Below are positions 1 through 48,610 of a DNA stretch of 48,610 nt, piece after piece; position 1 is the first letter of the stretch, and each line of letters opens with the position of its first letter. The stretch comes from Desulfurococcales archaeon. Its GTDB lineage: Archaea > Thermoproteota > Thermoprotei_A > Sulfolobales > Ignisphaeraceae. The DNA lies in the NCBI GenBank assembly GCA_027037025.1, contig JALWBS010000005.1, positions 1 through 48,610 on the forward strand. The letters are read 5' to 3'. The notes beneath the pieces were generated by a model. That model was not told where the DNA came from. It searched no databases and saw only the letters and a program-made list of their open reading frames with translations. The position numbers and the translations under genes are program-made.

Positions 1-244
1 TCCTTCCACCAACCACCTCCGGACGTATCTTGAGCGCCCTACCCTTCGTTAGGTAGTTCACGTAAACCTCCTTGATATCGATGGTCGATGGAGCCACTAG
101 GTACCTAAGCTTACCGGATTCGCTTAGACACATCACGTGGATAGTATTGGTCTTGCTCAGCACATCGAGTACGTAGCACTCCTCCTCCCTAATCGGTCGC
201 TGAACCGCGAAGAACTTGAGAACGCCTCGATCCACCCTAGGCAT
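1..244 (-). CDS. hypothetical protein, 3' end cut by window edge (81 codons visible: MPRVDRGVLKFFAVQRPIREEECYVLDV...)
   Basis: ATG at 244 overlaps the stop of 237..626 by 8 nt. The frame stays open to position 1. Absent from the ORF track because no stop lies inside the window. Confidence 0.4.
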   Translation of the reverse strand, partial: MPRVDRGVLKFFAVQRPIREEECYVLDVLSKTNTIHVMCLSESGKLRYLVAPSTIDIKEVYVNYLTKGRALKIRPEVVGGR

Positions 245-626
245 TGAGCTCCACCCTCACAACCCTCATACGATCATTAACATCGTCGTACCGAACCACG
301 ATCTTAACATTGTTTAGACACAGATCGTACTCCTCATAACTATTGTAATCCCGATAGAGACCCGGAAAGCACGAGTAAGCGACTAGATCCTCCTTAGACA
401 TCTCCTGAAGAACCCTCTCCAAAACCTTGAGCGATAGCTTGAGCCTAGCAACAGCAGACTCGAAATCCTTACCCTCCACAATATCCAGCAGAACATTCAT
501 CGCCTTATCCCACGTAATATCCTCACCAACGCTAGCAGCGATCTCAGCCTTGATCCTCCTCAATCTATTCAGAGTCTTTCTAGAGACCGGAATCGTGGAG
601 ATCTGATCATTAGCTTTCTTCAACAA
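237..626 (-). CDS. hypothetical protein, possible ribbon-helix-helix N-terminus
   Basis: 129-codon ORF. IPVSRKTLNRLRRIKAEI...ITWDKAMNVLLD resembles an RHH DNA-binding fold. The first in-frame start is TTG, so the 5' end is uncertain. Confidence 0.5.
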   Translation of the reverse strand: MLKKANDQISTIPVSRKTLNRLRRIKAEIAASVGEDITWDKAMNVLLDIVEGKDFESAVARLKLSLKVLERVLQEMSKEDLVAYSCFPGLYRDYNSYEEYDLCLNNVKIVVRYDDVNDRMRVVRVELNA

Positions 627-975
627 CCTAACACCAGCACACCCTATCTCTAGGACTCGGTTATATATTTAATTACCTATATAGAATGGAGAGGGTAAAA
701 CGTCTAATTAAAAGAATGTCCGCCATCGCAAGTGGTACAAGATTCCCACTATTTATATTTTCATCACAATAACGATGTTAATCACATAAACATCTAGAGC
801 ATTATGAATTCAGTAGAGATGTAAGATGCTACGAGAGCCGTACTTATACATGCTTAAACCTTGGTGAAGTACCATCTAGACTTATAAGCTCTCTAACCTC
901 TTTCTACTCGATGAAGGGATAGGGTGATGATGCCAATCAACGCTATTAAGAGGTGTCGATTGTCAATGCTTCCGA

Positions 976-1158
976 CATCGACATCAATTCTACCGATATC
1001 GCTACTGATGGGGTCTGGATGACGGAAGAGCATACACATCGACATCAATTCTAGCGATATCGCTAGCGACTTGCTCTAGATGTGGAAAGAGCATAGACTT
1101 CGACATCTATTCTATGTATATGCCCAGCGATTTGCTCTAGATGTGGAAAGCGTTCCAT
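976..1158 (+). repeat. 3 x 61-bp direct tandem repeat (units start at 976, 1037, 1098)
   Basis: Units begin catcgacatcaattctacc / catcgacatcaattctagc / cttcgacatctattctatg. They end ggtctggatgacggaagagcataca / ttgctctagatgtggaaagagcataga / ttgctctagatgtggaaagcg. Confidence 0.85.
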
Positions 1159-1524
1159 GACTAGCACTCATAATAGCGTCAAGGAATTCTATCGTCATTT
1201 TCTCCTTGGGCTCACCGTAATTCTATAATTTAGTTTCTGAACTCAATTCTATGCACTTCGACAGCCCCACGTACCATGCAATTCTTCATTTACTGACAGA
1301 CCATTCAACTCTATAGACGTATCAGCAAGGATCCTCATATGTCGATTACCCCCTATTATATATATACAGAGAGAGCGCGCACTCTCCCCACGTAACTCCT
1401 TAGGATGAGACCGTGAGCTCTTGACGCTTTCGATGTTTGTGCACCCATCGCTGGAATAGCTGTCGAGTCCCGGCATTTGGCTGTCGAAGACTGACTCTTT
1501 CGACTTGTAGACCACGTCTCTCCA

Positions 1525-1549
1525 CATATACATAGAATAGATGTCGAAG
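1525..1549 (-). repeat. perfect 25-bp inverted copy of 1098..1122
   Basis: catatacatagaatagatgtcgaag is the exact reverse complement of cttcgacatctattctatgtatatg at 1098..1122. Confidence 0.9.
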
Positions 1550-1926
1550 TTCATCTCTATATACTTAACAGATTTCTATAGTATCTAATATTCTGGAGTA
1601 TATAAAAGTGTAGATGTCAATGTTATCTTCTATCTATATCCCACTGATATTCATCATATCAAGGTATAGAATTGAAAGTCGAGAACTCAAGTTCTATTCA
1701 TTGAAGGTTTGTCAAGTCATAAATGTATAGACCTTGAAGGTCATCTTGTTTAAGAAACTATCGCAGTAGTTACAATTGAGGTTTATACCCCCAGAGTACA
1801 CTCTTGCAAAGAGGTGAAAAGTGCACCACAGAACTATGTCGAAACAGATGAAAAGAGCAAACCTCCCACTTCAGACCCACTTGTCACGCTGACGAATGAG
1901 TTAAACAGTTAGTATCATCGATTCAA

Positions 1927-1944
1927 TTGACATCAACTCTATAC
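1927..1944 (+). repeat. dispersed iteron-core copy (ttgacatcaactctatac)
   Basis: Close match to the core tcgacatcaattctac. Further degenerate copies lie at about 1243-1263 (+), 1610-1622 (-), 1665-1683 (-) and 2081-2095 (-). Confidence 0.5.
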
Positions 1945-2198
1945 AGTACACAGTAATTGTGTATATAGATGACTATGCCATGGATTTGATTCATGTTCAG
2001 ATAATCGATATAGTTGATATATAAATACCTGCTACTTACCAATCCAAGAATAGAACTTGGTTCATAACCATCGCATATGTTGATAGAATAGATAGTAAAA
2101 ATGTTAGCTAACCTACGAAGAGGTTCGGTTTTATCAATATTATGCTAACGATCAACTTAAAAACTCAGTTACTGAACCAATAACCGGGTGCTTGGAGC

Positions 2199-2471
2199 GT
2201 GATCACGTCAGAGAATCAAGCCGAAGGTGGAGTGCGGAAGATAAGTTTCAGCGAGTGGAAGAGAAAGACTATGATGCTCCTCGTGAACCTCGCCGCGAGC
2301 ACGAGCAACGAGAAGGAGAGAAGGGACTTGACATCGCTGATAAACGAGCTATACTCGTTGAGGTACAAAGACATTCCTATGTGGCTACGGTATCTATGGG
2401 CTTACTGCGAATATCATAAGAGGTTCGATGTCTGCAAAGAGATAACGTCATTCGATGTCGAACCTAGCTAG
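2199..2471 (+). CDS. hypothetical small helical protein
   Basis: 90-codon ORF with GTG start. It looks more protein-like than the overlapping 2192..2419 frame. An internal ATG at 2271 is an alternative start. Confidence 0.35.
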   Translation: MITSENQAEGGVRKISFSEWKRKTMMLLVNLAASTSNEKERRDLTSLINELYSLRYKDIPMWLRYLWAYCEYHKRFDVCKEITSFDVEPS

Positions 2472-2772
2472 AACCATATCTTTTCTTCAGTATTTTCATA
2501 GCTATTTGCATATCTATGTACTTGAGCAACAGCTCTTCGTGTTCGTTGAGCTTCTGCTCGATTTTCGCCTCTATCAATGGATCTAGCTCGCTACACATCG
2601 ACTTCACCTTGTTTATCTCGTTCAGTAGCATTAGCGTTCTCTCTCTTACCGATGATGATAGCATTGACACCGTGGTTAGAAGGTTCATAACTACCTTGCG
2701 AAGTCTATAGATGTACGCTATGCTTGGCGCGAACAGGCATAGAGCAAAAATCATGCTAAGTACATCGACCAC
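2464..2772 (-). CDS. hypothetical membrane-anchored helical protein
   Basis: Hydrophobic N-terminus (MIFALCLFAPSIAYIY) followed by a charged helical region. Confidence 0.45.
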   Translation of the reverse strand: MVDVLSMIFALCLFAPSIAYIYRLRKVVMNLLTTVSMLSSSVRERTLMLLNEINKVKSMCSELDPLIEAKIEQKLNEHEELLLKYIDMQIAMKILKKRYGSS

Positions 2773-2957
2773 GTTCGCACCAGCTCAAAGATGGTGTGGT
2801 CTTGCTATAAAACGCTGGGTAGTTTCTATACTCAATTAGTTCTAATAGTTGCAGAGATCCTATTATATATCTAATATATAGGAGAGAGCTATGGTGACTG
2901 CGCGGTGGATCCGAGTAATCGTTCCGCTTATATATCCCGCTAGATAGATCTGCTCCG

Positions 2958-3452
2958 GTGTCGCCCGTGTCTAACCAAATCAATTCTAACCTAAACATAG
3001 GATCGGTTGAAAACGCATTGAAGCACATCGTCAAGTACCTAGTCATTAAGAAGCTGAGCGGCGATGATACCTATATCGAGGCTATGAAGATGTACTTCCT
3101 AAACAACCTTAGTCCGAGCGATATCGCGGTAGCACTCGGAGAATCGAAGAACGTTGCTCACTCCGTTAGAAATAGAGTATACGAGATACTGAACAAGTTC
3201 AACGCGCCCAAGTCTCCCACGTTCGTAAGAGAGCTTGTTAGAATCGCTCTTAGATGCATCGAGTGGCTGGAGCCAATCCTCGTTAGAGAAAGGGGTTTGT
3301 ATAGATGCAAAGTCTGTGGAGCTTGGATAAGCATGGATAGATACTCTAGGACTAGGCACGTAGCTTATAAACATGCCAACCTAGTCAATCGATTGACACG
3401 AACAGCGCTGTCCAAGGCGAAGAACCTTGTCTCCAACCACGAAGATATCTAG
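2958..3452 (+). CDS. HTH + C2H2 zinc-finger DNA-binding protein (paralog family, 3 copies in window)
   Basis: LSPSDIAVALGESKNVAHSV helix-turn-helix segment, then YRCKVCGAWI...HVAYKH (C-x2-C...H-x4-H). Paralog of 37048..37608 and 32853..33311. Alignment with the paralog favours a TTG start at 3018. Confidence 0.7.
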   Translation: MSPVSNQINSNLNIGSVENALKHIVKYLVIKKLSGDDTYIEAMKMYFLNNLSPSDIAVALGESKNVAHSVRNRVYEILNKFNAPKSPTFVRELVRIALRCIEWLEPILVRERGLYRCKVCGAWISMDRYSRTRHVAYKHANLVNRLTRTALSKAKNLVSNHEDI

Positions 3453-3789
3453 CGACGATGTTGAGGAAGATCATAGATACGGAATAGCTATTTTAATCTC
3501 TCTAATCATCATACCCTTCGTAGCGATCTACCTATCGAAATTCTTTGAGCAACACCTAGAGGAGCTTGAGGTAGTAGCATCGATAATCGTTACGGTAGCA
3601 ATGATTTTTGCGCTGAGATCAAGCAAGCTAAGTATTCGAAGCAAGATCTTGATAGTAACCCTCGTCGTAGTCATAACCTTGGCGTCGTTCAACGCCACCA
3701 GTATTAGAATTGAAGAGATCTACTTCTTAATAGGGTTAATGATAGCGACATGGGTATCGATCTACATCGACACCTCACCAATAGAGTAG
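3427..3789 (+). CDS. hypothetical membrane protein (3-4 predicted TM helices)
   Basis: Long hydrophobic stretches (GIAILISLIIIPFVAIY; VVASIIVTVAMIFAL; ILIVTLVVVITLASF; FLIGLMIATWVSIYI). TTG start is uncertain. Confidence 0.5.
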   Translation: MSPTTKISSDDVEEDHRYGIAILISLIIIPFVAIYLSKFFEQHLEELEVVASIIVTVAMIFALRSSKLSIRSKILIVTLVVVITLASFNATSIRIEEIYFLIGLMIATWVSIYIDTSPIE

Positions 3790-3988
3790 CTTTATACTCT
3801 CACCTAGTTTGGGCTAGCCCACAGAGCGTTGCGCACACCATCGAGTTCTGATGGGTTTAAACTATATCGATATAGAGAATTCGATGAGAAAGGAATAGAG
3901 AGATCATCACCCCAGCTCTCCGGAGCGCGGTATCCTCAACATAACACCGTTTATTTCATTACGGATCTAGAGTGTGTTGGTGACGTAA

Positions 3989-4585
3989 ATGAGCTACAGA
4001 CCTAGGTCAATAACCATAAGCGAGCTTCGGAAACGACCCATTGAAGAGCTTGCGAAGATACATATGGATCTAACAAGGTACATCGTCGCTATGCAACAAG
4101 GAAAGTTTAGAGAAGCCGAGCACATATCAAAGATTCTCTTTTCTGAGCTGGGAACAGAGATAACCAACGTTCTTCAAGCCGATGAAATAAGGAGAGAGGT
4201 TCATAAGGTAATCAAGGAGAGAGCGATTGAAGAAGCTAGAAAGAACGATACTAAGATCGTTATAAAGGCTCCATTCGTAATTCCAGATGTTGAAGCGGTT
4301 GCGCTATCCTTCGCTGATAAGCTGAAGTATGGAAAGGTGGTTATCGATAGGGATAGTATTCAGATAGACGAGCATGAGATCATGTACTACAGAAGCCATG
4401 TAGAGCCTGTTGGGTATGGTATGCATATATCGATCGATAAGATAGGTAATAGATTGGAGCTAAACGGAGAGGTTTATGGGAGGATAGGCGAGGATATAGA
4501 CTACGAATACGTGATAGAATCCATGTCGCTCAGAGATGTTAAGAAGCTCATCGACTCTGGGGAGCTGAACATCGATGAGATATGA
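3989..4585 (+). CDS. hypothetical protein
   Basis: 198-codon ORF. GGTGA SD-like site 5 nt upstream of the ATG, and a TTTATTT box about 35 nt upstream. Confidence 0.6.
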   Translation: MSYRPRSITISELRKRPIEELAKIHMDLTRYIVAMQQGKFREAEHISKILFSELGTEITNVLQADEIRREVHKVIKERAIEEARKNDTKIVIKAPFVIPDVEAVALSFADKLKYGKVVIDRDSIQIDEHEIMYYRSHVEPVGYGMHISIDKIGNRLELNGEVYGRIGEDIDYEYVIESMSLRDVKKLIDSGELNIDEI

Positions 4586-4654
4586 GAGGATGAATATGCG
4601 TGTAGATTCCTTAAGAAGATTCAGAGCGGTGATTTCGAAGGTCTTGACAGATAC

Positions 4655-5011
4655 ATGTTTATAATGAGCGATAAGTGCTTGACCGCGTCGGAGTACTGCT
4701 TCTTGTTGTCGAACGGAGAGTATCTGAACGTTGTTTACATGACTCCAGACACCGAAGCTATTCTAATAAGAGAGCTGGGAGACGAAGCTGTGAGGTTCCC
4801 AATAGTTGAGAAGCTTAGATCCCTTGGTCTGGATGCCTACGTGGATTATATATACCATGCGGCGGAAGATATTGGAGCAGAAGCTGGTGGTGTTGTACAC
4901 ATAGCTTTTCACAAGGATCTAGAGATTAAGAGCGCTGAGGACGAGGTGAAAGCGGCTAGGGAGATCGAGAGGATATTGAATGGAATAGCAAAGATATGGA
5001 AAGGTATGTAG
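4655..5011 (+). CDS. hypothetical protein
   Basis: 118-codon acidic ORF in the same orientation as its neighbours. Confidence 0.5.
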   Translation: MFIMSDKCLTASEYCFLLSNGEYLNVVYMTPDTEAILIRELGDEAVRFPIVEKLRSLGLDAYVDYIYHAAEDIGAEAGGVVHIAFHKDLEIKSAEDEVKAAREIERILNGIAKIWKGM

Positions 5012-6780
5012 CGCTATACCTTCGTATAAAACGATTTATTTATTTTGTGGATATGGTGATCGGTGTTAGCTTGTCGAAGTACAAGGATCTTCATATAGGG
5101 GTTATCATCTCTAAGAATCTCCGCATCGTTCCTAGAGCTAAGCATATCGAGGTTTGTCTCGCTCCCATTCCTGAATTCGGCTTTCTAGCTACGCCCAAGG
5201 AACTGTGTCAAGATCTCAAATCTATGCGTAGAGATGTTTCTCGTCATATCGAACCGATCTCGTTTGAATCTCCTATACGCGATGTAGCCCGCTTCTTTAC
5301 CTACGAAATAATCTCAAGAATTGGTTTTCCATCAGCGAAAGTCGAGATGATTGAACCCGATCGCTTCGAGGTAATGCTACGCAGAGCTATATCCACTATT
5401 ATTAGCTCTAGTTGTGATACTAGCAATGCCGATCCTAGCTATGTGCTATACGTAGATGGGGGAATCAAGATTTACCCAGCTGTTAAGATTGGTAAAAGCG
5501 TTGCTACTCTGGTACCCATGGTTATAAGCGAGGAAATTGCTGAAAAGATACTGAGCGCAACCTTCTTCTTCGACCTAGAAAGAGCCTTGCGGCAACAGTT
5601 GCTTAACATGGATCTCATACATGTTCTACACATTCTTCATAGACCAGCATCTACATCGAGCTTAGAACGTGTACTACGCGAAAGACCGTTACCTAGAGAA
5701 GAACTCGAAAAACTTCTACAGGTCTTTAACATCGCTAGGAAGCTTAGCCAAATCAAGGAATGGTTCAAACATACCATCGAGATCAATAGGGGAATTTCGA
5801 CGATCGTCGACGCACTGAAATCCATTACGTCAGTGGTTCTCTTCGGTAGGTGCTCACTAATTAAGTATATTAGCTCCAAGATCTGCTCGTTGCTAGATCT
5901 ACTAGATTTCGATTTGTATAAGGGATACCTCACTCCAAAAACAATCGAGGGCATAGAAGCGGTTGCGAAGATGCTTAAAGATATCGGTATCGAGGTACGC
6001 AAACCGAAGAAAATCAGGAACTTGGAAACCGCCCTACGCACAACGATGGAGATGATTATGAACTTTGCTTCGTTCTTAACTAAGCTATTTAAAAACGGCT
6101 ATTTCATAGCTACGAAGAACAGCATTGGAGAAAGAGTGGTACTACGGTTTCTAACTGCGTTGAGCAACCTAGCAGACTCTGGATTACCTATAAATCCCAA
6201 CGATCTGAAGTACTCTGTCATAATCGTAGCTCCAGAATCGATATACGTAGAAGTTTCGACATCTCCTATTAACTTCATTGACGCAGTTATAGACTACCGC
6301 AATGGTGTAGCTGATATAGTCTGTACTGGCAAAGCGTATCGTCAATACATTGCATCACTTATACAACGCTTAATTCATCCGAAGGAAGTGCGCGAGGTTA
6401 AAGATCGTATAGTGATAGAGTTCGAGCCGTCTCCAGAGAACGTTGAGAAGTTGTGTGCGGCTTTAGCTACTATGATGTCTTTCGATGCTAGGTGGGAAGA
6501 GATATCGTTAGAAGCGCAGAACGCCGCAGAGAAGCTAATCAACGAAAATCCAGAGAAAGCTCTGGAGATCATATCTAGGGAAATAGGTGTTTCACTAGAT
6601 GAGCTGAAGAGATATGCAAAGAAGATCGCTTTGATCATGTCCTCAGCAACGCTTGAAGAATACGAGAAGTGGTTTAAGAACGAGGTTGTCGAGACCTCTA
6701 TATCTGTAAGTAGAGAGCTAGAAACGTTATCTAATATCCTATCTAAGTACTTATCTAAGGTTAGGCAAGGAAGTCGATAG
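4996..6780 (+). CDS. hypothetical large protein (594 aa)
   Basis: Long uninterrupted ORF. An alternative ATG at 5053 sits about 20 nt downstream of cgatttatttatttt (TATA-like). Confidence 0.7.
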   Translation: MERYVALYLRIKRFIYFVDMVIGVSLSKYKDLHIGVIISKNLRIVPRAKHIEVCLAPIPEFGFLATPKELCQDLKSMRRDVSRHIEPISFESPIRDVARFFTYEIISRIGFPSAKVEMIEPDRFEVMLRRAISTIISSSCDTSNADPSYVLYVDGGIKIYPAVKIGKSVATLVPMVISEEIAEKILSATFFFDLERALRQQLLNMDLIHVLHILHRPASTSSLERVLRERPLPREELEKLLQVFNIARKLSQIKEWFKHTIEINRGISTIVDALKSITSVVLFGRCSLIKYISSKICSLLDLLDFDLYKGYLTPKTIEGIEAVAKMLKDIGIEVRKPKKIRNLETALRTTMEMIMNFASFLTKLFKNGYFIATKNSIGERVVLRFLTALSNLADSGLPINPNDLKYSVIIVAPESIYVEVSTSPINFIDAVIDYRNGVADIVCTGKAYRQYIASLIQRLIHPKEVREVKDRIVIEFEPSPENVEKLCAALATMMSFDARWEEISLEAQNAAEKLINENPEKALEIISREIGVSLDELKRYAKKIALIMSSATLEEYEKWFKNEVVETSISVSRELETLSNILSKYLSKVRQGSR

Positions 6781-6850
6781 CTTGCTCAATCTCAACGTTT
6801 ATTTATCTGTTCTGTATCTGAGTAGCTACGAGTAGGATTGAGGTGGGAGC

Positions 6851-7234
6851 GTGTCGGAGGATCAAAACATTTTGAGGATAGAGAGGAGGCGCAGGAGGAA
6901 GAGGAAGATCGAGATCATCGATAACGTGGTTGTGCTCAGAAAGAAGCTGGAGCACTACTTCGATCTACCGATAAACGTAGCTACGTGGGCTAAGAAGAAC
7001 CTAGATGTGATAGATTGGCTAGTCTTCGATTCTCCAATAGCTAGCAGGTTGAGGAATCCGTACAGCGTGCGAACGCTCATAATCTTGCTCTATGCTAGGT
7101 CGCATGACATTCCGATAGCTAGGATATCGAAGTTGGTGAACATGGCTCCAGAACAGCTCTATAGAATGGAGAGGATACTGGATAGGTGTAAGATCAAGGA
7201 CTTGGTCTACAACATACTTCGCCTTCGCAGGTGA
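6851..7234 (+). CDS. putative winged-helix-like DNA-binding protein (paralog of 36801..37208)
   Basis: Shares the W-x-K...V-x-WL...LLY...RM-x-RIL pattern with 36801..37208. Arg/Lys-rich N-terminus. GAGGTGGG lies just upstream of the GTG start. Confidence 0.6.
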   Translation: MSEDQNILRIERRRRRKRKIEIIDNVVVLRKKLEHYFDLPINVATWAKKNLDVIDWLVFDSPIASRLRNPYSVRTLIILLYARSHDIPIARISKLVNMAPEQLYRMERILDRCKIKDLVYNILRLRR

Positions 7235-7295
7235 AGGCGCTCTCCTTGGAGAGTCAAAGAAATGTATTTTTACGTCGGTTCACGTAGGGATTCAC

Positions 7296-7307
7296 AGGTT
7301 TTATTGA
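7296..7307 (+). promoter_or_regulatory. BRE/TATA-like box (AGGTTTTATTGA)
   Basis: Matches the recurrent AAAGGTTTTATTT-type box of this element. Lies upstream of the recombinase gene. Confidence 0.4.
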
Positions 7308-7370
7308 ATGGGTCTGAAGCGTGCGGGGATATATGGCGGAAACGCGCGTTTTCACGGAGGTGCGGGGAGC

Positions 7371-8015
7371 GTGTCGAGCGGGGAGATCGTGCTGGGCTAC
7401 GCTAGGGTGAGCATCGCGAGGGAGGATCTCGCCAACCAAGAGACGGCGATTAGGGAGCACTGCGAGAGGAAAGGCTACCGCTTGCTGAAGGTGTTCCACG
7501 ACGTGGTGACCGGCACGCTCGACCCTATGGAGAGACCCGGATTCAGAAAAATGATTGAGTACGCGACCGAGCTGGGGATTCACAAGGTTGTTGTATTCGA
7601 TGTTTCTAGGCTTGGTAGGAGACTCGTTGAGGTGGTTAGGGCTCTCAGCGAGTTGTATAAGCGTGGAATAGTTGTTGAATTCGTTAGGCATCCCGAGCTC
7701 GACACAACTAATCCGGTGATATACAACACGTTGATCCTCGCGTTCACGCTAGCGGCTGAGCTGGAGAGGGAGGCGATGAAGGAGAGGATGGAGGCGGCTA
7801 GAAGAGCCGGTAAGAGGGTTGGTAGGAAGCCGACTTCGATTCCATGGGACTTGGTGGAGAAGTACCTTTCGAGGGGGCTAAACATTAGGGAGATATACAA
7901 GATCTTGATCGCCGACGGCTACCTGCGATACAAGCAACGTGGTGAGGAACGTGTTCTGAGCTACGAGCAGTTTCGTAGAAGGGTAAAGGAGTTTATCGAG
8001 TCTAGGAGGCGGTAG
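7371..8015 (+). CDS. serine recombinase (resolvase/invertase family)
   Basis: GYARVS catalytic-Ser motif, VVVFDVSRLGRR, and a C-terminal HTH (LNIREIYKIL). Start re-called to GTG 7371, preceded by GGAGGTG at 7356..7362. The ORF-track start is 7308. Confidence 0.85.
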   Translation: MSSGEIVLGYARVSIAREDLANQETAIREHCERKGYRLLKVFHDVVTGTLDPMERPGFRKMIEYATELGIHKVVVFDVSRLGRRLVEVVRALSELYKRGIVVEFVRHPELDTTNPVIYNTLILAFTLAAELEREAMKERMEAARRAGKRVGRKPTSIPWDLVEKYLSRGLNIREIYKILIADGYLRYKQRGEERVLSYEQFRRRVKEFIESRRR

Positions 8016-8016
8016 A

Positions 8017-8382
8017 ATGGTTAAGGCATTGATAGAGGTTGAGTGCCCCAAGTGCCGAGCTATACACATCGTCAATCTAGATAAGTTCGAGAGCAAGATA
8101 GCCATTAGCTGTAGCTGCGGAGCGCTGTTCGTAGTGAAGGTGTCGATCACTGTAAAGGACTTCAGCGAGCTACTATCGATGCTAAACGAGTTCGAGCAGT
8201 GGCTTAGAGAGGAGAAGAAGCTTGCTAAAGACACCGCTAGAGCGTATGCTAGAAGCATAGAGAGCTGGATACGTAGAGGTAGCTACCCTAGATGCACTGC
8301 TCCGTTCGATCACTTCAAAGAGTTTCTAGAGAAGAAAAAGGGTTGGAACCCAGCGCTAGCGAGGTACGCACTCGAAATCTAG
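8017..8382 (+). CDS. zinc-ribbon protein with integrase SAM-like (core-binding-like) segment
   Basis: CPKC...CSCG zinc ribbon. FEQWLREEKKLAKDTARAYARSIESW resembles the N-terminal SAM-like domain of tyrosine recombinases. Starts 2 nt after the recombinase stop. Confidence 0.5.
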   Translation: MVKALIEVECPKCRAIHIVNLDKFESKIAISCSCGALFVVKVSITVKDFSELLSMLNEFEQWLREEKKLAKDTARAYARSIESWIRRGSYPRCTAPFDHFKEFLEKKKGWNPALARYALEI

Positions 8383-9791
8383 CTCTTGTTCTTGTTCTCT
8401 ATCTCGGTCTTAGGACATATCCCAAGTTCTTTACAAGCTCTCTCTATCACCTCTTTCTTAGATTTCAATCCGTATCTAAGCTGGATCTCGTACAGCGCAT
8501 TCTTTATCTTACCCACCTCGGGACCGGGCTTGACTCCGTAGAGCTTCATAACTTCGTAGCCGCTCACCAAAGGCTTTGGCTTCGAGAGCATCTCCTTTGC
8601 GTATCGAATAGCTTCCGAGAACAGCTTTGCGTACTCTGGCGCGTCAGCCATTGCAAGCTCTAGAATGTTGATCGCTAGCTTGCCGTGTTTAGCCACTAGC
8701 TTAGCCGCTATCTTCCTAGCGTCGAGACCTTGCTTAGCCATTGTGAGCGGCTCCATGTGCGCGCGGATAATCTCCTTAACTTCCTCTATCAGCTTCGACG
8801 GGCGTCTCCATCGTCTAAGTATCTTCTCCGCTAGTTTGGCGCCCGCAACTTCGTGACCGTAGAACGTTACCTTTCCACCCATCTCCCTCCTAGTAATGGG
8901 CTTAGCCACGTCGTGTAGCAAAGCTGCTAGCTTCGTCACGTAGTCGGCGTGCATCTTATCCAACCTTTCGAGAACCTCAAGCGTGTGCTCCAAAACCGTC
9001 TCTCCACGATGGTGCTCGCCAAATCCATGTCTTGTGCGAGCCATCTCTCCGAGCTCTGGAAGAATATATTTGTAGAGACCGGTTTCGTACAGAAGCTTAA
9101 CGAATAGAGCGAAGTGATTGGTTTTAGCCGCCTTAACGATTTCATCTCCAATCCTCTCCCAGCTCACGTACTTAATCAGCTCGGTGTTGCGCTTAATTGC
9201 CTCCAGAGTCTTTGGATCGATTCTGAAGCCTAGCTTAGCAGCGAACCTTAGAGCCCTCAGCATGCGGAGAGGATCTTCGCGGATCCTCTCATCGGGGTTA
9301 CCAACGAAGCGAATGATACCCTTCTTAAGATCCTCTAAGCCACCGACGTAGTCGATAACATCGCCGTTCTCGTCCATGGCAAGCGCGTTTATAGTGAAAT
9401 CCCTCCTAGCAACGTCCTCGGCTAAGCTATTCGCAAACTCGACGACGGCGGATCTCCTATTGAATTCCTGTGCATAGAACTCCTTTCTGTAGGTAGCTAT
9501 CTCGATCTCTCTCCTAGTAACTGGATTAACTACGGAAACCACTCCGTACTCAATACCCTTCGGAACCACTATCCAGCCAAGCCTCTCGAAAATCGTGAGA
9601 ACCTCCTCCGGTCTAGCATTGGTAACAACATCGTAGTCGTTAGGCTCGATACCAAGAATCAAATCCCTTACGCACCCACCAACGAGGTAAGCTTCGTAGC
9701 CATGCCTCCTCAGTATATCCATAGCCTCCCTAACATCGAAAGGAATCCTAACGTTTCTGAGCTTAACAACGGTGGGCTTCGACAACACCAT
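8379..9791 (-). CDS. cca: class II tRNA nucleotidyltransferase (CCA-adding enzyme / poly(A) polymerase family) with HD domain
   Basis: Motifs GGCVRDLILG, DYDV, RRDFTINALA and EDPLRMLRALRFAAKLGF, plus the HD motif LLHDVAKP. ATG 9791 chosen over the upstream TTG 9815. Confidence 0.9.
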   Translation of the reverse strand: MVLSKPTVVKLRNVRIPFDVREAMDILRRHGYEAYLVGGCVRDLILGIEPNDYDVVTNARPEEVLTIFERLGWIVVPKGIEYGVVSVVNPVTRREIEIATYRKEFYAQEFNRRSAVVEFANSLAEDVARRDFTINALAMDENGDVIDYVGGLEDLKKGIIRFVGNPDERIREDPLRMLRALRFAAKLGFRIDPKTLEAIKRNTELIKYVSWERIGDEIVKAAKTNHFALFVKLLYETGLYKYILPELGEMARTRHGFGEHHRGETVLEHTLEVLERLDKMHADYVTKLAALLHDVAKPITRREMGGKVTFYGHEVAGAKLAEKILRRWRRPSKLIEEVKEIIRAHMEPLTMAKQGLDARKIAAKLVAKHGKLAINILELAMADAPEYAKLFSEAIRYAKEMLSKPKPLVSGYEVMKLYGVKPGPEVGKIKNALYEIQLRYGLKSKKEVIERACKELGICPKTEIENKNKS

Positions 9792-9853
9792 GCCACCGAG
9801 AAGCTGAGGAAACAAGGAAACAAAAGGATTTATGTAATGTATCCTTCGTGCTT

Positions 9854-10354
9854 CTACTCAAAGTATATTCTTGTCCCTATCTTGACTTCGTCTATGTATT
9901 TCAGATATATGAATTCGTAGTATAGCTCGGCGACTATAGTCCATAGAACGACGATTAGGGTGGGTACTATGCTTATCGCGGCTATGCTTAGGAACACGGT
10001 GTTTTTGGTCGAGAACCATAGTATGGGTAGCAAACCATGGAAAGCTACTAGCATCGTAGCTAGGAATCTTAGGCTGGTGGAGAACATGACCGGAAACGCG
10101 TAGAGTGCGTATATCGCTATCCCTATAATCACCGGGGTTCCATAGCTATAGACGTGGGCAACGGTCTCGATAACGCTCTTCGGATCCGAGAGGTAGATCC
10201 TTAGTATATATATTAATAGGTATAGGAGCCCCGCCGTCGCGGCGATACCAACCCCTATAATGATGTTCGGCACGCGTTTAAGCCACGATCTACGCTTCTC
10301 AGCTCTTCTAACCCTCTTCCTACGGTACACCCTCCTCTTTCTACTCCTTCTCAT
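9854..10354 (-). CDS. membrane protein with Arg/Lys-rich N-terminus
   Basis: MRRSRKRRVYRRKRVRRAEKRR followed by about 4 hydrophobic helices. Confidence 0.6.
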   Translation of the reverse strand: MRRSRKRRVYRRKRVRRAEKRRSWLKRVPNIIIGVGIAATAGLLYLLIYILRIYLSDPKSVIETVAHVYSYGTPVIIGIAIYALYAFPVMFSTSLRFLATMLVAFHGLLPILWFSTKNTVFLSIAAISIVPTLIVVLWTIVAELYYEFIYLKYIDEVKIGTRIYFE

Positions 10355-10757
10355 TCTTCTCTACCCCTACCTTGGCTAGGAGCAGAGAAGCGACCGAAAC
10401 CACCACACCAGTAAAATGGGTATATAGAACTAGAGTAGTAATCCTATTCTCTATATCTACGCTACCCAGCCCCGTTATGGGGAAGCCCTTCGTAATCGTT
10501 TGGCAAGAAACATGTTCGCAGTAGTTCACGTACATCATCGTGGCGGCGGTGGCGGCGCCCCAAGAGCACAGCATTATGAAGCATGGAAAGTCCAGCACTA
10601 TTAATGAGATCACGCAGGAAGCGATAGTGATCGGCACGGGATCTAGATGTAGAAGCATTGCAACTATATTCAAAATCATTATTAGGATTCTTGCAACGGA
10701 TATGCCTCTCTGTAGCACTTCTAGAACATTGAACGATTGAATGTTCGTAACCATCAT
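10341..10757 (-). CDS. Cys-rich membrane protein
   Basis: Start re-called to the ATGATG at 10757/10754, downstream of a TA-rich tract (ctatatatcaatc) and AGGT. The ORF-track TTG start is 10823. Confidence 0.5.
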   Translation of the reverse strand: MMVTNIQSFNVLEVLQRGISVARILIMILNIVAMLLHLDPVPITIASCVISLIVLDFPCFIMLCSWGAATAATMMYVNYCEHVSCQTITKGFPITGLGSVDIENRITTLVLYTHFTGVVVSVASLLLAKVGVEKNEKE

Positions 10758-10828
10758 ATATGATACCTGATTGATATATAGATACATAAAAGTATTTATT
10801 TGTGTGGGTATAACAATGGTCAATTAAT

Positions 10829-11305
10829 TCAGCTAAATTTATCTATACACTCGGATGCTTCAACAGTATAGCATGTCAGTGATTTCAGTGTTCTCCAAAT
10901 GGTTTTGCTCCTCTGTATTACCTTTTCGGTGGGGATACATAAGATTTTATTTGGTGTTGATCTAGAGCATACTACTTCAGCGTCTTTCTCTAGGTATCTA
11001 TATATCGGTGAGTATGGTATTATCACCGTCTTTGCTCTTAGTATCTTAGCCGCTATTCCTATAGCTATGGGCTCTCCGATCACTACGATTCCGCTCGACG
11101 AAAGTATCTTTCCTGCGGCTAGGATCGAAGCCGTGAATCTGTGGATGAGGGCGAAGTAGCCCATTACATGCATCTTCGTTGAGAGGAAGTCTGCTCCGGT
11201 AAAGGTTCTTACAAGCGTTCTGAACACTGCTCTTAGATCGCTCGCTCTCTTCTTTGGCTCGGTCACGAGTATGAAGTCGTAGAAGTTGTAGATCCTCATG
11301 GTCAC
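10829..11305 (-). CDS. hypothetical protein
   Basis: 158-codon ORF tightly packed in the minus-strand operon. Confidence 0.5.
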   Translation of the reverse strand: MTMRIYNFYDFILVTEPKKRASDLRAVFRTLVRTFTGADFLSTKMHVMGYFALIHRFTASILAAGKILSSSGIVVIGEPIAIGIAAKILRAKTVIIPYSPIYRYLEKDAEVVCSRSTPNKILCIPTEKVIQRSKTIWRTLKSLTCYTVEASECIDKFS

Positions 11306-11748
11306 ACCGTTAAGAAACCCATTTTGTATAGGGTGGCTTGAACGGCGGTTCTTATAATCGTTATGGTTTTTATCTTCGCGAACCTTTCCTTGTCTCTTGG
11401 GTGCATTACCCGTACTTGGTCTCCCAAGATGTTGTGTAGGTTCCTCATTATCCAGTTGAATACCTCGTCGAATAGATAGAGCTTTTTCCTAAACTCTCTC
11501 TCAGGTGGTCTAAGCATTGGGAACTCCCTTCTCAGGATCTTGATCACGTTATTTACGTACTCTGCTTGGGCTGAGGGTATCCAAGTAGCTATCGCGGCTA
11601 CCTCGGTCTCCATTCTCCTAGCTATCGCCTCCTGCTGTTCGAGTGTTGGAGGAGAGCTGAACTCTATTGCTAGTAGGGTCAGTATCATGGACTCTATGAA
11701 GTTCCTTCCCAGAACAAGTCTATGTCTTGGTCTCTCCTCGGTGCTCAT
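11302..11748 (-). CDS. hypothetical protein
   Basis: First ATG at 11748 (ORF-track TTG at 11757). Overlaps the neighbouring genes by a few nt. Confidence 0.5.
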   Translation of the reverse strand: MSTEERPRHRLVLGRNFIESMILTLLAIEFSSPPTLEQQEAIARRMETEVAAIATWIPSAQAEYVNNVIKILRREFPMLRPPEREFRKKLYLFDEVFNWIMRNLHNILGDQVRVMHPRDKERFAKIKTITIIRTAVQATLYKMGFLTV

Positions 11749-12682
11749 CCTTTCCAACCTTCTCCCTCAGCTTCTCGATCTTCTGCTCCTCGATTTTCGG
11801 CTGTAGCTCTAGGATCTCCGACACGAAGCTCAGCCTCCTCCTACCTAGCTCCCTCCTCGACTCCACCATGTTCATCCAGATTTTGTTCGGCATCTTCAGC
11901 GTCGGTATGTAGGCATCGATCATTATCGGTCTCCTAGTCCTCCTCCTCTCGTACTCGTCCCTTCGATACACCTTCATCAGATCGACTATGAACCCATCGA
12001 TCTCCGCCTCGGTTGCGTGGATAACGATATCGACTATCTCCCTCATCCTAGACGGAATGGCGTTGAAGTTCCTCGCGGTCATGATCAGCGCTCCGCACCA
12101 ATCCTTTAGCTGGTCGAGGACCGAGAAGAGGTAGACCCAGTACATCTCCCCTAGATGCATCCAGTACTTCGATATCTGCGCACCTACGTCGTCGAGCAGT
12201 ATGACTGGTGCCCACTTGCGGTTCTCAACAAGCTCCTTAGTGAAATCAACGAATCTCTTCGGGTTGAAGAACACTAGGTTTGATACGTAGGAAATCGCGG
12301 TTTGGTAATCGTAGCCAATAAGCATTAGCGCACCTATCATTCCAGCAACTGCGTAGCTAGTCTTGCCGCTCCCACCAACGCCGACGATCGCTATGGTTAC
12401 GTGCTTCCATAGGTTCCTCATTCTCAGAACTATTCTCTCCGCGATCAACGACGCGAGCAGGCACTTCGGCGCGTACTCCTCCATGGTTATGCTAGGATCT
12501 TCGTATCTATGCGTCGGTAGAAAACCGTAGTAGTTCTCCAGCGTCGCAACCATCTCTCGGTAGTTCAGCTCTTGATACATTCTAGCCAGTTCGAAGCACA
12601 TTCTCTTAACTTCGTGAGCGTGGTCGAGAACCTTGGTAACTATGTAGCCGACACCGCTCATCCTATCCATGAGAACCATCAT
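11720..12682 (-). CDS. P-loop NTPase (Walker A/B)
   Basis: Walker A GVGGSGKTS and Walker B VILLDDVG. The ATGATG start overlaps the stop of 12679..13254, and GGGTGAG lies immediately upstream. Confidence 0.8.
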   Translation of the reverse strand: MMVLMDRMSGVGYIVTKVLDHAHEVKRMCFELARMYQELNYREMVATLENYYGFLPTHRYEDPSITMEEYAPKCLLASLIAERIVLRMRNLWKHVTIAIVGVGGSGKTSYAVAGMIGALMLIGYDYQTAISYVSNLVFFNPKRFVDFTKELVENRKWAPVILLDDVGAQISKYWMHLGEMYWVYLFSVLDQLKDWCGALIMTARNFNAIPSRMREIVDIVIHATEAEIDGFIVDLMKVYRRDEYERRRTRRPIMIDAYIPTLKMPNKIWMNMVESRRELGRRRLSFVSEILELQPKIEEQKIEKLREKVGKDEHRGETKT

Positions 12683-13254
12683 CTCACCCTGATTACACAC
12701 CCTATCTCTATTTCTTTGTCTAGCTTGTGAAATATGCATGCGTACCTAATCGGAGGGGTTATCGCCTCTCTTATCGGGCTGATAATGTCGTCGGCTACGA
12801 TTGCTGAATCGGCTCTCGATCTAATCGCGTCTCTATAGGTCTTGAAAACGGGTTGTAGTATCGGGTGCTTCCTAAGTATCTTGCTGTTCAGATCCTCGGG
12901 GCACGTATCTATCGTGGGTATCCGTACGTAGATCGATCTCCAGACGAAGCTGGAGGAGCTAACCAATCCTAGGAGTAGCGACATGTCTATGTACATTCTA
13001 GACCTTGGTGGGAGGCATATACCGAACTTATCGCCTATGGAGACGTAGTAGTTGCCGTACCTAGCCTCTCTACACGTGAAGCCGTATTTCTTCAATAGCT
13101 TGACGCGCTTGAAGAGTATCGCAATCGCTTTCTCGGCGCAGAGCAACCTTCTTAGCTCTAGCCACCTTCTTATCCTAGTCAATATTGCTGAGGTAAGCAA
13201 TCCGGCAAATTTCCGTATCTTGGATATTACCTCTCCCAGTTTCAATGTGCTCAC
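12679..13254 (-). CDS. hypothetical protein
   Basis: GTG start overlaps the TGA stop of 13251..14090 (GTGA), suggesting translational coupling. Confidence 0.5.
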   Translation of the reverse strand: MSTLKLGEVISKIRKFAGLLTSAILTRIRRWLELRRLLCAEKAIAILFKRVKLLKKYGFTCREARYGNYYVSIGDKFGICLPPRSRMYIDMSLLLGLVSSSSFVWRSIYVRIPTIDTCPEDLNSKILRKHPILQPVFKTYRDAIRSRADSAIVADDIISPIREAITPPIRYACIFHKLDKEIEIGCVIRVR

Positions 13255-14090
13255 CTAAGTACGGAGGCTACGATGGCTATTGCTATAGCCATTACCAGAG
13301 CGAACACCACAGCGTATATGATTATCCTCGATCTCTGCTCAGCGTATCTAGTCAGTATGTTGGCTACCCTCTCAAGCATTTCGTGGCTCCTCATAGCGGA
13401 GAAGAACCTCTGCATGACGGAGCTAGCTCCCTCGATGTTCTCCTCTATGAGCTTCTGCAACAGTCTAACGGGCTTGATTGCGAAGTTTATCTTTACGTTT
13501 GGAGTCACCTTTATGGATCCAAGAGCTTCGGCAGCGTAGTTGTATAGATCCGTGAGAGCGTCTAGAACGCTCTCCTTATCCAAGTTTATCGCTCCCTCAT
13601 CGGCGTTCTCAACCATGAACATGTCGTATATCGTTCTCCCGCTAATCGGGTAGATAACCATCCCCTCCCTAAAGCCTAGAACTACGTCCACCGATCGCTT
13701 TCCAGACGTTGCTTTGTATACCCTAGCCTTGGGGTGCATGATTAGGAACGACGGTTGCTCGCCGCTGATTACGTATACCCTATCGGTTAGCTTAATCGCT
13801 TTCTGCTCCTCTATCGTGCCCCGGTTATCGTCTATTATAAGCACGTGGGTGACCGACGGTAGCATTCTACTCGATTTCATGTATAGCACTATCAGCACTA
13901 GAGCAATCATGAACCCGATGACGGCGACTATGATCGTTACCGGGTTTATCGCTCCAAAGAACTTGAAGGCGTACGACAACGGGTTTGGAGGAGGAGTTCT
14001 AGCTACGTGAGTGGCGTGCGTCGCTATGTGGTGAGTCGTCGTGTGTGGGGTAACCGGCTTAGGTACGGTGATGGTTACGGTTCTAGGCAT
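13251..14090 (-). CDS. membrane protein with Thr/His/Pro-rich N-terminus
   Basis: N-terminus TVPKPVTPHTTTHHIATHATHVARTPPPNP, then a TM helix (IIVAVIGFMIALVLIVLY) and a C-terminal TM helix. Confidence 0.6.
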   Translation of the reverse strand: MPRTVTITVPKPVTPHTTTHHIATHATHVARTPPPNPLSYAFKFFGAINPVTIIVAVIGFMIALVLIVLYMKSSRMLPSVTHVLIIDDNRGTIEEQKAIKLTDRVYVISGEQPSFLIMHPKARVYKATSGKRSVDVVLGFREGMVIYPISGRTIYDMFMVENADEGAINLDKESVLDALTDLYNYAAEALGSIKVTPNVKINFAIKPVRLLQKLIEENIEGASSVMQRFFSAMRSHEMLERVANILTRYAEQRSRIIIYAVVFALVMAIAIAIVASVLR

Positions 14091-14113
14091 TCGAGTCCCT
14101 AGAACCAGTCAAA

Positions 14114-14127
14114 AAAGGTTTTATTTA
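14114..14127 (-). promoter_or_regulatory. TATA-like box (AAAGGTTTTATTTA on +; TAAATAAAACC on -)
   Basis: Lies 24-37 nt upstream of ATG 14090 and directly after the stop of 14130..14681. Orientation is ambiguous, because the + strand reading matches the consensus. Confidence 0.35.
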
Positions 14128-14129
14128 TG

Positions 14130-14681
14130 TCACTCTCCGAGTGCAAGACTCAGTTCGTATGCCTCGTCAATGATCTTATCGATCTCCGGCGGCGGAGAGA
14201 TCTTGTTGAGTTCAAAAACTATGTCTTCCTTCGATAGCTCTCCCGACGAGAGCTTCTCTCTCCATTCCTCCTCTATGTCTCTCACCAACGTCGATAGGTA
14301 CTGCTTCATAAGGGGAGGAGCGTACTTCAGAATCTCTCTGAGTTTCTTCAATAGGTTCTGGAGCCTTGGAGGCAACGGTATTCCTAGTCCAGCCGCCGCC
14401 TCCAGCTCCGGGTAGATCGATTCTATCGCTAGCCCGACATCGGGATAAACATGGTTGTCGTAGATGAGCGCTACGAATGGTGTTGGTAGCGATAGTGGCT
14501 CCGAGTACTTGAGGGCGAATATGAAGCCTATCGGAATATCTCTGTTGGTGATCAGCGCGCACACCTCTACATCGGACGGCTTTACGTTGAAGATCTTCTC
14601 GGCGATCTCAATGATGTCGCTCCTAATGCTCTTTAGCTTATCTCCCGTGCCGACGAAGACCGTTGCGGATCTAGTCTTCAT
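14130..14681 (-). CDS. hypothetical protein
   Basis: Start re-called to ATG 14681, preceded by GGTGATGAA. The ORF-track N-terminal 82 codons are low-complexity and overlap the divergent gene. Confidence 0.55.
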   Translation of the reverse strand: MKTRSATVFVGTGDKLKSIRSDIIEIAEKIFNVKPSDVEVCALITNRDIPIGFIFALKYSEPLSLPTPFVALIYDNHVYPDVGLAIESIYPELEAAAGLGIPLPPRLQNLLKKLREILKYAPPLMKQYLSTLVRDIEEEWREKLSSGELSKEDIVFELNKISPPPEIDKIIDEAYELSLALGE

Positions 14682-14736
14682 TTCATCACCGGTAAGATTT
14701 TTGAAGGAGGAAATATACGGTTTTTTGGATGAGTAA

Positions 14737-15276
14737 ATGGCTGAAGCTAGGCGAAGACCCAGTCGAAGGGCTGAGCGAGAGGGGGAGGGAGCTAGGGGCA
14801 TAATAAGGGTAGAAGCTGGTTTAGCGGAGGAGAACCTCTTCAAGCAACTAGCTTTGCAGATACTGGAGGCGTACGCACCGGAAGAGTTCGAGACGCGCAT
14901 AGAGTCGATGCCTAGGATGGTTGCCAAGCTCGTTCACATAATCACCAAGGAGTACTTCTCCACGCCTCTAGGAGGTCAAATACTTGATCCTAGGTACTCT
15001 AGAGACATAGTCATCGACCGAGTGTGCCAGTTCATGGAGGTTCTCCTAAACGTTCATAGGAGATACATAGAGGAGTTGCTACAGAACATCCAGTACAAGA
15101 AGATGAAGGGAGAGGAGTTTAGGGACGAGCTTGCTAAGATCCTCAATAACTTCAAGATAATTTACATAGTTGCTAGGGAGCTAATGAATAGGTTGTTGGT
15201 GCTCAGCCAAATCAATCTACCTGCGCCGGTTAGACCTCCGCTAGCCAATGTTAAGCTTGGCTTCGAAATAGTGTAG
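14737..15276 (+). CDS. hypothetical helical protein
   Basis: 179-codon ORF, divergent from 14130..14681. Confidence 0.55.
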   Translation: MAEARRRPSRRAEREGEGARGIIRVEAGLAEENLFKQLALQILEAYAPEEFETRIESMPRMVAKLVHIITKEYFSTPLGGQILDPRYSRDIVIDRVCQFMEVLLNVHRRYIEELLQNIQYKKMKGEEFRDELAKILNNFKIIYIVARELMNRLLVLSQINLPAPVRPPLANVKLGFEIV

Positions 15277-15340
15277 CTAATGAAGCACTAGTTCAGAACT
15301 GTTTTTAGACCCCCACCCGGTACTTTAGCTAGGTGAGCCT

Positions 15341-15577
15341 ATGTCTCGCTACAAACCGATTGCGGTTAGGTTACCCAACTACATGGTTGAGGAGATGGAT
15401 GAATTGATACTGAGAGGCATTTTTAGGTCTCGGGGAGAGGTGATTCGAACGGCTCTTAGGCTACTGTTCTTCAGCTTGGAAGAGGTTGGAATAGTCAAGC
15501 CTAGGTACGGCTCCGAGCTTGAGAGGAGGAAGAGCAGTAAAAGTGATATAGATGTGAACGTGTTTAATCTGGGGTGA
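15341..15577 (+). CDS. ribbon-helix-helix (CopG/MetJ-like) DNA-binding protein
   Basis: IAVRLPNYMVEEMDELI...GIFRSRGEVIRTALRLL is an RHH pattern. AGGTGAG SD-like site upstream. Confidence 0.7.
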   Translation: MSRYKPIAVRLPNYMVEEMDELILRGIFRSRGEVIRTALRLLFFSLEEVGIVKPRYGSELERRKSSKSDIDVNVFNLG

Positions 15578-15804
15578 TCCCCGTGAAGCTCTTCCGGTTT
15601 AGGAAGAGGAAGAAGAAGGAAGAGTATGTAGATCCGTATGGCTGGAAAACCGTGAATGCCTACGTCGTTAAGTACAAGGTTGTTAATGGCAAGCTGGTTA
15701 AGGTGTACGAAGGTAGGCGGAAGATTAAGGTGAACGTACTCGAAGAGAAGCTTATTGATGAGCTAGCTGACGAGATCGAGAGGCTGGCTTGGTCTTTCAT
15801 CTAG
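15574..15804 (+). CDS. hypothetical small basic protein
   Basis: Overlaps the RHH gene stop. A second GTG at 15583 is preceded by GGGGTGAT and may be the true start. Confidence 0.45.
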   Translation: MIPVKLFRFRKRKKKEEYVDPYGWKTVNAYVVKYKVVNGKLVKVYEGRRKIKVNVLEEKLIDELADEIERLAWSFI

Positions 15805-15810
15805 CTCGTT

Positions 15811-17262
15811 TTATCTCGTGCTCTGTATCCATTGAATCAGTTCTTCTGATACGTATCTAGTGCTAACTATTGTCTCTAGCGCTAGCTCGAATCGATCCCC
15901 GTTCAGCATCTTCATAATCTTCTCCTTTACGTCGCTGGGTATCTCCACGGAGTAGAACCTTGAAACGGCTTCGACTATGTATCTGCGCTCGGCTAGGTAG
16001 GTTATGTTCGGTAGAGTGAGAGCCTCTATCTTCGGAGGATCCTTGCCTATCACTATGACCGGAACCTCGGCGTTTAGATCTATGAATCTAAGCACCTCCT
16101 CCGGTATCGACGATGGTGTTATTATCGCGCTGTTGTAGACGTTAGCCATGTGAATCGCTTCGTCTACGTACCTATAGTCGGTTATGACGATGCATCCCTT
16201 TCCAATGGTTGCGAGGTAGCACGCGATTATCGCTAGACCTATTCTCCATGGGTACGGAGCCCAGAACCTCGATGGTCTCTCCAGCGATTCTCTCGGTATC
16301 AACCTCTCTAGGTCTTCCAGCTCCCTTATTGGCTCGGCAACGATTCTCTTGTACCCTCTTCCGCTTCCCCCTAGCTTGGGTTGCTTACCCTCTTTAATGT
16401 CCTTGATAGCCTCCATGATGTTGCTCATCGGCTCTCCTGCGTTCACGAACTTCTTTGCTAGGTCGTGAATGTCTCTGCGGTTACCTAGGTAGAAGCGAAG
16501 CACAAACTCAACAGCTTCTAGATCTGGGAGAGGAAAGATTATTGGTTTGCCCAGCCTACCGCTCCGCTGAAAGGCTGGGTCTATAGCACTTGGAGAAACG
16601 TTCGTTGCCGCGAACACAACCACCTTTCTATTCTCGTTGGATAGCCTCTGAAGCTCTTCGAACATGATGTTCTTTATGTTCAGCGATATCTGCTCAACCT
16701 CCGGAGATCCTCCGAGCCTCCGAGCCCCGATTATCCACTCGGCGTCGTCGATTATCGCTATGCACGGTTCGCTCCTCCTAATGTTGTTGAAGAACTCTCT
16801 AGCCGCCTTCTCGCTTTGACCCACGTACATGTTGAGAATCTTGTCCGGCGAGAACTTCATTACGGGCAACCCATACATCTCCGATAGTATGTTCATAAGC
16901 GTTGTCTTTCCACATCCCGGAGCACCGACTAGGAGGCAACCGATGTTCTTCGGTGCTCTACCCGTTGCTATCGGCTCTATGTACTCCTTAACTATCTCGT
17001 GAATCAGCTTCTTTGGGTATACGAAGCACTGATGCCTATCCTCGTCTATGAACGCGATGTTGTTCCTCAGCTCGACTACCTTGAACCTCCTCCTCTTAAC
17101 GCACTTGATCTTCGTAGAGGGGGAGACTATGCATGGAGAGGGGTTCGCCACCACGACGAAGCATCCATGTACGGTGGATCCCTTGCTAACCTCGAACCCT
17201 ATCGGTATGGATACGCACAGCTCGCCGCAGTCGATGTACACGAGGTTGCAGAGCGGAGGCAT
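15811..17262 (-). CDS. AAA+ ATPase (classical AAA, CDC48-like single module)
   Basis: Walker A GAPGCGKT, Walker B CIAIIDDAE, second region of homology ATNVSPSAIDPAFQRSGRLGKPI. GGAGGT upstream of the ATG. Confidence 0.9.
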   Translation of the reverse strand: MPPLCNLVYIDCGELCVSIPIGFEVSKGSTVHGCFVVVANPSPCIVSPSTKIKCVKRRRFKVVELRNNIAFIDEDRHQCFVYPKKLIHEIVKEYIEPIATGRAPKNIGCLLVGAPGCGKTTLMNILSEMYGLPVMKFSPDKILNMYVGQSEKAAREFFNNIRRSEPCIAIIDDAEWIIGARRLGGSPEVEQISLNIKNIMFEELQRLSNENRKVVVFAATNVSPSAIDPAFQRSGRLGKPIIFPLPDLEAVEFVLRFYLGNRRDIHDLAKKFVNAGEPMSNIMEAIKDIKEGKQPKLGGSGRGYKRIVAEPIRELEDLERLIPRESLERPSRFWAPYPWRIGLAIIACYLATIGKGCIVITDYRYVDEAIHMANVYNSAIITPSSIPEEVLRFIDLNAEVPVIVIGKDPPKIEALTLPNITYLAERRYIVEAVSRFYSVEIPSDVKEKIMKMLNGDRFELALETIVSTRYVSEELIQWIQSTR

Positions 17263-17263
17263 T

Positions 17264-17533
17264 CTACCTCCTACGACTATAGATGAAGATCGCTAAGATA
17301 AGCGCTACGAATGCTATTATAAGCGCTATGTTATAGATATTGATCCAGTTACCCAGCTTGCTCTCTATATAGAAATCGCTTCCTACGTCAGCCACGTGCT
17401 CGCTACTCAGCTTCTGAGCGACTTCGTTGATCGCCGTGTTGGTAATGAAGAAGACGTGGGATGCGAAGGCTAAGAAATAGTAGATGGCTATAGCGAAAAC
17501 GAATACGAATATGATTAGCGTTAGGTACCTCAT
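17264..17533 (-). CDS. small membrane protein (89 aa)
   Basis: Two hydrophobic helices. Separated by 1 nt from the flanking genes. Confidence 0.6.
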   Translation of the reverse strand: MRYLTLIIFVFVFAIAIYYFLAFASHVFFITNTAINEVAQKLSSEHVADVGSDFYIESKLGNWINIYNIALIIAFVALILAIFIYSRRR

Positions 17534-17534
17534 G

Positions 17535-17777
17535 CTACTCCTCCCTCACTATCAATCTCTTAGCAACGTATAAAACAACGAAGAGAACCACTCCCATAAC
17601 GAGCGCTCCGACCAACGTAACTACAGTCCACTGTAGCGTGGGTACATATCTAGAAGAAACGGGTTCCCACGGTAACCGTAGCTTTAGTAGGAGGTAGCAC
17701 AGCTTGTATGTGATTATCATCGCGAAGATTAGGCATCCAACTACTAGGAGCTTTATGAAGTCTCTTGCGAACCCCAC
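17535..17777 (-). CDS. small membrane protein (80 aa)
   Basis: Two hydrophobic helices. Tightly packed. Confidence 0.6.
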   Translation of the reverse strand: MGFARDFIKLLVVGCLIFAMIITYKLCYLLLKLRLPWEPVSSRYVPTLQWTVVTLVGALVMGVVLFVVLYVAKRLIVREE

Positions 17778-17778
17778 T

Positions 17779-18066
17779 CTACCACCTCATCTCCAGCGCT
17801 ATGACGATTATCGACAGCGCTATTAGGAGCGCTATGGAATAGGGGCACGAGAGTATGTTCGCTATCCAGAATATGATTGCGTTGAGAATAGATAGAAAGC
17901 TGTTGAAAATCATTCTTCCCTGCGTATGCCTATCGATCTCGTTCATTGCATAGGTTGTTTGGTAAGCAAAGAACCTCAGTACGTAGACTATGATGGAGAA
18001 GGATACGAGGGCTATGAGCGCGACGAGCATAAGCTTTCCAACGCTCCACTTCTCGTTCCCCATCAT
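17779..18066 (-). CDS. small membrane protein (95 aa)
   Basis: Three hydrophobic segments. The ATG overlaps the stop of the 1493-aa gene. Confidence 0.6.
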   Translation of the reverse strand: MMGNEKWSVGKLMLVALIALVSFSIIVYVLRFFAYQTTYAMNEIDRHTQGRMIFNSFLSILNAIIFWIANILSCPYSIALLIALSIIVIALEMRW

Positions 18067-21000
18067 ATCAGCCTTAACCTCTCCCTCTGCACTCCAGCTC
18101 CTCCAAACCCAGCTCCTCCACCAGCACCTATTCCTAGGCTGGGTATAGCTATTTGCACAGTGATCGGCGCCTGTGCCTGCGGTGTGGTGCCAGCCGATCC
18201 GTACTTTGTTGGTGTCGGAGGTGGTGGGAGTACTGGAGTTGTTAGGTGGTATGGAACCGACGTTACTTTGGGCACGCTTATCGTTCCTATGCGCGGCACT
18301 ATCGATGTTGGTACCTGAATGTTTATCGGTGTTATTACGCCTACGTCCACGCCGTTGATGTTTATCTTCGGTATCCTTATCGTTAAGCCGTTCAGCGAGA
18401 TGTTGATCGTCCCAACGATTTTCGGCGCTAGCTTGCTCAGATCGCCGACCGCTATCACTATCGGTGTCGTTATCTGGGGTAGCTTAATTGCGAAGAGGGG
18501 GACGACGCCTATGTCCTTGAACGCCTCCGCGATCTCTGTGGGTAGGCTAGCTGGTTTTGCCATGGACACGATCTCTTCGAATTCCTGCGGAGAGATCATG
18601 AACTGTTCAGCGGCTCTCAACTCGCGTTCTCTCCACACCATCAGCGGGTAGATCATTGCTAGGAACGGTATTGCGTCTAGGAACCTCAGCGCGTATCTCA
18701 GAAGAGATGACACTCCGCGTCTTATCACAATGACTCTGCTAAGATCATCGAACTCCGGATCTATCTCCCTAATCACATCGATTGCTCTCTCGTGCGATAG
18801 CTCGTCGAAGATCTTTCTAAGATGCGGATCCCTCTCGATGACTCTCCTCAGCTTTGGATCGATCTCCACAGTAACGTCTCTGTACCAAGTGGCTTTCCTA
18901 CCTCTCCTAGCTATGATGTGGTTCCGTACCCTAATCTCTATGTATCCAGCGTTCGGTATCTCAACTCTCCAGATAAGCTCGGTTCCGTCTCTCAGCGGAA
19001 TCATTCTCCTCTTAACAACTATTCTCAGACCATCGATTGTTACTATCCTCGTGTCCCATCCCTTGAGTAGCTTCTCGACCTCGAACGCGATTGATTTCGG
19101 AGCCGCTATCATGGTTCCTTCGCGTACGGTTCCAACCTTCTCGATCACGATGTAGTTGTTCGGGATCTCCGGCTCTTCCTCAACGATTTTCTCAAGCCTT
19201 CTAGCGACGAGCGCTAGATCCTCCGCTAGATCTCGCGCAATGGCAAGTTCGAGCTTTCCGCTCTTGGTAAGCATCCTTATCCTATCTATAACGCTTCTGA
19301 GCCCAGCCAAGATCCTGTTCTTAGCCTCGATCGTTATCGGCACGTACCTGAGCTCGCTCTCTATACTTTCTAGCTCCCTCAGTAGCTTAGCGATCTCCGT
19401 CCTAGACACCGGTTCTCCCTTCCTCATCTTCTCAACGACGGTGTTCACAGCGTTCACTAGCTTCCCAACGACTTCCTTCAGCTCCGGCGAGACCTCTTCG
19501 AGCGATCTAACGGTTTCAGCATAGAACTTCACAACGTCTTCTAGGTTCTCGGTTATCGGCACGATCCTGCTCATAACCGTTCTAGACACCGAGATCTTCT
19601 TGGCTAGATCCTTGAGCGTTGATACGAGCGGGCTTCTGGATCCGAAGAGCTTCTCGGCGAGCGAAGCTAGTCGCATTATCTCTTCTCCGGTGAAGTACGT
19701 TGCTATTACGGGGCTCGCATTCGCTAGCTCTTCGAAGACCTTGTTCAAGGCATCCACCGTGACGATCTCTCCCTTCCTAAGCTTCTCTACGATGCTTCGA
19801 ATGGCGTTGAAGTCTATGTCTGGGCACACCTTCTTCAACTCCTTTTCTAGGGATAGAATCTTCTCCAAGTCCTTCGCTAGAGCCGACGCAAATATCTTCT
19901 CGGCTTCGCTTCCGCGAACAACGATGTTCTCTATCGTTCTGACTCGGGTGAGGAACGGTCGTAGCGGTTCTAGTGCTTTTGCCAGCGATTCTATGGATGA
20001 CTCCAGATCCTTGATAGCCTCTCTAAGCTTCGTGAATGCGAAGAGCTCGCGCTCGGTCTTCGAGGACAGCGCCTTGGCTAGCTCATTGATTGCCTCTACG
20101 TATCTACCTTCTTTAAGTAGTCGGAGAGCGTCTGGTGATAGTATCCGTAGCTCAACGGCTTTTCTGATAACCGAGGTGATTAGGGCTCTCAGAGGCTTTC
20201 TCTTAGCTACCTCAATTCCTTTCTCTAGCTCTTCGTACACCTTCCTCAGGTTCTCAACGGCTTTCTCGACTTCCTTGGCTTGCCTAAGCGATTTCCTAGC
20301 CTCGGAAAGGACTTGATCAACTATCTTCCTCAGCTCGGGGGGTAGGAACCCTAGGTGCTGAGCTAGCTCCTTCTCGGCTTCTTCCACGGATCTTATCAGC
20401 GATGTGACGTGACGGATCTCGAACGACGCCTTCTTAATCTCTTCGCTTGCAGACTTTACTTTTTCGAGCGTTTGCAGAACCTGCTTACGGATAAGAACGT
20501 TTTCGTGGCTCAGCGACCCCTCCATCTCTTTGAGAATCGATGATATTCTCTTCGATAGGTCTTCAATCGTTGAAACGGCGCTCTCGATCATTCCCTTGTA
20601 CTTAATAAGCTCGCTGAAGCTGTTCGAAATGCTCTTTATCACCGCTTCGGCGGCTTCGTTGCCTAGAATGTTTCTCAAGTCTGTGAGGCTCTTTATTCTG
20701 GAGCTCTTGGATATGAAGTCCAGTATAAGCGCTCGCTTAACGTCTTCGGTGAGCTTGATCCCTTCCTCTGCAAGGGCTTTGGTAAACGCTTTTCCTAGGT
20801 TCTTCTCAAGTTCTTCGCTTGGAAGCTCGTGGAATACCCTCGATATCTCTCCGGGTTTCGCCTCTATCGTAGCTCTCATAACTCTTGCAATGCTTCTCAC
20901 ACCGCTTTCGATGGCTACAGACAGTGGTGTGAATGGATCTCCCGTGAGTATCGACGATACTACCTCCGATAATCGGTATCCAAGACCTAGCCTGCTCAGT

Positions 21001-22544
21001 ACCTCGGGTAGTGCAAATCCTAGCAGGATCATGCCAGCGTTTTCGAGGGCTTCCATAGGTGTTCCAAACATTCCTTTCAAAGCGTTGGATAGCTCGGTCA
21101 CCGCACCGTTTATGTCTCCAACAACCACGTGGTTGTAGGCACGCGAAGCGATTTCGAACATCGATTTCAGAGCTTCGTAGACGTGTAGCGGAGAGATGCT
21201 ACTTAGCACGAGCGCGATCGCTCCAGCTCCCAGCTCCGCTATCGAGCCGATTATGGCTAGCGGTAGTCCCCACCACTCCTTGTTTATGTTTCTAATACCT
21301 GCTAAGAAAGCTAGCCTAGTTTGGTCAAGTAGCGAGTTGATCGCTCTCTGAATGTCTTCGTACCACACCTTTAGGGGGGAGCCCGTGTATGGGCTCTGGA
21401 TGGACATACCCGCTTTCCTAAGGTAGTCGATGAGAACGTCGTAGAACCTAGGATCGATCTTGCACGCTTCCATAACTACGTCGGCTAGCCTAGACTTTAT
21501 CAATGCGCTCATCTTCTCTATCGAATGAATCAGCTTCCTAAGACCTTCGACCAGCTTGGCATCGGTTATCGAGTTGAGCTCGGAGTACGACCAAGCAATG
21601 TCGTTCTCCAGACGGTTCCAAGCTTCGTCAAGCTTCTCAGCTGTTCTCTTGAGGAGATCGACGTAGTTGCGGTTACCGAGTACGTAGCCCTTGTTCGGAT
21701 TGTACTCGTTTATTACGTGGACTAGGTTCGCTACCCACTGCCACAGCTCCATCAAGTCGAATAGTAGCTTTGCATAGATCTCGGAGGCGATCTCCGCGTT
21801 TCTCAATCTTTGAAGCAAGGAGTTTGCGTATATATCAACAACTTTCTTAGCGAAGTCGCTGAGAGTAATGCCTTGCTGGCTAGATACTCTGGTTACATCG
21901 ATTAGTCCGTAGATCATGGAGTTCCTCCATTGCTCCACCTCGTTGATCAAGTCCCTTATCCTGCTAGGTACGTTAATCGCTAGGCTAACTAACATCGTCA
22001 AGTCATCCAGAGAATCGATGCTCGTGTTGTAGATGTTCATCATGCTCCTTAGCTTGGAGTTGATTTCCTTCGTTAGCTTCTTGTAGCTCTCAACAATGGT
22101 CTTCAGAACCGTGCTCCACCTAGCTAGGTCTCTAAGCGCGTTGGATACGGTGCAGTACTTTGTTTCCAGACCTAGGTCGGCGGCTATCCTATCTATCTTG
22201 TTCGCTAGGTCGTTCACTACGCTTGCGTTGTTAGCCACGTTTATGAGATCCTCAACGGTTTTCGCCTTAGAGAATATCTCCTTTGCGTACTTCAGCAAGC
22301 TACGTAGCTCCTCTAGCTTCCTTATCTTCTCAACGTAGCTCTCCGCCAATGGTGGTAGCAGATCGTTTGCTTCGAGCTCCTCAGCTATCTCTATCGCTTT
22401 GCGGAACTTCCCTTCGCTAACGAGCTTCTGAATTACGTATGCTCCTAGATACTCAAGCACCTCCTTGCGCCCCTGCTTAGGTAGAGATTCGATCATCGAG
22501 ACTAGCGGCGAGGGATCAAGCTTCGCGGCTTGCATCGTCTTCAT
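18063..22544 (-). CDS. giant coiled-coil / membrane-associated protein (1493 aa), putative virion or scaffold/tape-measure-like component
   Basis: 4.5-kb uninterrupted ORF with long charged helical stretches. Internal hydrophobic segments (WWGLPLAIIGSIAELGAGAIALVL; IPFLAMIYPLMVW) and a Pro/Gly-rich C-terminus. GGGGTGAG just upstream of the ATG. Confidence 0.85.
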   Translation of the reverse strand: MKTMQAAKLDPSPLVSMIESLPKQGRKEVLEYLGAYVIQKLVSEGKFRKAIEIAEELEANDLLPPLAESYVEKIRKLEELRSLLKYAKEIFSKAKTVEDLINVANNASVVNDLANKIDRIAADLGLETKYCTVSNALRDLARWSTVLKTIVESYKKLTKEINSKLRSMMNIYNTSIDSLDDLTMLVSLAINVPSRIRDLINEVEQWRNSMIYGLIDVTRVSSQQGITLSDFAKKVVDIYANSLLQRLRNAEIASEIYAKLLFDLMELWQWVANLVHVINEYNPNKGYVLGNRNYVDLLKRTAEKLDEAWNRLENDIAWSYSELNSITDAKLVEGLRKLIHSIEKMSALIKSRLADVVMEACKIDPRFYDVLIDYLRKAGMSIQSPYTGSPLKVWYEDIQRAINSLLDQTRLAFLAGIRNINKEWWGLPLAIIGSIAELGAGAIALVLSSISPLHVYEALKSMFEIASRAYNHVVVGDINGAVTELSNALKGMFGTPMEALENAGMILLGFALPEVLSRLGLGYRLSEVVSSILTGDPFTPLSVAIESGVRSIARVMRATIEAKPGEISRVFHELPSEELEKNLGKAFTKALAEEGIKLTEDVKRALILDFISKSSRIKSLTDLRNILGNEAAEAVIKSISNSFSELIKYKGMIESAVSTIEDLSKRISSILKEMEGSLSHENVLIRKQVLQTLEKVKSASEEIKKASFEIRHVTSLIRSVEEAEKELAQHLGFLPPELRKIVDQVLSEARKSLRQAKEVEKAVENLRKVYEELEKGIEVAKRKPLRALITSVIRKAVELRILSPDALRLLKEGRYVEAINELAKALSSKTERELFAFTKLREAIKDLESSIESLAKALEPLRPFLTRVRTIENIVVRGSEAEKIFASALAKDLEKILSLEKELKKVCPDIDFNAIRSIVEKLRKGEIVTVDALNKVFEELANASPVIATYFTGEEIMRLASLAEKLFGSRSPLVSTLKDLAKKISVSRTVMSRIVPITENLEDVVKFYAETVRSLEEVSPELKEVVGKLVNAVNTVVEKMRKGEPVSRTEIAKLLRELESIESELRYVPITIEAKNRILAGLRSVIDRIRMLTKSGKLELAIARDLAEDLALVARRLEKIVEEEPEIPNNYIVIEKVGTVREGTMIAAPKSIAFEVEKLLKGWDTRIVTIDGLRIVVKRRMIPLRDGTELIWRVEIPNAGYIEIRVRNHIIARRGRKATWYRDVTVEIDPKLRRVIERDPHLRKIFDELSHERAIDVIREIDPEFDDLSRVIVIRRGVSSLLRYALRFLDAIPFLAMIYPLMVWRERELRAAEQFMISPQEFEEIVSMAKPASLPTEIAEAFKDIGVVPLFAIKLPQITTPIVIAVGDLSKLAPKIVGTINISLNGLTIRIPKININGVDVGVITPINIQVPTSIVPRIGTISVPKVTSVPYHLTTPVLPPPPTPTKYGSAGTTPQAQAPITVQIAIPSLGIGAGGGAGFGGAGVQRERLRLI

Positions 22545-22554
22545 ATTCTCACCC

Positions 22555-24111
22555 CTACATCATTCTAACCATTCCTCGCGTAGGAGCCGAGGGAGCCCCA
22601 CCACCTTTAATAAACCTCTTTAGGATTGAAAGCGCTTGCTCTGCGCTCAGACCATGTATGTCGATAGCTACCTTGAACAGCGTTTCGAGATCCTTAGGAA
22701 CTTCGTCGATCTCCTTAGCCTCTTCCATGAGCTTTCTAGCGCTCGATAAATCTCCTTTGAACGCTACTGTAATGGCTTTGGTTGCTAAGCATATTGCTAG
22801 TATGTGCTCAACGTTTTTCTTAAGCGCGTTGGAATCGATTTTGGCTAGCTTGAGCGCGTCTGGGCATTGATCTATCTTGGATAGTATGTCTCTGCACAGC
22901 TTAGCTACTTGATCGACGTTCTTCGGAGTGATTTTCTTGAAGGATCTTAGCTTGGCTACCTCTTTCTTCAGCTCGACGTAGATCTTCAACTCGTTGAATA
23001 GCTTCGACAGCGGTACGCCGTTTACCTTCACCTCCCCTAGCTCTGGATGCGTGGAGAGTATCTTGGATAGCTCCGAGAAATCCTCGTTCTTCAGTGCTTT
23101 GACTACCTCTTCAGCGATGTGCTTTCCATACGCTTCTGCAATTGTATCGACTATTTCGTGAATCAGCTTCTCCGATATCTGCGAAACGTTGGTGACCTTT
23201 GCCGGAGTGCCCGCTATCTTGGCTAGCTCTAGTAGCACTGTGGAGAACTCCTTTAGCTTGCTTCTAGGAACGGATCCTTTCATCGATAGCATCACGGCTA
23301 GAGCTATCTTCGCGTCGTTAGGTGTTTTAACCAGCTTAGGTATCTCACCGTAGTTACCGCTCGCGATCGCTTTCCTAACCTCTTTAACAAGCGCGAATAC
23401 GTGGATCACTCCCGCTATGTTCTTCGGAGCAACGGTTTCGAGCTTCTCTATCTCATCGAATCTCCCGTTCGAAGCTAGATCCAGAACGGCTCTAGCGAAG
23501 AGAGAGGATAGAAACGAGTTTACATCGATGTTTATCGCACCGATGTTTCTTAGATACACCAAGCCTTGCTCGGCTTGCGAAGCGAGCTTCGCGGCATCGA
23601 TGTACTTGCCGCCGTTCGACAAAGCGATTAGCTCGATGGCTTCCTTCACCGATGACGGCGCGCCGAGCTTTTTCAAGAGCTCTACGTACTCATCTATCTT
23701 ACCCCCCTTCGAAGCGGCTTCGATGGCTCTGCTCGCTACTAGCTTAGCAAGCTCTATCCTAGCCTCGGAGCTCCCGAACTTCGTAACTATCTCCGTAGCG
23801 GTCGATAGATCTCCTCTACTCGCTGAGAACCTCCATGCGAAGTCGGCGACTTCGTTCACAACGCTCTTCGGTAGCATGGACAAGACAAGGATCGGGTTAG
23901 CCCCGCTAGCGATAGCGTTCTCAGCTAAGTTAGCAACGAATTGCTCGAACGCTGTTTCAGCAGATACATTAGCGCCTAGACTCATCGTAGCCGTGGCAAG
24001 AGCGTAGCTCTTGCACAGCTCAGCGTTGTCTATGCATAGACGTAGAGCGTCTAGCCAGTCGCTGAACTCGATTAGCTTCGATATGCGGTCGAAGAACTCT
24101 TCCTCTTTCAA
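22555..24111 (-). CDS. alpha-helical repeat protein (518 aa)
   Basis: Ala/Leu/Lys-rich helical sequence. TTG start preceded by AGGGGATAG, with a TATA-like ctttattta about 32 nt upstream. Confidence 0.7.
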   Translation of the reverse strand: MKEEEFFDRISKLIEFSDWLDALRLCIDNAELCKSYALATATMSLGANVSAETAFEQFVANLAENAIASGANPILVLSMLPKSVVNEVADFAWRFSASRGDLSTATEIVTKFGSSEARIELAKLVASRAIEAASKGGKIDEYVELLKKLGAPSSVKEAIELIALSNGGKYIDAAKLASQAEQGLVYLRNIGAINIDVNSFLSSLFARAVLDLASNGRFDEIEKLETVAPKNIAGVIHVFALVKEVRKAIASGNYGEIPKLVKTPNDAKIALAVMLSMKGSVPRSKLKEFSTVLLELAKIAGTPAKVTNVSQISEKLIHEIVDTIAEAYGKHIAEEVVKALKNEDFSELSKILSTHPELGEVKVNGVPLSKLFNELKIYVELKKEVAKLRSFKKITPKNVDQVAKLCRDILSKIDQCPDALKLAKIDSNALKKNVEHILAICLATKAITVAFKGDLSSARKLMEEAKEIDEVPKDLETLFKVAIDIHGLSAEQALSILKRFIKGGGAPSAPTRGMVRMM

Positions 24112-24151
24112 CTATCCCCTCAGCGATCTTTCACCAGCTAAATAAAGTCTT

Positions 24152-24562
24152 TTATTTGAACGGTACCGGAATAATCATGCCGGTTTGCAGACTGGATTCA
24201 GTAGATGGTCTTATCTTGGATAGCTCGTTAGCCGTACATGGACGCGCAACGTCGTTGTCTATGCATATGCACGCAACATCGTTCGTCCCGTTCTCATCGA
24301 CGAAGTCCACGACTAGGTACAACCGCTTGTTCTCAACGTCCTTCATCGTTGTGCAGGACTTCGGTATGCAGCGCGGAGGAACGATCTTTATCGGTATCTC
24401 GCTCGAAACACCTCCAGATATCATGCCCTCCATTATCAGTATAGCCATCACCGGGTTGTTCATTGCGCAGAGCTTGGATACAAGCTCTCTGGCGTCCGAG
24501 GTTCCGAAGATCTTCGATAGCCTAGTGGCGAGCCACTCCGGGAGAATGTTGCTGATGTCCAT
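24152..24562 (-). CDS. hypothetical protein
   Basis: Start set to ATG 24562 (MDISNILPEW). The ORF-track ATG 24613 overlaps the divergent gene start (CATG). Confidence 0.5.
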   Translation of the reverse strand: MDISNILPEWLATRLSKIFGTSDARELVSKLCAMNNPVMAILIMEGMISGGVSSEIPIKIVPPRCIPKSCTTMKDVENKRLYLVVDFVDENGTNDVACICIDNDVARPCTANELSKIRPSTESSLQTGMIIPVPFK

Positions 24563-24611
24563 CGTAGGCACCGAATATATATCTCCACAGGGTAGAAAAG
24601 TTGGAGAGATC

Positions 24612-24926
24612 ATGGCTAGGAGGCTACCGGTTGTTCAGGAAGCTATTCTCAGCATGTGTAGCGATGCTAGGGCTAGGAAGATGATGATCATCGTTAGAGG
24701 AAAGCCTAGGTTCGCAAAGGTGGTTACGTACCTAAGGAAGAACGGATCGATAGATCTCATCGATGCCTGTGGCTGTAGAGATAAATCAGATCCGATTCTA
24801 TGCGTCTACAAATCCTTTACGAGAGCTCTAGCAACGTTGCTTGCACGCTACCCAAATTTAATCCGGAGACCCTACATATCTATCGGTGACCTCTGCGATG
24901 AAATGGATAGAGAACGCCCTAGTTAA
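24612..24926 (+). CDS. hypothetical protein
   Basis: Only the 3' third of ORF 24156..24926 looks protein-like (MARRLPVVQEAILSM...). GGAGAG upstream. The 5' part is Ser-rich and antisense to 24152..24562. Confidence 0.45.
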   Translation: MARRLPVVQEAILSMCSDARARKMMIIVRGKPRFAKVVTYLRKNGSIDLIDACGCRDKSDPILCVYKSFTRALATLLARYPNLIRRPYISIGDLCDEMDRERPS

Positions 24927-25170
24927 TAGCTCGAACGAGATCGAAGCCGTTAAGCTCCAGAGCAACGACACCGAAAGGTTTGTCGACGCAATCAGCTTAA
25001 TCATCGCGGAGCTCATATTTAGAGGATGTAGCGACACCGAGATCGAGGACGCTCTGGAGAACATGATGAAGCTAGCCAAAGGTCTTGAGAAGAGAGCAAT
25101 TGTGAAATGCTCAATCGGGATGTTTGTTATAGAAAAAGACGGTGATTTGCTAAGAATTAAAAGAGGGTAG
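24898..25170 (+). CDS. hypothetical protein
   Basis: ATG 24898 preceded by GGTGAC. The ORF-track GTG start is 24886. Confidence 0.45.
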   Translation: MKWIENALVNSSNEIEAVKLQSNDTERFVDAISLIIAELIFRGCSDTEIEDALENMMKLAKGLEKRAIVKCSIGMFVIEKDGDLLRIKRG

Positions 25171-25174
25171 AACC

Positions 25175-25531
25175 TTACTTTCCTAGTATGCTGGTCGTAC
25201 CAATCAGCTTTCTTATGATCCATACCGCTATCGCTACAACTCCTCCGATTATTAGCATCAGTATCATTACATTGAACAGACTCTGGTTATTCGCCAAGTA
25301 GTTCGGTATGGAAGCACTACTTGATATCTTCTGAAGCGAGGTGTTTAGAGCAGTAAGTATATACGTAACTACACCGATCGTTATACCGATTGCTGCTACA
25401 ACCACTACTATTGTTAGAATATCTCTACCGAATACTGCGAACTCGCTACCTCCCGCTATTCTTCCTTCAGACATTCTGGTTATGGGCTTTGTCTTTACAA
25501 CTGCTGGAATTAGGGTTGCGAGACCTCGCAT
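25175..25531 (-). CDS. membrane protein
   Basis: ATG 25531 preceded by GGTGA 5 nt upstream. Two long hydrophobic helices. Confidence 0.55.
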   Translation of the reverse strand: MRGLATLIPAVVKTKPITRMSEGRIAGGSEFAVFGRDILTIVVVVAAIGITIGVVTYILTALNTSLQKISSSASIPNYLANNQSLFNVMILMLIIGGVVAIAVWIIRKLIGTTSILGK

Positions 25532-25564
25532 TTGAATCACCGTCGGTTAGGCTCTCGTTTCTAG

Positions 25565-25579
25565 GAAATAAAACCTTTC
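25565..25579 (-). promoter_or_regulatory. BRE/TATA-like box (GAAAGGTTTTATTTC on minus strand)
   Basis: Near-identical to the box at 27207..27221. About 35-40 nt upstream of the start of 25175..25531. Confidence 0.5.
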
Positions 25580-25586
25580 ATATAGA

Positions 25587-25865
25587 CTACAGCATGTCGT
25601 GGATTACGTACACGGCAAACGATATCAGTACATCCACGATCCTTCGCAGGGTGTCCATTGTCCACTCCGACATGTCCCAGCTAATGTCTTCTGGAATGGG
25701 TCTTCCACACGCTTTCACGACCTTTAGGAAGGTGTATGCCAAAGCCATTCTCTTGGTTATTGGCTGGGTCTCGTCGAGTATCGTTGGGGCTATCTCTCTG
25801 AGTATGAGCAGGGCTATGTATGGTCGAAGAGATCTTCCGCTAGGTATGTAGAGGTCTAGGCTCAT
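25587..25865 (-). CDS. hypothetical protein
   Basis: 92-codon ORF with a 1-nt overlap with the upstream gene. Confidence 0.5.
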   Translation of the reverse strand: MSLDLYIPSGRSLRPYIALLILREIAPTILDETQPITKRMALAYTFLKVVKACGRPIPEDISWDMSEWTMDTLRRIVDVLISFAVYVIHDML

Positions 25866-26302
25866 TACACTCCCACGCTGACACCTACTAAACTAAGGAT
25901 TTTCTTCGTTACGTAGTACCACAGGGTGAACTGTAGAAACGCTCCGATGAAATAGAGCGGTGGTAGTAGGTATGCGCAGCTCGGCGGCACGATCTTGGAT
26001 ATCACGATGACTATGTTTATGAATCCCGTTAGTAGCGTGTATAGAAACTGTAGTAGTGCTGTTACCGCGGCTATCGCCACCTTTGTCCATGCTATCACCC
26101 CGGCTGTGGGGGACGAGGGGTATTGGGATACTATCGACCGTGTAACGTTTATGAAGTACGACGTTGGTAGCATGAGCGTCTCGATCTCTTTGGGAACCTC
26201 GATTCCGGAGGATAGGTAGGCGAGGGCTATTATGGTTATGAGTATGGAGAACATGAACGCGAAGGCAAATGCCGCGGACGCAATCGAGTCTAGACTAATC
26301 AT
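25865..26302 (-). CDS. membrane protein (about 4 TM helices)
   Basis: Strongly hydrophobic 145-aa ORF. Confidence 0.6.
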   Translation of the reverse strand: MISLDSIASAAFAFAFMFSILITIIALAYLSSGIEVPKEIETLMLPTSYFINVTRSIVSQYPSSPTAGVIAWTKVAIAAVTALLQFLYTLLTGFINIVIVISKIVPPSCAYLLPPLYFIGAFLQFTLWYYVTKKILSLVGVSVGV

Positions 26303-26316
26303 CTTCTCTCCTATGC

Positions 26317-27015
26317 TTAGATGGGTAGTGCGATTTTCAGCTCGTGGAGCTCGTAACTCATGACTCCCTTGGTGATGAGCTCGTTCTTGAGCTTGCGGAT
26401 CTCGTCGAGAGCCTCGCCTAGGTTACCGAACTTCTTTTTCCACCCTATCAAAACACCGTTTTCGTATATCGGTTTCCAACCCTCTCTCCTCAGCACCGAC
26501 GATGGTACTGGGTGCGCTGTGAAGCACACCACGGTGTTGTCTCCATCGAGTGCGAATATAGCGGTTCTCCTAGGTATCGAGGTTGCTAGCACGCCCAGCG
26601 GCACGCCCTCGGTCATTCCTAGGTCGCTCGCGGCTATGCCAAACGATACGTAGCTGAAGAACATAGCCTCGCCCAGCTTGTTCCATGGATACACCCTAAC
26701 CCTTAGATCCCCGCCTTCCTTCACAGCCGTTTCAGCTGGGTAGCTATACCTGCTCCAGTACTGCGGCTCGTACCACTTCTCCGGATCGAAAGTCAATCCG
26801 AACCTCAAGCCGTAGAGACCTAGGTGAGTGACCTCGGCGAGCTCGTAAAGAGCTCTCTCAAGACTCATCTCCTCGCCGCGGTGCTCCTCAACCCATTTCT
26901 CAACCGCTTCAACCATTTTCTTCAGCCTAGACTTGGAGGCAAACACCTTGATAACTCCGAAGGGGTAGCCCCGCTGGATCATGTGTCGAAAGAGCCTTCC
27001 GTGCACGATCACCAT
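26317..27015 (-). CDS. hypothetical protein
   Basis: 232-codon ORF. Its start overlaps the stop of the small ORF 27009..27173. Confidence 0.65.
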   Translation of the reverse strand: MVIVHGRLFRHMIQRGYPFGVIKVFASKSRLKKMVEAVEKWVEEHRGEEMSLERALYELAEVTHLGLYGLRFGLTFDPEKWYEPQYWSRYSYPAETAVKEGGDLRVRVYPWNKLGEAMFFSYVSFGIAASDLGMTEGVPLGVLATSIPRRTAIFALDGDNTVVCFTAHPVPSSVLRREGWKPIYENGVLIGWKKKFGNLGEALDEIRKLKNELITKGVMSYELHELKIALPI

Positions 27016-27173
27016 ATTTTCACCGTCTTGATCTTTCCATCCCTATCCCTATACACGATTATTCCCTTGGACGTGTCGATCGATATAACATCCTTCTTGC
27101 TTATCCTCTTACCGTCTGGTAGGACAACCTCGTCGCTCCTAACATCTATCTCCGGAACGACGACCAGCTTCAT
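27009..27173 (-). CDS. small ORF (54 aa, MKLVVVPEIDVRSDEVVLPDGKRISKKDVISIDTSKGIIVYRDRDGKIKTVKIW), not in ORF track
   Basis: ATG preceded by GGTGAGAGA. The TGA stop overlaps the ATG region of 26317..27015 (ATGGTGA). Hand-translated. Confidence 0.4.
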   Translation of the reverse strand: MKLVVVPEIDVRSDEVVLPDGKRISKKDVISIDTSKGIIVYRDRDGKIKTVKIW

Positions 27174-27206
27174 TCTCTCACCGTAGATCGAACTGTGTCT
27201 CTAAAT

Positions 27207-27221
27207 GAAAGGTTTTATTTA
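27207..27221 (+). promoter_or_regulatory. BRE/TATA-like box (GAAAGGTTTTATTTA)
   Basis: About 34 nt upstream of ATG 27255. A GAGGTG SD-like site lies in between. Confidence 0.5.
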
Positions 27222-27254
27222 GCGCTGTGTGATGAACAAGTGAGGTGTGCATGA

Positions 27255-27788
27255 ATGGTTTACCAAAGGAAGTTCCTAACGGATATCGTGAACATACTCA
27301 AGGCTAAGTACGGGGTAACCGAGGATACGATGCACTATGTTAAGAGCTTTGCTGCTAAGCTAATGACTGAGATAACTAAGGAGATACTATTCGATATGAT
27401 GCCTAGACTAAGGGAGGAGGGTAGACCGGGAGAGTTCTGGATACTCGGTCTAAAGGCTATCCTACCGATATACTGGTACTGCATCGAGAGGATTCCGAAG
27501 GAGAAGCTCGCCGAGTGGGCTAACGAGTACGTGAAAGAGGGTATTGTGCCTAGGGAGGCTGTCGAGACGCTGAAATCCATGGTCGAGGAATACATACTGA
27601 ATCCAGAGAAGTTCGTTGAGCTTCCAGAGCTCAAGCAGAAGAAGGCTGCTACCGGTCTATACAGATTGCTACAGTTCGGAGCGGCTACGGGCTACCACGT
27701 AGCTTCGAAGTTCGCTAACGCGATTAGGGCTATTGCCGAGAGAGTAGGTGTCGTAACATCTAAGACGCCTGCTACTGCCCCAGCCTAA
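27255..27788 (+). CDS. hypothetical protein
   Basis: 177-codon ORF with promoter-like box and SD-like site upstream. Confidence 0.6.
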   Translation: MVYQRKFLTDIVNILKAKYGVTEDTMHYVKSFAAKLMTEITKEILFDMMPRLREEGRPGEFWILGLKAILPIYWYCIERIPKEKLAEWANEYVKEGIVPREAVETLKSMVEEYILNPEKFVELPELKQKKAATGLYRLLQFGAATGYHVASKFANAIRAIAERVGVVTSKTPATAPA

Positions 27789-27831
27789 GTTTCTGTGCTT
27801 CAACTCGTTTTATAGACAACTCCTTTTTACT

Positions 27832-28518
27832 TCATCTCGTGAAGAACAGCATCATTATTCCTACGATTATGGCTATCGTCGATACGAATAGGCTGTTCGG
27901 CACCTCGAATCCTAGGTATGCGAATGCTGGTATCAGCGCTCCGTAGAGTATCAACCCTAGTGCGCACATCTTCACGCTTCCCCTCATGGCTAACCCTATT
28001 AGTATCGCTATCGGTAGCAAGGATATGAGCATCCTTATCTGAGCCGGTATATACGGTGTGAAAGGTATTTTCGGAACCTCTTCGTCTGCGAGCACCTCCC
28101 CGTTTCTTGCGTTCACCACCTTTACGCGCACAACCATGTAGGTACCAACGTCGAGATCTGCGTAGGCTCGGCAAAATCCGTAGCTCGGGAAGCAGATGGC
28201 TTGGAGATCCGTGAACGAAACCACTTGTTGCTGAGAGGTGTTCGGGTCGTACACGATCACGGTTGTTGGTATGCACTCCTCGCTGTAGTTAGACGTTGAA
28301 AATACGCAGAAGTACACGACTCTGAGAATAGACGAGTTGAGCCAGCCAACTCTTATCGTCGTAGCGTTGAAGTGGAGGACAACGGCTTGCCTAAAAGCTA
28401 CGTAGATCGTGCTGTTGGTTATGGTCACGGTCACGACCTGCGCGTAGACAAAGAGCGTGGCGAGCACGAGCGTCGCGGCAATCACTAGCAGTAGCGGAGC
28501 TAGCCGTACAGCCTCCAA
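27832..28518 (-). CDS. membrane glycoprotein-like protein
   Basis: Start re-called to TTG 28518 (MEAVRLAPLLLVIAATLVLATLF signal/anchor), overlapping the lectin-like gene end by 19 nt. Carries N-x-S/T sequons and C-terminal TM helices. The start is uncertain. Confidence 0.45.
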   Translation of the reverse strand: MEAVRLAPLLLVIAATLVLATLFVYAQVVTVTITNSTIYVAFRQAVVLHFNATTIRVGWLNSSILRVVYFCVFSTSNYSEECIPTTVIVYDPNTSQQQVVSFTDLQAICFPSYGFCRAYADLDVGTYMVVRVKVVNARNGEVLADEEVPKIPFTPYIPAQIRMLISLLPIAILIGLAMRGSVKMCALGLILYGALIPAFAYLGFEVPNSLFVSTIAIIVGIMMLFFTR

Positions 28519-31037
28519 AGCGTTATCCCCACAACGAACAGTATCGTGAACAAGACTAAAAATCCGAGTCCGAACCAAATCAAAGAGATTACGAGCATGA
28601 GCGCGGAGCTCACCGCAAGAGCTTTGTACCAAGGCTCTATCCTTGCATAGACAATGAATATCGCTAGGTATATGGCCAGCACAATTAAGCCCTCCGGACT
28701 GAAGAGCGATGGTTTTGAGAGTCTGAATATCGAGATCGCTACGGGTGACAACGTGATGTTTAGCGGGGACGTGTACGTTAGCGGAGGCGGTGTTATGGTC
28801 GTTGTCGTGGTTGGTGGTGGGGGAGGTGTGTATTTCTCTACGAATATGCATGGATCTATCCAATCCGTTGGGTAGGTGTAGCTATATATAGACGTGGAGT
28901 TTCCTATGATGCCCACGTGCGCAACTATCATTAGATCGACGTAGTAGGGATACCCACCGAATACATAGGCTGTGTCTAGGTTCGTCACTGGATCGCTATC
29001 TACGTACCTAGCCTCTCCGAGGAGCTTGTTACCAACGTCGTTCAGAACCGATGCCGATACATACGCTTTTCCGTTTCTGTAGCAAATCTCTAGCCTAGCT
29101 TGGTACCACATCTTCACCGGGTTGATTCCGAGGTTCGTGCTAGCAACGAGTGCACCGCCGTAGTTGCTCCTCTTATCGATGCCCACAATGGGAGGAGATC
29201 CGTGACCCACGGCGATTCCGTAGCCGTACCCGCTCGAATTCACCAATCCTATCCTATCGAAGTACGCTGTCGATGTTACGTTCCTCTCCATCCACGCAAT
29301 CATTTCGTAGCAACCGACGGGCGGCAAAGTGTTTCCAAGGCTCTTAACGCCTCCGTTAGGATCTGGATATTGGTCTTTCTTCAGCGAGAACTCTCCTTCG
29401 AACGCGGTTTCATTGCTCTGCTCAACTACTCCAGATCCGTGCTGTGTCCAGCCGCTCCAAGTCTCGAACGTGTCTATCAATCCTCCGTAGCTCGACGAGA
29501 AGTTTATCACTACGGTCGAAGAGTTGCCGCTCACGTTCATCCATACGTAGTACACGCCGCTGTAGCTAATCGTAGCGTTGAAGAGTAGCAACGGTTTGTG
29601 AACCTCTACGAAGCCCGGTACGTATAGTGGCATGCCTACCCCGACGATTCCTCCCGTAGCGTTGAGGAGGTATATCGGCGCGCTGAAGTTCTTTGCTTCT
29701 TCGAGCGAGAGTATGTCGTTGTATACCTCCGAAGGGATCTCTACCGTGAACAAGCCCTGTGCTTCGGTAGCGTTGAGATCGATGATTATCGGTAGCTCGT
29801 ATACACCAACGTTCTTCGTCTTAAGCGATCCGTAGTACACGAATAGGTAGTGATAACCAGCGGTTACGTTGCTCGGCACATAGAATGCGACCACAAGCGT
29901 GTAGTTGGGAAAGACGTAGACCGCTCCATCGATGTGCATATCGTCTAGTGCTAGCCACACCGATCCGTTGCCCTCGATATCCTTCGCGTAGCCTGTTCTT
30001 ACGACAACCATTTGCCAACCGCTACTCTTTATCAACACGAGTATTGGGAAGCGGTAACGATACGACGTGTTCAGCCATGGAAACCTATCCGGCGCTAGAA
30101 TAACCGTGCCGTTAGGATAGCTAATTAGGTAGCACGCGTTTGGAGCGAGTGCGTAGTAGCTAGGAGATACGCTGTAGTTCAGCTGGTTGAAGCTTCCTCG
30201 CGTTGTTGAAACCGATTGCTTTATCGAGTAGCTAAACACGTTGAAGCTACCGATCGTATGCGACGTGCTTTGGATGAACGAGATCGATAAAACGTTGAAG
30301 CTACCCTTAGACGATGAGAAGCTAGGTACTATGGATATGGTGGTGTTTTGAATTACTAGAGGCATCGAAACGCTGTTCTGAACCGTGAAGTACCGAACCT
30401 CGAATTCATCAGCGGATCCACTAGTAGCTCCAGAGATAAACACGCCGTAGCCGTAGATCGTCAGCGAGCCGCTGTAGCTCAAAACAAGTTCTCCATCTAC
30501 GTACACCTCCACCGAGGTGTTAGACACTATAATCGTGCAGTTGTGCCACGTATTGGGTGTGAACGCGAAGGAGACGCTCGTGTTGTACACCACGTGCTTC
30601 GAAACCGATGCGTTTATCAACGCTATGTGGGGAGCCGACGGATCAAACGAGTTCTGATACTCATCGAACTCGATGCCCCACGCAGGAGAGTTACCGAAGC
30701 CCAGCTGACCACCTCCTAACCCAGATAGCGAAGGTAGCTTAGCTAGATCGGCGAAGAAACCAATTACAAAACCATCGGCTCTCTGACCATCAGTATCAAC
30801 GATTCTGTACTGAAACGAAATAACGAAACTACTGTTCTCCGGCAACCATATAAACGGAATAGCTCTACCAACGCTCCACGCACGCTCGTAGGTCAACGTA
30901 ATAGCATCGTCAGCCGGAACATACCTAGCATCGCCCTCCAACCACCAACCACTAAACGAAAACCAGCTACTACTAGCAAGCAAGCTAAGTACAGCAATAG
31001 ATAGCAACACGACGGAGAGAACAAAGAACTTACGCAT
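28500..31037 (-). CDS. secreted/anchored L-type lectin (ConA-like) domain glycoprotein (845 aa)
   Basis: Signal/anchor MRKFFVLSVVLLSIAVLSLLA. ADGFVIGFF...GGGQLGF...WGIEFDEYQNSFDPSAPHIALINASVS matches the legume-lectin signature. Many N-x-S/T sequons, a PPPPPTTTTTITPPP linker and C-terminal TM helices. Confidence 0.8.
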   Translation of the reverse strand: MRKFFVLSVVLLSIAVLSLLASSSWFSFSGWWLEGDARYVPADDAITLTYERAWSVGRAIPFIWLPENSSFVISFQYRIVDTDGQRADGFVIGFFADLAKLPSLSGLGGGQLGFGNSPAWGIEFDEYQNSFDPSAPHIALINASVSKHVVYNTSVSFAFTPNTWHNCTIIVSNTSVEVYVDGELVLSYSGSLTIYGYGVFISGATSGSADEFEVRYFTVQNSVSMPLVIQNTTISIVPSFSSSKGSFNVLSISFIQSTSHTIGSFNVFSYSIKQSVSTTRGSFNQLNYSVSPSYYALAPNACYLISYPNGTVILAPDRFPWLNTSYRYRFPILVLIKSSGWQMVVVRTGYAKDIEGNGSVWLALDDMHIDGAVYVFPNYTLVVAFYVPSNVTAGYHYLFVYYGSLKTKNVGVYELPIIIDLNATEAQGLFTVEIPSEVYNDILSLEEAKNFSAPIYLLNATGGIVGVGMPLYVPGFVEVHKPLLLFNATISYSGVYYVWMNVSGNSSTVVINFSSSYGGLIDTFETWSGWTQHGSGVVEQSNETAFEGEFSLKKDQYPDPNGGVKSLGNTLPPVGCYEMIAWMERNVTSTAYFDRIGLVNSSGYGYGIAVGHGSPPIVGIDKRSNYGGALVASTNLGINPVKMWYQARLEICYRNGKAYVSASVLNDVGNKLLGEARYVDSDPVTNLDTAYVFGGYPYYVDLMIVAHVGIIGNSTSIYSYTYPTDWIDPCIFVEKYTPPPPPTTTTTITPPPLTYTSPLNITLSPVAISIFRLSKPSLFSPEGLIVLAIYLAIFIVYARIEPWYKALAVSSALMLVISLIWFGLGFLVLFTILFVVGITLWRLYG
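30172..30335 (-). repeat. in-frame 3 x 54-bp tandem repeat inside the lectin-like gene (approximate bounds)
   Basis: gttgaagct recurs at 30186, 30240 and 30294 (period 54). It encodes KGSFNVLSISFIQSTSHT / IGSFNVFSYSIKQSVSTT / RGSFNQLNYSVSPSYYAL. Confidence 0.7.
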
Positions 31038-31038
31038 A

Positions 31039-32133
31039 TCAACCTACCCTAACCTCAACATTCAACTTCATCCACTCACTCCACGACAACACAACAGAGT
31101 TAGAACTAGAAATAGGGCTAACTATAATAAGAAGGGGAGGCGCATAATTCCAAGGTAGCCAGCCACCATTATACCAATAATCTCTAGCTATCGAGATTTC
31201 AATAGCAACAGTTCCAAGCTCTACTTTAGAAGGTGGAGATATCCAGTAGGATATTGATACTGCTGTAGGTGTAGTAGATGTATTGATACTTAGAATATAG
31301 TCTCCACTTATACATGTAGTTGGTAGATTAGATGTTGTTGATGATGCTGAATAGCTAAAGTATGGACAAAAGTGCACAGTTAGCTTAGTGTCATAGAGAT
31401 AAACAACATCGGCAGCAAATGGTTGTCCGATTACACCTAATCCGAATGAGAATATTAAGTGCCAATACGACGTGGTTAGTGGAGGTGTATAAGAGACATT
31501 TATTACGTATTCTATCAACAATGGTGATGCTGGTGAAACATCTATATTAACATTGTCGTAGAGCATAAGAACATCTACTGTTTTTGAGCGTTCTGCTGAG
31601 TGATATGTCATGATATATCCAACCTCGGTTATGGTATAGTTAGATGTAAAGAAGATCAATCCTTTTATTACTGCTATGGCATAGCTATTTGTCTCTGTAA
31701 AGTTCGTTAGTACATTAGATGTGCAAGACAGGGTTTGTACAAGATTAGTTGTAGAATATGGACTTGTACTCGACCCTGTTCCTACACATATCTTTTTTGA
31801 TTGAACATGATATATTTCGTTTAGTTCTTGTCCGCTTGTTGTTATTATCTTACCATTACCTCCTAAAAAGGCAAGCATTAGTTCGTAGAGGTTCTTTGTT
31901 GGTGGGTCTGGATCACTATATACAAGTTCTTTTGTTCCGTTTGGAAGTAGTTTGTATATTCGTAGATCTATGGATATGCTTCTGTTTAGTACCTCCTTAA
32001 CTTTTTTCATTAGCTCGTTACTCTGTTCTGTTGAAGATAGTTTGATTCGTTGCTGTGCTACATGTATGTATGGAATGATGAGTGCTATGATAATCATCGA
32101 TGCGATTGTTATGGATATGATAAGTTTGTGCAT
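31039..32133 (-). CDS. membrane-anchored Ser/Thr-rich extracellular protein
   Basis: ATG 32133 preceded by GGTGA 5 nt upstream. N-terminal anchor MHKLIISITIASMIIIALII. Visibly AT-richer than its neighbours. Confidence 0.65.
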   Translation of the reverse strand: MHKLIISITIASMIIIALIIPYIHVAQQRIKLSSTEQSNELMKKVKEVLNRSISIDLRIYKLLPNGTKELVYSDPDPPTKNLYELMLAFLGGNGKIITTSGQELNEIYHVQSKKICVGTGSSTSPYSTTNLVQTLSCTSNVLTNFTETNSYAIAVIKGLIFFTSNYTITEVGYIMTYHSAERSKTVDVLMLYDNVNIDVSPASPLLIEYVINVSYTPPLTTSYWHLIFSFGLGVIGQPFAADVVYLYDTKLTVHFCPYFSYSASSTTSNLPTTCISGDYILSINTSTTPTAVSISYWISPPSKVELGTVAIEISIARDYWYNGGWLPWNYAPPLLIIVSPISSSNSVVLSWSEWMKLNVEVRVG

Positions 32134-32233
32134 TTTTTCACCAGTGCTAGTTCTACTCAAGAAAATTTCTGTTTTTAGCGATTAGTTTCGTTGTGGTGTC
32201 TGGGTTTTGAATCGCTGTACCTAGTTTGTTTCG

Positions 32234-32875
32234 GTGTTTGGTTTGGATTGCAGGACTCTTAGGGAGCTTGTTAGGGATTTGCTGTGTTCTGCGTATTTCG
32301 AGACTAGGTTTGAGAGGGGTGATCCTAGGACTATTAGTGTTACTGAGGTTACTCAGTGTCTTAGATACTCGTGGTTCGCTAGGAGGGAGCCTAAGTGTAT
32401 TCCGCAGGTCGTAACGTTGTTGCTGGGTGTTGAGGGTCACAAGCTGTTTTTGTCGAAGCTCCAGAGCTATGGCTTCATAACGGAGAAGCTCGTGGCTGAG
32501 AGGAGGGATGGTGTTAAGCTGGTTGGTAGGTGCGATGCTTGGCACCCGGATCTCGACGTGGTTGTGGAGTTCAAGACGTGTAGAAAGGTTCCTCCCGAGC
32601 CCTACGATGACCACGTGTTTCAGGCTAGGATATACGCCGAGCTTCTTAGGGCTAGAAACATATTTATCGTGTACGTCGCTAGGGAGATGCCCTACGACGT
32701 GAAGGTGTTCAGCGTTTCTCCCAAGCATGTGCTGGACAAAGCTTTTGAGAGGGCTAAGATTCTGAGTAGATGCTTGGAGAAAGCCGAGATCCCTCCGAGG
32801 GATCGCGGTAGGTGGTGTAGGTACTGTCCATACAGCTTCGAGTGTGCGAAGTATGGAGATGGACGAAGATCTTAG
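32234..32875 (+). CDS. Cas4-like PD-(D/E)xK nuclease with Fe-S cysteines (stand-alone)
   Basis: N-terminal Cys (VTQCLRY), RCDAW...VVEFKT (D...ExK), QARIY, and C-terminal CRYCPYSFEC (C-x2-C-x5-C). Confidence 0.8.
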   Translation: MFGLDCRTLRELVRDLLCSAYFETRFERGDPRTISVTEVTQCLRYSWFARREPKCIPQVVTLLLGVEGHKLFLSKLQSYGFITEKLVAERRDGVKLVGRCDAWHPDLDVVVEFKTCRKVPPEPYDDHVFQARIYAELLRARNIFIVYVAREMPYDVKVFSVSPKHVLDKAFERAKILSRCLEKAEIPPRDRGRWCRYCPYSFECAKYGDGRRS

Positions 32876-33311
32876 GCGCTTCTGTGAGTACCTAGTTCTT
32901 CGAGCGCTGAGCGACGAGAAGGAGTTCGTGGAGGTTATGTGTGCCGTCCTAGTATGCGGCGCGGGATCGAAGAGGTCGTGCAGATCCCTCCACGACTACA
33001 AGAGGTGGCAAAGAGCTACCGCGCTAGCCTCGCTGGGTAGAAGGCTTGTGGAGAGATACGGTATGGATACGATGATCAAGCTACTCAGCTCCATACTCAT
33101 GCTAGAGCCCATAGTTGTTAAAAGAGGTAGGAGCAGGCTGTGCAAGATATGCGGTAGATACCTTAGGAGGGGAGACGGTCACCTAATGGAGAAGCACATG
33201 TCTGCGGTGAAGGAAGCCGTTGATAGGGTTCTCCAGATAGCGCTCGACCCAAGCACCGTGACCCCCAACGCGTGTCTATCGGTGTGCAGATTCCTAGAGC
33301 TAGCTCCCTAG
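32853..33311 (+). CDS. C2H2 zinc-finger protein, third paralog of the HTH/ZnF family
   Basis: FCEYLVLRALSDEKEFVEVM and LEPIVVKRGRSRLCKICGRYL...HLMEKH align with 2958..3452. ATG 32853 (ORF-track GTG 32844). Overlaps the Cas4-like gene end. Confidence 0.6.
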   Translation: MEMDEDLRRFCEYLVLRALSDEKEFVEVMCAVLVCGAGSKRSCRSLHDYKRWQRATALASLGRRLVERYGMDTMIKLLSSILMLEPIVVKRGRSRLCKICGRYLRRGDGHLMEKHMSAVKEAVDRVLQIALDPSTVTPNACLSVCRFLELAP

Positions 33312-34145
33312 CTTAGCGGTTTGCAGACATAGATGAACGATTCTCTCGATGTCTTCCTTGGTGAAGGACTCGATGGGCTTGTTCACCACTGCTAGGAATC
33401 CGTTGGGGTGTAGGAACACCACTTCGTACGCCTCCCTCAGCTTGGATAGGTCTATCCTTGGGTAGAGCGGCGAGAACTGGTTCTTTATAACCGATGTTTG
33501 CCTCGGGTTCCTAGTGTTCGGCGCTATGAGTATATCCGCTCCGCTCACCTCGAACACCACGTTCATCGGAACCTTTCTCGGATCCACCGTGGTTAGCGCA
33601 ACCCTAACGTCGTCGATTGTGAACACCTTCGTCTTCCTGCTCGCCTCGAAGTACGCGTTCACCAAGTTGCTGAAGTTCTCGCCCACCTCCCTAGATGGCT
33701 CGGTGAGCATCGTCGGTATCAAGAGCATTTCCAGCCCAACGGGATCAACGATGCCGAACCTCTCGTCAGCCGCCTTCACCCCGAACCTATCCCTGTAATC
33801 GATGTACTCCAGAAGCTTGCGTAGCCTAGGAACGTTCATCGCCTTCTCGTATAGATCCGGGAACTCTCCCTTCAGCACGAGTATCAGCGAGCACGGCAAG
33901 TCAATTGATTGGTGATGATCGTAGAACACCGCAGGCACACCACCTACGCTACCCTCACCGAGCCTCCCACCAACATCGACGACAATTACCTTCTCCGGCT
34001 TCAGCTCCTCAACAACCCTCTCAAGCTCTCGAAGGTTCCTAACCGTCACAACCCTAGAATCCGGATACTTCCAGAGCAGTAGGGATACAGCTAGGTAGTC
34101 ATCTAGGTGCCTAGGCTTTGGATGTGTAGCTATGAGCACGACCAT
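33300..34145 (-). CDS. MYG1/UPF0160-like (DHH-type) metal-dependent exonuclease/phosphoesterase
   Basis: IATHPKPRHLDDYLAVSLLL ... VIVVDVGG ... FYDHHQ reproduces the MYG1-family motif order. Confidence 0.65.
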   Translation of the reverse strand: MVVLIATHPKPRHLDDYLAVSLLLWKYPDSRVVTVRNLRELERVVEELKPEKVIVVDVGGRLGEGSVGGVPAVFYDHHQSIDLPCSLILVLKGEFPDLYEKAMNVPRLRKLLEYIDYRDRFGVKAADERFGIVDPVGLEMLLIPTMLTEPSREVGENFSNLVNAYFEASRKTKVFTIDDVRVALTTVDPRKVPMNVVFEVSGADILIAPNTRNPRQTSVIKNQFSPLYPRIDLSKLREAYEVVFLHPNGFLAVVNKPIESFTKEDIERIVHLCLQTAKLGS

Positions 34146-34172
34146 GGTTCCACAAGTGGAGATCCGCGGATT

Positions 34173-34188
34173 GAAAATAAAAACTTTG
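34173..34188 (-). promoter_or_regulatory. TATA-like box (AAAGTTTTTATTTTC on minus strand)
   Basis: About 30-40 nt upstream of ATG 34145. Confidence 0.4.
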
Positions 34189-34189
34189 A

Positions 34190-35926
34190 TTATGGATTTA
34201 CCTCGATCACTTGTAGCTGAACAGCCATGTCGTACCCGTTCAAAACGTTGTGCAGGGATATGGCTAGGCTGTTATCGACTACGAAGGTTAGGGTTATCGT
34301 CGCGTAGTAGTAGTAGCTACTCACGCTTATTGGAATGGTTTTCGAAGCTCCGTCGAGGTATATAGTCATCGAGTCGAAGTCCGCCCAATCCGTGGTTATG
34401 GACACTATCACTACTCCGTGCCAGCTGATGTTGAGGATGGTCGTGGTGGATCCATCGGATGTGAGAACCGAGTATATCCTTATGCCGCTAAGCTTCGATA
34501 GGAAGTCCTTGTTGATCGCGTAGTGGGTAGCCAAGCCGTATGGATAGATCTTGGCTACCTCGTGGTACGTAGCCCCGTTGTCGTTGGTGTAGCGAAACAC
34601 CATCGATCCGTCCGGGTAGTAATCTATCTCCCAGCCGCTACTCGTCGATGATATGGATCCCCATCTACCTCCCTCCGTGAGCCGTAGGTAGTCGGTGTAC
34701 ACCGCGTTAGCCCTTATGCTACCCGCTACGTCGAGCATGTACTGCGGATTGGTCGTTCCTATACCGACGTAGCCGTTGGGTAGCCACGACATCACCGGAG
34801 TGTTGTTGGCTAGGATGCTCACCCTAGCGTTGTCCGGGAAGTAATCGAAGTGCCAACCCGTTGGCTTTCCTCCCTCGGTTATCGAGAAGTAGTCTGCGAG
34901 AACGCTCGCACCAATCGCTCTGATATCACCCGCAACGTCTAGTCGGTACTGCGGGTTGTCGGTTCCTATACCGACCTTTATGTAGCTCGGGTTGTTGCTG
35001 AAGTACACCAAGCCGCTGGGGTTGTAGGAGCTCCAAGCCGGGTGGATTATCATTGCAGATCCGTTGAACTCCAGATCGTTGTCAGCGCCGAAGAACATCT
35101 TGAAGTACCTACCGCTAGGTGTACACACCATTAGTGTGCCAACGACCTCCAGATTGGCTCTGGGAGAAGCCGTTCCGATACCAAGCTCGCTGACGTTGAG
35201 GATGGCGTGACCGTTCGCGTTGAGATCCTTCTCCAAGGTGTAGTACTTGATCAAGTCCCAGCTATCCACAACGCTCTTGTTATAGAAGTTCTGCTCTACC
35301 CACAGCCTCAGCGCCGATACGTTGCCGAGTATCAGGGAATCTACGCTTTGCCTAGGGTAGAACTCCTTCTCAGCCCAAGACATTACCTCTGAGACGTTTC
35401 CGAGTATCAGCTGATCGACCAGCGTCTTGTTGTAGTAGAGCTCCGCGATCATCGAAGCTAGCTTAGAGACGTTTCCCTCCACGTTGGTATCGACGTACTT
35501 CCTAAGATCGGCGAAGCTAGTGTTTAGGTAGCTCATTAATAAATTGACAAACTTACTGAAGTTCTCGTCGAACTCGTTCTTGAGCTCGGTCACAGCGTTG
35601 TCAATATAGGTAATAACCTCGCTCTTGTTTCCGAGCACGTTGGTATCGACGTAGCTCTTCGACGCCGCGAACCTAGCTATCTCCATATCGATAGCCTTGT
35701 CGAGCTCCATGCCGTTGTAGTACGTCTCCTTAGGTAGGTAAACCCCGCTTAGGTTCAGAACCAGTAGCGTCTTGTAGTAGGTGTAGTTGAACCACTTTAT
35801 GTAGACGCTGGAACCGGATTGGTAGAAGTATATGCCTCCGCTACTCTGCGCAAGTATAGCGGTTGCTATGATTATCCCGCTGAGCACGAGGGATAAGGTA
35901 GATACTATCAATGCCTTCCTATCCAT
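34190..35926 (-). CDS. tail-fibre-like / receptor-binding-like glycoprotein
   Basis: ATG 35926 (ORF-track TTG 35944) and an N-terminal anchor. Four YVDTNVxGNxSxx-type repeats and three IGT-x2-P-x3-L(E/D)V-x-G repeats (IGTASPRANLEVVG, IGTDNPQYRLDVAG, IGTTNPQYMLDVAG). Confidence 0.7.
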   Translation of the reverse strand: MDRKALIVSTLSLVLSGIIIATAILAQSSGGIYFYQSGSSVYIKWFNYTYYKTLLVLNLSGVYLPKETYYNGMELDKAIDMEIARFAASKSYVDTNVLGNKSEVITYIDNAVTELKNEFDENFSKFVNLLMSYLNTSFADLRKYVDTNVEGNVSKLASMIAELYYNKTLVDQLILGNVSEVMSWAEKEFYPRQSVDSLILGNVSALRLWVEQNFYNKSVVDSWDLIKYYTLEKDLNANGHAILNVSELGIGTASPRANLEVVGTLMVCTPSGRYFKMFFGADNDLEFNGSAMIIHPAWSSYNPSGLVYFSNNPSYIKVGIGTDNPQYRLDVAGDIRAIGASVLADYFSITEGGKPTGWHFDYFPDNARVSILANNTPVMSWLPNGYVGIGTTNPQYMLDVAGSIRANAVYTDYLRLTEGGRWGSISSTSSGWEIDYYPDGSMVFRYTNDNGATYHEVAKIYPYGLATHYAINKDFLSKLSGIRIYSVLTSDGSTTTILNISWHGVVIVSITTDWADFDSMTIYLDGASKTIPISVSSYYYYATITLTFVVDNSLAISLHNVLNGYDMAVQLQVIEVNP

Positions 35927-35983
35927 ACCCAGCACCGTAGTCAATTCAACGTTTCGAGATCAAAAAGCTTTGGAGAAATAACA

Positions 35984-35994
35984 CGGTTTATTCA
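35984..35994 (+). promoter_or_regulatory. TATA-like box (CGGTTTATTCA)
   Basis: 30 nt upstream of ATG 36024. GGGTGAG SD-like site in between. Confidence 0.4.
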
Positions 35995-36023
35995 CCGCGA
36001 TCAACGATGTTACGGGTGAGCAA

Positions 36024-36734
36024 ATGGTTTCGAAGGTCGAGCACGAGATTAGGCGAGCAATGCTACGAGCCGTGAAGAACGATAAGCTACCGATAGTCGT
36101 TACCTACGAGAGGAAGCCCGGCGAGATCAACGTGCTTAGAATCGCGTGCAACGGTCCGATCATTCCAGAGGGTTTTAGATGGGATAGCAAGATCACGTAC
36201 CTCTACCCGGTGCCGATAAACGCGCTGTTCGTTGTCTACGCGGAGTACCGCTACGACCCTAGGAAGGGTGTGAACGCCGTCGAGATAGGTCTCGGAATGC
36301 CAACGGTGGTGAAGCTGAAGAGGCTTAGAAAGCCGAAGATACCATTCGTCCCCGAGATCGTTCCGATAGCGAAGTTCGTATTCTACTACCCGAAGAACAT
36401 GTCCGCGTTCGCACCCGAAACCTTCTCGTGGCTCGTAACTAGGATAGACGCCGAGCTTAGGAAAGCCCTCGGAGACACGCTCTACTCAAAGTTCTTCCTA
36501 GGCAACTACACAACGCTTTCGAATCGCGAAATCGAGGCGCTCCTAGAGGCGTTTAAGAAGGTAGTGGAGCTACTCACGACGAGGATGGGATACCCATCGA
36601 TTGGTCTAAAAGCCGAGCGCATATCGTATAGTCAGATCAGGAACGCGAACGATATTATGAAGATGATTAGGGAGAGGAAGAAGCTCGTTAGGGAGTACCT
36701 GAGGAAGGTCGAGGAGAAAACCAAGAAAGAATAG
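36024..36734 (+). CDS. hypothetical protein
   Basis: 236-codon ORF with promoter-like and SD-like signals. Confidence 0.65.
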   Translation: MVSKVEHEIRRAMLRAVKNDKLPIVVTYERKPGEINVLRIACNGPIIPEGFRWDSKITYLYPVPINALFVVYAEYRYDPRKGVNAVEIGLGMPTVVKLKRLRKPKIPFVPEIVPIAKFVFYYPKNMSAFAPETFSWLVTRIDAELRKALGDTLYSKFFLGNYTTLSNREIEALLEAFKKVVELLTTRMGYPSIGLKAERISYSQIRNANDIMKMIRERKKLVREYLRKVEEKTKKE

Positions 36735-36800
36735 AGTTATAAAGCCGCGCGGCATAGAAACACATCGATCGCGTAGGAAGCGAGTAAATAAATAAGGAGT

Positions 36801-37208
36801 CTACTTGTTCTTGGACTGCGCCTTCAACAACCTCCGTATGTGCTTCATCTTCTTCGCCTCGTAGAAGTGTGGAGAGAGCATCGCCGTTAGGTAATCCAGC
36901 AGGTGTCGCTTTCTCAGTATCCTAGACATTCTGAGGATAGCTGGGTAGCTAATTCCGTAGAACTCACAGCCGGTTAGCTTAGCACCTATCGTTTTTAGGT
37001 AGAGCAAGACGATGCATCGGTAGATGCTGTCCTTCGTCCTCAGGAACCTAGCTACATCGGATTCCAGTATGAGCCACTCGAACACCTTCATCCTCGGCTT
37101 CATCCACTCCGCTATGTCGTTCGGTAGCGTTAGCCGTATAACCCTTTTGAACCCTAGCTTCACTACCAGCTCCCTCCCGTTCAGCTCCACGCTCTTCTTG
37201 AACCCCAT
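36801..37208 (-). CDS. putative winged-helix-like DNA-binding protein (paralog of 6851..7234)
   Basis: ATG 37208 preceded by AGGGGACACA. Its first 160 nt overlap the 3' tail of 37048..37608 in another frame. Confidence 0.55.
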   Translation of the reverse strand: MGFKKSVELNGRELVVKLGFKRVIRLTLPNDIAEWMKPRMKVFEWLILESDVARFLRTKDSIYRCIVLLYLKTIGAKLTGCEFYGISYPAILRMSRILRKRHLLDYLTAMLSPHFYEAKKMKHIRRLLKAQSKNK

Positions 37209-37608
37209 TGTGTCCCCTAATGTACTCAACGAGATCGCTTGCTATTAAGCTCATCCACGTTAATACCCTTCCCGCGTGGTGCGTGAGCAGATGATTGGAC
37301 GCTGCGGCGGCTCCATAGAGCTTTCTCCCGCATAGCTTGCATCTGTAGCAACCGTCCTCGGTCTTGTCGAATACGGGCTCTATCGAGCTTGTGAGCTTGA
37401 GGAGGATGTCGGTGTACTTAGACATGACGCGCCATCTTCTATCCGATTCCAAGCTACTGAGGATCGACCTAACCGTGTTCTTCGAAACCGATAGCGCGTG
37501 GGCTATCTCGCTCGGTGACAAACCCTTTATGTATCGGAGCTCGACCACCTTGAAGAACAGATCTTGGTTAGTCAAGCGACGAACCACGAACTGCTTTAAG
37601 AACTTCAT
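37048..37608 (-). CDS. HTH + C2H2 zinc-finger DNA-binding protein (paralog of 2958..3452)
   Basis: LSPSEIAHALSVSKNTVRSIL HTH and YRCKLCGRKL...HLLTHH zinc finger. ATG 6 nt downstream of leader motif 37615..37629. The last ~50 codons are low-complexity and overlap 36801..37208. Confidence 0.7.
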   Translation of the reverse strand: MKFLKQFVVRRLTNQDLFFKVVELRYIKGLSPSEIAHALSVSKNTVRSILSSLESDRRWRVMSKYTDILLKLTSSIEPVFDKTEDGCYRCKLCGRKLYGAAAASNHLLTHHAGRVLTWMSLIASDLVEYIRGHNGVQEERGAEREGAGSEARVQKGYTANATERHSGVDEAEDEGVRVAHTGIRCS

Positions 37609-37816
37609 GCGGATCCCCGTGAGAAAAAGATGATTTTATCTCGATGCACCTACGGATCTCTCCCCACTCGTGGCACAGAACCATGAGGGCTCGATAAGCC
37701 TCGTTCTCGCTGATGAGGTTGTAGGAGAGCAGATCCTTTATGCGTCTAAGAATCTTCTTCCGCTCCTCCTCCGCTTCCTCATCGATCCACTTCTCCAAGT
37801 AGCTAATCATATCCAT
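37568..37816 (-). CDS. hypothetical small protein
   Basis: Starts 3 nt after the stop of 37819..38724. Its 3' end reads through leader motif 37615..37629 (..SFSHGD..) and overlaps the next gene. Confidence 0.45.
   Translation of the reverse strand: MDMISYLEKWIDEEAEEERKKILRRIKDLLSYNLISENEAYRALMVLCHEWGEIRRCIEIKSSFSHGDPHEVLKAVRGSSLD
37615..37629 (-). promoter_or_regulatory. cassette leader motif copy
   Basis: Minus strand: CTTTTTCTCACGGGG-atccgc-ATG(37608). Confidence 0.75.
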
Positions 37817-37818
37817 GG

Positions 37819-38724
37819 CTACGCACCGGGTAGCCTCTTCTCCAACAGCATCTCGGATGCTAGCCTAGACATATCTCTGAAAACGTCGTAGTTCCTAGTC
37901 TCCGCAACGACCCTAGTAACGCTCTGGAAAGCCGTTGCCAAGCTATAGCCGTGCTTCTGCACGAACCTTCTGTAGCTCGACCTAAGTATGTAGGCAACGT
38001 ATCTAGGAACCTTCGCGGCGATGCCCTCTATCCAATCGTCGAGCTCCTGCGGCGAGAGCTCTATTCTAGCTAGCTCCGAAACCGAGTCGATTATCCACGT
38101 AGCCTCGTCGCTGAGCTTCGCAACCACCTCGTCCACGGCGCGGATAACGCTGAGCAGAACCTTCCGTAGCTCGCCTCGGTGCACAGTCCTCACGCTCGTA
38201 GCCATCCAGTTAGCGAGCATCTCGTTGCCGCACTCAGCGAACCTAACGATTGGATACACCTTTATGCTGTGAACACCGGTGTTAGCGTTCGAAACCGCGA
38301 CGTAGAACACGTTGTCGAACACCGTAACCACCCTCCACAGAAACACCGTTCTAGCGCTGAACCTCTTCACGTGATCCGGCTCGGCTTCTAGAAACCTGCT
38401 AACGGCATCGACGAGTATACGGTGAGGAACAGCCACGTAGCTATCGCTCGTAGCCCTAACAACGTAGAGCGCGCCGTCGAACATAACTAGGCATCTCAGC
38501 ATGAGGGGCTTCCTACTCACGCGCTCTATCAACGCCTTCTTGAATCTATCCGGGTTGCTAACCACATTGCTTCTACTCATGTTCACCAATCGCGCGAGCT
38601 GCGAGTAGCTACGTCCTTTAAACACGATTCTGGTACCATCCTTCGTCACGACGATGCTCCTCCTATACACAGTTACGGAGTCCACCCTATCCAGAACGAA
38701 GTCTACGAACGTGGGTCTCTCCAT
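37819..38724 (-). CDS. hypothetical protein (301 aa)
   Basis: ATG 6 nt downstream of leader motif 38731..38745. Confidence 0.65.
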   Translation of the reverse strand: MERPTFVDFVLDRVDSVTVYRRSIVVTKDGTRIVFKGRSYSQLARLVNMSRSNVVSNPDRFKKALIERVSRKPLMLRCLVMFDGALYVVRATSDSYVAVPHRILVDAVSRFLEAEPDHVKRFSARTVFLWRVVTVFDNVFYVAVSNANTGVHSIKVYPIVRFAECGNEMLANWMATSVRTVHRGELRKVLLSVIRAVDEVVAKLSDEATWIIDSVSELARIELSPQELDDWIEGIAAKVPRYVAYILRSSYRRFVQKHGYSLATAFQSVTRVVAETRNYDVFRDMSRLASEMLLEKRLPGA

Positions 38725-38730
38725 GGATCT

Positions 38731-38745
38731 CCCCCGTGGAAAAAG
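38731..38745 (-). promoter_or_regulatory. cassette leader motif copy
   Basis: Minus strand: CTTTTTCCACGGGGG-agatcc-ATG(38724). Confidence 0.75.
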
Positions 38746-38771
38746 AGGGCAGAGACTATAGTTATGGTCAT

Positions 38772-39893
38772 TTATGTTCGTTTTAGTCCTTTTAAGGCTA
38801 TGAGGTATGCTGATGCTGTGTGGCGATCAAGACCAAATCTCTTCATGATCTCGTCATGTTCCCTAGAATGCGTTGTGCCCTTAGGATCGACGTACCTCAC
38901 CTCCATAGCGTAGAGCGGTGCTTTCCACGCTATTCGCTCTATGATTGAGCTTCGGAACATCGAGACCTTCCAGTTCCACTTCCTCCCCCTTCTCTCACCA
39001 TTGCGTATCCAGTAGTACCTGAGATACCCAACTATCTCCGGGTTTTCCAGGAATATCGTTGAGACACCTGCGTGGTAGAGCCACTTCAGCATTCTGTGGA
39101 TTACCTCGCCTATGATGCTCCAAGCCCTCTTCCTCTTAACGCCCATGTGAGCCGCTCCATCAAGCCAGAAGGTTCTAATCATCCTGAGCTTACCGCCGGG
39201 AGAAACCACGGCGACGTCGAGACGATCAACGTTGACGTCTATCCCTGCAACGATGTCGCTGAGTGGATCGTCGTATCGCTTCATCACCTGGTAGTAGAGC
39301 TGGTAAGGCACCATAACTTGCATCTCACCAGCAACATGAAGACCATACTTACCCATTCCGTAGTCAGAGATGTAGATCCTTGCGGGGTAGCCAACGCGCT
39401 TGGCATTCGCCTCCGATATGAGCGTCTCGAGTAGTCGTCTGTACCCCTTCGGCACGACGTATCTGAGCTCTACAGTATCCGAACTCTTGTCGTACCAGAA
39501 GGTCAGAACCCTGGTTCTGCCTAGATCCACGAGCCTTATGTTTAGGTTGCCCCTAGCATGGGGCTCCCCATCGCTCTGAAACAGCAACCATTCCTTGAGC
39601 TCCAGATCCCGTACGTCGACACCCAGCGCTTTTGCGCTACGAAGCGTTGACCACACGAGCTTGAGCACCCCATCGACGTAGCGCCTATTAGGAAGCACAT
39701 CGTAGCACCTGGATCTCATAGCCTTGAGGAACCGCGTCTCAGGAAGCTCGGCTAGCACAAGCTCGCTCTTCACGACCATCAGCACGCGATGAGCAACGAT
39801 CTTCGACAGCCAGGCAGTGGAGAGCAGTCGCGAAGCGACGAGTCCATTCGCGTGGAAAGGCAGAGCAATAGTGACATACCTCGGGCTCTTCAC
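38772..39893 (-). CDS. tnpB: TnpB/OrfB-like RuvC-fold protein lacking the usual zinc finger
   Basis: Candidate RuvC triad: GIDVNVD, IFLENPE, GLDRHTASAYLIA. 373 aa. No CxxC...CxxC between the second and third motifs (VDPKGTTHSREHDEIMKRFG). GTG start about 21 nt downstream of a palindromic TATA. Confidence 0.65.
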   Translation of the reverse strand: MKSPRYVTIALPFHANGLVASRLLSTAWLSKIVAHRVLMVVKSELVLAELPETRFLKAMRSRCYDVLPNRRYVDGVLKLVWSTLRSAKALGVDVRDLELKEWLLFQSDGEPHARGNLNIRLVDLGRTRVLTFWYDKSSDTVELRYVVPKGYRRLLETLISEANAKRVGYPARIYISDYGMGKYGLHVAGEMQVMVPYQLYYQVMKRYDDPLSDIVAGIDVNVDRLDVAVVSPGGKLRMIRTFWLDGAAHMGVKRKRAWSIIGEVIHRMLKWLYHAGVSTIFLENPEIVGYLRYYWIRNGERRGRKWNWKVSMFRSSIIERIAWKAPLYAMEVRYVDPKGTTHSREHDEIMKRFGLDRHTASAYLIALKGLKRT

Positions 39894-39907
39894 GCTTCCC
39901 GACCATA

Positions 39908-39921
39908 GGGTATATATACCC
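39908..39921 (-). promoter_or_regulatory. perfect 14-bp palindrome GGGTATATATACCC (TATA box candidate for the TnpB-like gene)
   Basis: Centre lies about 21 nt upstream of GTG 39893, compatible with a leaderless or short-leader mRNA. Confidence 0.5.
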
Positions 39922-39941
39922 GAGAGTTATTAAACGTTGTA

Positions 39942-40021
39942 GTGACCCCCGCTGGCTCGCTGACCCCCCGGGATGAAGGGGCTGGCGGGGAGAAACCGCT
40001 GTGAACCCAGCTAGGCGACCC
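39942..40021 (-). other. GC-rich non-coding block upstream of the TnpB-like gene (possible structured RNA, IS end or protein-binding array)
   Basis: About 80 nt, visibly GC-richer than its surroundings. CCCCGC...GCGGGG can pair. Three copies of GTGA(A)CCC(CC) lie at 39942, 39961 and 40001, echoing the ATG-proximal part of the cassette leader. Confidence 0.25.
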
Positions 40022-40054
40022 TAAAAGAACCTAAAATATTGGGAATGACCCTAG

Positions 40055-40282
40055 CTAGGGGAGCGGTTGGGTACGAACCCGCTCTATCCTCAGCTTTATG
40101 TTTTCCTCTACGCAGTCGTAGAAAGCTGTAGCCTCTCTACACAGCTCGATCTCGTCGTAGTAATCCGGCTTCACGACGTAGACATCTCCGGATCGAGTCT
40201 TTATCACCACTTCGAACTCGCTTATCTTAACGCTCTCAACGTCCTTGAGAACTATGTCCCTATCGAGTTCGAGCACAGCCAT
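40055..40282 (-). CDS. hypothetical small acidic protein (cassette-array gene, 75 aa)
   Basis: ATG 5 nt downstream of leader motif 40288..40304. Confidence 0.6.
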   Translation of the reverse strand: MAVLELDRDIVLKDVESVKISEFEVVIKTRSGDVYVVKPDYYDEIELCREATAFYDCVEENIKLRIERVRTQPLP

Positions 40283-40287
40283 GGAAA

Positions 40288-40304
40288 CCCCCGTGAGAGA
40301 AAAA
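40288..40304 (-). promoter_or_regulatory. cassette leader motif copy
   Basis: Minus strand: TTTTTCTCTCACGGGGG-tttcc-ATG(40282). Confidence 0.75.
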
Positions 40305-40337
40305 TGTTTATTGGGGTTTGAGAACAGGGCATCGTAC

Positions 40338-40658
40338 TCACTTCGCCTTTCGCTCGCTGGCGCAGATCTCCTCTATCCTGCGCCTAACATCTTCGTGGAT
40401 CTCTAGCTTGGCTTCGACGTTGCACAGCGTTTCGAACATGTTGTCTAGGCACGTGATTAGATCGGTATCCCCTTTCTTCGCCGCTCTGTAGCACAGCGAC
40501 GCCATCGATAGGGTGCAGAGGTACTCCAACGTACCCTCTCTCTTCTTTTTCATCTCTGCTATCTCCCACAGGTGCTTGCACAGCGGGTGATCCTTAGCTT
40601 CTTCACATGCCTTCCTAGCGTTGAGAGCTATTTCATAGGCTAGGTTCGGGGGGATCAT
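40338..40658 (-). CDS. hypothetical Cys-rich helical protein (106 aa)
   Basis: Starts 3 nt after the stop of 40661..41392. Third gene of a motif-led three-gene unit. Confidence 0.55.
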   Translation of the reverse strand: MIPPNLAYEIALNARKACEEAKDHPLCKHLWEIAEMKKKREGTLEYLCTLSMASLCYRAAKKGDTDLITCLDNMFETLCNVEAKLEIHEDVRRRIEEICASERKAK

Positions 40659-40660
40659 AC

Positions 40661-41392
40661 CTAACCACCAAAAAGCTGAGCCGAGCTACGTAGCTTCTCC
40701 TTCACGGTGTCGAGGATCATCGACTCTATTCTCTGTCTCTCAACAACGTATCCAAACCTCTTCAAATCGTCCAGAACTTGATTGTGCTTCAACCCTACGT
40801 AGAACAGCACCGGGTCGAAGCATAGTCTAGCCTGCTTGTTCCTGACTATGAACGCCGCGCTCTTGAGCACGCCGTCGTACATAGCCCAGCTAGCGAGGTA
40901 GCTCATCCCAAGAACCGTGGGTGCACCACGTTCGGAGATGTACTTGTTCAGTATCTTCATCACCTCGCTCAGCTTGGCAACGGCGCTATCTCTGAGCTCG
41001 GCAATGGAGAACCCCACCATTAGCTGGATGCCGAGGTCTTCCATGCTACAAACGTCTAGCAGAACCGATACTCCTAGGGTTAGTAGCCTGAGCGATACGA
41101 AGCCGAACCTCTCCATCATGGCGTGTACCAGCGCTATCATGGTGAGAACGCTGTTGTTGTCGAACACACCGTGTAGCTCATCGACGAAGCTCATCACATC
41201 GTCTATCCTCTGCTCCCCGAACATCCTAGGTATTAGCCACGTCATCGCGTCGGTGGCTAGCTCAACATCCTCTTTCTTCACCTCTATCCCTAGCTTAGTC
41301 AAGGTATCCCTCGCTCTAGCGAAGAGATCCGCTACGGCGTCTCGCAGTTGCTTAGGTGCCTCACTCAACTTGGTACACCCTAACGTTCTCAC
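40661..41392 (-). CDS. hypothetical helical protein (243 aa)
   Basis: GTG start overlapping the 3' end of 41361..41585. No leader motif of its own. Confidence 0.55.
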   Translation of the reverse strand: MRTLGCTKLSEAPKQLRDAVADLFARARDTLTKLGIEVKKEDVELATDAMTWLIPRMFGEQRIDDVMSFVDELHGVFDNNSVLTMIALVHAMMERFGFVSLRLLTLGVSVLLDVCSMEDLGIQLMVGFSIAELRDSAVAKLSEVMKILNKYISERGAPTVLGMSYLASWAMYDGVLKSAAFIVRNKQARLCFDPVLFYVGLKHNQVLDDLKRFGYVVERQRIESMILDTVKEKLRSSAQLFGG

Positions 41393-41585
41393 CTGACTTG
41401 TCCCCTATCGCAACCACTCTACCCGCTATGACAACCACCTTGTCGCCGATTGTCTTGGTCTCGACGCTATCCTCGCCGAGCGCTGATAGGAACACCCTAG
41501 CCGCGATAGTCATATCCACCTTCCTCCACCTACTAAATCCTAGAACTTTGAGTATCTCCTCATCGCTTGGATCTGAGGAGACCAT
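41361..41585 (-). CDS. hypothetical small protein (74 aa)
   Basis: ATG 4 nt downstream of leader motif 41590..41600. Confidence 0.55.
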   Translation of the reverse strand: MVSSDPSDEEILKVLGFSRWRKVDMTIAARVFLSALGEDSVETKTIGDKVVVIAGRVVAIGDKSGENVRVYQVE

Positions 41586-41589
41586 GGAT

Positions 41590-41600
41590 CCCCCCGTGAA
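41590..41600 (-). promoter_or_regulatory. cassette leader motif copy (T-run missing)
   Basis: Minus strand: TTCACGGGGGG-atcc-ATG(41585). Confidence 0.6.
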
Positions 41601-41625
41601 TCAGTGGAGTAAGAGATCCATAAAA

Positions 41626-42294
41626 CTACGTGAGGTAGAGAACCATCACGGGCTTCTCCCTAACTACGAAGCCCAGAACCCTAGCCTTGGTAAAACCGTT
41701 CACTATGGGTAGTCGTACGCGAAGCTCGTTTCCATCGATACGCATCTCCACAGCCTCACCACCGAACTGGCGAAGCATCGATAGCAGAACCTTGGCTGGA
41801 AACCTAGAAACGATCGTGTCGATCTCCTTAACCAACCTCCTATACTCCTCGATCTGCCGCTTAACGAAGCTCTCGACCCTACGCAGGCTGTAGTACACCG
41901 CGTGGTACCTATCCCCATCGCTACGAATCTCGAAGCATATCGACGCAACGCTCTCATCGTCCTCGTCAAACACGTCGATGCACTCATCGCTCTCCAAAAC
42001 CTTGTCCTCGCCCACACCAGCTAACCTAGTCACCAACCCAGCGATCTCACCACGAATATCCACCTCAAGCTCTTGCATAGCCGCAACAACATCGCTACAG
42101 CCCTCCTCAGACCGACTACACTCCACCTCCAAACACTTGGCTCCAACAACTATCTTGGCACGTACACAGTCTTGGCTCTCCACAACATCGATGATCGCAT
42201 AGCTATCTCCCCTACGGTACTCTCTCAGCATAGACTCCACAGCATCACCAATCTTAGAAGGATCCAACGGTTCCCCATCTAGGAAAACCCTCAT
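41626..42294 (-). CDS. hypothetical acidic protein (222 aa)
   Basis: Start re-called to ATG 42294, 6 nt downstream of leader motif 42301..42316. The ORF-track extension to 42342 reads through the motif. Confidence 0.6.
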   Translation of the reverse strand: MRVFLDGEPLDPSKIGDAVESMLREYRRGDSYAIIDVVESQDCVRAKIVVGAKCLEVECSRSEEGCSDVVAAMQELEVDIRGEIAGLVTRLAGVGEDKVLESDECIDVFDEDDESVASICFEIRSDGDRYHAVYYSLRRVESFVKRQIEEYRRLVKEIDTIVSRFPAKVLLSMLRQFGGEAVEMRIDGNELRVRLPIVNGFTKARVLGFVVREKPVMVLYLT

Positions 42295-42300
42295 TCCGAA

Positions 42301-42316
42301 CCCCGTGAAGAAAAAG
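42301..42316 (-). promoter_or_regulatory. cassette leader motif copy
   Basis: Minus strand: CTTTTTCTTCACGGGG-ttcgga-ATG(42294). Confidence 0.75.
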
Positions 42317-42334
42317 AGCGTTGAAAATATAGAT

Positions 42335-42832
42335 CTAAGCACACCAATCCGTGGATCCGTGCTCCGGCGGCACGTTTGCGTAGCTGAGCACGAGTGCTAG
42401 AGCCATCGCCTTCCTTCTATCGGATCCATAGCACTGTATCTTGCAGTCGTAGACCTCGCCATCGATCTTCGCCCACGCTTGGCATCCGCGAGCCTCTTCG
42501 AAGCATATGATCCCTATCTCGATCCTCCCATCCCTCGAAACCAGCTTTATACGCCTAGACCCTTTGCCACCGAGTTCTTCCACCCTAACGTCATCGACCG
42601 CGAACAGCTTCTTAACCGCGGCAATCAGCTTATCGATGTTTATAGCGCTTATCCTACCCGGATCACGTACATAGAAATAGATAGCGCTAACACCAGCTCT
42701 ATAATCCCTCAACTCGTTCAGTAGCTGAAGAGCCTCTTCACCAAGGTTCTCGGCAACGACGTTCCTAGCGCTTTCTCTCATCTTCTCAATCTCTTTAAGA
42801 ACTTCATCTAACGAAACATCTTTGGGAGCCAT
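42335..42832 (-). CDS. hypothetical protein (165 aa)
   Basis: ATG 5 nt downstream of leader motif 42838..42853. Confidence 0.6.
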   Translation of the reverse strand: MAPKDVSLDEVLKEIEKMRESARNVVAENLGEEALQLLNELRDYRAGVSAIYFYVRDPGRISAINIDKLIAAVKKLFAVDDVRVEELGGKGSRRIKLVSRDGRIEIGIICFEEARGCQAWAKIDGEVYDCKIQCYGSDRRKAMALALVLSYANVPPEHGSTDWCA

Positions 42833-42837
42833 GTGAA

Positions 42838-42853
42838 CCCCCGTGAGAAAAAG
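42838..42853 (-). promoter_or_regulatory. cassette leader motif copy
   Basis: Minus strand: CTTTTTCTCACGGGGG-ttcac-ATG(42832). The 24 nt at 42830..42853 are identical to 48272..48295. Confidence 0.8.
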
Positions 42854-43093
42854 TCATTTTCTTCCCAATACGCATCGAACCGGAGACGGAATGACCTCCC
42901 TAGCAATTCTACACACGTCGAGCCGCACCCTCGAATCGTTGATGGGTAGCTCCACCATCAGCGTTAACCTACCGCAGATATCCCGCTTAAGCGATATCTT
43001 CGCACTTGGAAACGCCTCACGCAACCTGCGCTCCACCGTAGCCGCGTAGCGAAGAATAGTGAATCGATCGGTCGAGCGAATGTATATCCTCAT
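42854..43093 (-). CDS. hypothetical small basic protein (79 aa)
   Basis: Start set to ATG 43093 by analogy: a degenerate leader TTTTTATGGGGG-tgggt-ATG lies at 43099..43110. The ORF-track start is 43168. Confidence 0.45.
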   Translation of the reverse strand: MRIYIRSTDRFTILRYAATVERRLREAFPSAKISLKRDICGRLTLMVELPINDSRVRLDVCRIAREVIPSPVRCVLGRK

Positions 43094-43098
43094 ACCCA

Positions 43099-43110
43099 CC
43101 CCCATAAAAA
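43099..43110 (-). promoter_or_regulatory. degenerate cassette leader motif copy
   Basis: Minus strand: TTTTTATGGGGG-tgggt-ATG(43093). CAC is replaced by AT. Confidence 0.4.
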
Positions 43111-43121
43111 CAATTCTATCC

Positions 43122-43502
43122 TTATTCCTCGGTATAACCACAGCTATCCCTCCACCTCCCTTCCCCAACCTTCATCAAGACCTTCACCGCGGTTCCGTAA
43201 GTCTTAGACACGGCGAAGTACACGAGGTTGTACTGATCGTCGATATCCTTGCAAAGAAGAATCTCGATACCGTCATCGCTCTCGATCGCCGCAAGTCTAC
43301 GACCCGAAGCTACGTGCTTGATCGATTCGATGAGTACATCCACAAGAGAAACTCGCTTGACGCAGAACTCAGTATTCGAATCCACATCCCTTCCGCAGAT
43401 ATAGGTATCGGGAGCATCTAGGCTAAGACCCTCGATCGCAACCGGAAAAGGACTATCTATCCTAGCATACGCCACTTCCGTAGATCCCCTCTCAACCTCC
43501 AT
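43122..43502 (-). CDS. hypothetical protein (126 aa)
   Basis: ATG 43502, 5 nt downstream of leader motif 43508..43527. The ORF-track GTG 43508 lies inside the motif. Confidence 0.55.
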   Translation of the reverse strand: MEVERGSTEVAYARIDSPFPVAIEGLSLDAPDTYICGRDVDSNTEFCVKRVSLVDVLIESIKHVASGRRLAAIESDDGIEILLCKDIDDQYNLVYFAVSKTYGTAVKVLMKVGEGRWRDSCGYTEE

Positions 43503-43507
43503 ACACA

Positions 43508-43527
43508 CCCCCGTGAAGCGAGAAAAA
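43508..43527 (-). promoter_or_regulatory. cassette leader motif copy (6-nt insert)
   Basis: Minus strand: TTTTTCTCGCTTCACGGGGG-tgtgt-ATG(43502). Confidence 0.7.
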
Positions 43528-43531
43528 CGTG

Positions 43532-43885
43532 CTATGCACCGAGATCAATGATTACAATCGGTTTACCACCTACGGCACACTCAACAACGTTGTCGTAAGC
43601 ATACATCCTCACACCACCTAGCTTCTCGCAACACTCGCTAGGATCATTAGCATCTCTGCAAACCGGTATCGGAGCTCCACCACGCGGATCGTATATCCAG
43701 AACCTGAACCTCTTCACCAACTCATCTATGCGTCTCACCACATCATTGCTGGGCTCTCTACCCATCTCCACCGCATCCATGTAGCTCTTCAACGCTATCA
43801 GATAGTCTTCGGAAAGCGGACGAAGAATTTCAACCCTCTCTAGCCCTAGCACCCTAGCAATTTCGCAAGCTATATCCCGATCCAT
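43532..43885 (-). CDS. hypothetical protein (117 aa)
   Basis: ATG 43885 gives the usual 6-nt spacing from leader motif 43892..43912. An alternative ATG lies at 43891. Confidence 0.55.
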   Translation of the reverse strand: MDRDIACEIARVLGLERVEILRPLSEDYLIALKSYMDAVEMGREPSNDVVRRIDELVKRFRFWIYDPRGGAPIPVCRDANDPSECCEKLGGVRMYAYDNVVECAVGGKPIVIIDLGA

Positions 43886-43891
43886 GTACAT

Positions 43892-43912
43892 CCCCGTGTA
43901 GGGATGGAAAAA
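43892..43912 (-). promoter_or_regulatory. cassette leader motif copy (9-nt insert)
   Basis: Minus strand: TTTTTCCATCCCTACACGGGG-atgtac-ATG(43885). Confidence 0.65.
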
Positions 43913-44350
43913 CTATGGTTTGGGTAGGTCTAGACCTGTGAGCGTGGGTAGATCCACGAGTGTCTTCATCCAATCCGGGTAGTTGTCTTGGTACTCGAAC
44001 CGCTTACCGGTTTCCGTCGATGCTACCACGATCCTGTCATGACCAGCCGACTTCGAGTACTCGTAGATCACCGTAACGATATCGAATATTCCTTCACCGA
44101 TGATTCTAAGGACTAGCGCCTCGGCAATTCTTAGGAACTCAAGAGCTTTATCAACGTACTTAGCCTCGATGTATGCTATGCCATGATCGAACTCTATTCT
44201 ATCCGGATCCACTTGAACATCGTTGTACAGCAAATTGACGAGATTGTCTAGTACCGGCAATACATGGATTTCAATCCTAGTCCTTGTGTAACACACATTC
44301 ATATCGGATGTACACCAAAATACTCCCTCATCCGGTTCCGTCGCAACCAT
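43913..44350 (-). CDS. hypothetical protein (145 aa)
   Basis: ATG 44350, 5 nt downstream of leader motif 44356..44369. The ORF-track GTG extension to 44401 reads through the motif. Confidence 0.6.
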   Translation of the reverse strand: MVATEPDEGVFWCTSDMNVCYTRTRIEIHVLPVLDNLVNLLYNDVQVDPDRIEFDHGIAYIEAKYVDKALEFLRIAEALVLRIIGEGIFDIVTVIYEYSKSAGHDRIVVASTETGKRFEYQDNYPDWMKTLVDLPTLTGLDLPKP

Positions 44351-44355
44351 GTATA

Positions 44356-44369
44356 CCCCCGTGGAAAAC
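44356..44369 (-). promoter_or_regulatory. cassette leader motif copy
   Basis: Minus strand: GTTTTCCACGGGGG-tatac-ATG(44350). Confidence 0.7.
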
Positions 44370-44372
44370 GTT

Positions 44373-44786
44373 TTACCATACGGAGTACGGGATTTCACCA
44401 CAAGTTTCTTTCACGAGCATTCTCACGTATCCATAGGACATTAAGTACCGCGCCATCGACGCCAACATCATTTCGCATAGATGCTCGTTCTTCAGTAACC
44501 ACTCAATGATCTCAGTACATCGTCGAAGAACCGTGGCTGGAGGAAAACTCCTTCTAAACTCAATACAACACTTATGCACACCATTCTCTATCCTTATACG
44601 TATCAGAGCCAACGACATCTCGACAACGTTCTTTGGATATTCAACGAGTGATATCCTCGATGTCACCTTCTCAATTCTACAAGGCTCAGCAGATTTTACA
44701 ATGCCATTCTCTTCGATTAGCACAATCACTTTCACAAGCTCGTTCTCGCTTTCAACATGCCTAAACACATAGGTAGAGCTACCCAT
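44373..44786 (-). CDS. hypothetical protein (137 aa)
   Basis: ATG 44786, 8 nt downstream of leader motif 44795..44808. Confidence 0.55.
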   Translation of the reverse strand: MGSSTYVFRHVESENELVKVIVLIEENGIVKSAEPCRIEKVTSRISLVEYPKNVVEMSLALIRIRIENGVHKCCIEFRRSFPPATVLRRCTEIIEWLLKNEHLCEMMLASMARYLMSYGYVRMLVKETCGEIPYSVW

Positions 44787-44794
44787 TTTATTCA

Positions 44795-44808
44795 CCCCGT
44801 GGAAAAAG
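44795..44808 (-). promoter_or_regulatory. cassette leader motif copy
   Basis: Minus strand: CTTTTTCCACGGGG-tgaataaa-ATG(44786). Confidence 0.7.
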
Positions 44809-44815
44809 AATGTGT

Positions 44816-45445
44816 TTATCGAGGCTCTTTCTCGAAGGTGAAGCTAGCACACTTGAACACTCCATGAGCGTTGCACACGTAGTTACAGTAATAGAGATGT
44901 TCGTATATACACACATCGTCTAGGCACAGCTCGATCGTTCCGACACCGCTGTTGAAATCGAAGTCCTTGTAGTCCTTGGAGAAGTTCACTCCCCACGCCT
45001 CTCCAATAACGACAAATGGATAGGCATCTCCGCCACGGCTAGACTTTGCAAAGGCATCGATTCCGCACGACTCTAGGTATCGAGCAACTAATCTGAGTAG
45101 AATCGAATCATCTTCGAGGCTCAGACTAGCGATCGCATCAGTAAGCTTACCATCGCTCTTCACAACCTTTGGAACGATGAAGTACACCGATCCATGACCG
45201 TCGTATAGCTCGATAACCGCGAGATCCGTCTTCTCCTCAATCAATTTCCATAGCTCAGATACGTAGTTCCTGAGCTCGTCGTACATCTCATCGCTTAGAT
45301 CGTACTTCTCCCTCATCTCATCGAGTACGCCGTAAATCCCTTCATCGCTTAGAACCAGCGTTCTCCCACGAATCATGTTCTTCAGAATTTCCTTCGCGAA
45401 CTCGTATTTCAAATCGGTTGATTGAGATACAACTATTTGACTCAT
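44816..45445 (-). CDS. hypothetical protein (209 aa)
   Basis: ATG 45445, 6 nt downstream of leader motif 45452..45471. The ORF-track extension to 45544 is Cys/Ser-rich and overlaps the small TM ORF in another frame. Confidence 0.6.
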   Translation of the reverse strand: MSQIVVSQSTDLKYEFAKEILKNMIRGRTLVLSDEGIYGVLDEMREKYDLSDEMYDELRNYVSELWKLIEEKTDLAVIELYDGHGSVYFIVPKVVKSDGKLTDAIASLSLEDDSILLRLVARYLESCGIDAFAKSSRGGDAYPFVVIGEAWGVNFSKDYKDFDFNSGVGTIELCLDDVCIYEHLYYCNYVCNAHGVFKCASFTFEKEPR

Positions 45446-45451
45446 GTCAAA

Positions 45452-45471
45452 CCCCCGTGATCCATAAAAAC
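45452..45471 (-). promoter_or_regulatory. cassette leader motif copy (insert variant)
   Basis: Minus strand: GTTTTTATGGATCACGGGGG-tttgac-ATG(45445). Confidence 0.65.
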
Positions 45472-45638
45472 TAGCATCGACGTAGCTTGACACACTCCAC
45501 GAATATGCATAGAAACATTGTGAACAGCACAACGATGCCGCCAATCAACATGTATAGAGCCGCATCGACACCAATAACAAGACTAATGAGCAGAGCGATG
45601 ATGATGAGCACCACCGTAGCTAGAACAACGCTCCTCAT
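45471..45638 (-). CDS. small membrane protein (55 aa, MRSVVLATVVLIIIALLISLVIGVDAALYMLIGGIVVLFTMFLCIFVECVKLRRC), not in ORF track
   Basis: Hand-translated. The ATG overlaps the TGA stop of 45635..45913 (ATGA). Two hydrophobic helices. Its stop lies inside the next leader motif. Confidence 0.5.
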   Translation of the reverse strand: MRSVVLATVVLIIIALLISLVIGVDAALYMLIGGIVVLFTMFLCIFVECVKLRRC

Positions 45639-45913
45639 CCTCCCCTCCCCTTGAGATTTTCAAGTATTATTTTCCACCACATGCATGGGTGTTCTATCCA
45701 TATCCACCACCACTTGATCCAAAACGCTAAGTCATCGAGATCCCTACGTTGCTTCGGATCGTACCACACCTCCTTGGCATGTATATACGTGAAGATCTCT
45801 AACCACCATTGAATGCTATCGAAGAAAAGCACCGTTCGAGGAACGTGATATCCACGAGAGCGTTTTTCGAGCAATAAACGCCATGGATCAAAAGGTGTCC
45901 TTATAATCTCCAT
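45635..45913 (-). CDS. Trp-rich small protein ending in GRGG (92 aa)
   Basis: ATG 45913, 5 nt downstream of leader motif 45919..45931. Contains FWIKWWWIWIEHPCMWWKII and has the C-terminus LKGRGG. Confidence 0.55.
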   Translation of the reverse strand: MEIIRTPFDPWRLLLEKRSRGYHVPRTVLFFDSIQWWLEIFTYIHAKEVWYDPKQRRDLDDLAFWIKWWWIWIEHPCMWWKIILENLKGRGG

Positions 45914-45918
45914 TCTAA

Positions 45919-45931
45919 CCCCCGTGAAAAA
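45919..45931 (-). promoter_or_regulatory. cassette leader motif copy
   Basis: Minus strand: TTTTTCACGGGGG-ttaga-ATG(45913). Confidence 0.8.
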
Positions 45932-45935
45932 TGAG

Positions 45936-46496
45936 TTATGATATGTAGAGAAGTGTAGATGGACGAAGGGTTTGTAGTGGTGGCGGCGGAACAATCACGT
46001 CGCGGTGCGGTGATAGAGCGGCGATGGGGATGGATAGCATGCGATAGTCTAGATTAAACAACATGTATACTATCGGAATCACCTTGTCATTTATGGTCTT
46101 GCGAAACTCGATGCCAAACATGCCGATTAGCTTGAAGATGGCGTCGATCTCGTTGAACGCTACAAGATACTCACCAATCAACTCAGCAATTTTGCGCAGA
46201 GCCTCTTCAAGTTCACGCTGATAAACGCTCGTTATGATATACACCATGGACGAATACTCCCTTTCAACTGTTTTCTGAATCATGACGATAAGTTCGCTAC
46301 ATTGCTTCAACACAACATAGCTAATCGTTATTTTATAGATTCGCAATGTTCCATGTGGAACAACGATCGATAATGAGCATTTGCGATCACTGCAATAATG
46401 ATCGACATAGCCAACGTATGTCGAAACCTCATGGATTTTCTCGAAGTAATTACATAGCTGTGAAAACACGTTATACAATGGATCCAGAGGTTTCAT
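45936..46496 (-). CDS. hypothetical protein (186 aa)
   Basis: ATG 46496, 5 nt downstream of leader motif 46502..46515. Confidence 0.6.
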   Translation of the reverse strand: MKPLDPLYNVFSQLCNYFEKIHEVSTYVGYVDHYCSDRKCSLSIVVPHGTLRIYKITISYVVLKQCSELIVMIQKTVEREYSSMVYIITSVYQRELEEALRKIAELIGEYLVAFNEIDAIFKLIGMFGIEFRKTINDKVIPIVYMLFNLDYRMLSIPIAALSPHRDVIVPPPPLQTLRPSTLLYIS

Positions 46497-46501
46497 AAAC
46501 A

Positions 46502-46515
46502 CCCCCGTGAAAAAG
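46502..46515 (-). promoter_or_regulatory. cassette leader motif copy
   Basis: Minus strand: CTTTTTCACGGGGG-tgttt-ATG(46496). Confidence 0.8.
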
Positions 46516-46580
46516 AATGCAATTCAACGCTATTAAATAAAAATAAAATTTGTTTTGGATGGAAAGAGGATTTAGAGATG

Positions 46581-46853
46581 TTATCCGGCGATATCGAGCT
46601 TTTCAACACGGATAGTAATATTCTCGTTTCTCGATCTTAACTCGTTGATCTTCTGCTCGAAGTCCATCGGACTAACAGGGTTGTCATTTACGAACACACG
46701 TATCTTGCTCCAACCCTTGGATCTAGCAATTTCAATGATTTTCTGCTTTATTTCGCTAGGACTCATCCCTCGAATGCTGATCTCTTCATTTTCTACTACT
46801 AGTTTTTCAGACGGTGTTATGTTCCAAGTTTGTTCTACATTCCATTCACTCAT
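46581..46853 (-). CDS. small protein with beta-grasp (ThiS/MoaD/ubiquitin-like) sequence pattern and C-terminal Gly (90 aa)
   Basis: ATG 46853, 8 nt downstream of leader motif 46862..46874. ...KLVVENEEISIRGMSPSEIKQKIIEIARSKGWSKIRVFVNDNPVSP...NENITIRVEKLDIAG ends exactly at Gly. Confidence 0.55.
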   Translation of the reverse strand: MSEWNVEQTWNITPSEKLVVENEEISIRGMSPSEIKQKIIEIARSKGWSKIRVFVNDNPVSPMDFEQKINELRSRNENITIRVEKLDIAG

Positions 46854-46861
46854 ACCCCACA

Positions 46862-46874
46862 CCCCCGTGAAAAA
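46862..46874 (-). promoter_or_regulatory. cassette leader motif copy
   Basis: Minus strand: TTTTTCACGGGGG-tgtggggt-ATG(46853). Confidence 0.8.
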
Positions 46875-46884
46875 TAATAGAGTG

Positions 46885-47082
46885 TTAATCGATTTGTTTT
46901 AGTGCATCGAGAATTTGGCGATGCACTTCATGAGATATCGGTACCTCGATCTCCTTCGATGGTAGTACAATAACTAGTTTGCTGGATACAATGCGAATTA
47001 TTGGATAGTTACCGTTGCACGCCGGCATTAATACCAGTTCACCATGTTTATTATCGATACACAAGCCGTACTTGCATTTCAT
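46885..47082 (-). CDS. hypothetical small protein (65 aa)
   Basis: ATG 5 nt downstream of leader motif 47088..47100. Confidence 0.5.
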   Translation of the reverse strand: MKCKYGLCIDNKHGELVLMPACNGNYPIIRIVSSKLVIVLPSKEIEVPISHEVHRQILDALKQID

Positions 47083-47087
47083 ACAAA

Positions 47088-47100
47088 CCCCGTGGAATAG
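47088..47100 (-). promoter_or_regulatory. cassette leader motif copy (T-run degenerate)
   Basis: Minus strand: CTATTCCACGGGG-tttgt-ATG(47082). Confidence 0.6.
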
Positions 47101-47113
47101 GCAACGAGCGGGG

Positions 47114-47134
47114 TATACATATAATATATGTATA
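47114..47134. promoter_or_regulatory. perfect 21-bp palindrome TATACATATAATATATGTATA flanked by G runs (TATA candidate)
   Basis: Arms at 47114..47123 and 47125..47134 are exact reverse complements. Lies about 35-50 nt upstream of ATG 47082. Confidence 0.45.
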
Positions 47135-47183
47135 GGGGGTGAATCGTTTGGTTGGAACCTAACTAGAATAAAGGGATTGAATT

Positions 47184-47197
47184 CCCGTGAAGAAAAA
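47184..47197 (-). promoter_or_regulatory. orphan cassette leader motif copy (no ORF behind it)
   Basis: Minus strand: TTTTTCTTCACGGG-aattcaatcc... No ATG follows. Lies 4 nt after the stop of the E2-like gene. Confidence 0.55.
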
Positions 47198-47200
47198 TGG

Positions 47201-48274
47201 TTAGAAATCGATGCATTTGTCTATGCTCACACCATCATCGTACAGATCGTTGAAGATTTCTGGAGTGTACGCCGATGTCGATGGTATCGATAGTATCTTC
47301 ACGATCTTGTCAATTATTGACCTTAGCACATCAGTGGTTAGTCTATCGTAAGACTTAAGAATTTCTCGCTCCGCAGATCCTAGACACACTATACCATCGT
47401 CACTTATGTTCGGATGATAATACTCCTTATCCTTGTACAGAAGGAAAGCGTCGCCTTTCACCTCTACTAGCGAGTAATGTTTCTCCGATATGTTGAATAC
47501 TAATGTTATTGTTTTTACCACTACCTTGATCGGTGGCACGGCTACTAAGCATCCCCTTCTATGGTTAGCGATGACATTCGTTTCTATCTCCTTCTCGATG
47601 CTGAACGTGATGATGAGCCTATCTTCCTCGGTTCTGATCTCCTCAATATTCAACTCTTTCGGAGATAAATCTATTGGTGGTATGGACGTTATGTACAATG
47701 GTAGATACCTCAGCTCATTCAAATATTCGAACGACAATCTTCTCAGCTCAAAGCGCTTGGTGATATCCGCTCCTAGAACCTTCAGCTTCAGCATCTTCAT
47801 AGCATTGACCGCAAATAACCATAGTGATGGCACTTTGTTATGCGTTATGTCGGATATCACAAAGGTGTTGCGCTTAGGATCGTAGCACATATATTCGGTA
47901 CAATAACCATGTTTTGTTCGCATATCGGTTGTGCACGGATGCCCTTCGTTGAAGATCCTAAGTATCTTATCGATATCGAATTCATCTTCTATTCTATGTT
48001 CGTAGATGTCGGTGCGAATGCCGTCAATGTAGCAGTATATCAGAACAGCGTTTCGCGGTATTTCTTTTAGCTCGCCGTGATTTATCACATACTTAATTCC
48101 TAGTTCTTTCAATTCCTTGGCGAACATCTCCACAAAGATTCTAGAATATTCGTAATCGGTGTGCACTATGCCATTGGTTGTTATTATGTCTTCGCAATCT
48201 ACACACATCTTCCTTAGATACTCAACATCATCAGTATTAGTATCAGAATGAGTTTGGATTATCCATTCGGACAT
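47201..48274 (-). CDS. two-domain protein with C-terminal E2/UBC-like (ubiquitin-conjugating enzyme fold) domain (357 aa)
   Basis: ATG 48274, 5 nt downstream of leader motif 48280..48295. KEYYHPNISDDGIVCLG (His codon 47414..47416, Cys codon 47384..47386), then TTDVLRSIIDKIVKILSIPSTSAYTPEIFNDLY, parallels the UBC core YHPNIxxxGxICL...vlxSIxxLLxxPNxxxPxxxEiaxxy. A KRFELRRLSFEYLNEL helix lies at the domain start. Confidence 0.7.
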   Translation of the reverse strand: MSEWIIQTHSDTNTDDVEYLRKMCVDCEDIITTNGIVHTDYEYSRIFVEMFAKELKELGIKYVINHGELKEIPRNAVLIYCYIDGIRTDIYEHRIEDEFDIDKILRIFNEGHPCTTDMRTKHGYCTEYMCYDPKRNTFVISDITHNKVPSLWLFAVNAMKMLKLKVLGADITKRFELRRLSFEYLNELRYLPLYITSIPPIDLSPKELNIEEIRTEEDRLIITFSIEKEIETNVIANHRRGCLVAVPPIKVVVKTITLVFNISEKHYSLVEVKGDAFLLYKDKEYYHPNISDDGIVCLGSAEREILKSYDRLTTDVLRSIIDKIVKILSIPSTSAYTPEIFNDLYDDGVSIDKCIDF

Positions 48275-48610
48275 GTGAACCCCCGTGAGAAAAAGATAGG
48301 ATGTCGGATAGATTGAACACATGGTTCAATCTAAACGATCGGTATAGTGATATCATTAGATAGACAATTATCGAAGCCGCGAGAATAGCGGTAGCATCAT
48401 CATCGATCTTGCGATCGATAACCACGATCATGTAATTGCCGCGATCATATACACGCTTAACCTTCTCAACATCGCTTTTAGATACTAAGAATAACTTTAT
48501 CGATGGTCTGAACTCGCTGAACATCGCTAGTAGCAAATCCACATCATTGGTAATAACCACATCGATTTTGAACGGTCGCAACAACGATAGGTATTCATAG
48601 AATTGGTGAT
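48243..48610 (-). CDS. hypothetical protein, 5' end open at window edge
   Basis: The frame is open from 48608 downward (HQFYEYLSLLRPFKIDVVITNDVDLL...). The ORF-track TTG 48584 is only the first possible start. The 3' end reads through leader motif 48280..48295. Confidence 0.4.
   Translation of the reverse strand, partial: HQFYEYLSLLRPFKIDVVITNDVDLLLAMFSEFRPSIKLFLVSKSDVEKVKRVYDRGNYMIVVIDRKIDDDATAILAASIIVYLMISLYRSFRLNHVFNLSDILSFSHGGSHVRMDNPNSF
48280..48295 (-). promoter_or_regulatory. cassette leader motif copy
   Basis: Minus strand: CTTTTTCTCACGGGGG-ttcac-ATG(48274). Confidence 0.8.

Follow-up and report, generated by a model that had tools for sequence, protein, structure and literature searches.

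The motif-bearing gene block

The window, meaning the whole stretch of 48,610 nt that was analysed, belongs to a large tailed-spindle-like archaeal virus from a metagenome of the hydrothermal vent type, and contains a motif-bearing block of ~20 orphan genes. The motif, which is a nearly invariant short signal, consists of a T-run followed by CACGGGGGT and, 13 bases on, by the start codon. Array genes are ORFans without paralogues among themselves (for the 301-aa product encoded after the copy at 38722..38744, no homologue was found among 5.8 billion proteins), their GC content spans 0.41 to 0.54, and the intergenic gaps in the array measure ~25-35 nt, while genes within the array that lack the motif overlap or abut the preceding gene.

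All copies are located on the minus strand and are given here from the window end downwards. The first is a junction copy (TTTTTCTCACGGGGGTTCACATG, 48272..48294) which starts a 357-aa ORFan (47201-48274), and 11 nt past the stop of that gene an orphan copy is found (TTTTTCTTCACGGGAAT, 47181..47197) with a decayed G-run and no start codon after it. Between this orphan and the next copy lies a perfect, TATA-like AT palindrome (TATACATATATTATATGTATA, 47114..47134), the end of which is ~20 nt upstream of the CAC at 47094; the corresponding post-promoter copy (CACGGGGTTTGTATG, 47080..47094) is without a T-run and starts a 65-aa gene (46885-47082). A junction copy with a spacing of 16 (TTTTTCACGGGGGTGTGGGGTATG, 46851..46874) precedes a 90-aa gene, followed by an AT-rich BRE/TATA-like box (ATTTTATTTTTATTTAATAG, 46530..46549) located 21-40 nt upstream of the CAC at 46509 in the copy of a 186-aa gene (TTTTTCACGGGGGTGTTTATG, 46494..46514). 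Junction copies then precede genes of 92 aa (TTTTTCACGGGGGTTAGAATG, 45911..45931), 209 aa (TTTTTATGGATCACGGGGGTTTGACATG, 45443..45470), 137 aa (TTTTTCCACGGGGTGAATAAAATG, 44784..44807) and 145 aa (TTTTCCACGGGGGTATACATG, 44348..44368), with a 55-aa gene (45471-45638) that overlaps the preceding 92-aa gene and uses a plain GGAGG site. Further junction copies are present at 43883..43912 (TTTTTCCATCCCTACACGGGGATGTACATG, with a second ATG at +13), at 43500..43527 (TTTTTCTCGCTTCACGGGGGTGTGTATG, 126-aa gene) and at 42830..42852 (165-aa gene), and a degenerate copy in which CAC is replaced (TTTTTATGGGGGTGGGTATG, 43091..43110) precedes a 79-aa gene.

The copy of a 222-aa gene (TTTTTCTTCACGGGGTTCGGAATG, 42292..42315) has CTATATTTT 17-25 nt upstream, and the post-promoter copy at 41583..41625 comprises the box TAGTTTTATGG, 20 nt and then CACGGGGGGATCCATG; it heads a unit of three genes (41585-40338), the second and third of which abut or overlap and have no motif of their own. 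After a junction copy for a 75-aa gene (TTTTTCTCTCACGGGGGTTTCCATG, 40280..40304), the array is interrupted (38772..40050) by a 373-aa gene having its own TATA-like box, a GC-rich upstream stretch, no motif, and only faint similarity to Cas12f/TnpB (E 0.09). The array resumes with the junction copy of the 301-aa ORFan (TTTTTCCACGGGGGAGATCCATG, 38722..38744), and the last copy (TTTTTCTCACGGGGATCCGCATG, 37606..37628) is positioned ahead of a gene (37048-37608) whose product combines an HTH domain (sigma-70 region 4-like) with a C2H2 zinc finger. The array extends past the window end: L122 carries TTTTTCACACGGGGGTAGAATTG, with a TTG start at +13.

Anatomy, spacing and exclusivity of the motif

A search for CACGGG returned 17 motif cores in the window, every one of them on the minus strand and within 37621-48287, thereby recovering each of the motif positions listed in an earlier note on this DNA, including that of the orphan copy (core at 47189); the 24-nt identity which that note had claimed between 42830-42853 and 48272-48295 is correct, and the degenerate copy that it placed at 43091-43110 is real. 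Outside the array, five unrelated minus-strand and two plus-strand matches to CACGGG were found, none of them with a T-run or a well-placed ATG. On the plus strand, CCCCCGTG was observed 11 times against 0.58 expected from shuffles, and CCCCGTG-N0-10-GAAAA 10 times against 0.04. The claim that no copy occurs in the other 37 kb likewise stands, as a position-weight-matrix scan gave a single weak plus-strand look-alike at 7353, and ORF calls that read through the motif, also reported earlier, were seen in ~10 cases.

In a metagenome scan a further array (L196) was retrieved, in which the motif leads 19 genes and for which no sequence homology to the window was detected. Neither the remainder of the window nor relatives nor candidate host contigs contain the composite motif, and none of 185,579 genomes has it as a multi-copy signal.

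Sixteen window copies are gene-linked, with the ATG 12-16 nt (mostly 13) downstream; measured from the C of CAC, this spacing equals 13 nt in 11/16 copies, a count that uses the second ATG at 43885, and 12, 14, 14, 15 and 16 nt in the remaining five. When both arrays are pooled, 24 of the 35 gene-linked copies have a CAC-to-start spacing of 13 nt (the others 12-16), and CACGGGG is identical in 35/35, the core being invariant over 7-9 nt. The 13-nt register is kept from CAC and not from the G-run's 3' end, being found in copies with G4, G5 and G6 alike; the gap between the T-run and CAC ranges from 0 to 9 nt. The motif is made up of two separable parts, in that T5 tracks the upstream stop codon and CACGGGGGT tracks the start codon: a T5 stands no more than 16 nt upstream of CAC in 20/23 junction copies versus 2/10 post-promoter copies (p = 4e-4), and G5 is kept in 2/6 orphan copies versus 30/35 gene-linked ones (p = 0.015).

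The G-run as a probable ribosome-binding site

The G-run is located at -10..-6, i.e. in the same place as GGTGA/GAGGTG/GGAGG in the window's non-array genes and in relatives, and within the ~5-12 nt upstream of the start codon that are expected of an SD site. Its sequence GGGGGU pairs with ACCUCC of the canonical 16S 3' end, involving one G.U pair. The median predicted duplex with the canonical 16S tail GAUCACCUCCU, which may not be the host's own 16S end, amounts to -10.0 kcal/mol for the window array and -10.4 for the L196 array, compared to -7.9 for non-array genes, and the energy range is far narrower in the arrays. Positioned in this manner, the G-run would provide each orphan gene with the same strong Shine-Dalgarno contact. 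Sense-strand runs of at least five G are rarer inside array genes than in codon shuffles, whereas A-runs show no such depletion.

The motif thus resembles the SD sites of Thermoproteota and their viruses (GGUGA/GAGGUG/GGGGU) in position, 16S complementarity and use at internal cistrons, and G5(T) variants also occur elsewhere: the candidate host contig L130, derived from the same sample, has G4-5(T) sites before 4/16 genes, one of which is CACGGGGT, 14 nt ahead of a TTG start, and HAV2 has such sites before 2/15 genes. It differs from them in its invariant core, its unpaired CAC, for which the canonical 16S tail offers no pairing partner, its CAC-fixed register and its restriction to one gene class. 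SD sites are normally degenerate, and the invariance of CACGGGG is not accounted for by rRNA pairing alone; this, together with a spacing kept relative to CAC instead of the G-run 3' end, weighs against the motif being simply an SD site. The invariant CAC suggests an additional specificity factor.

The T-run as a terminator-like signal

The distance from the upstream stop codon to CAC is 6-20 nt in most junction copies, and a sense-strand run of at least 4-5 T follows soon after the stop. Such runs are avoided within the genes themselves: in L196, five runs of at least four T were counted against 16 expected, with 0/300 shuffles as low, and in the array genes of the window 13 were counted against 20.8 expected (p 0.027). 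Poly-U intergenic terminators with partial read-through have been documented in archaeal operons (PMC10450193, PMC8716108), and in archaeal 3'-end formation aCPSF1 works together with U-tracts (PMC8716108). The T-run may be compared to the archaeal ioTTS with aCPSF1/FttA described in the same studies, where sense U-tracts are found in intra-operon gaps and T-runs are avoided in genes. The candidate sites described here differ in that T5 is found at nearly all junctions, where the sequence directly downstream of it is fixed and forms one element with it.

A T5 at each junction of a 9-10-gene operon would cause strong polarity if termination were efficient, a point against the two-part explanation given below. 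In poxviruses, the early terminator TTTTTNT (T5NT) follows a gene and a fixed motif stands directly at the next start codon. The layout is similar, though by analogy only; poxviruses employ their own RNA polymerase and factors, and no such genes are present here.

A proposed two-part gene-junction signal

The most likely reading of the motif joins a terminator-like gene end to a ribosome-binding site of unusual rigidity. In its full form, to which we assign about an even chance, this explanation holds that the motif is a two-part gene-junction signal of an accessory-gene class, read mainly on RNA and composed of an intercistronic oligo-U attenuator and a uniform, strong ribosome-binding site. 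The T5, 1-10 nt past the upstream stop, would be the oligo-U termination signal that is common in archaea, serving here as a leaky terminator or attenuator within the operon, and CACGGGGGU, beginning 13 nt before the AUG, would be the ribosome-binding site whose GGGGGU pairs with ACCUCC. The block would be expressed as a handful of operons with most copies intercistronic, and the motif, shared with at least one unrelated viral contig, would set apart a class of accessory genes that evolve fast and are probably early or anti-defence genes.

The interpretation put forward in the earlier note is in part upheld: an SD role of the G-run, an oligo-T terminator-like role of the T-run and a restriction to this block agree with the data, whereas a promoter or initiator for each gene and a structured RNA site gained no support, most copies being without an AT-rich box at TATA distance and no conserved fold being present.

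The motif allows true starts and operon structure to be called from sequence alone in an otherwise unannotatable orphan block, and could flag a distinct and probably early or anti-defence gene class in uncultivated archaeal viruses, thereby extending a regulatory-sequence approach that has hitherto been based on TATA promoters. The occurrence of one rigid junction signal in two contigs without detectable homology points to a constraint from a common host lineage or factor. The motif could also be put to use for gene expression in hyperthermophiles, as a ribosome-binding site that is both compact and strong.

Possible class-specific recognition of the motif

According to a tentative alternative, a trans-acting regulator that is specific to this gene class uses the motif as its operator, in the manner of T4 RegA on early mRNAs or Aca8 at rudivirus early promoters, whereby a viral protein (e.g. 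a C2H2 zinc-finger/HTH protein) or a small RNA would recognise U5-CACGGGGGU on mRNA or DNA and switch the translation or stability of the class; an SD role may coexist. The core is invariant well past the needs of SD pairing, the motif is limited to L196 and to a single gene class of the window, the two arrays that it heads are made up of unrelated genes, and both arrays encode a small C2H2 zinc-finger protein, that of the window being fused to the HTH domain and carrying the motif itself. The two zinc-finger proteins are, however, barely alike (E 0.088), no dyad symmetry or inverted repeats were found at the junctions, and no other part of the window encodes an anti-motif RNA. Nor is a conserved RNA fold present at the motif, which folds no better than shuffles (mean z -0.47) and yields no Rfam match at gathering score.

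The operator reading draws further on the virus-specific consensus regulatory sequences, with cognate repressors, of archaeal-virus early/anti-defence genes (Bhoobalan-Chitty et al. 2024, PMC11065993). As in those viruses, a virus-specific sequence precedes many small, unrelated and mostly orphan genes, which are clustered near one genome end and include an HTH-type gene bearing the sequence. The published sequences are built on a strong BRE/TATA promoter ahead of single genes, whereas the motif described here is without a TATA box, coincides with the ribosome-binding site, and recurs between the closely spaced genes of operons instead of preceding single transcription units.

A bolder and equally speculative version takes U5-CACGGGGGU as the label that assigns genes to an expression system of their own, common to unrelated archaeal viruses of vents, in which a putative trans-acting factor (viral zinc-finger/HTH protein, host factor or small RNA) would read CAC and the G-run on mRNA to control translation or processing of the accessory class, and in which the junction would let viruses trade orphan genes as ready-to-express cassettes. 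If a specific factor does read CAC, this would represent a rare class-specific translational control in archaea.

Promoter elements in the arrays

Established promoter geometry places the TATA box at -26/-27. In non-array genes the TATA box is located ~33-40 nt before the ATG, which puts start sites near -11..-13, where CAC sits in the array; this agrees with a view of each copy as a compact, non-canonical promoter or initiator, with a start at or near CAC, monocistronic mRNAs with a fixed leader of 12-13 nt, and T5 ending the previous transcript. The T5 ahead of nearly all genes and the avoidance of T-runs within them also agree with this view, and the box of the four window copies that have a TATA-like one ends 20-24 nt before CAC, a distance that also fits a start site at CAC and as such stands against the two-part junction signal.

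Such a promoter is nevertheless improbable. TATA-like boxes precede only four window and four L196 copies, 20-48 nt from CAC, and those of L196 are 29-48 nt upstream, so that CAC falls within the leader there. For most copies no TATA box is centred ~26 nt upstream of a start site: an AT-rich 8-mer at -45..-15 is absent in 11/13 window junction copies and in most of L196, and no composition signal was found. The T-run has its centre at about -17 from the ATG, too near for it to act as the TATA box of that gene, and neither a viral RNA polymerase nor a TBP/TFB gene was seen in the virus. With few copies behind a TATA-like box, the block appears as a handful of operons in which most copies are intercistronic.

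Possible roles in recombination and RNA processing

It is also rather unlikely that the junction is mainly a recombination substrate, i.e. an archaeal PeSL counterpart or cassette boundary, offering ~20 nt of homology through which co-infecting viruses would recombine and exchange unrelated ORFans and promoter modules. The motif does bound every unit, be it gene or promoter module: in L196, four promoter modules that are related to one another are each flanked by an orphan copy on one side and a working copy on the other, a tandem core is present at 981/991, and the window repeats the orphan-promoter-copy layout at 47197-47080. The bounded modules of L196 hint at a possible cassette-boundary role, with which the unrelated gene content of the arrays, the lack of paralogues and the GC span are compatible; moreover, the array region is split into contigs of 1.8-3.6 kb in two independent assemblies, as opposed to 40-54 kb for the genome outside the array. 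Against this, no swapped genes were seen, the two arrays have no gene in common, no integrase adjoins the array, a resolvase gene is 30 kb away, and the fixed ATG distance and strand rule show that the primary function is expression.

PeSLs of T4-like phages combine a stem-loop terminator with a sigma-70 early promoter (PMC2839356, PMC4122927). The motif is alike in being a short composite gene-end/gene-start signal repeated between orphan genes of a hyperplastic region, with repeated regulatory modules inside the array, and differs in consisting of an oligo-T and a ribosome-binding site, without a hairpin and without a promoter at junction copies. Likewise, no inverted-repeat site after each ORF with an adjacent integrase, as for integron attC, is present.

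Cleavage by aCPSF1 prefers CA dinucleotides. The motif, where an invariant CA follows the U-tract, might be a processing site at which a host endonuclease (candidate: the beta-CASP aCPSF1 acting at U-tract terminators, an aCPSF1-type gene being present on L130) would cut polycistronic RNA into single-gene mRNAs starting at the ribosome-binding site, but this is very unlikely, as copies behind promoter-like boxes keep CAC with no upstream cistron to split off and the distance from T-run to CAC is so variable.

A rigid composite motif shared by unrelated arrays

The minus strand of the window contains 17 copies of CACGGG between 37621 and 48287, all co-oriented with the genes, and 16 of the window's copies are followed by an ATG opening an ORF of 65-357 codons. 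On the + strand CCCCCGTG was observed 11 times versus 0.58 expected, while the composite CCCCGTG-N0-10-GAAAA occurred 10 times versus 0.04 expected, and the motif flanks are absent from all seven other CACGGG matches outside the block (both strands of the window). The array described in an earlier note on this DNA is real, as are its orphan copy at 47189 and its degenerate copy at 43091-43110; 42830-42853 and 48272-48295 are indeed identical over all 24 nt, and the claimed N-terminal over-extensions are present in the mechanical ORF list. The array also continues past the window end, where an extending contig (L122) supplies a further copy, TTTTTCACACGGGGGTAGAATTG, whose start codon at +13 is TTG.

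When JGI metagenomes were scanned for the exact pattern, 21 single matches emerged along with one further array, contig Ga0256842_1004094 (L196, 9.3 kb), with 24 copies of CACGGGG on one strand, 19 of which lead a gene. At the protein and DNA levels this contig resembles neither the window nor any of the relatives retrieved, and no genes in common between the two arrays were found. The recognisable genes of L196 specify a MoxR-like ATPase and a DUF2201 metallopeptidase/VWA protein, and a small C2H2 zinc-finger protein is encoded at 2774-3031. Measured from the C of CAC, the ATG lies 13 nt away in 11 of the 16 gene-linked copies of the window (12-16 nt in the other five), and 13, 14 and 15 nt away in 13, three and three copies of L196, respectively. 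CACGGGG does not vary among the 35 gene-linked copies of the two arrays; the following position is G in 30 and the one thereafter T in 32, and neither of the two bases preceding CAC is G in any of them. Thus defined, the element is real and rigid, specific to one gene class and common to unrelated viral contigs.

Restriction of the composite to the arrays

A weight-matrix scan of the window placed all matches within the block, apart from one weak look-alike at 7353. Relatives of the virus were gathered through its ATPase and fibre-like protein and their syntenic parts were scored for the motif, which yielded no match in L124 (a 75-kb relative), L125, L127 or L129; likewise, there was none in the archaeal MAG contigs L141 and L142, and a single in-gene match in the candidate host contig L130, with a score of 11.1 that falls below the training minimum of 13.2. 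In IMG/VR a 14-base pattern gave scattered single matches only, among the matches listed, and an 18-base pattern gave 10 scattered single matches and no array; across 185,579 species genomes the 18-base pattern produced 53 single matches in unrelated organisms, with no genome containing two. These scans agree with the restriction of the motif to this block as previously proposed, and therefore in no represented organism does the composite act as a generic signal across the genome, the possibility against which that proposal had been set, although the host itself may be absent from the data. A literature search on the motif string returned nothing relevant.

The look-alike at 7353-7373 (+), TTTTCACGGAGGTG-N8-GTG, lies within the annotated resolvase ORF (7308-8015), 18 nt upstream of a GTG of that ORF, and has its G-run replaced by GGAGGTG, a canonical Shine-Dalgarno (SD) site. 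The motif-like prefix and canonical SD suggest that the GTG at 7371 is the true resolvase start.

Separate behaviour of the T-run and the G-run

A T5 run is located at most 16 nt upstream in 20 of the 23 copies that lie close behind a stop codon, versus 2 of the 10 copies preceded by a long gap or by an AT-rich box (p = 4e-4). The five-G run, in turn, is kept in 2 of 6 orphan copies, which lack a start codon and are placed at the ends of gene runs, versus 30 of 35 gene-linked copies (p = 0.015). Within the array genes, sense-strand T-runs and G5 runs are rarer than in codon shuffles, A-runs not being depleted. Based on these associations and on the in-gene depletion, the T-run behaves as a mark of gene ends and CACGGGGGT as one of gene starts, and both runs look like reserved signals that the array genes must otherwise avoid. 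The suggestion that the T5 tract acts as an oligo-T terminator is thus supported, and the U5 tract would represent a leaky terminator within operons; in Methanococcus, poly-U sites with an efficiency of 30-80 % tune operon expression in an aCPSF1-dependent manner (PMC10450193, PMC8716108).

The G-run as a probable Shine-Dalgarno site

Non-array genes and the relatives carry TATA boxes ≈33-40 nt before the ATG and GGTGA, GAGGTG or GGAGG at -10 to -6, and the G-run of the motif takes exactly this -10 to -6 place. Its predicted duplex with the canonical tail GAUCACCUCCU has a median of -10.0 kcal/mol in the window array and -10.4 kcal/mol in L196, compared to -7.9 kcal/mol and a far wider spread for non-array genes with the same canonical tail. 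G4-5(T) sites are furthermore present upstream of 4 of 16 genes on L130, one of which, CCACGGGGTGGGATC-TTG, precedes a phosphoglycerate mutase gene, and upstream of 2 of 15 genes of Hyperthermophilic Archaeal Virus 2 (HAV2). Position, duplex strength and these sites all favour the proposed function of the G-run as an SD. CACGGGGGU would load the small subunit in a constant register, and such loading is proposed to provide each unrelated ORFan with equally strong initiation. In Thermoproteota, SD duplexes face competition from the protein eS26 for the mRNA exit channel (PMC11698992), and it may be speculated that a uniformly strong SD helps viral messages to compete.

Alternative readings of the motif

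Ordinary signals explain most of the element, the CAC being the remainder beyond them. Since the register is held relative to CAC and not to the end of the G-run, and since the invariance of CAC is likewise left over by the SD/oligo-U reading, several other readings of this trinucleotide are possible. The host may possess an extended 16S tail that pairs with CAC, and a tail like ...CCUCCGUG would account for CAC through pairing alone; a specific reader may otherwise recognise the motif, a processing cut may occur at CA, or CAC may be a transcription start site. The motif may also have an operator or a cassette-boundary role.

A per-gene promoter, as had been suggested earlier, is disfavoured. 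In the window, only the copies at 47094, 46509, 42307 and 41598 are preceded by TATA-like boxes, which end 20-24 nt before CAC; a CAC-anchored alignment revealed no composition signal at TATA distance, and an AT-rich 8-mer between -45 and -15 is absent in 11 of the 13 window junction copies (those close behind an upstream stop codon) and in most of the junction copies of L196. Moreover, four related promoter-like modules of ≈90 nt in L196 (2046-2135, 2680-2775, 4060-4160 and 4553-4672) are located 29-48 nt upstream of CAC, which places the motif within the leader of that array with only its distance to the AUG fixed. Each module lies between an orphan and a working copy, in the order orphan copy, CCGTTGTT...CCTTTATTTTTACA, 29-48 nt, working copy, and the four resemble duplicated promoter cassettes.

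Folding of 40 copies did not improve on the energies of shuffled sequences (mean z -0.47), and no structure was stable at 75 C; a hairpin between stop-proximal AACCCC and GGGGTT, limited to some L196 copies and unstable at 75 C, was rejected as a conserved structure. An Rfam scan of the motif gave no match and a tRNA scan found nothing. The T-run as a TATA box was rejected on geometry.

Comparison with known systems

Among described phenomena, the closest is the consensus regulatory sequence, specific to each virus, that precedes early/anti-defence genes of Sulfolobales viruses (PMC11065993) and similarly involves many small unrelated genes near the genome end and an HTH gene bearing the same upstream sequence as the other genes. 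Those sequences, however, are BRE/TATA promoters of single genes, a criterion that the motif fails. PeSL cassettes of T4-like phages (PMC2839356, PMC4122927) likewise place a composite end/start signal between ORFans, but the motif is without their defining stem-loop and promoter. Therefore, the motif falls outside the promoter-based families and is best classed as a combination of two signals of known type, an oligo-U terminator with an SD site.

Gene content of the arrays

All array genes of the window are ORFans except for the terminal gene (37048-37608), encoding an HTH and C2H2 zinc-finger protein; searches of Pfam and NCBIfam assigned the array proteins to no family other than HTH, a search of 5.8 billion proteins with a 301-aa array protein recovered nothing but the query, and no paralogues were found within or between the two arrays. 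GC content along the block drifts from 0.54 to 0.41. The motif-less genes at 45471-45638, 40661-41392, 40338-40658 and 37568-37816 overlap or abut the preceding gene. A further motif-less gene (38772-39893, minus strand, 373 aa) interrupts the array with its own TATA-like box and a GC-rich upstream stretch; its product has no match in Pfam or PDB, its C-terminus shows a faint Cas12f2/TnpB-like similarity (E 0.09), and the region 38772-40050 (minus strand) may be an inserted mobile element. The final ≈60 residues of the HTH/zinc-finger ORF (36801-37608, minus strand) resemble low-complexity read-through and this tail overlaps by ≈160 nt a 135-aa ORF in another frame (start 37208), making the end of the regulator gene uncertain.

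A perfect 21-nt AT palindrome, TATACATATATTATATGTATA (47114-47134), lies in the 118 nt that separate the 357-aa gene from the following one, and could be a promoter or protein-binding site. In ENA and Logan assemblies the array region (window 43.7-48.6 kb; L122, L123 and L218) is represented by pieces of 1.8-3.6 kb, and the remainder of the virus in the same sample by contigs of 40-54 kb; this fragmentation suggests that the array contains repeats or varies between strains.

L196 contains a tandem core (981/991), and a mini-ORF of 11 codons is located at 4672. Directly upstream of its array and downstream of a AAAGGTTTATTAA box, positions 120-735 form a 616-nt stretch of 73-77 % GC (42-49 % elsewhere on the contig), predicted to fold as a chain of ≈15 near-perfect hairpins (MFE -466 versus -363 kcal/mol shuffled, z = -19.9). 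Its stems hold CACGGGG three times and the complement once; an Rfam scan of the stretch gave no match, and its candidate identities are an origin, terminal-repeat DNA and a structured RNA.

Virus and host

No DNA similarity of the window to known phage and archaeal-virus records was detected, and IMG/VR protein scans with its ATPase and the MoxR-like ATPase of L196 as queries gave no match. The AAA ATPase (15811-17262) shares 29-32 % identity with its counterparts in HAV2, the Sulfolobales viruses YNP1/YNP2 and Acidianus tailed spindle virus. The nearest relative, the 75-kb JGI contig Ga0072504_101399 (L124) obtained from a chimney metagenome of the East Pacific Rise, has an ATPase of 60 % identity and synteny across window 11-27 kb; the virus itself is also present in Logan run SRR13853570 and ENA assembly ERZ23491340. 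The window further encodes a 1493-aa coiled-coil protein, an 845-aa lectin-like protein, a DnaA-like protein and a resolvase. The presence of ISDka2 in HAV2 points to hosts of the Desulfurococcales type for this group of viruses. One domain of the fibre-like protein (34190-35926, minus strand; ≈578-584 aa), spanning 21-28 % of the length, is 61 % identical to cell-surface-type proteins of 771-778 aa on archaeal MAG contigs (L130:10001-12337, L141:4569-6884 and L142:3756-6071), and this match provides a lead to L130, from the same sample as the window, as a candidate host contig. Class I CCA-adding enzymes are the usual type in archaea; the minus-strand gene at 8379-9815 of this otherwise archaeal virus specifies a class II (bacterial/eukaryotic-type) enzyme with PolyA_pol head, RNA-binding and HD domains.

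Follow-up and report, generated by a model that had tools for sequence, protein, structure and literature searches.

A stand-alone, zinc-finger-less TnpB-like element of hyperthermophilic archaea carries a conserved structured RNA, predicted to be a guide, divergent from its nuclease gene

TnpB is the ancestor of Cas12 and a source of very small genome editors. For RIIIr-4, one of the five major TnpB clades, we know of no guide RNA. Its hallmarks are the loss of the C4 zinc finger and the replacement of the RuvC-III Asp by His; it includes an archaeal RHH/MazE-TnpB group and has been recorded in viruses (Altae-Tran et al., PNAS 2023, PMC10691335). The RHH/MazE-linked members are described as non-mobile and as possible toxin-antitoxin pairs whose guide is putatively sited in a long 3' untranslated region, and every characterised TnpB has its omega RNA at the gene's 3' end (PMC10691335). 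In the literature we found no RIIIr-4 member with reported binding or cleavage, and no paper on a divergent or upstream guide for TnpB.

Here we analyse a window of 48,610 nt from contig JALWBS010000005.1 (assembly GCA_027037025.1) of a Desulfurococcales archaeon, in which a gene on the minus strand (38772..39893) encodes a 373-aa protein. A preliminary description of this DNA had called the protein TnpB-related and lacking a zinc finger, and structural comparison upholds both points. The AF2 model has a pLDDT of 92, and Foldseek matches it to Cas12f, Cas12k and TnpB with E values of 1e-9 to 1e-7. Aligned with VIA-align over residues 4-373, the model reaches Z 20.9 against Cas12f (9i8y; 312 residues aligned), Z 17.5 against ISDra2 TnpB (8exa; 291 aligned, rmsd 3.8) and Z 15.7 against ISFba1 (8iaz). 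The bilobed WED-REC-RuvC fold common to Cas12f is present in the predicted structure, and the protein, as modelled, has the TnpB/Cas12f fold over its full length. Sequence searches with the protein gave no match in Pfam-A (OrfB_IS605, OrfB_Zn_ribbon), a mere 11.5-bit stretch to Cas12f2 in NCBIfam, and nothing usable in PHROGs or the PDB when the protein was searched alone; its homologues all bear a precomputed PF27229 label. Two other ORFs of 373 aa in the window were considered as kin of this gene and proved unrelated.

The ORF is intact, and comparison with 36 diverse homologues marks D219, E283, D356 and H358 as conserved residues, H358 being at least 90% conserved among homologues. The RuvC motifs of the protein are GIDVN.DR, LENPE and LDRHTASAYLIA. 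The first two are as originally read; the third, DRHTASAYLIA in the preliminary description, is a non-canonical RuvC-III with His358 in the place of the catalytic Asp. D219 and E283 of the Asp-Glu-Asp triad are thus kept and the third position is a His, which aligns with the catalytic D in the 'DAD.NAA' motif of a Cas12, two residues after the conserved D356. Because His replaces the third catalytic Asp, nuclease activity is only putative. No Cys occurs between RuvC-II and RuvC-III of the window protein, and a CxxC pair is found there in 0 of the 36 diverse homologues.

By these two defining traits, zinc-finger loss and the RuvC-III His, the protein appears to be of the RIIIr-4 kind; since both traits define that published clade, the loss of the zinc finger is not new. 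The element family also shares with RIIIr-4 its archaeal hosts, both crenarchaeal and euryarchaeal, and its presence in viruses. The layout of the locus is where it departs. RHH/MazE-TnpB loci have a small AbrB/MazE or RHH gene upstream, whereas the element here has no small ORF inside, and only 16 nt separate the TATA box from the GTG start. They are described as non-mobile with a long 3' untranslated region, whereas the element here is clearly mobile and has 22 nt after the stop codon. Finally, unlike published RIIIr-4 loci, it has a predicted structured RNA at the opposite end and on the opposite strand.

The gene sits within a mobile element of 1,317 bp (38750..40066, minus strand), whose limits are conserved in the 33 loci that we compared: the conserved stretch starts with CCG(T/C)T and ends just short of CCC, and the flanks are unrelated. 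Two copies that are 95-97% identical but lie in different contexts have identical limits. In the window, the left end opens with CCGCTC at 40066 and the right end closes with ...CTCTG at 38750. This right end, the short stretch after the stop codon (38750..38771, minus strand), is kept in the nearest relatives (L002, L107, L108 and L124) as far as ...TCTG, with divergence beyond the CCC. The CCC itself (38747..38749; GGG on the plus strand) is target-derived, as 30 of the 33 loci have it after the right end and relatives' empty sites contain it as well. At the other side, the gene strand has an A next to the left end in 31/33 loci. Downstream of the gene, 47 nt separate the stop (38772-38774) from the next ATG (38724), and a leader motif lies at 38731..38745, just as first reported.

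A search for additional copies of the element had been proposed, and the family is indeed multi-copy in hyperthermophilic archaea, with 5-11 matches per genome, many of them at contig ends. The target duplications that were to be sought alongside them do not appear: in a relative from a Thermococcus-like genus, comparison of occupied (L032, L098) with empty (L097, L099, L102) versions of the same site places the insertion at A^CCC without duplication, the join being placeable at any of three neighbouring points within the shared CC. Carriers include Thermococcus sp. M39 and LS2, Pyrococcus kukulkanii and Vulcanisaeta moutnovskia, all in culture, and relatives of 76% identity are present on long contigs. 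For the insertion in the window, a search of the metagenome for the bridging pattern of its empty site gave no match, so that direct proof is that for the relative; the upstream ORF loses its end at the element, as expected of an insertion. The suggestion of a decayed or domesticated IS does not hold, because the ORF is intact, the family is multi-copy and the relative's insertion is proven by empty sites. We conclude that hyperthermophilic archaea have a stand-alone, IS-like element of which 38750..40066 is an intact copy, probably inserted at A^CCC between two genes of what is probably a tailed archaeal virus. The virus's 'cassette array' would then be broken by an ordinary selfish insertion, with the element no part of the viral programme. 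Neither the TnpB-like family nor two neighbouring viral proteins had relatives in scans of IMG/VR.

As to what mobilizes the family, neither the window's genome nor four multi-copy carriers yielded a Y1 (HUH) TnpA (PF01797); all five are incomplete assemblies, in which the controls were positive. IS607-type TnpA/tnpB pairs occur in 3/5 genomes checked, but these involve zinc-finger TnpBs and the scaffold motif described below is missing from them; in these genomes no serine-recombinase TnpA stood next to a tnpB of the element family. A serine recombinase within the window (7308..8015) was considered as an IS607 TnpA and rejected, being not of that type and 30 kb distant. Separately, only one copy of the family, a decayed one, has a broken resolvase gene nearby, at 1.2 kb. 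Taken with the last codons, the right end bears a weak likeness to the left end in inverted orientation, and this end-to-end similarity is higher within an element than between groups. Such weakly inverted-similar ends are atypical of IS200/IS605 and hint at an unknown transposase.

On the 5' side of the gene lies a GC-rich block (~39941..40021), separated from it by a palindromic TATA (39908..39921); the coordinates first given for gene, block and palindrome agree with the sequence. The block recurs, conserved, at each locus whose upstream region is complete. Alone, the window block folds with -52.7 kcal/mol (z -2.7), matched by 0 of 200 shuffles, and R1, a covariance model built from distant relatives only, finds it at 39941..40069 on the plus strand with 48.1 bits (E 4e-8). 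The fold is clearly that of one strand. Over 33 loci the mean fold z is -4.77 for the strand antisense to the gene versus -3.07 for the sense strand, and the antisense strand folds better in 30 of them (Wilcoxon p 6e-9); at E <= 0.01 the model has 31 matches antisense to the gene and one sense. Pairs that are invariantly G-U on the RNA strand would turn into C-A mismatches if the gene strand were folded. This strand asymmetry, with the position of the promoter, rejects a 5' leader or RNA on the sense strand.

RNAalifold, run on one MAFFT alignment of the 33 loci, recovered helix P2 only, because hairpin lengths differ between groups; group-wise alignments and the covariance model were used in its place. 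Two group-wise sets show compensatory changes in 7/26 and 7/35 pairs, with a covariation score that 0/500 shuffles reach in either, and each of the 26 pairs has compensatory changes when 44 sequences are aligned by fitting to the model. The earlier proposal of a block with pairing potential, to be checked by fold and covariance at homologous loci, is thus borne out. In the window, the predicted scaffold (39941..40066, plus strand, antisense to the gene) begins with helix P1, a long GC-rich hairpin at 39947..39990 that corresponds to the CCCCGC/GCGGGG pairing already noticed; the homologous helix covaries, 5/13 pairs having compensatory changes, and has three G-U pairs that are invariant in group A. 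The 5' arm of P2 and a conserved junction follow at 39995..40007 (consensus CCGTGATGAACC, window CCGCTGTGAACC), in invariant columns, and P2 itself covaries, the window, L003 and L024 having CCGC/GCGG in place of CCGT/ACGG. P3, at 40006..40060, is a terminal hairpin with a long AT-rich loop, whose stem shows a compensatory change between the window and L002/L108 and others within other groups. The 3' arm of P2 (40062..40067) ends at the element edge, its last base, 40067, being a target-derived nucleotide. The P2 5' arm and junction, with the GA before the 3' arm, may form a k-turn between P2 and P3, which on our reading of the alignment fits most groups, not all; the GUGAUGA motif, lacking a CUGA partner, cannot make the canonical box C/D pairing.

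A promoter lies where such an RNA would need it. Positions -29..-26 relative to the scaffold start are 94-100% A/T across the 33 loci and are preceded by a purine-rich, BRE-like run; in nearly all loci a TATA box has its centre ~27 nt upstream of that start. In the subgroup to which the window belongs, it is the TATA palindrome that stands there, its centre ~22 nt from the GTG start and ~27 nt from the scaffold start, and it is probably a two-way promoter shared by both. At the far end, the scaffold stops exactly at the element edge, where conservation falls to random in all loci. The block is thus best read as the scaffold of a separate RNA of ~125 nt on the opposite strand, which would be transcribed outward from its own BRE/TATA promoter; comparative sequence analysis establishes the structure, strand and promoter of this predicted RNA. 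Rfam gave no match at the gathering score over the whole window, nor at E <= 5 over 38400-40400. ARAGORN found no tRNA, which rules out the block as a tRNA attachment site.

Collectively, these observations suggest how element and RNA could work together. On the plus strand the order is GGG, then the element ending in the scaffold, then the flank. We infer that the scaffold RNA binds the protein and serves as its guide RNA, with the scaffold on the 5' side and a guide on the 3' side drawn from the flank. The predicted guide segment would be viral DNA at 40067..40086 on the plus strand, antisense to the end of the ORF 40055..40282, its length assumed from known TnpB guides. From this geometry we predict that GGG, short as the motif is, acts like a TAM. 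Precise excision would leave GGG followed by the flank that matches the guide, and because GGG precedes the element on the RNA strand, this empty site would be TAM plus target. The nuclease would then cut there, and the element would be regained by repair from a sister copy. Such a cycle would be that of TnpB retention (homing), except that the RNA gene is inverted and lies at the opposite end. Among the options first listed, a 5'-located guide-like RNA fits best, and its 5' position stands; the RNA is, in our reading, on the opposite strand, directed outward and served by its own promoter, and its guide role is the conditional part. Taken whole, the explanation we consider probable is an intact element of RIIIr-4 type with a divergent outward RNA as its predicted guide. 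We also lean, if narrowly, towards the broader idea that the entire TnpB clade without a zinc finger and with the RuvC His has this outward RNA as its true guide, encoded as a separate divergent gene and possibly including an L7Ae-bound k-turn.

Could the block instead act as DNA? It might be a transposon end, forming single-stranded hairpins for a transposase acting in trans (HUH/Y1-like or of unknown kind), with no functional RNA. The block does lie at the very end of the element, the insertion beside a short conserved target without duplication is like that of IS200/IS605, and related sub-terminal motifs occur, inverted, at both ends. A DNA end, however, accounts poorly for a conserved BRE/TATA promoter at the right distance and pointing into the block, for a folded part of 95-145 nt with three helices and a conserved junction, far beyond known TnpA hairpins, or for structure at one end only, and Y1 TnpA is missing from the five (incomplete) carrier genomes. 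We regard this account, in which the RNA has no part, as unlikely. As known TnpB ends combine a DNA site with an RNA part, it may hold in addition to the RNA, not instead of it; the IS end with TnpA-type hairpins of the preliminary description could be a second role of the block.

Still less probable is a canonical guide, running from the gene's 3' end through the 22-nt right end into the leader of the next gene, with the upstream block an antisense or cis-acting regulator. Precedent speaks for it, given the 3' location of all characterised omega RNAs (PMC10691335), as does a right end conserved to its last base. But on the gene strand the last 130 nt of the element, the canonical position, have no excess structure (mean z -0.39; 10% of loci below -2), and the left flank, in which one base (A) alone is conserved, would be the TAM side. 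Antisense control of the gene is unlikely in turn, because the promoter region separates the upstream RNA from the mRNA and the two do not overlap.

That the virus uses the gene as a domesticated or decayed remnant, with the block a regulator-binding array tied to the cassette leader motif, we consider very improbable: the element does lie within the leader-motif gene array and the string GTGAACCC also occurs in two leaders, but the window has 6 occurrences of GTGA(A/C)CCC, with 2.7 +/- 1.7 expected (5/100 shuffles reach 6), the same block with the same limits is found in dozens of cellular genomes without such leaders, the ORF and all conserved residues are intact, and the cut-off end of the upstream ORF is insertion-like. 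The tie between this string and the leaders, proposed initially, is chance; its two copies inside the block are parts of scaffold motifs conserved across the family.

If the divergent RNA is indeed the guide, there would be TnpB guides that, against the rule, are not cut out of their own gene's 3' end, and OMEGA systems would include a guide RNA encoded as a separate divergent gene, opposite the 3' end of the nuclease gene. This would explain why no 3'-end guide has been found in RIIIr-4, and would offer a natural precedent for how the RNA of a transposon turned into a guide gene with its own transcription, the state seen in CRISPR tracrRNA/crRNA. The protein would be a heat-stable, GGG-directed programmable nuclease of 373 aa, and a thermostable enzyme of this size, with a defined scaffold, a predicted GGG and cultured carriers, would be directly testable.

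Set against the known systems, the element is close to canonical TnpB/omega-RNA elements (IS200/IS605 and IS1341; ISDra2, ISFba1), with which it shares the protein fold (Z 17.5 and 15.7 for the latter two), insertion beside a short conserved motif without target duplication, an RNA scaffold that ends at the element edge with the flank beyond, and a conserved motif at the far end on the strand of the RNA, such that an excised site would be motif plus flank. Unlike them, it has an RNA gene that is inverted relative to tnpB and has, as predicted, its own promoter, in place of an RNA cut from the 3' end of the mRNA; its protein has no zinc finger, a RuvC-III His and no Pfam OrfB match; and its ends are weakly inverted-similar, with no Y1 TnpA in the carriers checked. 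IscB likewise has its omega RNA encoded upstream of the nuclease gene, but there the RNA is on the gene's strand with the guide at the RNA 5' end, and the protein, RuvC plus HNH, is of unrelated architecture. Cas12f is the best full-length structural match (Z about 19-21) and of similar miniature size, whereas the element here has no CRISPR array, no cas genes and no zinc finger, and shows instead a transposon-borne, single-guide layout.

The TnpB-like gene (ORF 38772..39893, minus strand) encodes a protein of 373 residues with the motifs GIDVN.DR, LENPE and LDRHTASAYLIA, and 47 nt separate its stop codon from the next ATG (38724). When this single sequence was searched against Pfam, NCBIfam and PDB sequences, no match rose above threshold. 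Relatives are nevertheless plentiful: a word-indexed collection held 821, from Desulfurococcales, other Thermoproteota, Thermococcus/Pyrococcus and Archaeoglobaceae, and an exhaustive search for the family gave 182 representative clusters. Across A1, a 36-sequence protein alignment, E283 is invariant and D219, N221, D356 and H358 are nearly so. An AlphaFold model built on A1 was confident (pLDDT 92, pTM 0.85) and, along its entire length, matched Cas12f, Cas12k and TnpB (Foldseek E-values 1e-9 to 1e-7); by VIA-align it scored Z 20.9 against a Cas12f and Z 17.5 against ISDra2 TnpB (291 residues, rmsd 3.8). The kinship with TnpB and RuvC nucleases that a preliminary description had read from motifs thus extends to the fold. 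That description was also exact in its coordinates for the ORF, motifs, 47-nt gap, TATA box and GC-rich block, and right about zinc-finger loss: there are 0 cysteines between the LENPE and LDRHTASAYLIA motifs of the window protein, and CxxC...CxxC occurs in none of the 36 A1 members.

In a profile search of PDB sequences, the family's lDrHtaSAYlIA aligned with IDADVNAAINIA of a Cas12, so that His358 occupies the place of the third catalytic Asp; such a residue would be compatible with an enzyme that cuts or with one that only binds. Altae-Tran et al. defined five major TnpB clades (PMC10691335), and both traits that define one of these, RIIIr-4, namely zinc-finger loss and a RuvC-III His, are present in the window protein. 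By this match of traits, the missing finger is a published clade character and not a new one. Viruses are among the noted carriers of RIIIr-4, and the clade includes an archaeal RHH/MazE-TnpB group, considered by the authors a possible toxin-antitoxin pair, whose guide is expected in a long 3' region (PMC10691335).

The GC-rich block, on the far side of the palindromic TATA box (39908..39921) from the gene, was found in all loci with sufficient upstream sequence. On the strand antisense to the gene (plus in the window), a TATA box and a spacer of ~23 nt precede GGUGACC (or GGUGGGC). The long hairpin P1 comes next, then GAGAAA, the invariant junction CCGUGAUGAACC and a further hairpin, P3. The series closes with (G/A)AACGG, which makes P2 by pairing with the junction's CCG(U), and then the element edge. 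Against dinucleotide-shuffle controls in 33 loci, the mean fold z was -4.77 for the antisense strand vs -3.07 for the sense strand; the antisense strand folded better in 30 of the 33 (Wilcoxon p 6e-9) and had the lower energy in all 33. In group A, one of the subgroups of loci, a 13-bp helix holds three invariant G-U pairs, which would be C-A mismatches if the block were read on the gene strand. Compensatory changes affect 7 of 26 pairs in group A and 7 of 35 in group B, with 96-99% of cells paired vs 33-56% when partners were slid, and the covariation score was reached by 0 of 500 shuffles. In an alignment of 44 hits fitted to the model, which leans towards the fitted structure, compensatory changes are seen at every one of the 26 pairs. 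P2 changes from CCGU/ACGG to CCGC/GCGG in the window and two other loci (L003, L024), and in P3 the nearest relatives of the window copy (L002, L108) differ from it by compensatory changes. A covariance model built from group A only matched the window at 39941..40069 (+) with 48 bits (E 4e-8), the sole scaffold copy that it found in the window's genome; at E <= 0.01, 31 hits lie antisense to the gene and one sense. The pairing potential noticed earlier is thus conserved across homologous loci and covaries. These data indicate a functional structure on the antisense strand, and a structured antisense RNA is very likely.

The GUGAUGA junction, with GA ahead of the P2 3' arm, might fit a k-turn in most groups (stem, 3-nt bulge, tandem G-A/A-G); in the alignment, read by eye, this GA is replaced by AA in many copies of group A and some of group B. 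We reject the proposed link between the block and the cassette leaders through a common string, as the sharing is not significant and, within the block, the string coincides with the conserved start of the scaffold and with the junction.

With the scaffold start as the common reference, the loci reach 94-100% A/T at -29..-26, and a stretch rich in purines comes just before this. A BRE/TATA pair at such a distance is archaeal promoter geometry, which predicts a transcription start at the first scaffold bases. For the mRNA, most loci carry an additional, palindromic TATA box closer to the gene; the window and L002 have a single palindrome, at -27 for the RNA and ~22 nt from the GTG. As it fits both spacings, this palindrome probably serves as a promoter in both directions, with the mRNA leaderless.

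A genome scan of species representatives yielded 56 loci, many at contig ends and several per assembly; each of nine carrier genomes had 2-11 matches, and five of the nine had 5-11. In the flank alignment, conservation begins at CCG(T/C)T, preceded by A in 31 of 33 loci, and stops directly ahead of CCC in 30 of 33, and the sequences beyond both limits are unrelated. Element length ranges from 1,292 to 1,358 bp, and two copies from different genomes, 95-97% identical, share the same exact limits. For a Thermococcus-type copy (L032), seven congeneric genomes contained the orthologous site. It is occupied in L098 and empty in L097, L099 and L102, where the sequence is ...ATCCA^(T)CCCTAACC.... Comparison of occupied and empty sites shows no target duplication; because CC is common to both joins, three adjacent positions are possible for the join. 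The target site reads as A^CCC. This multi-copy family is almost certainly an IS-like element with a TnpB-type protein, and the window copy is not decayed, which had been one of the options suggested.

In L023 (2850-2994, +) and L033 (2840-2973, +), the normal antisense scaffold at the element end is accompanied by another scaffold-like module, which belongs to a different subgroup and lies sense between promoter and ATG. A close relative, L020, lacks this module, and either a solo-scaffold insertion or a rearrangement may account for it. L028 has a second strong hit (5642-5737, -; 58.6 bits) 1.5 kb downstream of the element, probably part of an adjacent copy that is truncated where the locus ends. 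In L044 (1183-3000), 95-97% identical to the Ignisphaera element L031, a 1.8-kb insertion splits the TnpB-like gene.

In the window, the conserved limits place the element at 38750..40066 (-). Its right end adjoins CCC, after which comes the leader motif belonging to the next gene, and its left end covers the last codons of ORF 40055..40282, now ending ...TQPLP*; this suggests that the element inserted into the array of viral genes. The left end supplies the last four codons (PLP + stop) of this upstream viral ORF (minus strand, 75 aa). Joined by hand without the insertion, the frame would be longer by ~15-20 codons and reach into the beginning of the following gene, so the insertion probably truncated it. 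A pattern search found no uninterrupted version of the virus. PHROGs matches to tail proteins, to tape-measure and tail-fibre proteins (18063-22544 and 34190-35944, minus strand) and to a DnaA-like replication initiator (11720-12739, minus strand; E 3e-23) fit an origin from a tailed archaeal virus.

In five carrier genomes we found no Y1 TnpA. Three of the five have IS607-type TnpA-TnpB pairs, but these TnpBs keep the zinc finger and their ends differ from the element's. Over their terminal 40-50 nt, the left and right ends show inverted similarity in the window's group, group A and group B, which includes a doubled GACCTA-like motif in A and B; own-pair end scores exceed cross-group scores (p 6e-7), though not in groups C-E. 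Such similarity suggests a transposase reading both ends. A small serine recombinase at 7308-8015 (+), with a resolvase domain and C-terminal HTH (99.9 bits to PF00239), is not an IS607-type TnpA and lies 30 kb from the element. A decayed member with one in-frame TAG (L074; G002:C2:138604-142749) has a broken, divergent serine-recombinase gene 1.2 kb away; no other neighbourhood of this kind was seen, and it is probably a graveyard of mobile elements.

What might the antisense RNA do? TnpB guide scaffolds usually lie at the element's 3' end on the gene strand, and a sense RNA from the right end would take that place. However, its TAM side would have a single conserved base (A), and the last 130 nt on the gene strand, the canonical guide position, have no excess structure (mean z -0.39). 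IS200/IS605 TnpB systems that have been characterised have their TAM on the 5' side of the left end and use as guide the flanking DNA 3' of the end that bears the RNA, so their resealed donor site is TAM plus target. On the strand of the antisense RNA, the order is GGG / right end, gene (reverse complement), promoter, scaffold / T-flank. If GGG were the TAM and the flank from 40067 onward the guide, the resealed site would be TAM plus target here too. As this geometry matches the TAM/target layout, the block may be the guide-RNA scaffold of the nuclease, in an inverted arrangement with its own promoter, and on balance we favour a guide function. The 5'-located guide-like RNA proposed at the outset would then survive in part: a conserved structure does lie on the gene's 5' side, but on the opposite strand and with its own promoter. 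We found no paper describing a divergent, outward-reading RNA arrangement with TnpB. Compared with the IS200/IS605 TnpB systems, the same TAM-guide geometry fits this element, whereas its RNA would be inverted and separately promoted.

Follow-up and report, generated by a model that had tools for sequence, protein, structure and literature searches.

A probable ubiquitin-like protein and its putative conjugation cassette on a contig of a probable archaeal virus

The window analysed here, i.e. the whole stretch of 48,610 nucleotides, carries near its right end and on the minus strand the gene of a 90-aa protein with the characteristics of a ubiquitin-like modifier (Ubl), together with an E2-like gene and a further gene which is cut by the end of the sequence. 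The features of this region and of its continuation beyond the window are the following.

46502-46510, minus strand: SD-like motif TCACGGGGG before the gene next after the Ubl gene
46581..46853, minus strand: Ubl gene, coding for a 90-aa predicted β-grasp protein with a free C-terminal ...LDIAG tail
46862..46870, minus strand: SD-like motif TCACGGGGG upstream of the Ubl start
46885..47082, minus strand: 65-aa ORF between the E2-like gene and the Ubl gene, no assigned function
47083..47200, minus strand: intergenic repeat (about 90 nt) containing the TATA-rich palindrome TATACATATATTATATGTATA
47201..48274, minus strand: E2-like protein of 357 aa, putative UBC catalytic core in the C-terminal ~150 aa
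48280-48288, minus strand: SD-like motif TCACGGGGG before the E2-like gene
48243..48610, minus strand: 184-aa gene truncated by the end of the window, the C-terminal two thirds being present; whole on contig L002 (366-920)
Beyond the right end of the window, on contig L001: ThiF-type E1 of 198 aa (Pfam ThiF)

The Ubl protein (MSEWNVEQTWNITPSEKLVVENEEISIRGMSPSEIKQKIIEIARSKGWSKIRVFVNDNPVSPMDFEQKINELRSRNENITIRVEKLDIAG) starts with 15 disordered residues that include a Trp, and the TAA stop follows directly after Gly90, so that the exact ending in Gly (...LDIAG) claimed in the preliminary description of this DNA is confirmed; the protein is already made in its 'mature' form. Its position two genes downstream of the E2-like gene was also given correctly, the 65-aa ORF (47082..46885) lying between them. 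This ORF had no Pfam match, and since no BLAST match to it was obtained in the related loci L006 or L008, it is not conserved in the related cassettes. The Ubl ORF is a real coding gene, since the nucleotide differences between it and its relative of 82% identity are distributed as 18/11/44 over codon positions 1/2/3 and the synonymous sites of the pair are saturated. The C-terminal Gly by itself is not unusual and represents little evidence, since 6 of the 67 ORFs of the window end in this residue. What stands above chance is the Ala-Gly-stop, invariant in the family and in the related locus L019, plus the recurrent E1/E2/JAB neighbourhood. The N-terminal MSEW which the Ubl and the E2-like protein had been said to have in common is indeed present in both; however, it was rejected as evidence for a link between the two genes, since the Ser codons differ (AGT vs TCC) and conservation of the motif is confined to the Ubl family, the E2-like family not sharing it.

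The AlphaFold (AF2) model of the Ubl, built from a two-sequence alignment, has a ββαββαβ topology with a pLDDT of 85.7 and a pTM of 0.72. The elements assigned by DSSP are strands at residues 16-20, 23-26, 51-55, 58-60 and 79-85 and helices at residues 32-45 and 62-74, followed by a 5-residue tail, and the strands and helices that had been guessed from the sequence agree with them. When the model was compared with the PDB by Foldseek, nearly all of the top 50 matches were SUMO, ubiquitin, PB1 or ThiS β-grasp domains, the top ones being SUMO1/2/3, PB1, ThiS and the Caldiarchaeum ubiquitin (6fj7), with probabilities of 0.97-1.0 and TM values of 0.5-0.62; the E-values were modest (best 4.5e-3). 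The best matches in a viral structure library were ubiquitin-like domains as well, from Ub/Ubl proteins of eukaryotic viruses. The β-grasp fold, for which structure prediction and Foldseek had been named as the check, is thus supported by the predicted structure. The search of the PDB by sequence with the family profile gave only noise, mostly de novo designed proteins, and no significant similarity to any solved Ubl.

Six Ubl homologs with 36–82% identity came to light in ~1.8 billion representative proteins, namely P0002 and only 5 more from an exhaustive HMMER search. Each of them ends in ...AG-stop; A89 and G90 do not vary in the 7/7 members of the family, and the AG-stop is retained also across the relatives at 36-46% identity. 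Conservation of the C-terminal Gly in homologs, on which the original proposal depended, was therefore observed in every homolog found. The terminus is Ala-Gly, not Gly-Gly. The Ubl of L019 ends in ..LDYAG, and the ends seen in more distant cassettes are AG, AGR, AGC and AGICK, with one protein ending in AA. The Ubl gave no match in an IMG/VR scan, and among 5.8 billion proteins, which were queried with the Ubl and the E2-like protein only, no named homolog of either was present. Based on its fold, its conservation and its neighbours, the 90-aa protein is very probably a real ubiquitin-like tag; there are no biochemical data on its conjugation.

In case of the E2-like protein, the C-terminal core contains H287-P-N289-I...C297-L-G, corresponding to the classical E2 signature H-P-N...C-L-G, with a catalytic-type Cys 7-8 residues after the HPN motif. 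The H, N, I, C, L and G residues are invariant in 5 homologs (HPN in 3, HEN in 1 and HDN in 1). The N-terminal ~200 aa constitute a domain of no known kind with a conserved D142-x-T144-H145. Pfam UQ_con scored 14.8 bits (E 0.022) with the window protein and 19 bits (E 0.0011) with its homolog in L006, both below the cutoff of 27; membership in PF00179 was not shown, the protein staying under the curated threshold. The profile search of the PDB returned E2 enzymes only, with E-values of 0.5-1.9, and comparison of the core with canonical E2s by hhalign gave probabilities of 94-94.5% (E about 1e-7), the canonical sequences having been entered by hand. The AF2 model of the whole protein, made from a two-sequence alignment, had a pLDDT of 38.9; the fold search with it yielded unrelated folds, which is uninformative. 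Word-index homolog searches recovered only the protein itself and P0009. The invariant H-x-N-I...C-L-G core and the 94% hhalign result speak for the E2-like partner that had been suggested for the Ubl. The 357-aa protein would, judged by this motif, work like an E2; its catalysis is inferred, the assignment lies below the Pfam threshold and the UBC fold has not been shown.

Further genes were found on contigs that continue the window. L002 shares 3020 nt with the window at 100% identity before running on for 552 nt beyond the right end of the latter; it carries, upstream of the E2-like gene, the C-terminus of a JAMM protein (HKHPSGISSFSATD), whose gene is situated upstream of the 184-aa gene and outside the window. 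L001, a contig of the same assembly, overlaps L002 by exactly 55 nt and contributes the 198-aa E1 and a second Ubl (Ubl-2, 82% identical to the window Ubl), in the order Ubl, two small genes, E1, JAB. There are no E1 or JAB genes inside the window proper, since tblastn of the L001 E1 and JAB against it gave no match and the Pfam scan of its 67 ORFs detected no ThiF or JAB domain. The assignment of E1 and JAB to the genome of the window rests on one identical overlapping contig and on the 55-nt assembly-graph overlap, and a single genome for the window and these neighbouring contigs is an inference.

In the related loci the gene order is Ubl, JAB, E2-like, E1 (L008), E2-like, JAB, E1, Ubl (L006), Ubl, E2-like, E1, JAB (L019) and E2-like, E1, JAB (L021). 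All four cassette genes are adjacent in L008, L006 and L019, ThiF-type E1 genes adjoin the Ubl in L001, L006, L008 and L019, and the JAB and E1 genes of the viral cassettes are adjacent or overlapping; linkage was observed in at least four independent loci. Since the JAMM gene is present on L002 and the E1 and the second Ubl on L001, the virus of the window has more than a Ubl/E2 pair and probably carries the complete set of Ubl, E1, E2 and JAB, with the Ubl present twice. Thus from the minimal virus-encoded pair envisaged earlier the Ubl and the E2-like protein remain, but the borrowing of a host E1 does not, the related loci carrying their own ThiF-type E1 and JAMM.

The E1s of these loci are ThiF-type proteins of 198-240 aa with a single adenylation domain. 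Pfam ThiF (PF00899) matched them with 68.7, 67 and 59.7 bits (cutoff 28.1), and the GxGGVG, NxNRLP and DA(T/V)D (DAxD) motifs are conserved. The family does not conserve the catalytic Cys which canonical E1s, BilD and Cap2 have in their crossover loop or CYS domain: no Cys is conserved in 13 homologs, the equivalent position being C, T, W, L, F, Y, H or A. The crossover loop does have an invariant Tyr in the 13 homologs, within W..GY..PS. PDB sequence matches of the E1 were TcdA, UBA5, MoeB, ThiF, Uba4, SAE2 and BubCD, so the closest solved relatives include enzymes which do not conjugate proteins (TcdA, MoeB, ThiF). The exact-DNA scan of public collections with an E1 fragment gave no match, and the scan of genome contigs gave, among the matches listed, only three distant bacterial MAG fragments, uninformative on the host. 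As for the peptidase, the zinc-site residues E67, H114, H116, S124 and D127 are invariant in 17 homologs and fit the JAMM/MPN+ pattern E ... HxH-x7-S-xx-D. Prok-JAB was the sole Pfam family matched (9 of the 17 homologs, best E 3e-6); the JAMM copy of the window's virus scores only 15 bits, and the JAB profile had no sequence match in the PDB.

The 184-aa protein scored 8.5 bits with the HMM of the 13-sequence E1 family, which none of 500 shuffles reached, and was not significant in hhalign against a 3-sequence E1 profile. From these scores alone the gene may be a degenerate, inactive E1-like paralog, which is a lead and not a result.

The carrier of the cassette is probably an uncultivated virus infecting archaea, the host being inferred. 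The window has an AAA ATPase and a CCA-adding enzyme in common with Acidianus tailed spindle virus, the virus of the window encoding a tRNA nucleotidyltransferase, and the cassette is located in a terminal block of small co-oriented genes, apart from the large genes of the window. The close cassette subfamily was found on metagenomic contigs only, none of them assigned to a cellular genome, and two of these have virus-type genes (an MCM helicase in L008 and a tape-measure-like protein in L006); the more distant cassettes L010-L015 are IMG/VR viral contigs. A 594-aa protein had no match among GenBank viruses, a 584-aa protein matched only tail-fibre segments of Thermus phages, and no tRNA genes and no Rfam matches were found. 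A circular contig was considered, as the reading frames of the ORFs truncated at the two ends are compatible, and was rejected, since L002 and L003 continue past the right end into sequence with no match to the left end. No annotated relative of the cassette was present in 50,697 GenBank phage and archaeal-virus records and none was found by literature search; as far as these searches reach, a comparable kit is absent from the catalogued bacterial and archaeal viruses.

Taken with the above, we regard it as likely that the 90-aa protein is the Ubl of a virus-encoded protein-conjugation cascade; the order of the chemical steps given below is inferred. The Ubl would be made ready to use, with a flexible LDIAG tail and a free Gly. 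A dedicated minimal E1 (ThiF-type, 198-240 aa) would adenylate Gly90 and the activated Ubl would be handed to the 357-aa E2-like protein at its Cys297. It is proposed, a conserved Cys being absent from the E1 family, that this handover may run through the invariant crossover-loop Tyr, whose role is likewise inferred. The E2-like protein would then move the Ubl onto lysines of target proteins and the JAMM/JAB metalloprotease would take it off again; in relatives with a few extra C-terminal Ubl residues the same peptidase would trim them. The Ubl and E2-like components would come from the window and the JAMM, the E1 and the second Ubl from just past its right end. The conjugation reading rests on no biochemical data and isopeptide conjugates are inferred only. 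The most likely role is host takeover by the tagging of host or viral proteins, e.g. for proteasomal turnover or re-targeting. This role is drawn from the place of the cassette in the terminal small-gene block, away from the large genes, and both targets and function are inferred.

The cassette could also be a Bil-like anti-virus defence carried on a virus or provirus, which would serve superinfection exclusion and tag the structural proteins of competing viruses, without acting on the host. BilABCD (Hör et al. 2023/24; Chambers et al. 2023, bioRxiv 10.1101/2023.09.26.559546) has the same four-part gene content, with a single-β-grasp Ubl bearing a reactive C-terminal Gly, an E2, a JAB/JAMM and an E1, and for Type II BilA the nearest known structures are reported to be ubiquitin, SUMO and Caldiarchaeum Ub, just as was observed for the viral Ubl. 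Such cassettes have been described as highly mobile (PMC1779556), and the cassette considered here has a patchy distribution and a gene order varying among loci. Nevertheless, none of the 4 proteins matched a Bil model in PADLOC, and beyond the superfamily match of the E1s, the only proteins to match any model (the E1 part of the CBASS Cap2 'E1-E2' models, 1e-8), Bil has no detectable sequence match to the cassette. This test of homology is weak, since the 2023 library may lack Bil models. BilD is a large E1 with IAD, AAD and CYS domains and a catalytic Cys, whereas the viral E1 is a single domain of ~200 aa (198-240 aa) without CYS domain or conserved Cys. E2s of the Bil/6c/6d type have no classical His of HPN (PMC1779556), whereas the viral protein retains the motif as H-P/E/D-N, and many BilA proteins require pre-processing by JAB, whereas the viral Ubl ends exactly at Gly. 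Bil is a host-encoded antiphage defence; the cassette here occurs on viral contigs, none of the metagenomic contigs of the close subfamily (L008 and L006 with virus-type genes) being assigned to a cellular genome and L010-L015 being IMG/VR viral contigs, and the genome scan gave, among the matches listed, only distant E1 relatives. We hold a Bil-like defence to be unlikely.

It is quite improbable, too, that the Ubl is a sulfur carrier of the ThiS/MoaD/SAMP type, whose adenylation and thiocarboxylation by the E1 would serve tRNA thiolation or cofactor synthesis, with no protein conjugation. TcdA, MoeB, ThiF and Uba4 as the best solved E1 relatives, the lack of a conserved catalytic Cys in the E1, the tRNA nucleotidyltransferase of the virus and the ThiS found among the Foldseek matches would be consistent with it. 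However, no rhodanese, NcsA/TtuA, ThiG or MoaE-type partner is present in the cassettes and no sulfur-transfer or cofactor genes in the window, the adjacent genes always include those of a JAMM peptidase and of an E2-like protein whose Cys is invariant, the Ubl ends in AG and not in the GG typical of sulfur carriers, and the best structural matches are SUMO and ubiquitin, not ThiS/MoaD. The possibility to which we give the least credit is that the protein is a non-conjugated β-grasp protein, e.g. an assembly chaperone working with JAB like the lambdoid tail assembly protein I (TAPI), or an unrelated protein with an incidental Gly. TAPI Ubl domains with a terminal Gly do pair with JAB without E1 and E2 (PMC1779556) and a terminal Gly is common by chance (6/67 ORFs), but the AG-stop is invariant in relatives at 36-46% identity, in at least 4 loci the Ubl gene is found in linkage with those of an intact adenylating E1 and of an E2-like protein bearing the Cys, and neither structural genes nearby nor a C-terminal TAPI domain were found.

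The conjugation cascade which we favour resembles several known systems in part. The Bub E1 is, like the viral one, a minimal adenylation domain of the homodimer type with Tyr in place of Cys: BubCD has an invariant crossover-loop residue, Tyr Y370, and no crossover-loop Cys (Ye et al. 2024, PMC11601596). In sequence BubCD is only distant (E 1e-4, behind TcdA, UBA5 and MoeB); JAB and E1 are fused in it and are adjacent or overlapping genes in the viral cassettes. The E2s differ, that of Bub relying on Ser/His and oxyester chemistry and the viral E2-like protein having its invariant Cys within HPN...C, and Bub has, unlike the viral cassette, the Ser-protease BubE and a fused BubAB precursor. 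The Ub–E1–E2–(RING E3)–Rpn11 operons of Caldiarchaeum subterraneum and Asgard archaea (PMC3082918, PMC5654768) have in common with the cassette a single-domain Ub-like protein, an HPN-Cys E2, a JAMM deubiquitinase and the archaeal setting, the last only provisionally. These systems are cellular, with sequence-recognisable Ub/UBA/UBC and GG ends, whereas the viral proteins are below family thresholds; furthermore, the viral E2-like protein is longer by its N-terminal domain of ~200 aa, and a RING E3 was not detected. The Nidhogg viruses of Helarchaeota (Rambo et al., bioRxiv 10.1101/2021.07.29.454249) are archaeal viruses with ThiF/E1-like genes, for which interference with ubiquitin-like modification was proposed; only E1 homologs were reported there, host Ub and E2 being assumed, whereas the cassette brings the Ubl, the E2-like protein and the JAMM as well. 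Eukaryotic viruses also encode modifiers (baculovirus v-ubi, giant-virus Ub/E2), but these genes were captured from hosts and need the host cascade, whereas the cassette is self-contained and belongs to a prokaryotic virus.

Complete Ubl–E1–E2–deconjugase cascades outside eukaryotes occur in few archaeal lineages and, as recognised recently, in bacterial antiphage systems (Bil, Bub, CBASS Cap2), and to our knowledge all of these are owned by the cell. Here the whole toolkit appears to be owned by a virus of prokaryotes. If active, it would be the prokaryotic-virus counterpart of the manipulation of ubiquitination by eukaryotic viruses, and would offer to mechanistic studies a conjugation system of four proteins only, very small and probably thermostable, in which the loading of a Cys E2 by a Tyr-dependent E1 could be put to the test. 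It would also bring viruses into the debate on the origin of HPN-type E2s and heterodimeric E1s. A more far-reaching reading, which is possible but rather doubtful at present, is that a family of (hyper)thermophilic archaeal viruses re-programmes host proteostasis with an autonomous hybrid Ubl machine composed of a minimal Cys-less E1 using Tyr in the manner of Bub, an HPN-Cys E2 fusion and two paralogous Ubls. Within it the 184-aa E1-like paralog may partner the E1, echoing the eukaryotic IAD/AAD pairs, and the new ~200-aa domain of the E2-like protein could recognise substrates, making it an E2/E3 hybrid. Viruses would then carry, and perhaps diversify, HPN-type E2s outside eukaryotes, Asgard archaea and Caldiarchaeum.

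The window and L001 also have non-coding signals in common, which speaks for their being parts of one virus. The SD-like motif has 20 matches in the window where 5.8 would be expected, concentrated in the 37.6 to 48.3 kb part of the minus strand, and stands ahead of nearly every gene in the minus-strand block of the Ubl as well as ahead of the L001 genes. The intergenic element with the palindrome recurs in L001 upstream of Ubl-2 and of the unit formed by a 104-aa gene, E1 and JAB, and is a promoter/operator candidate for the Ubl-containing transcription unit.

The 90-aa ubiquitin-like candidate (Ubl, or Ubl-1) had been described as ending directly in Gly, with its gene two genes downstream of the one for the E2-like protein. 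Both points stand: the TAA codon immediately follows Gly90, and a single 65-aa ORF separates the two genes. The features of this region are the following.

46853..46581, minus strand: Ubl gene, 90 aa, C-terminus ...EKLDIAG, TAA immediately after Gly90
48274..47201, minus strand: E2-like gene, 357 aa
48243-48610 (partial; complete in contig L002, 366-920), minus strand: 184-aa gene, between the JAB and E2-like genes
47083-47200, minus strand (also contig L001, 1-100 and 655-745): intergenic element of ~90 nt, TATA-rich palindrome TATACATATAT(T)ATATGTAT(A)

The Ubl start is preceded by the SD-like motif TCACGGGGG, which was found 20 times against 5.8 expected and stands before nearly all co-oriented genes between 37.6 and 48.3 kb. 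On the minus strand of 37600-48300 the signal, (TTTTT)CACGGGGG(TG), is very uniform, lies 5-10 nt upstream of nearly all starts and is also in use in L001. Comparison with the closest relative, P0002 (encoded by L001, 103-375), revealed 82% amino acid and 72.7% nucleotide identity, the differences being distributed 18/11/44 over codon positions 1/2/3 with saturated synonymous sites. Judged from this codon-position pattern, the Ubl gene is a genuine coding gene. An antisense ORF (46645-46902) is without support.

Since six of the 67 scanned window ORFs end in Gly, a C-terminal Gly is unremarkable by itself. A word-index search returned P0002 only; five homologs of 36-46% identity were added when HMMER was run exhaustively over 1.84 billion representatives. 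All seven family proteins end in Ala-Gly-stop, A89 and G90 being among only eight invariant alignment columns, and an additional member in locus L019 ends in ..LDYAG, so the Gly is conserved in all of these homologs. The small β-grasp-like ORFs of more distant cassettes end in AG, AGR, AGC or AGICK, and in one case in AA, as would be expected of a system whose peptidase uncovers the Gly wherever this is needed. Two other window ORFs have Gly-rich ends: one of 92 aa, rich in Trp and situated two genes further downstream than the Ubl (45635-45913, minus strand; ...LKGRGG, a ubiquitin-like RGG end) and a 243-aa ORF at 40661-41392 (...LFGG).

The fold was modelled by AlphaFold2 from a two-sequence alignment (mean pLDDT 85.7, pTM 0.72). 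The model comprises β16-20, β23-26, α32-45, β51-55, β58-60, α62-74 and β79-85, with the first 15 residues disordered and a free C-terminal tail of 5 residues. The β-grasp fold proposed in the preliminary description was thus predicted, and it was supported by a Foldseek search in which nearly all of the top 50 PDB matches were β-grasp. SUMO-2 (7p99_C) was matched with E 4.5e-3 and TM 0.53/0.58; other matches were PB1 domains, SUMO-1/3, ThiS (3cwi) and Caldiarchaeum ubiquitin (6fj7), and a viral structure library gave ubiquitin-like domains from giant viruses, pestiviruses and baculoviruses. Since the E-values are modest and no similarity of the family to solved Ubls was detected at the sequence level, the assignment rests on structure prediction only.

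In related contigs the Ubl is accompanied by genes for a ThiF-type adenylating enzyme (E1) and a JAMM/JAB peptidase (JAB). L019 and L021 were obtained by scanning metagenomes with a JAB profile.

L008 (42-kb contig): Ubl, 244-aa JAB, 350-aa protein, 223-aa ThiF-type E1
L006: 336-aa protein, 230-aa JAB, 240-aa ThiF-type E1, Ubl
L019: Ubl, E2-like, E1, JAB
L021: E2-like protein (HHPNIDPQIPKTVCLG), E1, JAB

Pairwise BLAST showed homology of the 350-aa and 336-aa proteins to the E2-like protein of the window, and likewise among the JABs and among the E1s. More distantly related cassettes were found on six viral contigs by an E1-profile scan of IMG/VR; in all of them an E1 and a JAB accompany a small Ubl-like ORF and a protein of 250-295 aa with the motif H-x-H/N...C-(L/W/M)-G. 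Cassettes of Ubl-like protein, Cys-protein, E1 and JAB occur on a wider, more divergent set of viral contigs (L010-L015, L023, L025, L028, L029), some of them low in GC and with genes resembling those for RFC and PCNA; the Ubl of L023 has an additional, fused C-terminal domain of ~140 aa. Towards the left end of the window, at 2199-2471 (plus strand), a 90-aa ORF is 39% identical to the gene immediately after the JAB in L019, which has two homologs of it (7611-7883 and 2847-3107); this family may belong to the cassette as an accessory gene.

Neither E1 nor JAB was found inside the window by tblastn with the L001 proteins or by a Pfam scan of the 67 ORFs. An identical E2-like protein is carried by two public contigs. 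One of them, L002, is 100% identical to 45591-48610 and runs 552 nt further, completing the 184-aa gene truncated at the window end; upstream of this gene a JAMM protein is represented by its C-terminal half (...VVIHKHPSGISSFSATDD...). L001, from the same assembly, breaks off after the N-terminal half of the same protein; its overlap with L002 is exactly 55 nt long, a length typical of assembly k-mers. L001 has the SD-like motif and the ~90-nt intergenic element of the window. Since the two Ubl genes are synonymously saturated yet the 55-mer is identical, we infer that L001 and L002 are neighbouring parts of a single genome and not two diverged strains. The order inferred from this join is Ubl-2 (P0002), 59-aa gene, 104-aa gene, E1, JAB, 184-aa gene, E2-like, 65-aa gene, Ubl-1. 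In this reconstruction the second Ubl lies ~4.2 kb upstream of the first, so the virus probably carries a pair of diverged Ubl paralogs, one on either side of the enzyme genes. The intergenic element recurs 5' of three transcription units of the cassette and is probably a common promoter or operator.

The E1s score 60-69 bits with Pfam ThiF (cutoff 28), contain GxGGVG, NxNRLP and DA(T/V)D, and have TcdA, UBA5, MoeB, ThiF, MccB, Uba4, SAE2 and BubCD as their best solved relatives by sequence. With 198-240 aa they are bare adenylation domains. Alignment of 13 homologs showed no conserved Cys, and the crossover-loop Tyr (W..GY..PS) is invariant. The bacterial Bub E1 also lacks the Cys and relies on an invariant crossover-loop Tyr (PMC11601596); we regard this parallel as a possible mechanistic lead and claim no homology. 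The 184-aa protein reached 8.5 bits (E 7e-5, single-sequence search) with an HMM of the 13 viral E1s, a score attained by none of 500 shuffles, and aligns in register from the DxD/NxNR to the DxxD region. Its Gly-rich loop and catalytic residues are substituted, and hhalign with a smaller E1 profile was not significant. Eukaryotic E1s contain an inactive adenylation domain, and by analogy the 184-aa protein may be an E1-like partner without activity.

In the JABs, E67, H114, H116, S124 and D127 are invariant across 17 homologs (the JAMM E...HxHx7SxxD site); Prok-JAB was the sole Pfam match, in nine of them. H287, N289, I290, C297, L298 and G299 are invariant in five E2-like homologs. Pfam UQ_con scored under threshold, a profile search of the PDB retrieved nothing but E2 enzymes, though at E 0.5-1.9, and hhalign with four canonical E2s gave 94-94.5% probability and E about 1e-7 over the HPN-Cys-helix-PN stretch. 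On these sequence comparisons the 357-aa protein is termed E2-like, a UBC fold being without model support. Its residues 1-200 form a domain conserved in three aligned full-length homologs (invariant G111, Y124, Y131, F138 and D142-x-T144-H145); these N-terminal ~200 aa had no family or structure match and could be a substrate-binding or E3-like module.

As to molecular identity, a virus-encoded Ubl conjugation cascade is the best-supported reading and, in our judgement, a likely one. The Ubl could instead be a sulfur carrier or a β-grasp protein without conjugation, and the cassette could be a virus-borne Bil-like superinfection-exclusion module. Its gene content equals that of the bacterial BilABCD system, and the fold matches reported for Type II BilA are those of the viral Ubl. 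Four features set the cassette apart from every described system that was found: the architecture of its E1, an E2 of HPN type that has an extra domain, a Ubl made with its Gly terminus already exposed, and the location on a virus. Only E1 homologs have been reported from Nidhogg viruses (bioRxiv 10.1101/2021.07.29.454249), and mainly JAMM peptidases from Borgs. None of the four cassette proteins matched by tblastn among 50,697 GenBank phage and archaeal-virus records. Only its placement, among the small early-type genes of a terminal block, allows an inference on the biological role of a conjugation cascade, which could lie in host takeover, proteasomal targeting, virion modification or counter-defence.

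The window gave no terminase, portal or HK97 capsid protein matches. The nearest relatives of its CDC48-type AAA ATPase (15811-17262, minus strand) are the proteins of Hyperthermophilic Archaeal Virus 2, Sulfolobales viruses YNP1/2, Acidianus tailed spindle virus and ATV, and its CCA-adding enzyme (8379-9815, minus strand; class II tRNA nucleotidyltransferase, PolyA_pol and HD) shares 34% identity with a homolog from Acidianus tailed spindle virus. The homologs of both in the latter point to a large spindle-type archaeal virus, despite the bacterial type of the CCA enzyme. Together with the MCM helicase on L008 and the sample labels JOHN19, REYS20 and TREM19, which seem, from their form alone, to denote deep-sea hydrothermal studies, these data lead us to regard the source as a probable archaeal virus from a hot environment; no host is assigned. 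Near the left end, at 975-1157, a 61-nt unit is repeated three times in tandem, and a copy of 57 nt in inverted orientation follows after 340 nt (1494-1550); these repeats could represent an origin or part of a terminal structure.

Follow-up and report, generated by a model that had tools for sequence, protein, structure and literature searches.

A divergent E2-like protein in a candidate ubiquitin-like conjugation module of a probable hyperthermophilic archaeal virus

Gene content and context of the locus

The window (the whole 48,610-nucleotide stretch of DNA analyzed here) carries close to one end a gene for an E2-like protein, P0001, together with a candidate ubiquitin-like modifier (Ubl) gene and an E1-like gene that has decayed (Table 1). 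The ATG start codon of P0001 at 48274 is backed by a GGGGGT Shine-Dalgarno-like motif and by an M-[ST]-W N-terminus that is common to its homologs. The protein contains the peptide KEYYHPNISDDGIVCLGSAE. H287 and N289 are encoded at 47414..47416 and 47408..47410, respectively, and C297 lies 8 residues after N289, the same spacing as in UBE2D2. A preliminary description of this DNA had reported an ORF with an HPN motif and a Cys at E2 spacing in this location, and its coordinates were exact.

Table 1. Features of the E2-like gene and its neighborhood, and order of the module genes at related loci
Feature	Coordinates	Strand	Remarks
E2-like gene P0001	47201..48274	(-)	357 aa + stop
C-terminal UBC-like domain, residues ~205-357	47204..47662	(-)	AF2 model and E2 alignment
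H287-P288-N289 codons, E2 "HPN" motif	47408..47416	(-)	
C297 codon TGT	47384..47386	(-)	Predicted thioester-forming catalytic Cys
N-terminal domain, residues ~1-165	47780..48274	(-)	Family-specific
Leader motif TTTTTCTCACGGGGGT	48279..48294	(-)	Contains GGGGGT Shine-Dalgarno-like element; 4 nt upstream of E2 start codon
65-aa ORF between E2 and Ubl genes	46885..47082	(-)	Module membership uncertain
Candidate ubiquitin-like modifier	46581..46853	(-)	90 aa from ATG 46853
Decayed ThiF/E1-like gene, 3' part	48243..48610	(-)	121 codons of 184 aa; truncated by window end
Module order at the window			JAB (outside window), decayed E1, E2, 65-aa ORF, Ubl
Module gene order, L006			Ubl-E1-E2-JAB
Module gene order, L008			E2-JAB-E1-Ubl
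Module gene order, L010, L011, L096			Ubl-E2-E1-JAB
Module gene order, L001			JAB-E1-E2

The preliminary description had regarded the DNA as an archaeal virus-like element, a view that is supported by the AAA ATPase encoded in the window: searched against a phage collection, it finds its best matches in hyperthermophilic archaeal viruses, namely HAV2 (1e-47), YNP1/2, ATSV, and ATV. The source element is probably a hyperthermophilic archaeal virus. Megablast and tblastn searches of the phage collection returned no match for the region, the E2, the lectin protein, or the 594-aa ORF, and Pfam searches of ten further window ORFs retrieved no host-domain markers. Among the other genes of the virus is one for a tRNA CCA-adding enzyme. 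We rejected a circular arrangement of the window, as contig L002 does not lead from position 48610 back to window position 1. L002 and L003, two further assemblies that derive from another sample or run, have the identical sequence in this region.

Both ends of the window are low-GC arms. As the preliminary description had estimated, the E2-like gene is lower in GC content than the core (0.410 versus 0.496 for the 7-44 kb core). The terminal arm in which it lies holds many small unannotated genes with a common leader motif, which matches the window 11 times compared to 0.37 expected; 10 of these 11 matches fall within 37.6-48.3 kb, all of them in minus-strand orientation.

P0001 is a divergent relative of E2 enzymes

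The bare motif is not informative by itself: HPNx(6-8)C occurs once in a six-frame translation of the window, against 0.235 matches expected from residue shuffles. Its occurrence is not beyond chance, and its significance comes from conservation and from profile matches. An exhaustive phmmer search of 1.8 billion representative proteins retrieved 7 homologs in total, at an overall identity of ~21-26%, one of which (P0004) is carried by the metagenome-assembled genome GCA_027028325.1 and had no counterpart in a search of species-representative genomes. Word-indexed searches with P0001 returned P0001 itself and P0007 and nothing further. Across the eight family members (P0001 plus the 7 homologs), H287, P288, N289, C297, and G299 are invariant, so the HPN..C residues of the preliminary description are conserved wherever the family was found. 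When three more distant relatives are added, H287 and C297 remain invariant (11/11), N289 is kept in 10 of 11, and G299 is nearly invariant.

Profile searches pointed to the UBC family. Pfam UQ_con matched 4/8 family members: P0001 at 14.8 bits (E=0.022), below the gathering score of 27; homolog P0003 at 27.2 bits, reaching that score; and two other homologs at 18.5-19 bits. The best match covers profile positions 69-134 of 140. Searched against PDB sequences, the family profile gave UBE2F as its top match (E=0.0095), and the best 60 of 89 matches were all E2 enzymes. With hhalign, the family was aligned to a canonical E2 reference profile, which had been validated against the PDB, at probabilities of 95.8% (E=7e-9) and 94.5% (E=8e-8) over 60-61 columns that span the HPN loop, the Cys, and helices 2-3. 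The aligned region of P0001 comprises residues 283-348, places C297 on the catalytic Cys of the E2s, and reaches 50 residues past the motif, into helices 2-3. For helix 1 and the sheet, which form the N-terminal half of a UBC fold, no method gave an alignment to P0001, and single-sequence searches with P0001 (Pfam, PHROGs, PDB phmmer, PADLOC, and NCBIfam) gave no match above threshold. Taken with the invariance of HPN..C, these alignments support the proposed E2/UBC catalytic domain and indicate that P0001 is genuinely related to the eukaryotic ubiquitin-conjugating (E2) enzymes, although very divergent from them.

In an AF2 model of P0001, built with an 8-sequence alignment, the C-terminal domain runs through four long beta-strands to the HPN loop and the Cys, and then into a short helix and helices 2 and 3; the model is without helix 4, and helix 1 is not identifiable. 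Confidence is highest for residues 221-330 (block-mean pLDDT mostly 81-95), with values of ~61-71 at the start of the UBC-like domain and 59-82 towards the C-terminus; when modeled without an alignment, P0001 reached a pLDDT of 38. The predicted order of secondary-structure elements is consistent with that of the UBC core. Foldseek retrieved nothing at E<0.001 for this model in the PDB, where the best matches were unrelated folds plus the Knl1 RWD domain at a probability of 0.23, and returned one unnamed match from BFVD. Structure prediction is compatible with a UBC domain in element order; Foldseek against the PDB and BFVD gave no significant UBC match.

The N-terminal domain had no match in Pfam, PHROG, PADLOC, NCBIfam, or PDB sequences, and its AF2 confidence is moderate to low. 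It contains two conserved motifs, LKxLGIKYV and N136..DITH, and the residues invariant among homologs are K56, L58, G59, and N136. Two features considered for P0001 did not hold up. The stretch KRFELRRLSFEYLNEL, taken before as an N-terminal helix that opens the UBC domain, is poorly conserved and has a pLDDT of 33-36. A conserved Cys-rich domain that binds zinc or another metal was rejected because the six N-terminal cysteines vary among homologs.

A conserved module of Ubl, E1, E2, and JAB genes

The E2-like gene does not stand alone; by the gene content of related loci, it is part of a conserved Ubl-E1-E2-JAB module. A ThiF gene adjoins the E2-like gene in L001, L006, L007, L008, L010, L011, L090, L094, L096, and L097. 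Family members lie beside a small ThiF-type E1 in eight loci, in addition to the decayed copy of the window, and beside a JAMM/JAB peptidase in about nine loci. Gene content is constant between loci, and gene order is shuffled (Table 1); L001 has duplicated E2 paralogs. In this virus, all four module ORFs are intact: the E2 keeps all invariant residues, the Ubl its terminal AG, and the JAB its HxHx7SxxD motif. No second copy of the E1, E2, JAB, or Ubl was found in the window. Family searches of the neighbor genes revealed no RING E3 and no ubiquitin proper, and the 65-aa ORF between the E2 and Ubl genes had no family matches and no recognized counterpart in the other loci. The E2, JAB, and Ubl matched no NCBIfam model and no model of PADLOC 2.0, which may not include Bil models. 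Related modules also lie on low-GC contigs that are probably bacterial phage, so the module extends beyond archaeal viruses. For viruses of Thermococcales or ANME-1, a literature search retrieved no description of E2, JAB, or Ubl genes, and the virus-borne set is apparently both conserved and undescribed.

The E1 proteins of the module are 200-240 aa in length and have one ThiF domain (Pfam ThiF at 5e-15 and 3e-16 among L001, L006, L007, and L008) and no conserved Cys. Their best NCBIfam and Pfam matches are ThiF/MoeB adenylyltransferases, with all NCBIfam matches far below equivalog cutoffs; in PADLOC, they match Cap2 E1-E2 models only, most strongly through the E1 portion (down to 6e-15). 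Searching genomes with the ThiF alignment retrieved mostly ordinary MoeB/TcdA-type genes of Proteobacteria, and of the loci retrieved in this way, L010 and L011 alone carry the module.

In the window, the 3' end of the E1-like gene overlaps the start of the E2 gene, and the remainder of the E1 and the JAB were read from contig L002, which is identical to the window and runs 552 nt past its end. The window E1-like protein gave no Pfam match. It was recognized by an independent HMM from 4 syntenic ThiFs at 14.7 bits (E=8e-7 for a single comparison). The GxGGxG, NxNR, and gY..PS motifs have been lost, with GIVSTKRTK in place of GxGGVG and YLSLLR in place of NMNRL, and an internal deletion of ~35 residues has removed the conserved Asp residues (D..D segment). 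All of these elements are kept in 10 other E1s. From these alignments, the gene is a decayed member of the ThiF/E1 family that retains homology but has lost its catalytic motifs. The lack of GxGGxG and NxNR means that the cascade may be non-functional in this virus. The earlier observation that neither an E1 nor a JAB is recognizable in the window is thus literally true but incomplete, given the decayed ThiF-like gene at the window edge and the JAMM gene just beyond it.

The JAMM-motif gene adjoins the E1 remnant immediately past the window end. In L002, its HxHx7SxxD motif reads HKHPSGISSFSATD, and the motif is conserved in L001, L006, and L008. Module JABs match Pfam Prok-JAB below threshold (E=0.032 and 0.097), and the JAB family profile had no match in the PDB. 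The Ubl candidate, which would be 93 aa if translated from GTG 46862, ends in ...VEKLDIAG-stop and has small-protein homologs in L006, L007, L008, L010, L011, L090, and L096. These small module proteins are 80-93 aa in length with a C-terminal ...AG in most copies: AG forms the last two residues in 4/6 aligned copies (window, L008, L011, and L090), and 1-3 more residues follow it in L096 (AG-ICK) and L094 (AG-F). The L008 homolog weakly matches Pfam ThiS (E=0.077). The family profile had no match in the PDB, and hhalign against ThiS/MoaD/SAMP and Ub/NEDD8/SUMO sequences gave no beta-grasp match. We therefore refer to both proteins as candidates, named from motifs, size, position, and sub-threshold Pfam matches (E=0.03-0.1).

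Comparison with known systems

Canonical E2s (eukaryotic, Caldiarchaeum, and Asgard; UQ_con, PF00179) share with P0001 the HPN motif, the Cys at +8, and the helix 2/loop/helix 3 region, and the four-strand-then-helices order is common to these enzymes and the AF2 model. P0001 differs in that the catalytic half alone aligns, its predicted strands greatly exceed those of canonical E2s in length, it has no helix 4 and no identifiable helix 1, and it carries an extra domain at the N-terminus.

In the archaeal SAMP/UbaA and Urm1 systems, a ThiF/MoeB-type E1 activates a small ThiS/MoaD-like protein that ends in Gly, and a JAMM protease serves for removal; the module has candidate counterparts of all three. 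Sampylation by these systems is not known to involve an E2, whereas the viral module includes an HPN-Cys E2 as an integral component. The module resembles type II CBASS (Cap2/Cap3) in its small ThiF E1s, for which the E1 portion of Cap2 is the top PADLOC match, and in its JAB partner; the viral module, however, has a free Ubl and neither an E2-E1 fusion nor a CD-NTase, and its E2 and JAB match no Cap2/Cap3 PADLOC model.

The same four kinds of genes make up the Bil (BilABCD, "ISG15-like") anti-phage operons of bacteria and the class 6d Ubl-JAB-E1-E2 operons (Iyer, Burroughs & Aravind 2006). Both these operons and the viral module combine a Ubl (a candidate in the viral module) with a C-terminal Gly, a separate Cys E2, a JAB/JAMM protein, and an E1, and have no E3 (PMC11601596; PMC1779556); the Bil E2 has been proposed to pick its target itself (PMC11601596). 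The E1 architecture sets the two apart, as BilD is organized as IAD-AAD-CYS (PMC11601596) and the viral module E1 is a single adenylation domain of 200-240 aa without a conserved Cys. In addition, the viral E2 keeps the eukaryote-type H-P-N, whereas class 6d E2-like proteins lack that His (PMC1779556), and it has an extra N-terminal domain of ~165 aa. Finally, the viral module is located on viral contigs and Bil/6d operons on cellular genomes. Bub (6E/DUF6527) systems are similar in having a small Ubl, an E1, an E2, and a JAB, with an E1 that lacks a catalytic cysteine; their E2 has an invariant Ser and no catalytic Cys, and they also include JAB-E1 fusions and a DUF6527 protein (PMC11601596). 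The viral module, in contrast, has an E2 with an invariant Cys and genes that are not fused, and its neighbor genes gave no DUF6527 match. Asgard "Nidhogg" viruses carry ThiF/E1-like genes, which have been read as an interaction with Ubl systems (Rambo et al., bioRxiv 10.1101/2021.07.29.454249). These viruses carry E1 homologs only and are proposed to hijack the E2 and Ubl of the host (10.1101/2021.07.29.454249), whereas here the virus lineage carries the E2, Ubl, and JAB.

By motifs and gene content, then, the viral module is a variant of the prokaryotic Ubl-E1-E2-JAB operons of the Bil/6d type, one that is virus-borne and has an HPN E2 with an extra domain and a small E1.

Proposed function and alternative explanations

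We consider it likely that P0001, with its divergent C-terminal UBC/E2-type domain and its family-specific N-terminal domain, is the conjugating enzyme of a virus-borne Ubl module. The small Ubl ending in Ala-Gly would be the modifier, and the single-domain ThiF-type E1 would adenylate its C-terminus. The E2 would then accept the Ubl on Cys297 as a thioester, and Asn289 of the HPN motif would stabilize the transition state as the Ubl moves to a target lysine. The JAMM/JAB metalloprotease may trim Ubl precursors, strip conjugates, or both. Because no E3 was seen, we propose that the N-terminal domain of P0001 selects the target, as a module that binds the target or a partner. The preliminary description had also considered a decoy or inhibitor, which is disfavored because the catalytic Cys and His are invariant. 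With the motifs of the window E1 lost, the E2 would be charged by a host E1-like enzyme, as the preliminary description had suggested for another reason, possibly with the decayed E1 as an adaptor, or else the module is being lost. Most likely, the module would serve to modify proteins of the host or of competing viruses, acting from a genome arm that is accessory and evolves fast. A bolder and more tentative proposal, on balance doubtful, is that hyperthermophilic vent-archaeal viruses and their low-GC sister phages have their own complete and undescribed Ubl cascade, with an HPN-Cys E2 that includes a target-recognition domain and a minimal E1 without a catalytic Cys, from whose adenylate the Ubl would pass to the E2 Cys directly, or via Tyr as in Bub, and that in the window the E1 is a pseudo-enzyme that recruits the host E1, so that a hybrid cascade tags host or rival-virus proteins.

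Two alternatives leave the E2 relationship intact. The module could serve superinfection exclusion or defense, as a viral counterpart of Bil that tags structural proteins of competitors or host factors that they need and so blocks assembly, with the E2 N-terminal domain recognizing a foreign protein; this concerns the purpose of the module rather than its biochemistry. Such a role would suit a gene in a low-GC terminal arm of small unannotated genes with a common leader motif, a module that is patchy in distribution, fast-diverging, and shuffled in order, and the duplicated E2 paralogs of L001, as expected for arms-race genes. However, the E2, JAB, and Ubl match no PADLOC defense model, the E1 architecture is unlike that of BilD, the window E1 has decayed, and the same data fit a modification of host proteins that benefits the virus itself, and we hold the defensive purpose to be a possibility of less than even weight. 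Alternatively, and in our judgment rather improbably, the window could hold a decaying remnant, in which the E1 is inactivated and the E2, Ubl, and JAB either are being lost or have been retained for a purpose other than conjugation, e.g., binding. The loss of the Gly-rich loop, NxNR, Asp segment, and gY..PS from the window E1, all kept in the 10 others, points in this direction, as does the lack of a second module gene copy in the window. Decay is harder to reconcile with four intact ORFs, with the retention of the E2 invariant residues, the Ubl AG, and the JAB HxHx7SxxD, and with the identical sequence in two other assemblies; moreover, archaeal hosts carry ThiF/MoeB/UbaA-type E1s, which could substitute for the viral one.

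The remaining alternatives question conjugation as such. A ThiS/MoaD-type thiocarboxylate relay (e.g., for tRNA thiolation or cofactor synthesis), formed by the ThiF-like protein and the ...AG protein with the HPN-Cys protein as a persulfide or sulfur-transfer partner, would account for the ThiF/MoeB adenylyltransferases being the best E1 matches, for ThiS as the sole weak match of the small protein, and for the E1 without a conserved Cys, and the virus does carry a tRNA CCA-adding enzyme. We regard this relay as very unlikely: conjugation, not sulfur transfer, is what a JAB isopeptidase together with an HPN-Cys enzyme of the UBC type typically marks, searches of the genes beside the modules showed no rhodanese, cysteine desulfurase, or thiazole/molybdopterin synthase, and the E1 matches are far below equivalog cutoffs. 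Least probable of all, and already disfavored, is a coincidental HPN...C in an unrelated fold. That chance alone would yield 0.24 copies of the motif in six frames, that P0001 falls below the Pfam threshold, and that Foldseek retrieved no E2 structures are outweighed by the invariance of the motif at ~21-26% identity, the similarity that runs 50 residues past it through helices 2-3, the best 60 of 89 PDB profile matches all being E2s, and the repeated linkage to an E1, a JAB, and a Gly-terminated small protein.

Implications

Until now, Ubl conjugation in prokaryotes has been regarded as a cellular process. Host defense is the role of Bil, Bub, and type II CBASS, the bacterial E2-like proteins mostly lack the canonical HPN-Cys chemistry of the module described here, and the cascades of Caldiarchaeum and Asgard archaea are taken as cellular forerunners of the eukaryotic system. 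If this module is indeed carried by viruses, prokaryotic viruses would, like those of eukaryotes, employ Ubl tagging as a tool or weapon, and scenarios for the spread of E2s among bacteria, archaea, and early eukaryotes would gain a mobile vehicle. Its minimal E1 without a conserved Cys and its two-domain E2 would form a compact, probably thermostable, and reconstitutable system, and the decayed E1 of the window would offer a natural test of whether a host E1 can feed a viral E2.

E2 homology of the window's E2-like protein

The E2-like protein contains KEYYHPNISDDGIVCLGSAE, in which H287, N289, and C297 are encoded at 47414..47416, 47408..47410, and 47384..47386. The preliminary description had reported this peptide, with HPN and a Cys 8 residues past the Asn, and its coordinates and spacing are borne out; the spacing from N289 to C297 equals that of UBE2D2. 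Its estimate of a lower GC content for the gene also holds (0.410 versus 0.496 in the 7-44 kb core), and low-GC arms flank this core at both window ends (0.430 in 1..7000 and 0.428 in 44001..48610). A longer open reading frame from the ATG at 48322 is unlikely, because the ATG at 48274 is preceded, at a distance of 4 nt, by a GGGGGT Shine-Dalgarno-like element that belongs to a recurring leader motif, and all homologs share an M-[ST]-W N terminus at the equivalent position of the family alignment. In a six-frame translation of the window, HPNx(6-8)C is matched once against 0.235 expected; the bare motif is not significant, and the case for an E2 therefore depends on homologs.

Single-sequence searches gave Pfam UQ_con at E=0.022 (14.8 bits, residues 283-333) and Prok-E2_D at E=0.25, while PHROGs and PDB searches returned nothing useful and a word-indexed search of 5.8 billion proteins matched the protein to itself alone. 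Exhaustive phmmer analysis of 1.84 billion representatives retrieved seven homologs (E 1.6e-17 to 5.6e-4), a yield that marks the family as rare. These homologs are 21-26% identical to the query, and H287, P288, N289, C297, and G299 are the sole invariant residues of the C-terminal half in the family alignment; the family-specific N-terminal domain has the conserved motifs LKxLGIKYV and N..DITH. UQ_con matches four of the eight family members, the best (P0003) at 27.2 bits against a gathering score of 27, with a match that spans positions 69-134 of the 140-position profile. When the family profile was run against all PDB sequences, the best 60 of 89 matches were all E2 enzymes, led by UBE2F (E=0.0095). 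Profile-profile comparison with canonical E2s gave 95.8% and E=7e-9 for the C-terminal half and 94.5% and E=8e-8 for an 11-sequence full-length alignment, in each case over 60-61 columns from the HPN loop and Cys through helix 2 to helix 3. The profile of the canonical reference sequences was confirmed as a genuine E2 profile (UBE2D2 and others at 1e-69). Given the Pfam, PDB-profile, and profile-profile matches and the invariant HPN and Cys, the finding is real and the original core reading of an E2/UBC-type domain was right; we consider it likely that the protein is a true homolog of E2s and acts as part of a Ubl-conjugation module.

AlphaFold2 gave a pLDDT of 38 without an alignment; with an eight-sequence alignment, block-mean pLDDT was mostly 81-95 across residues 221-330, the core of the C-terminal domain. 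Four predicted strands (210-216, 219-237, 242-262, and 267-280) are followed by the HPN, the Cys, and three helices, a short one at 299-305, a long one at 314-328, and another at 339-346. Elements succeed one another in this model as in a UBC core that lacks helix 4. Foldseek did not confirm a UBC fold, with zero PDB matches at E<0.001 for a model with unusually long strands and 200 poorly modelled N-terminal residues, and one unnamed match in BFVD. The top PDB ranks were unrelated folds and the RWD domain of Knl1 (UBC-like superfamily; probability 0.23).

Features of the window discussed in the text
Feature	Coordinates	Strand	Remarks
Class II (bacterial/eukaryotic-type) CCA-adding enzyme, 478 aa	8379..9815	-	PolyA_pol head, RNA-binding, and HD domains, E=1e-35
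CDC48-type AAA ATPase, 483 aa	15811..17262	-	Best matches in phage collection are archaeal viruses
Coiled-coil, tape-measure-like protein, 1493 aa	18063..22544	-	Sub-threshold DUF948/ApoLp-III/tail-chaperone matches only
Lectin/LamG protein, 845 aa	28500..31037	-	N-terminal legume-lectin/LamG domain
281-aa protein	33300..34145	-	N terminus matches MYG1 exonuclease/UPF0160 family, E=1.7e-5, 25.0 bits (cut-off 22.1)
Ubl candidate, 90/93 aa	46581..46853/46862	-	Ends LDIAG-stop; homologous to small proteins of other loci
E2-like gene	47201..48274	-	ORF, 357 aa
Decayed ThiF/E1-like gene, 184 aa	48243..48610, cut by window end	-	Full length from L002

Module in the window and in homolog loci

The preliminary description saw an E2 without a recognizable E1 or JAB. 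The JAB gene indeed lies outside the window; what did not stand is the absence of an E1, as a decayed copy sits at the window edge and a full module surrounds the E2. A contig identical to the window in another assembly (L002) extends 552 nt beyond the window end, where part of a gene encoding HKHPSGISSFSATD (Prok-JAB, E=0.032) lies upstream of the gene for the 184-aa protein. The window is not a closed circle, as the sequence past 48610 does not continue into position 1. Downstream of the E2-like gene, a 65-aa open reading frame precedes the Ubl candidate, and no further E1, E2, JAB, or Ubl copies were found in the window. The 184-aa protein has no Pfam match, but an HMM based solely on the ThiFs of the four syntenic loci does match it (14.7 bits; E=8e-7, for a single comparison). 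Relative to ten intact relatives, it lacks the GxGGxG loop, NxNR, a ~35-residue segment with conserved Asp residues, and gY..PS; these losses, together with the HMM match, mark it as a decayed E1.

On L001, a 75-kb JGI contig, the homolog P0007 directly follows a ThiF gene (Pfam, 5.4e-15) and a gene for a protein of 212 aa that carries the JAMM signature HKHPSGLRDFSGID, and the paralog P0008 lies two genes downstream. Behind each of the tandem paralogs (2072..5171) comes a further protein, 141 aa long in one case and 188 aa in the other; these two have a similar C-terminal stretch (...RRMLRNPKPSERALARLFNSYP and ...KRMLSSPRRIERALGRLLAKYP), which suggests duplication of an E2-plus-partner pair. 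The order is small protein, ThiF, E2-like, and JAMM protein at the P0004 locus (L006, an NCBI MAG contig); small protein, ThiF, and E2-like at the P0005 locus (L007); and E2-like, JAMM protein, ThiF (3.2e-16), and an 83-aa protein ending DVAG-stop at the P0006 locus (L008). Searches of public collections with ThiF and JAMM alignments found more distant four-gene sets on low-GC contigs: L010 (a Sulfurovum MAG contig), L011, L090, L094, L096, and L097. L090 is an IMG/VR viral contig (IMGVR_UViG_3300033143_004581; 67 kb, GC 0.26) with Ubl, 284-aa E2-like, ThiF, and JAB genes at 4004..8729; by eye, its translation places a putative RFC-like clamp-loader-type gene immediately before the module, and a 244-aa open reading frame follows. 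Its E2-like protein has H-Y-H...C-W-G in place of HPN...CLG, a variant shared with L096 and L097. In all these wider relatives the His and Cys are kept, and the motif middle varies (HPN, HVN, HPH, HIN, and HYH).

In four small proteins, those of the window, L008, L011, and L090, AG forms the last two residues. Those of L096 (1545..1811, AG-ICK) and L094 (2749..3120, AG-F) run 1-3 residues past AG; that of L006 ends in SA and that of L010 (4511..4753) in NAAKF. The AG-extended and NAAKF ends look like Ubl precursors for trimming by JAB. The E1s of L001 and the other nine loci outside the window are ThiF-type proteins of 200-240 aa with the common motifs YDG..TI and gY..PS and no conserved cysteine. 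Gene content is kept across loci despite changes in gene order, which argues for functional linkage; as we read it, this genomic context turns a plausible HPN..C motif into a system.

Comparison with known systems

Searches against PADLOC and NCBIfam found no matching model for the module's E2, JAB, or Ubl. Its gene set is that of the bacterial Ubl-JAB-E1-E2 operons (class 6d, predicted in 2006, PMC1779556; now Bil). Membership in Bil fails on the E1, as BilD has an IAD-AAD-CYS architecture (PMC11601596) and the virus-borne module a single small ThiF domain. Class 6d E2-like proteins lack the HPN histidine (PMC1779556), which the viral family keeps. In Bub, Ser replaces the E2 Cys (PMC11601596), whereas the viral family has Cys; the Cys-less module E1s are nonetheless reminiscent of the Bub E1, which is Cys-less and uses a tyrosine intermediate (PMC11601596). 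Only E1 homologs are reported from the Asgard "Nidhogg" viruses (bioRxiv 10.1101/2021.07.29.454249), in contrast to Ubl-E1-E2-JAB here. Cap2 is an E2-E1 fusion, unlike the separate genes of this module. To our knowledge, archaeal SAMP systems need no E2. No virus-borne Ubl-E1-E2-JAB module of this type was found described in the literature searched, whose coverage was incomplete.

Carrier of the module

In the phage collection, neither the window at the DNA level nor most of its proteins found a match, and a tRNA search of the window found none. The sole clear link to any described virus is the AAA ATPase, with best matches in Hyperthermophilic Archaeal Virus 2 (1e-47), Sulfolobales viruses YNP1/2, Acidianus tailed spindle virus, STSV3, and ATV. 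These matches support the view that the window comes from a virus with a hyperthermophilic archaeal host. Since archaea normally have class I CCA-adding enzymes, the class II enzyme is unexpected there. The virus-like content also includes a tail-fibre-like protein; genes for a capsid, portal, or terminase were not recognized anywhere in the window. The window has 11 matches to a 16-nt motif, TTTTTCTCACGGGGGT, versus 0.37 expected, and ten of them are on the minus strand in 37613..48294. Both exact copies checked lie just before starts (48279..48294 before the ATG at 48274, and 42837..42852 before an open reading frame starting at 42832), and the motif resembles a leader and ribosome-binding element, or a promoter-proximal one, common to a single transcription class.

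By their wording, the sample labels of homolog contigs (JOHN19-1 and SPET22-1) resemble those of deep-sea vent studies. Thermococcales viruses from vent metagenomes are the subject of a 2026 preprint, in which head-tailed and other families have lectins and genomes of a "core plus variable region" type; ubiquitin, ThiF, and JAB appear in neither its text nor its supplement. Bacterial phages are the probable identity of the low-GC relatives (L010, L011, L090, and others), in which case the module crosses the domain boundary.

Proposed mechanism and role

Homology, invariant residues, and gene linkage are shown by the data, and the entire conjugation chemistry is inferred. On the best-supported reading, the small protein would be the Ubl, its terminal Gly adenylated by the ThiF-type E1; the E2-like protein would take it onto Cys297 and, with its HPN loop, pass it to a target lysine. 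Because the module E1s have no conserved cysteine, transfer from adenylate to E2 may be direct or via a non-Cys intermediate, as in Bub (PMC11601596). The JAMM enzyme would process precursors, reverse conjugation, or both. No E3 is present in the module. The family-specific N-terminal domain is the obvious candidate for binding the target or a partner, in line with a proposal made for Bil E2s (PMC11601596).

The decayed E1 of the window's virus means either that the virus draws on a host E1, possibly with the remnant as an adaptor, or that the module is decaying. The intact E2, Ubl, and JAB motifs weigh somewhat toward use of a host E1. Possible purposes include host manipulation, virion modification, and Bil-like exclusion of competing viruses, and our confidence in any specific biological role is low. 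A role in conflict would fit the fast-evolving accessory arm with its shared leader motif, the patchy distribution of the module, and the duplication of paralogs.
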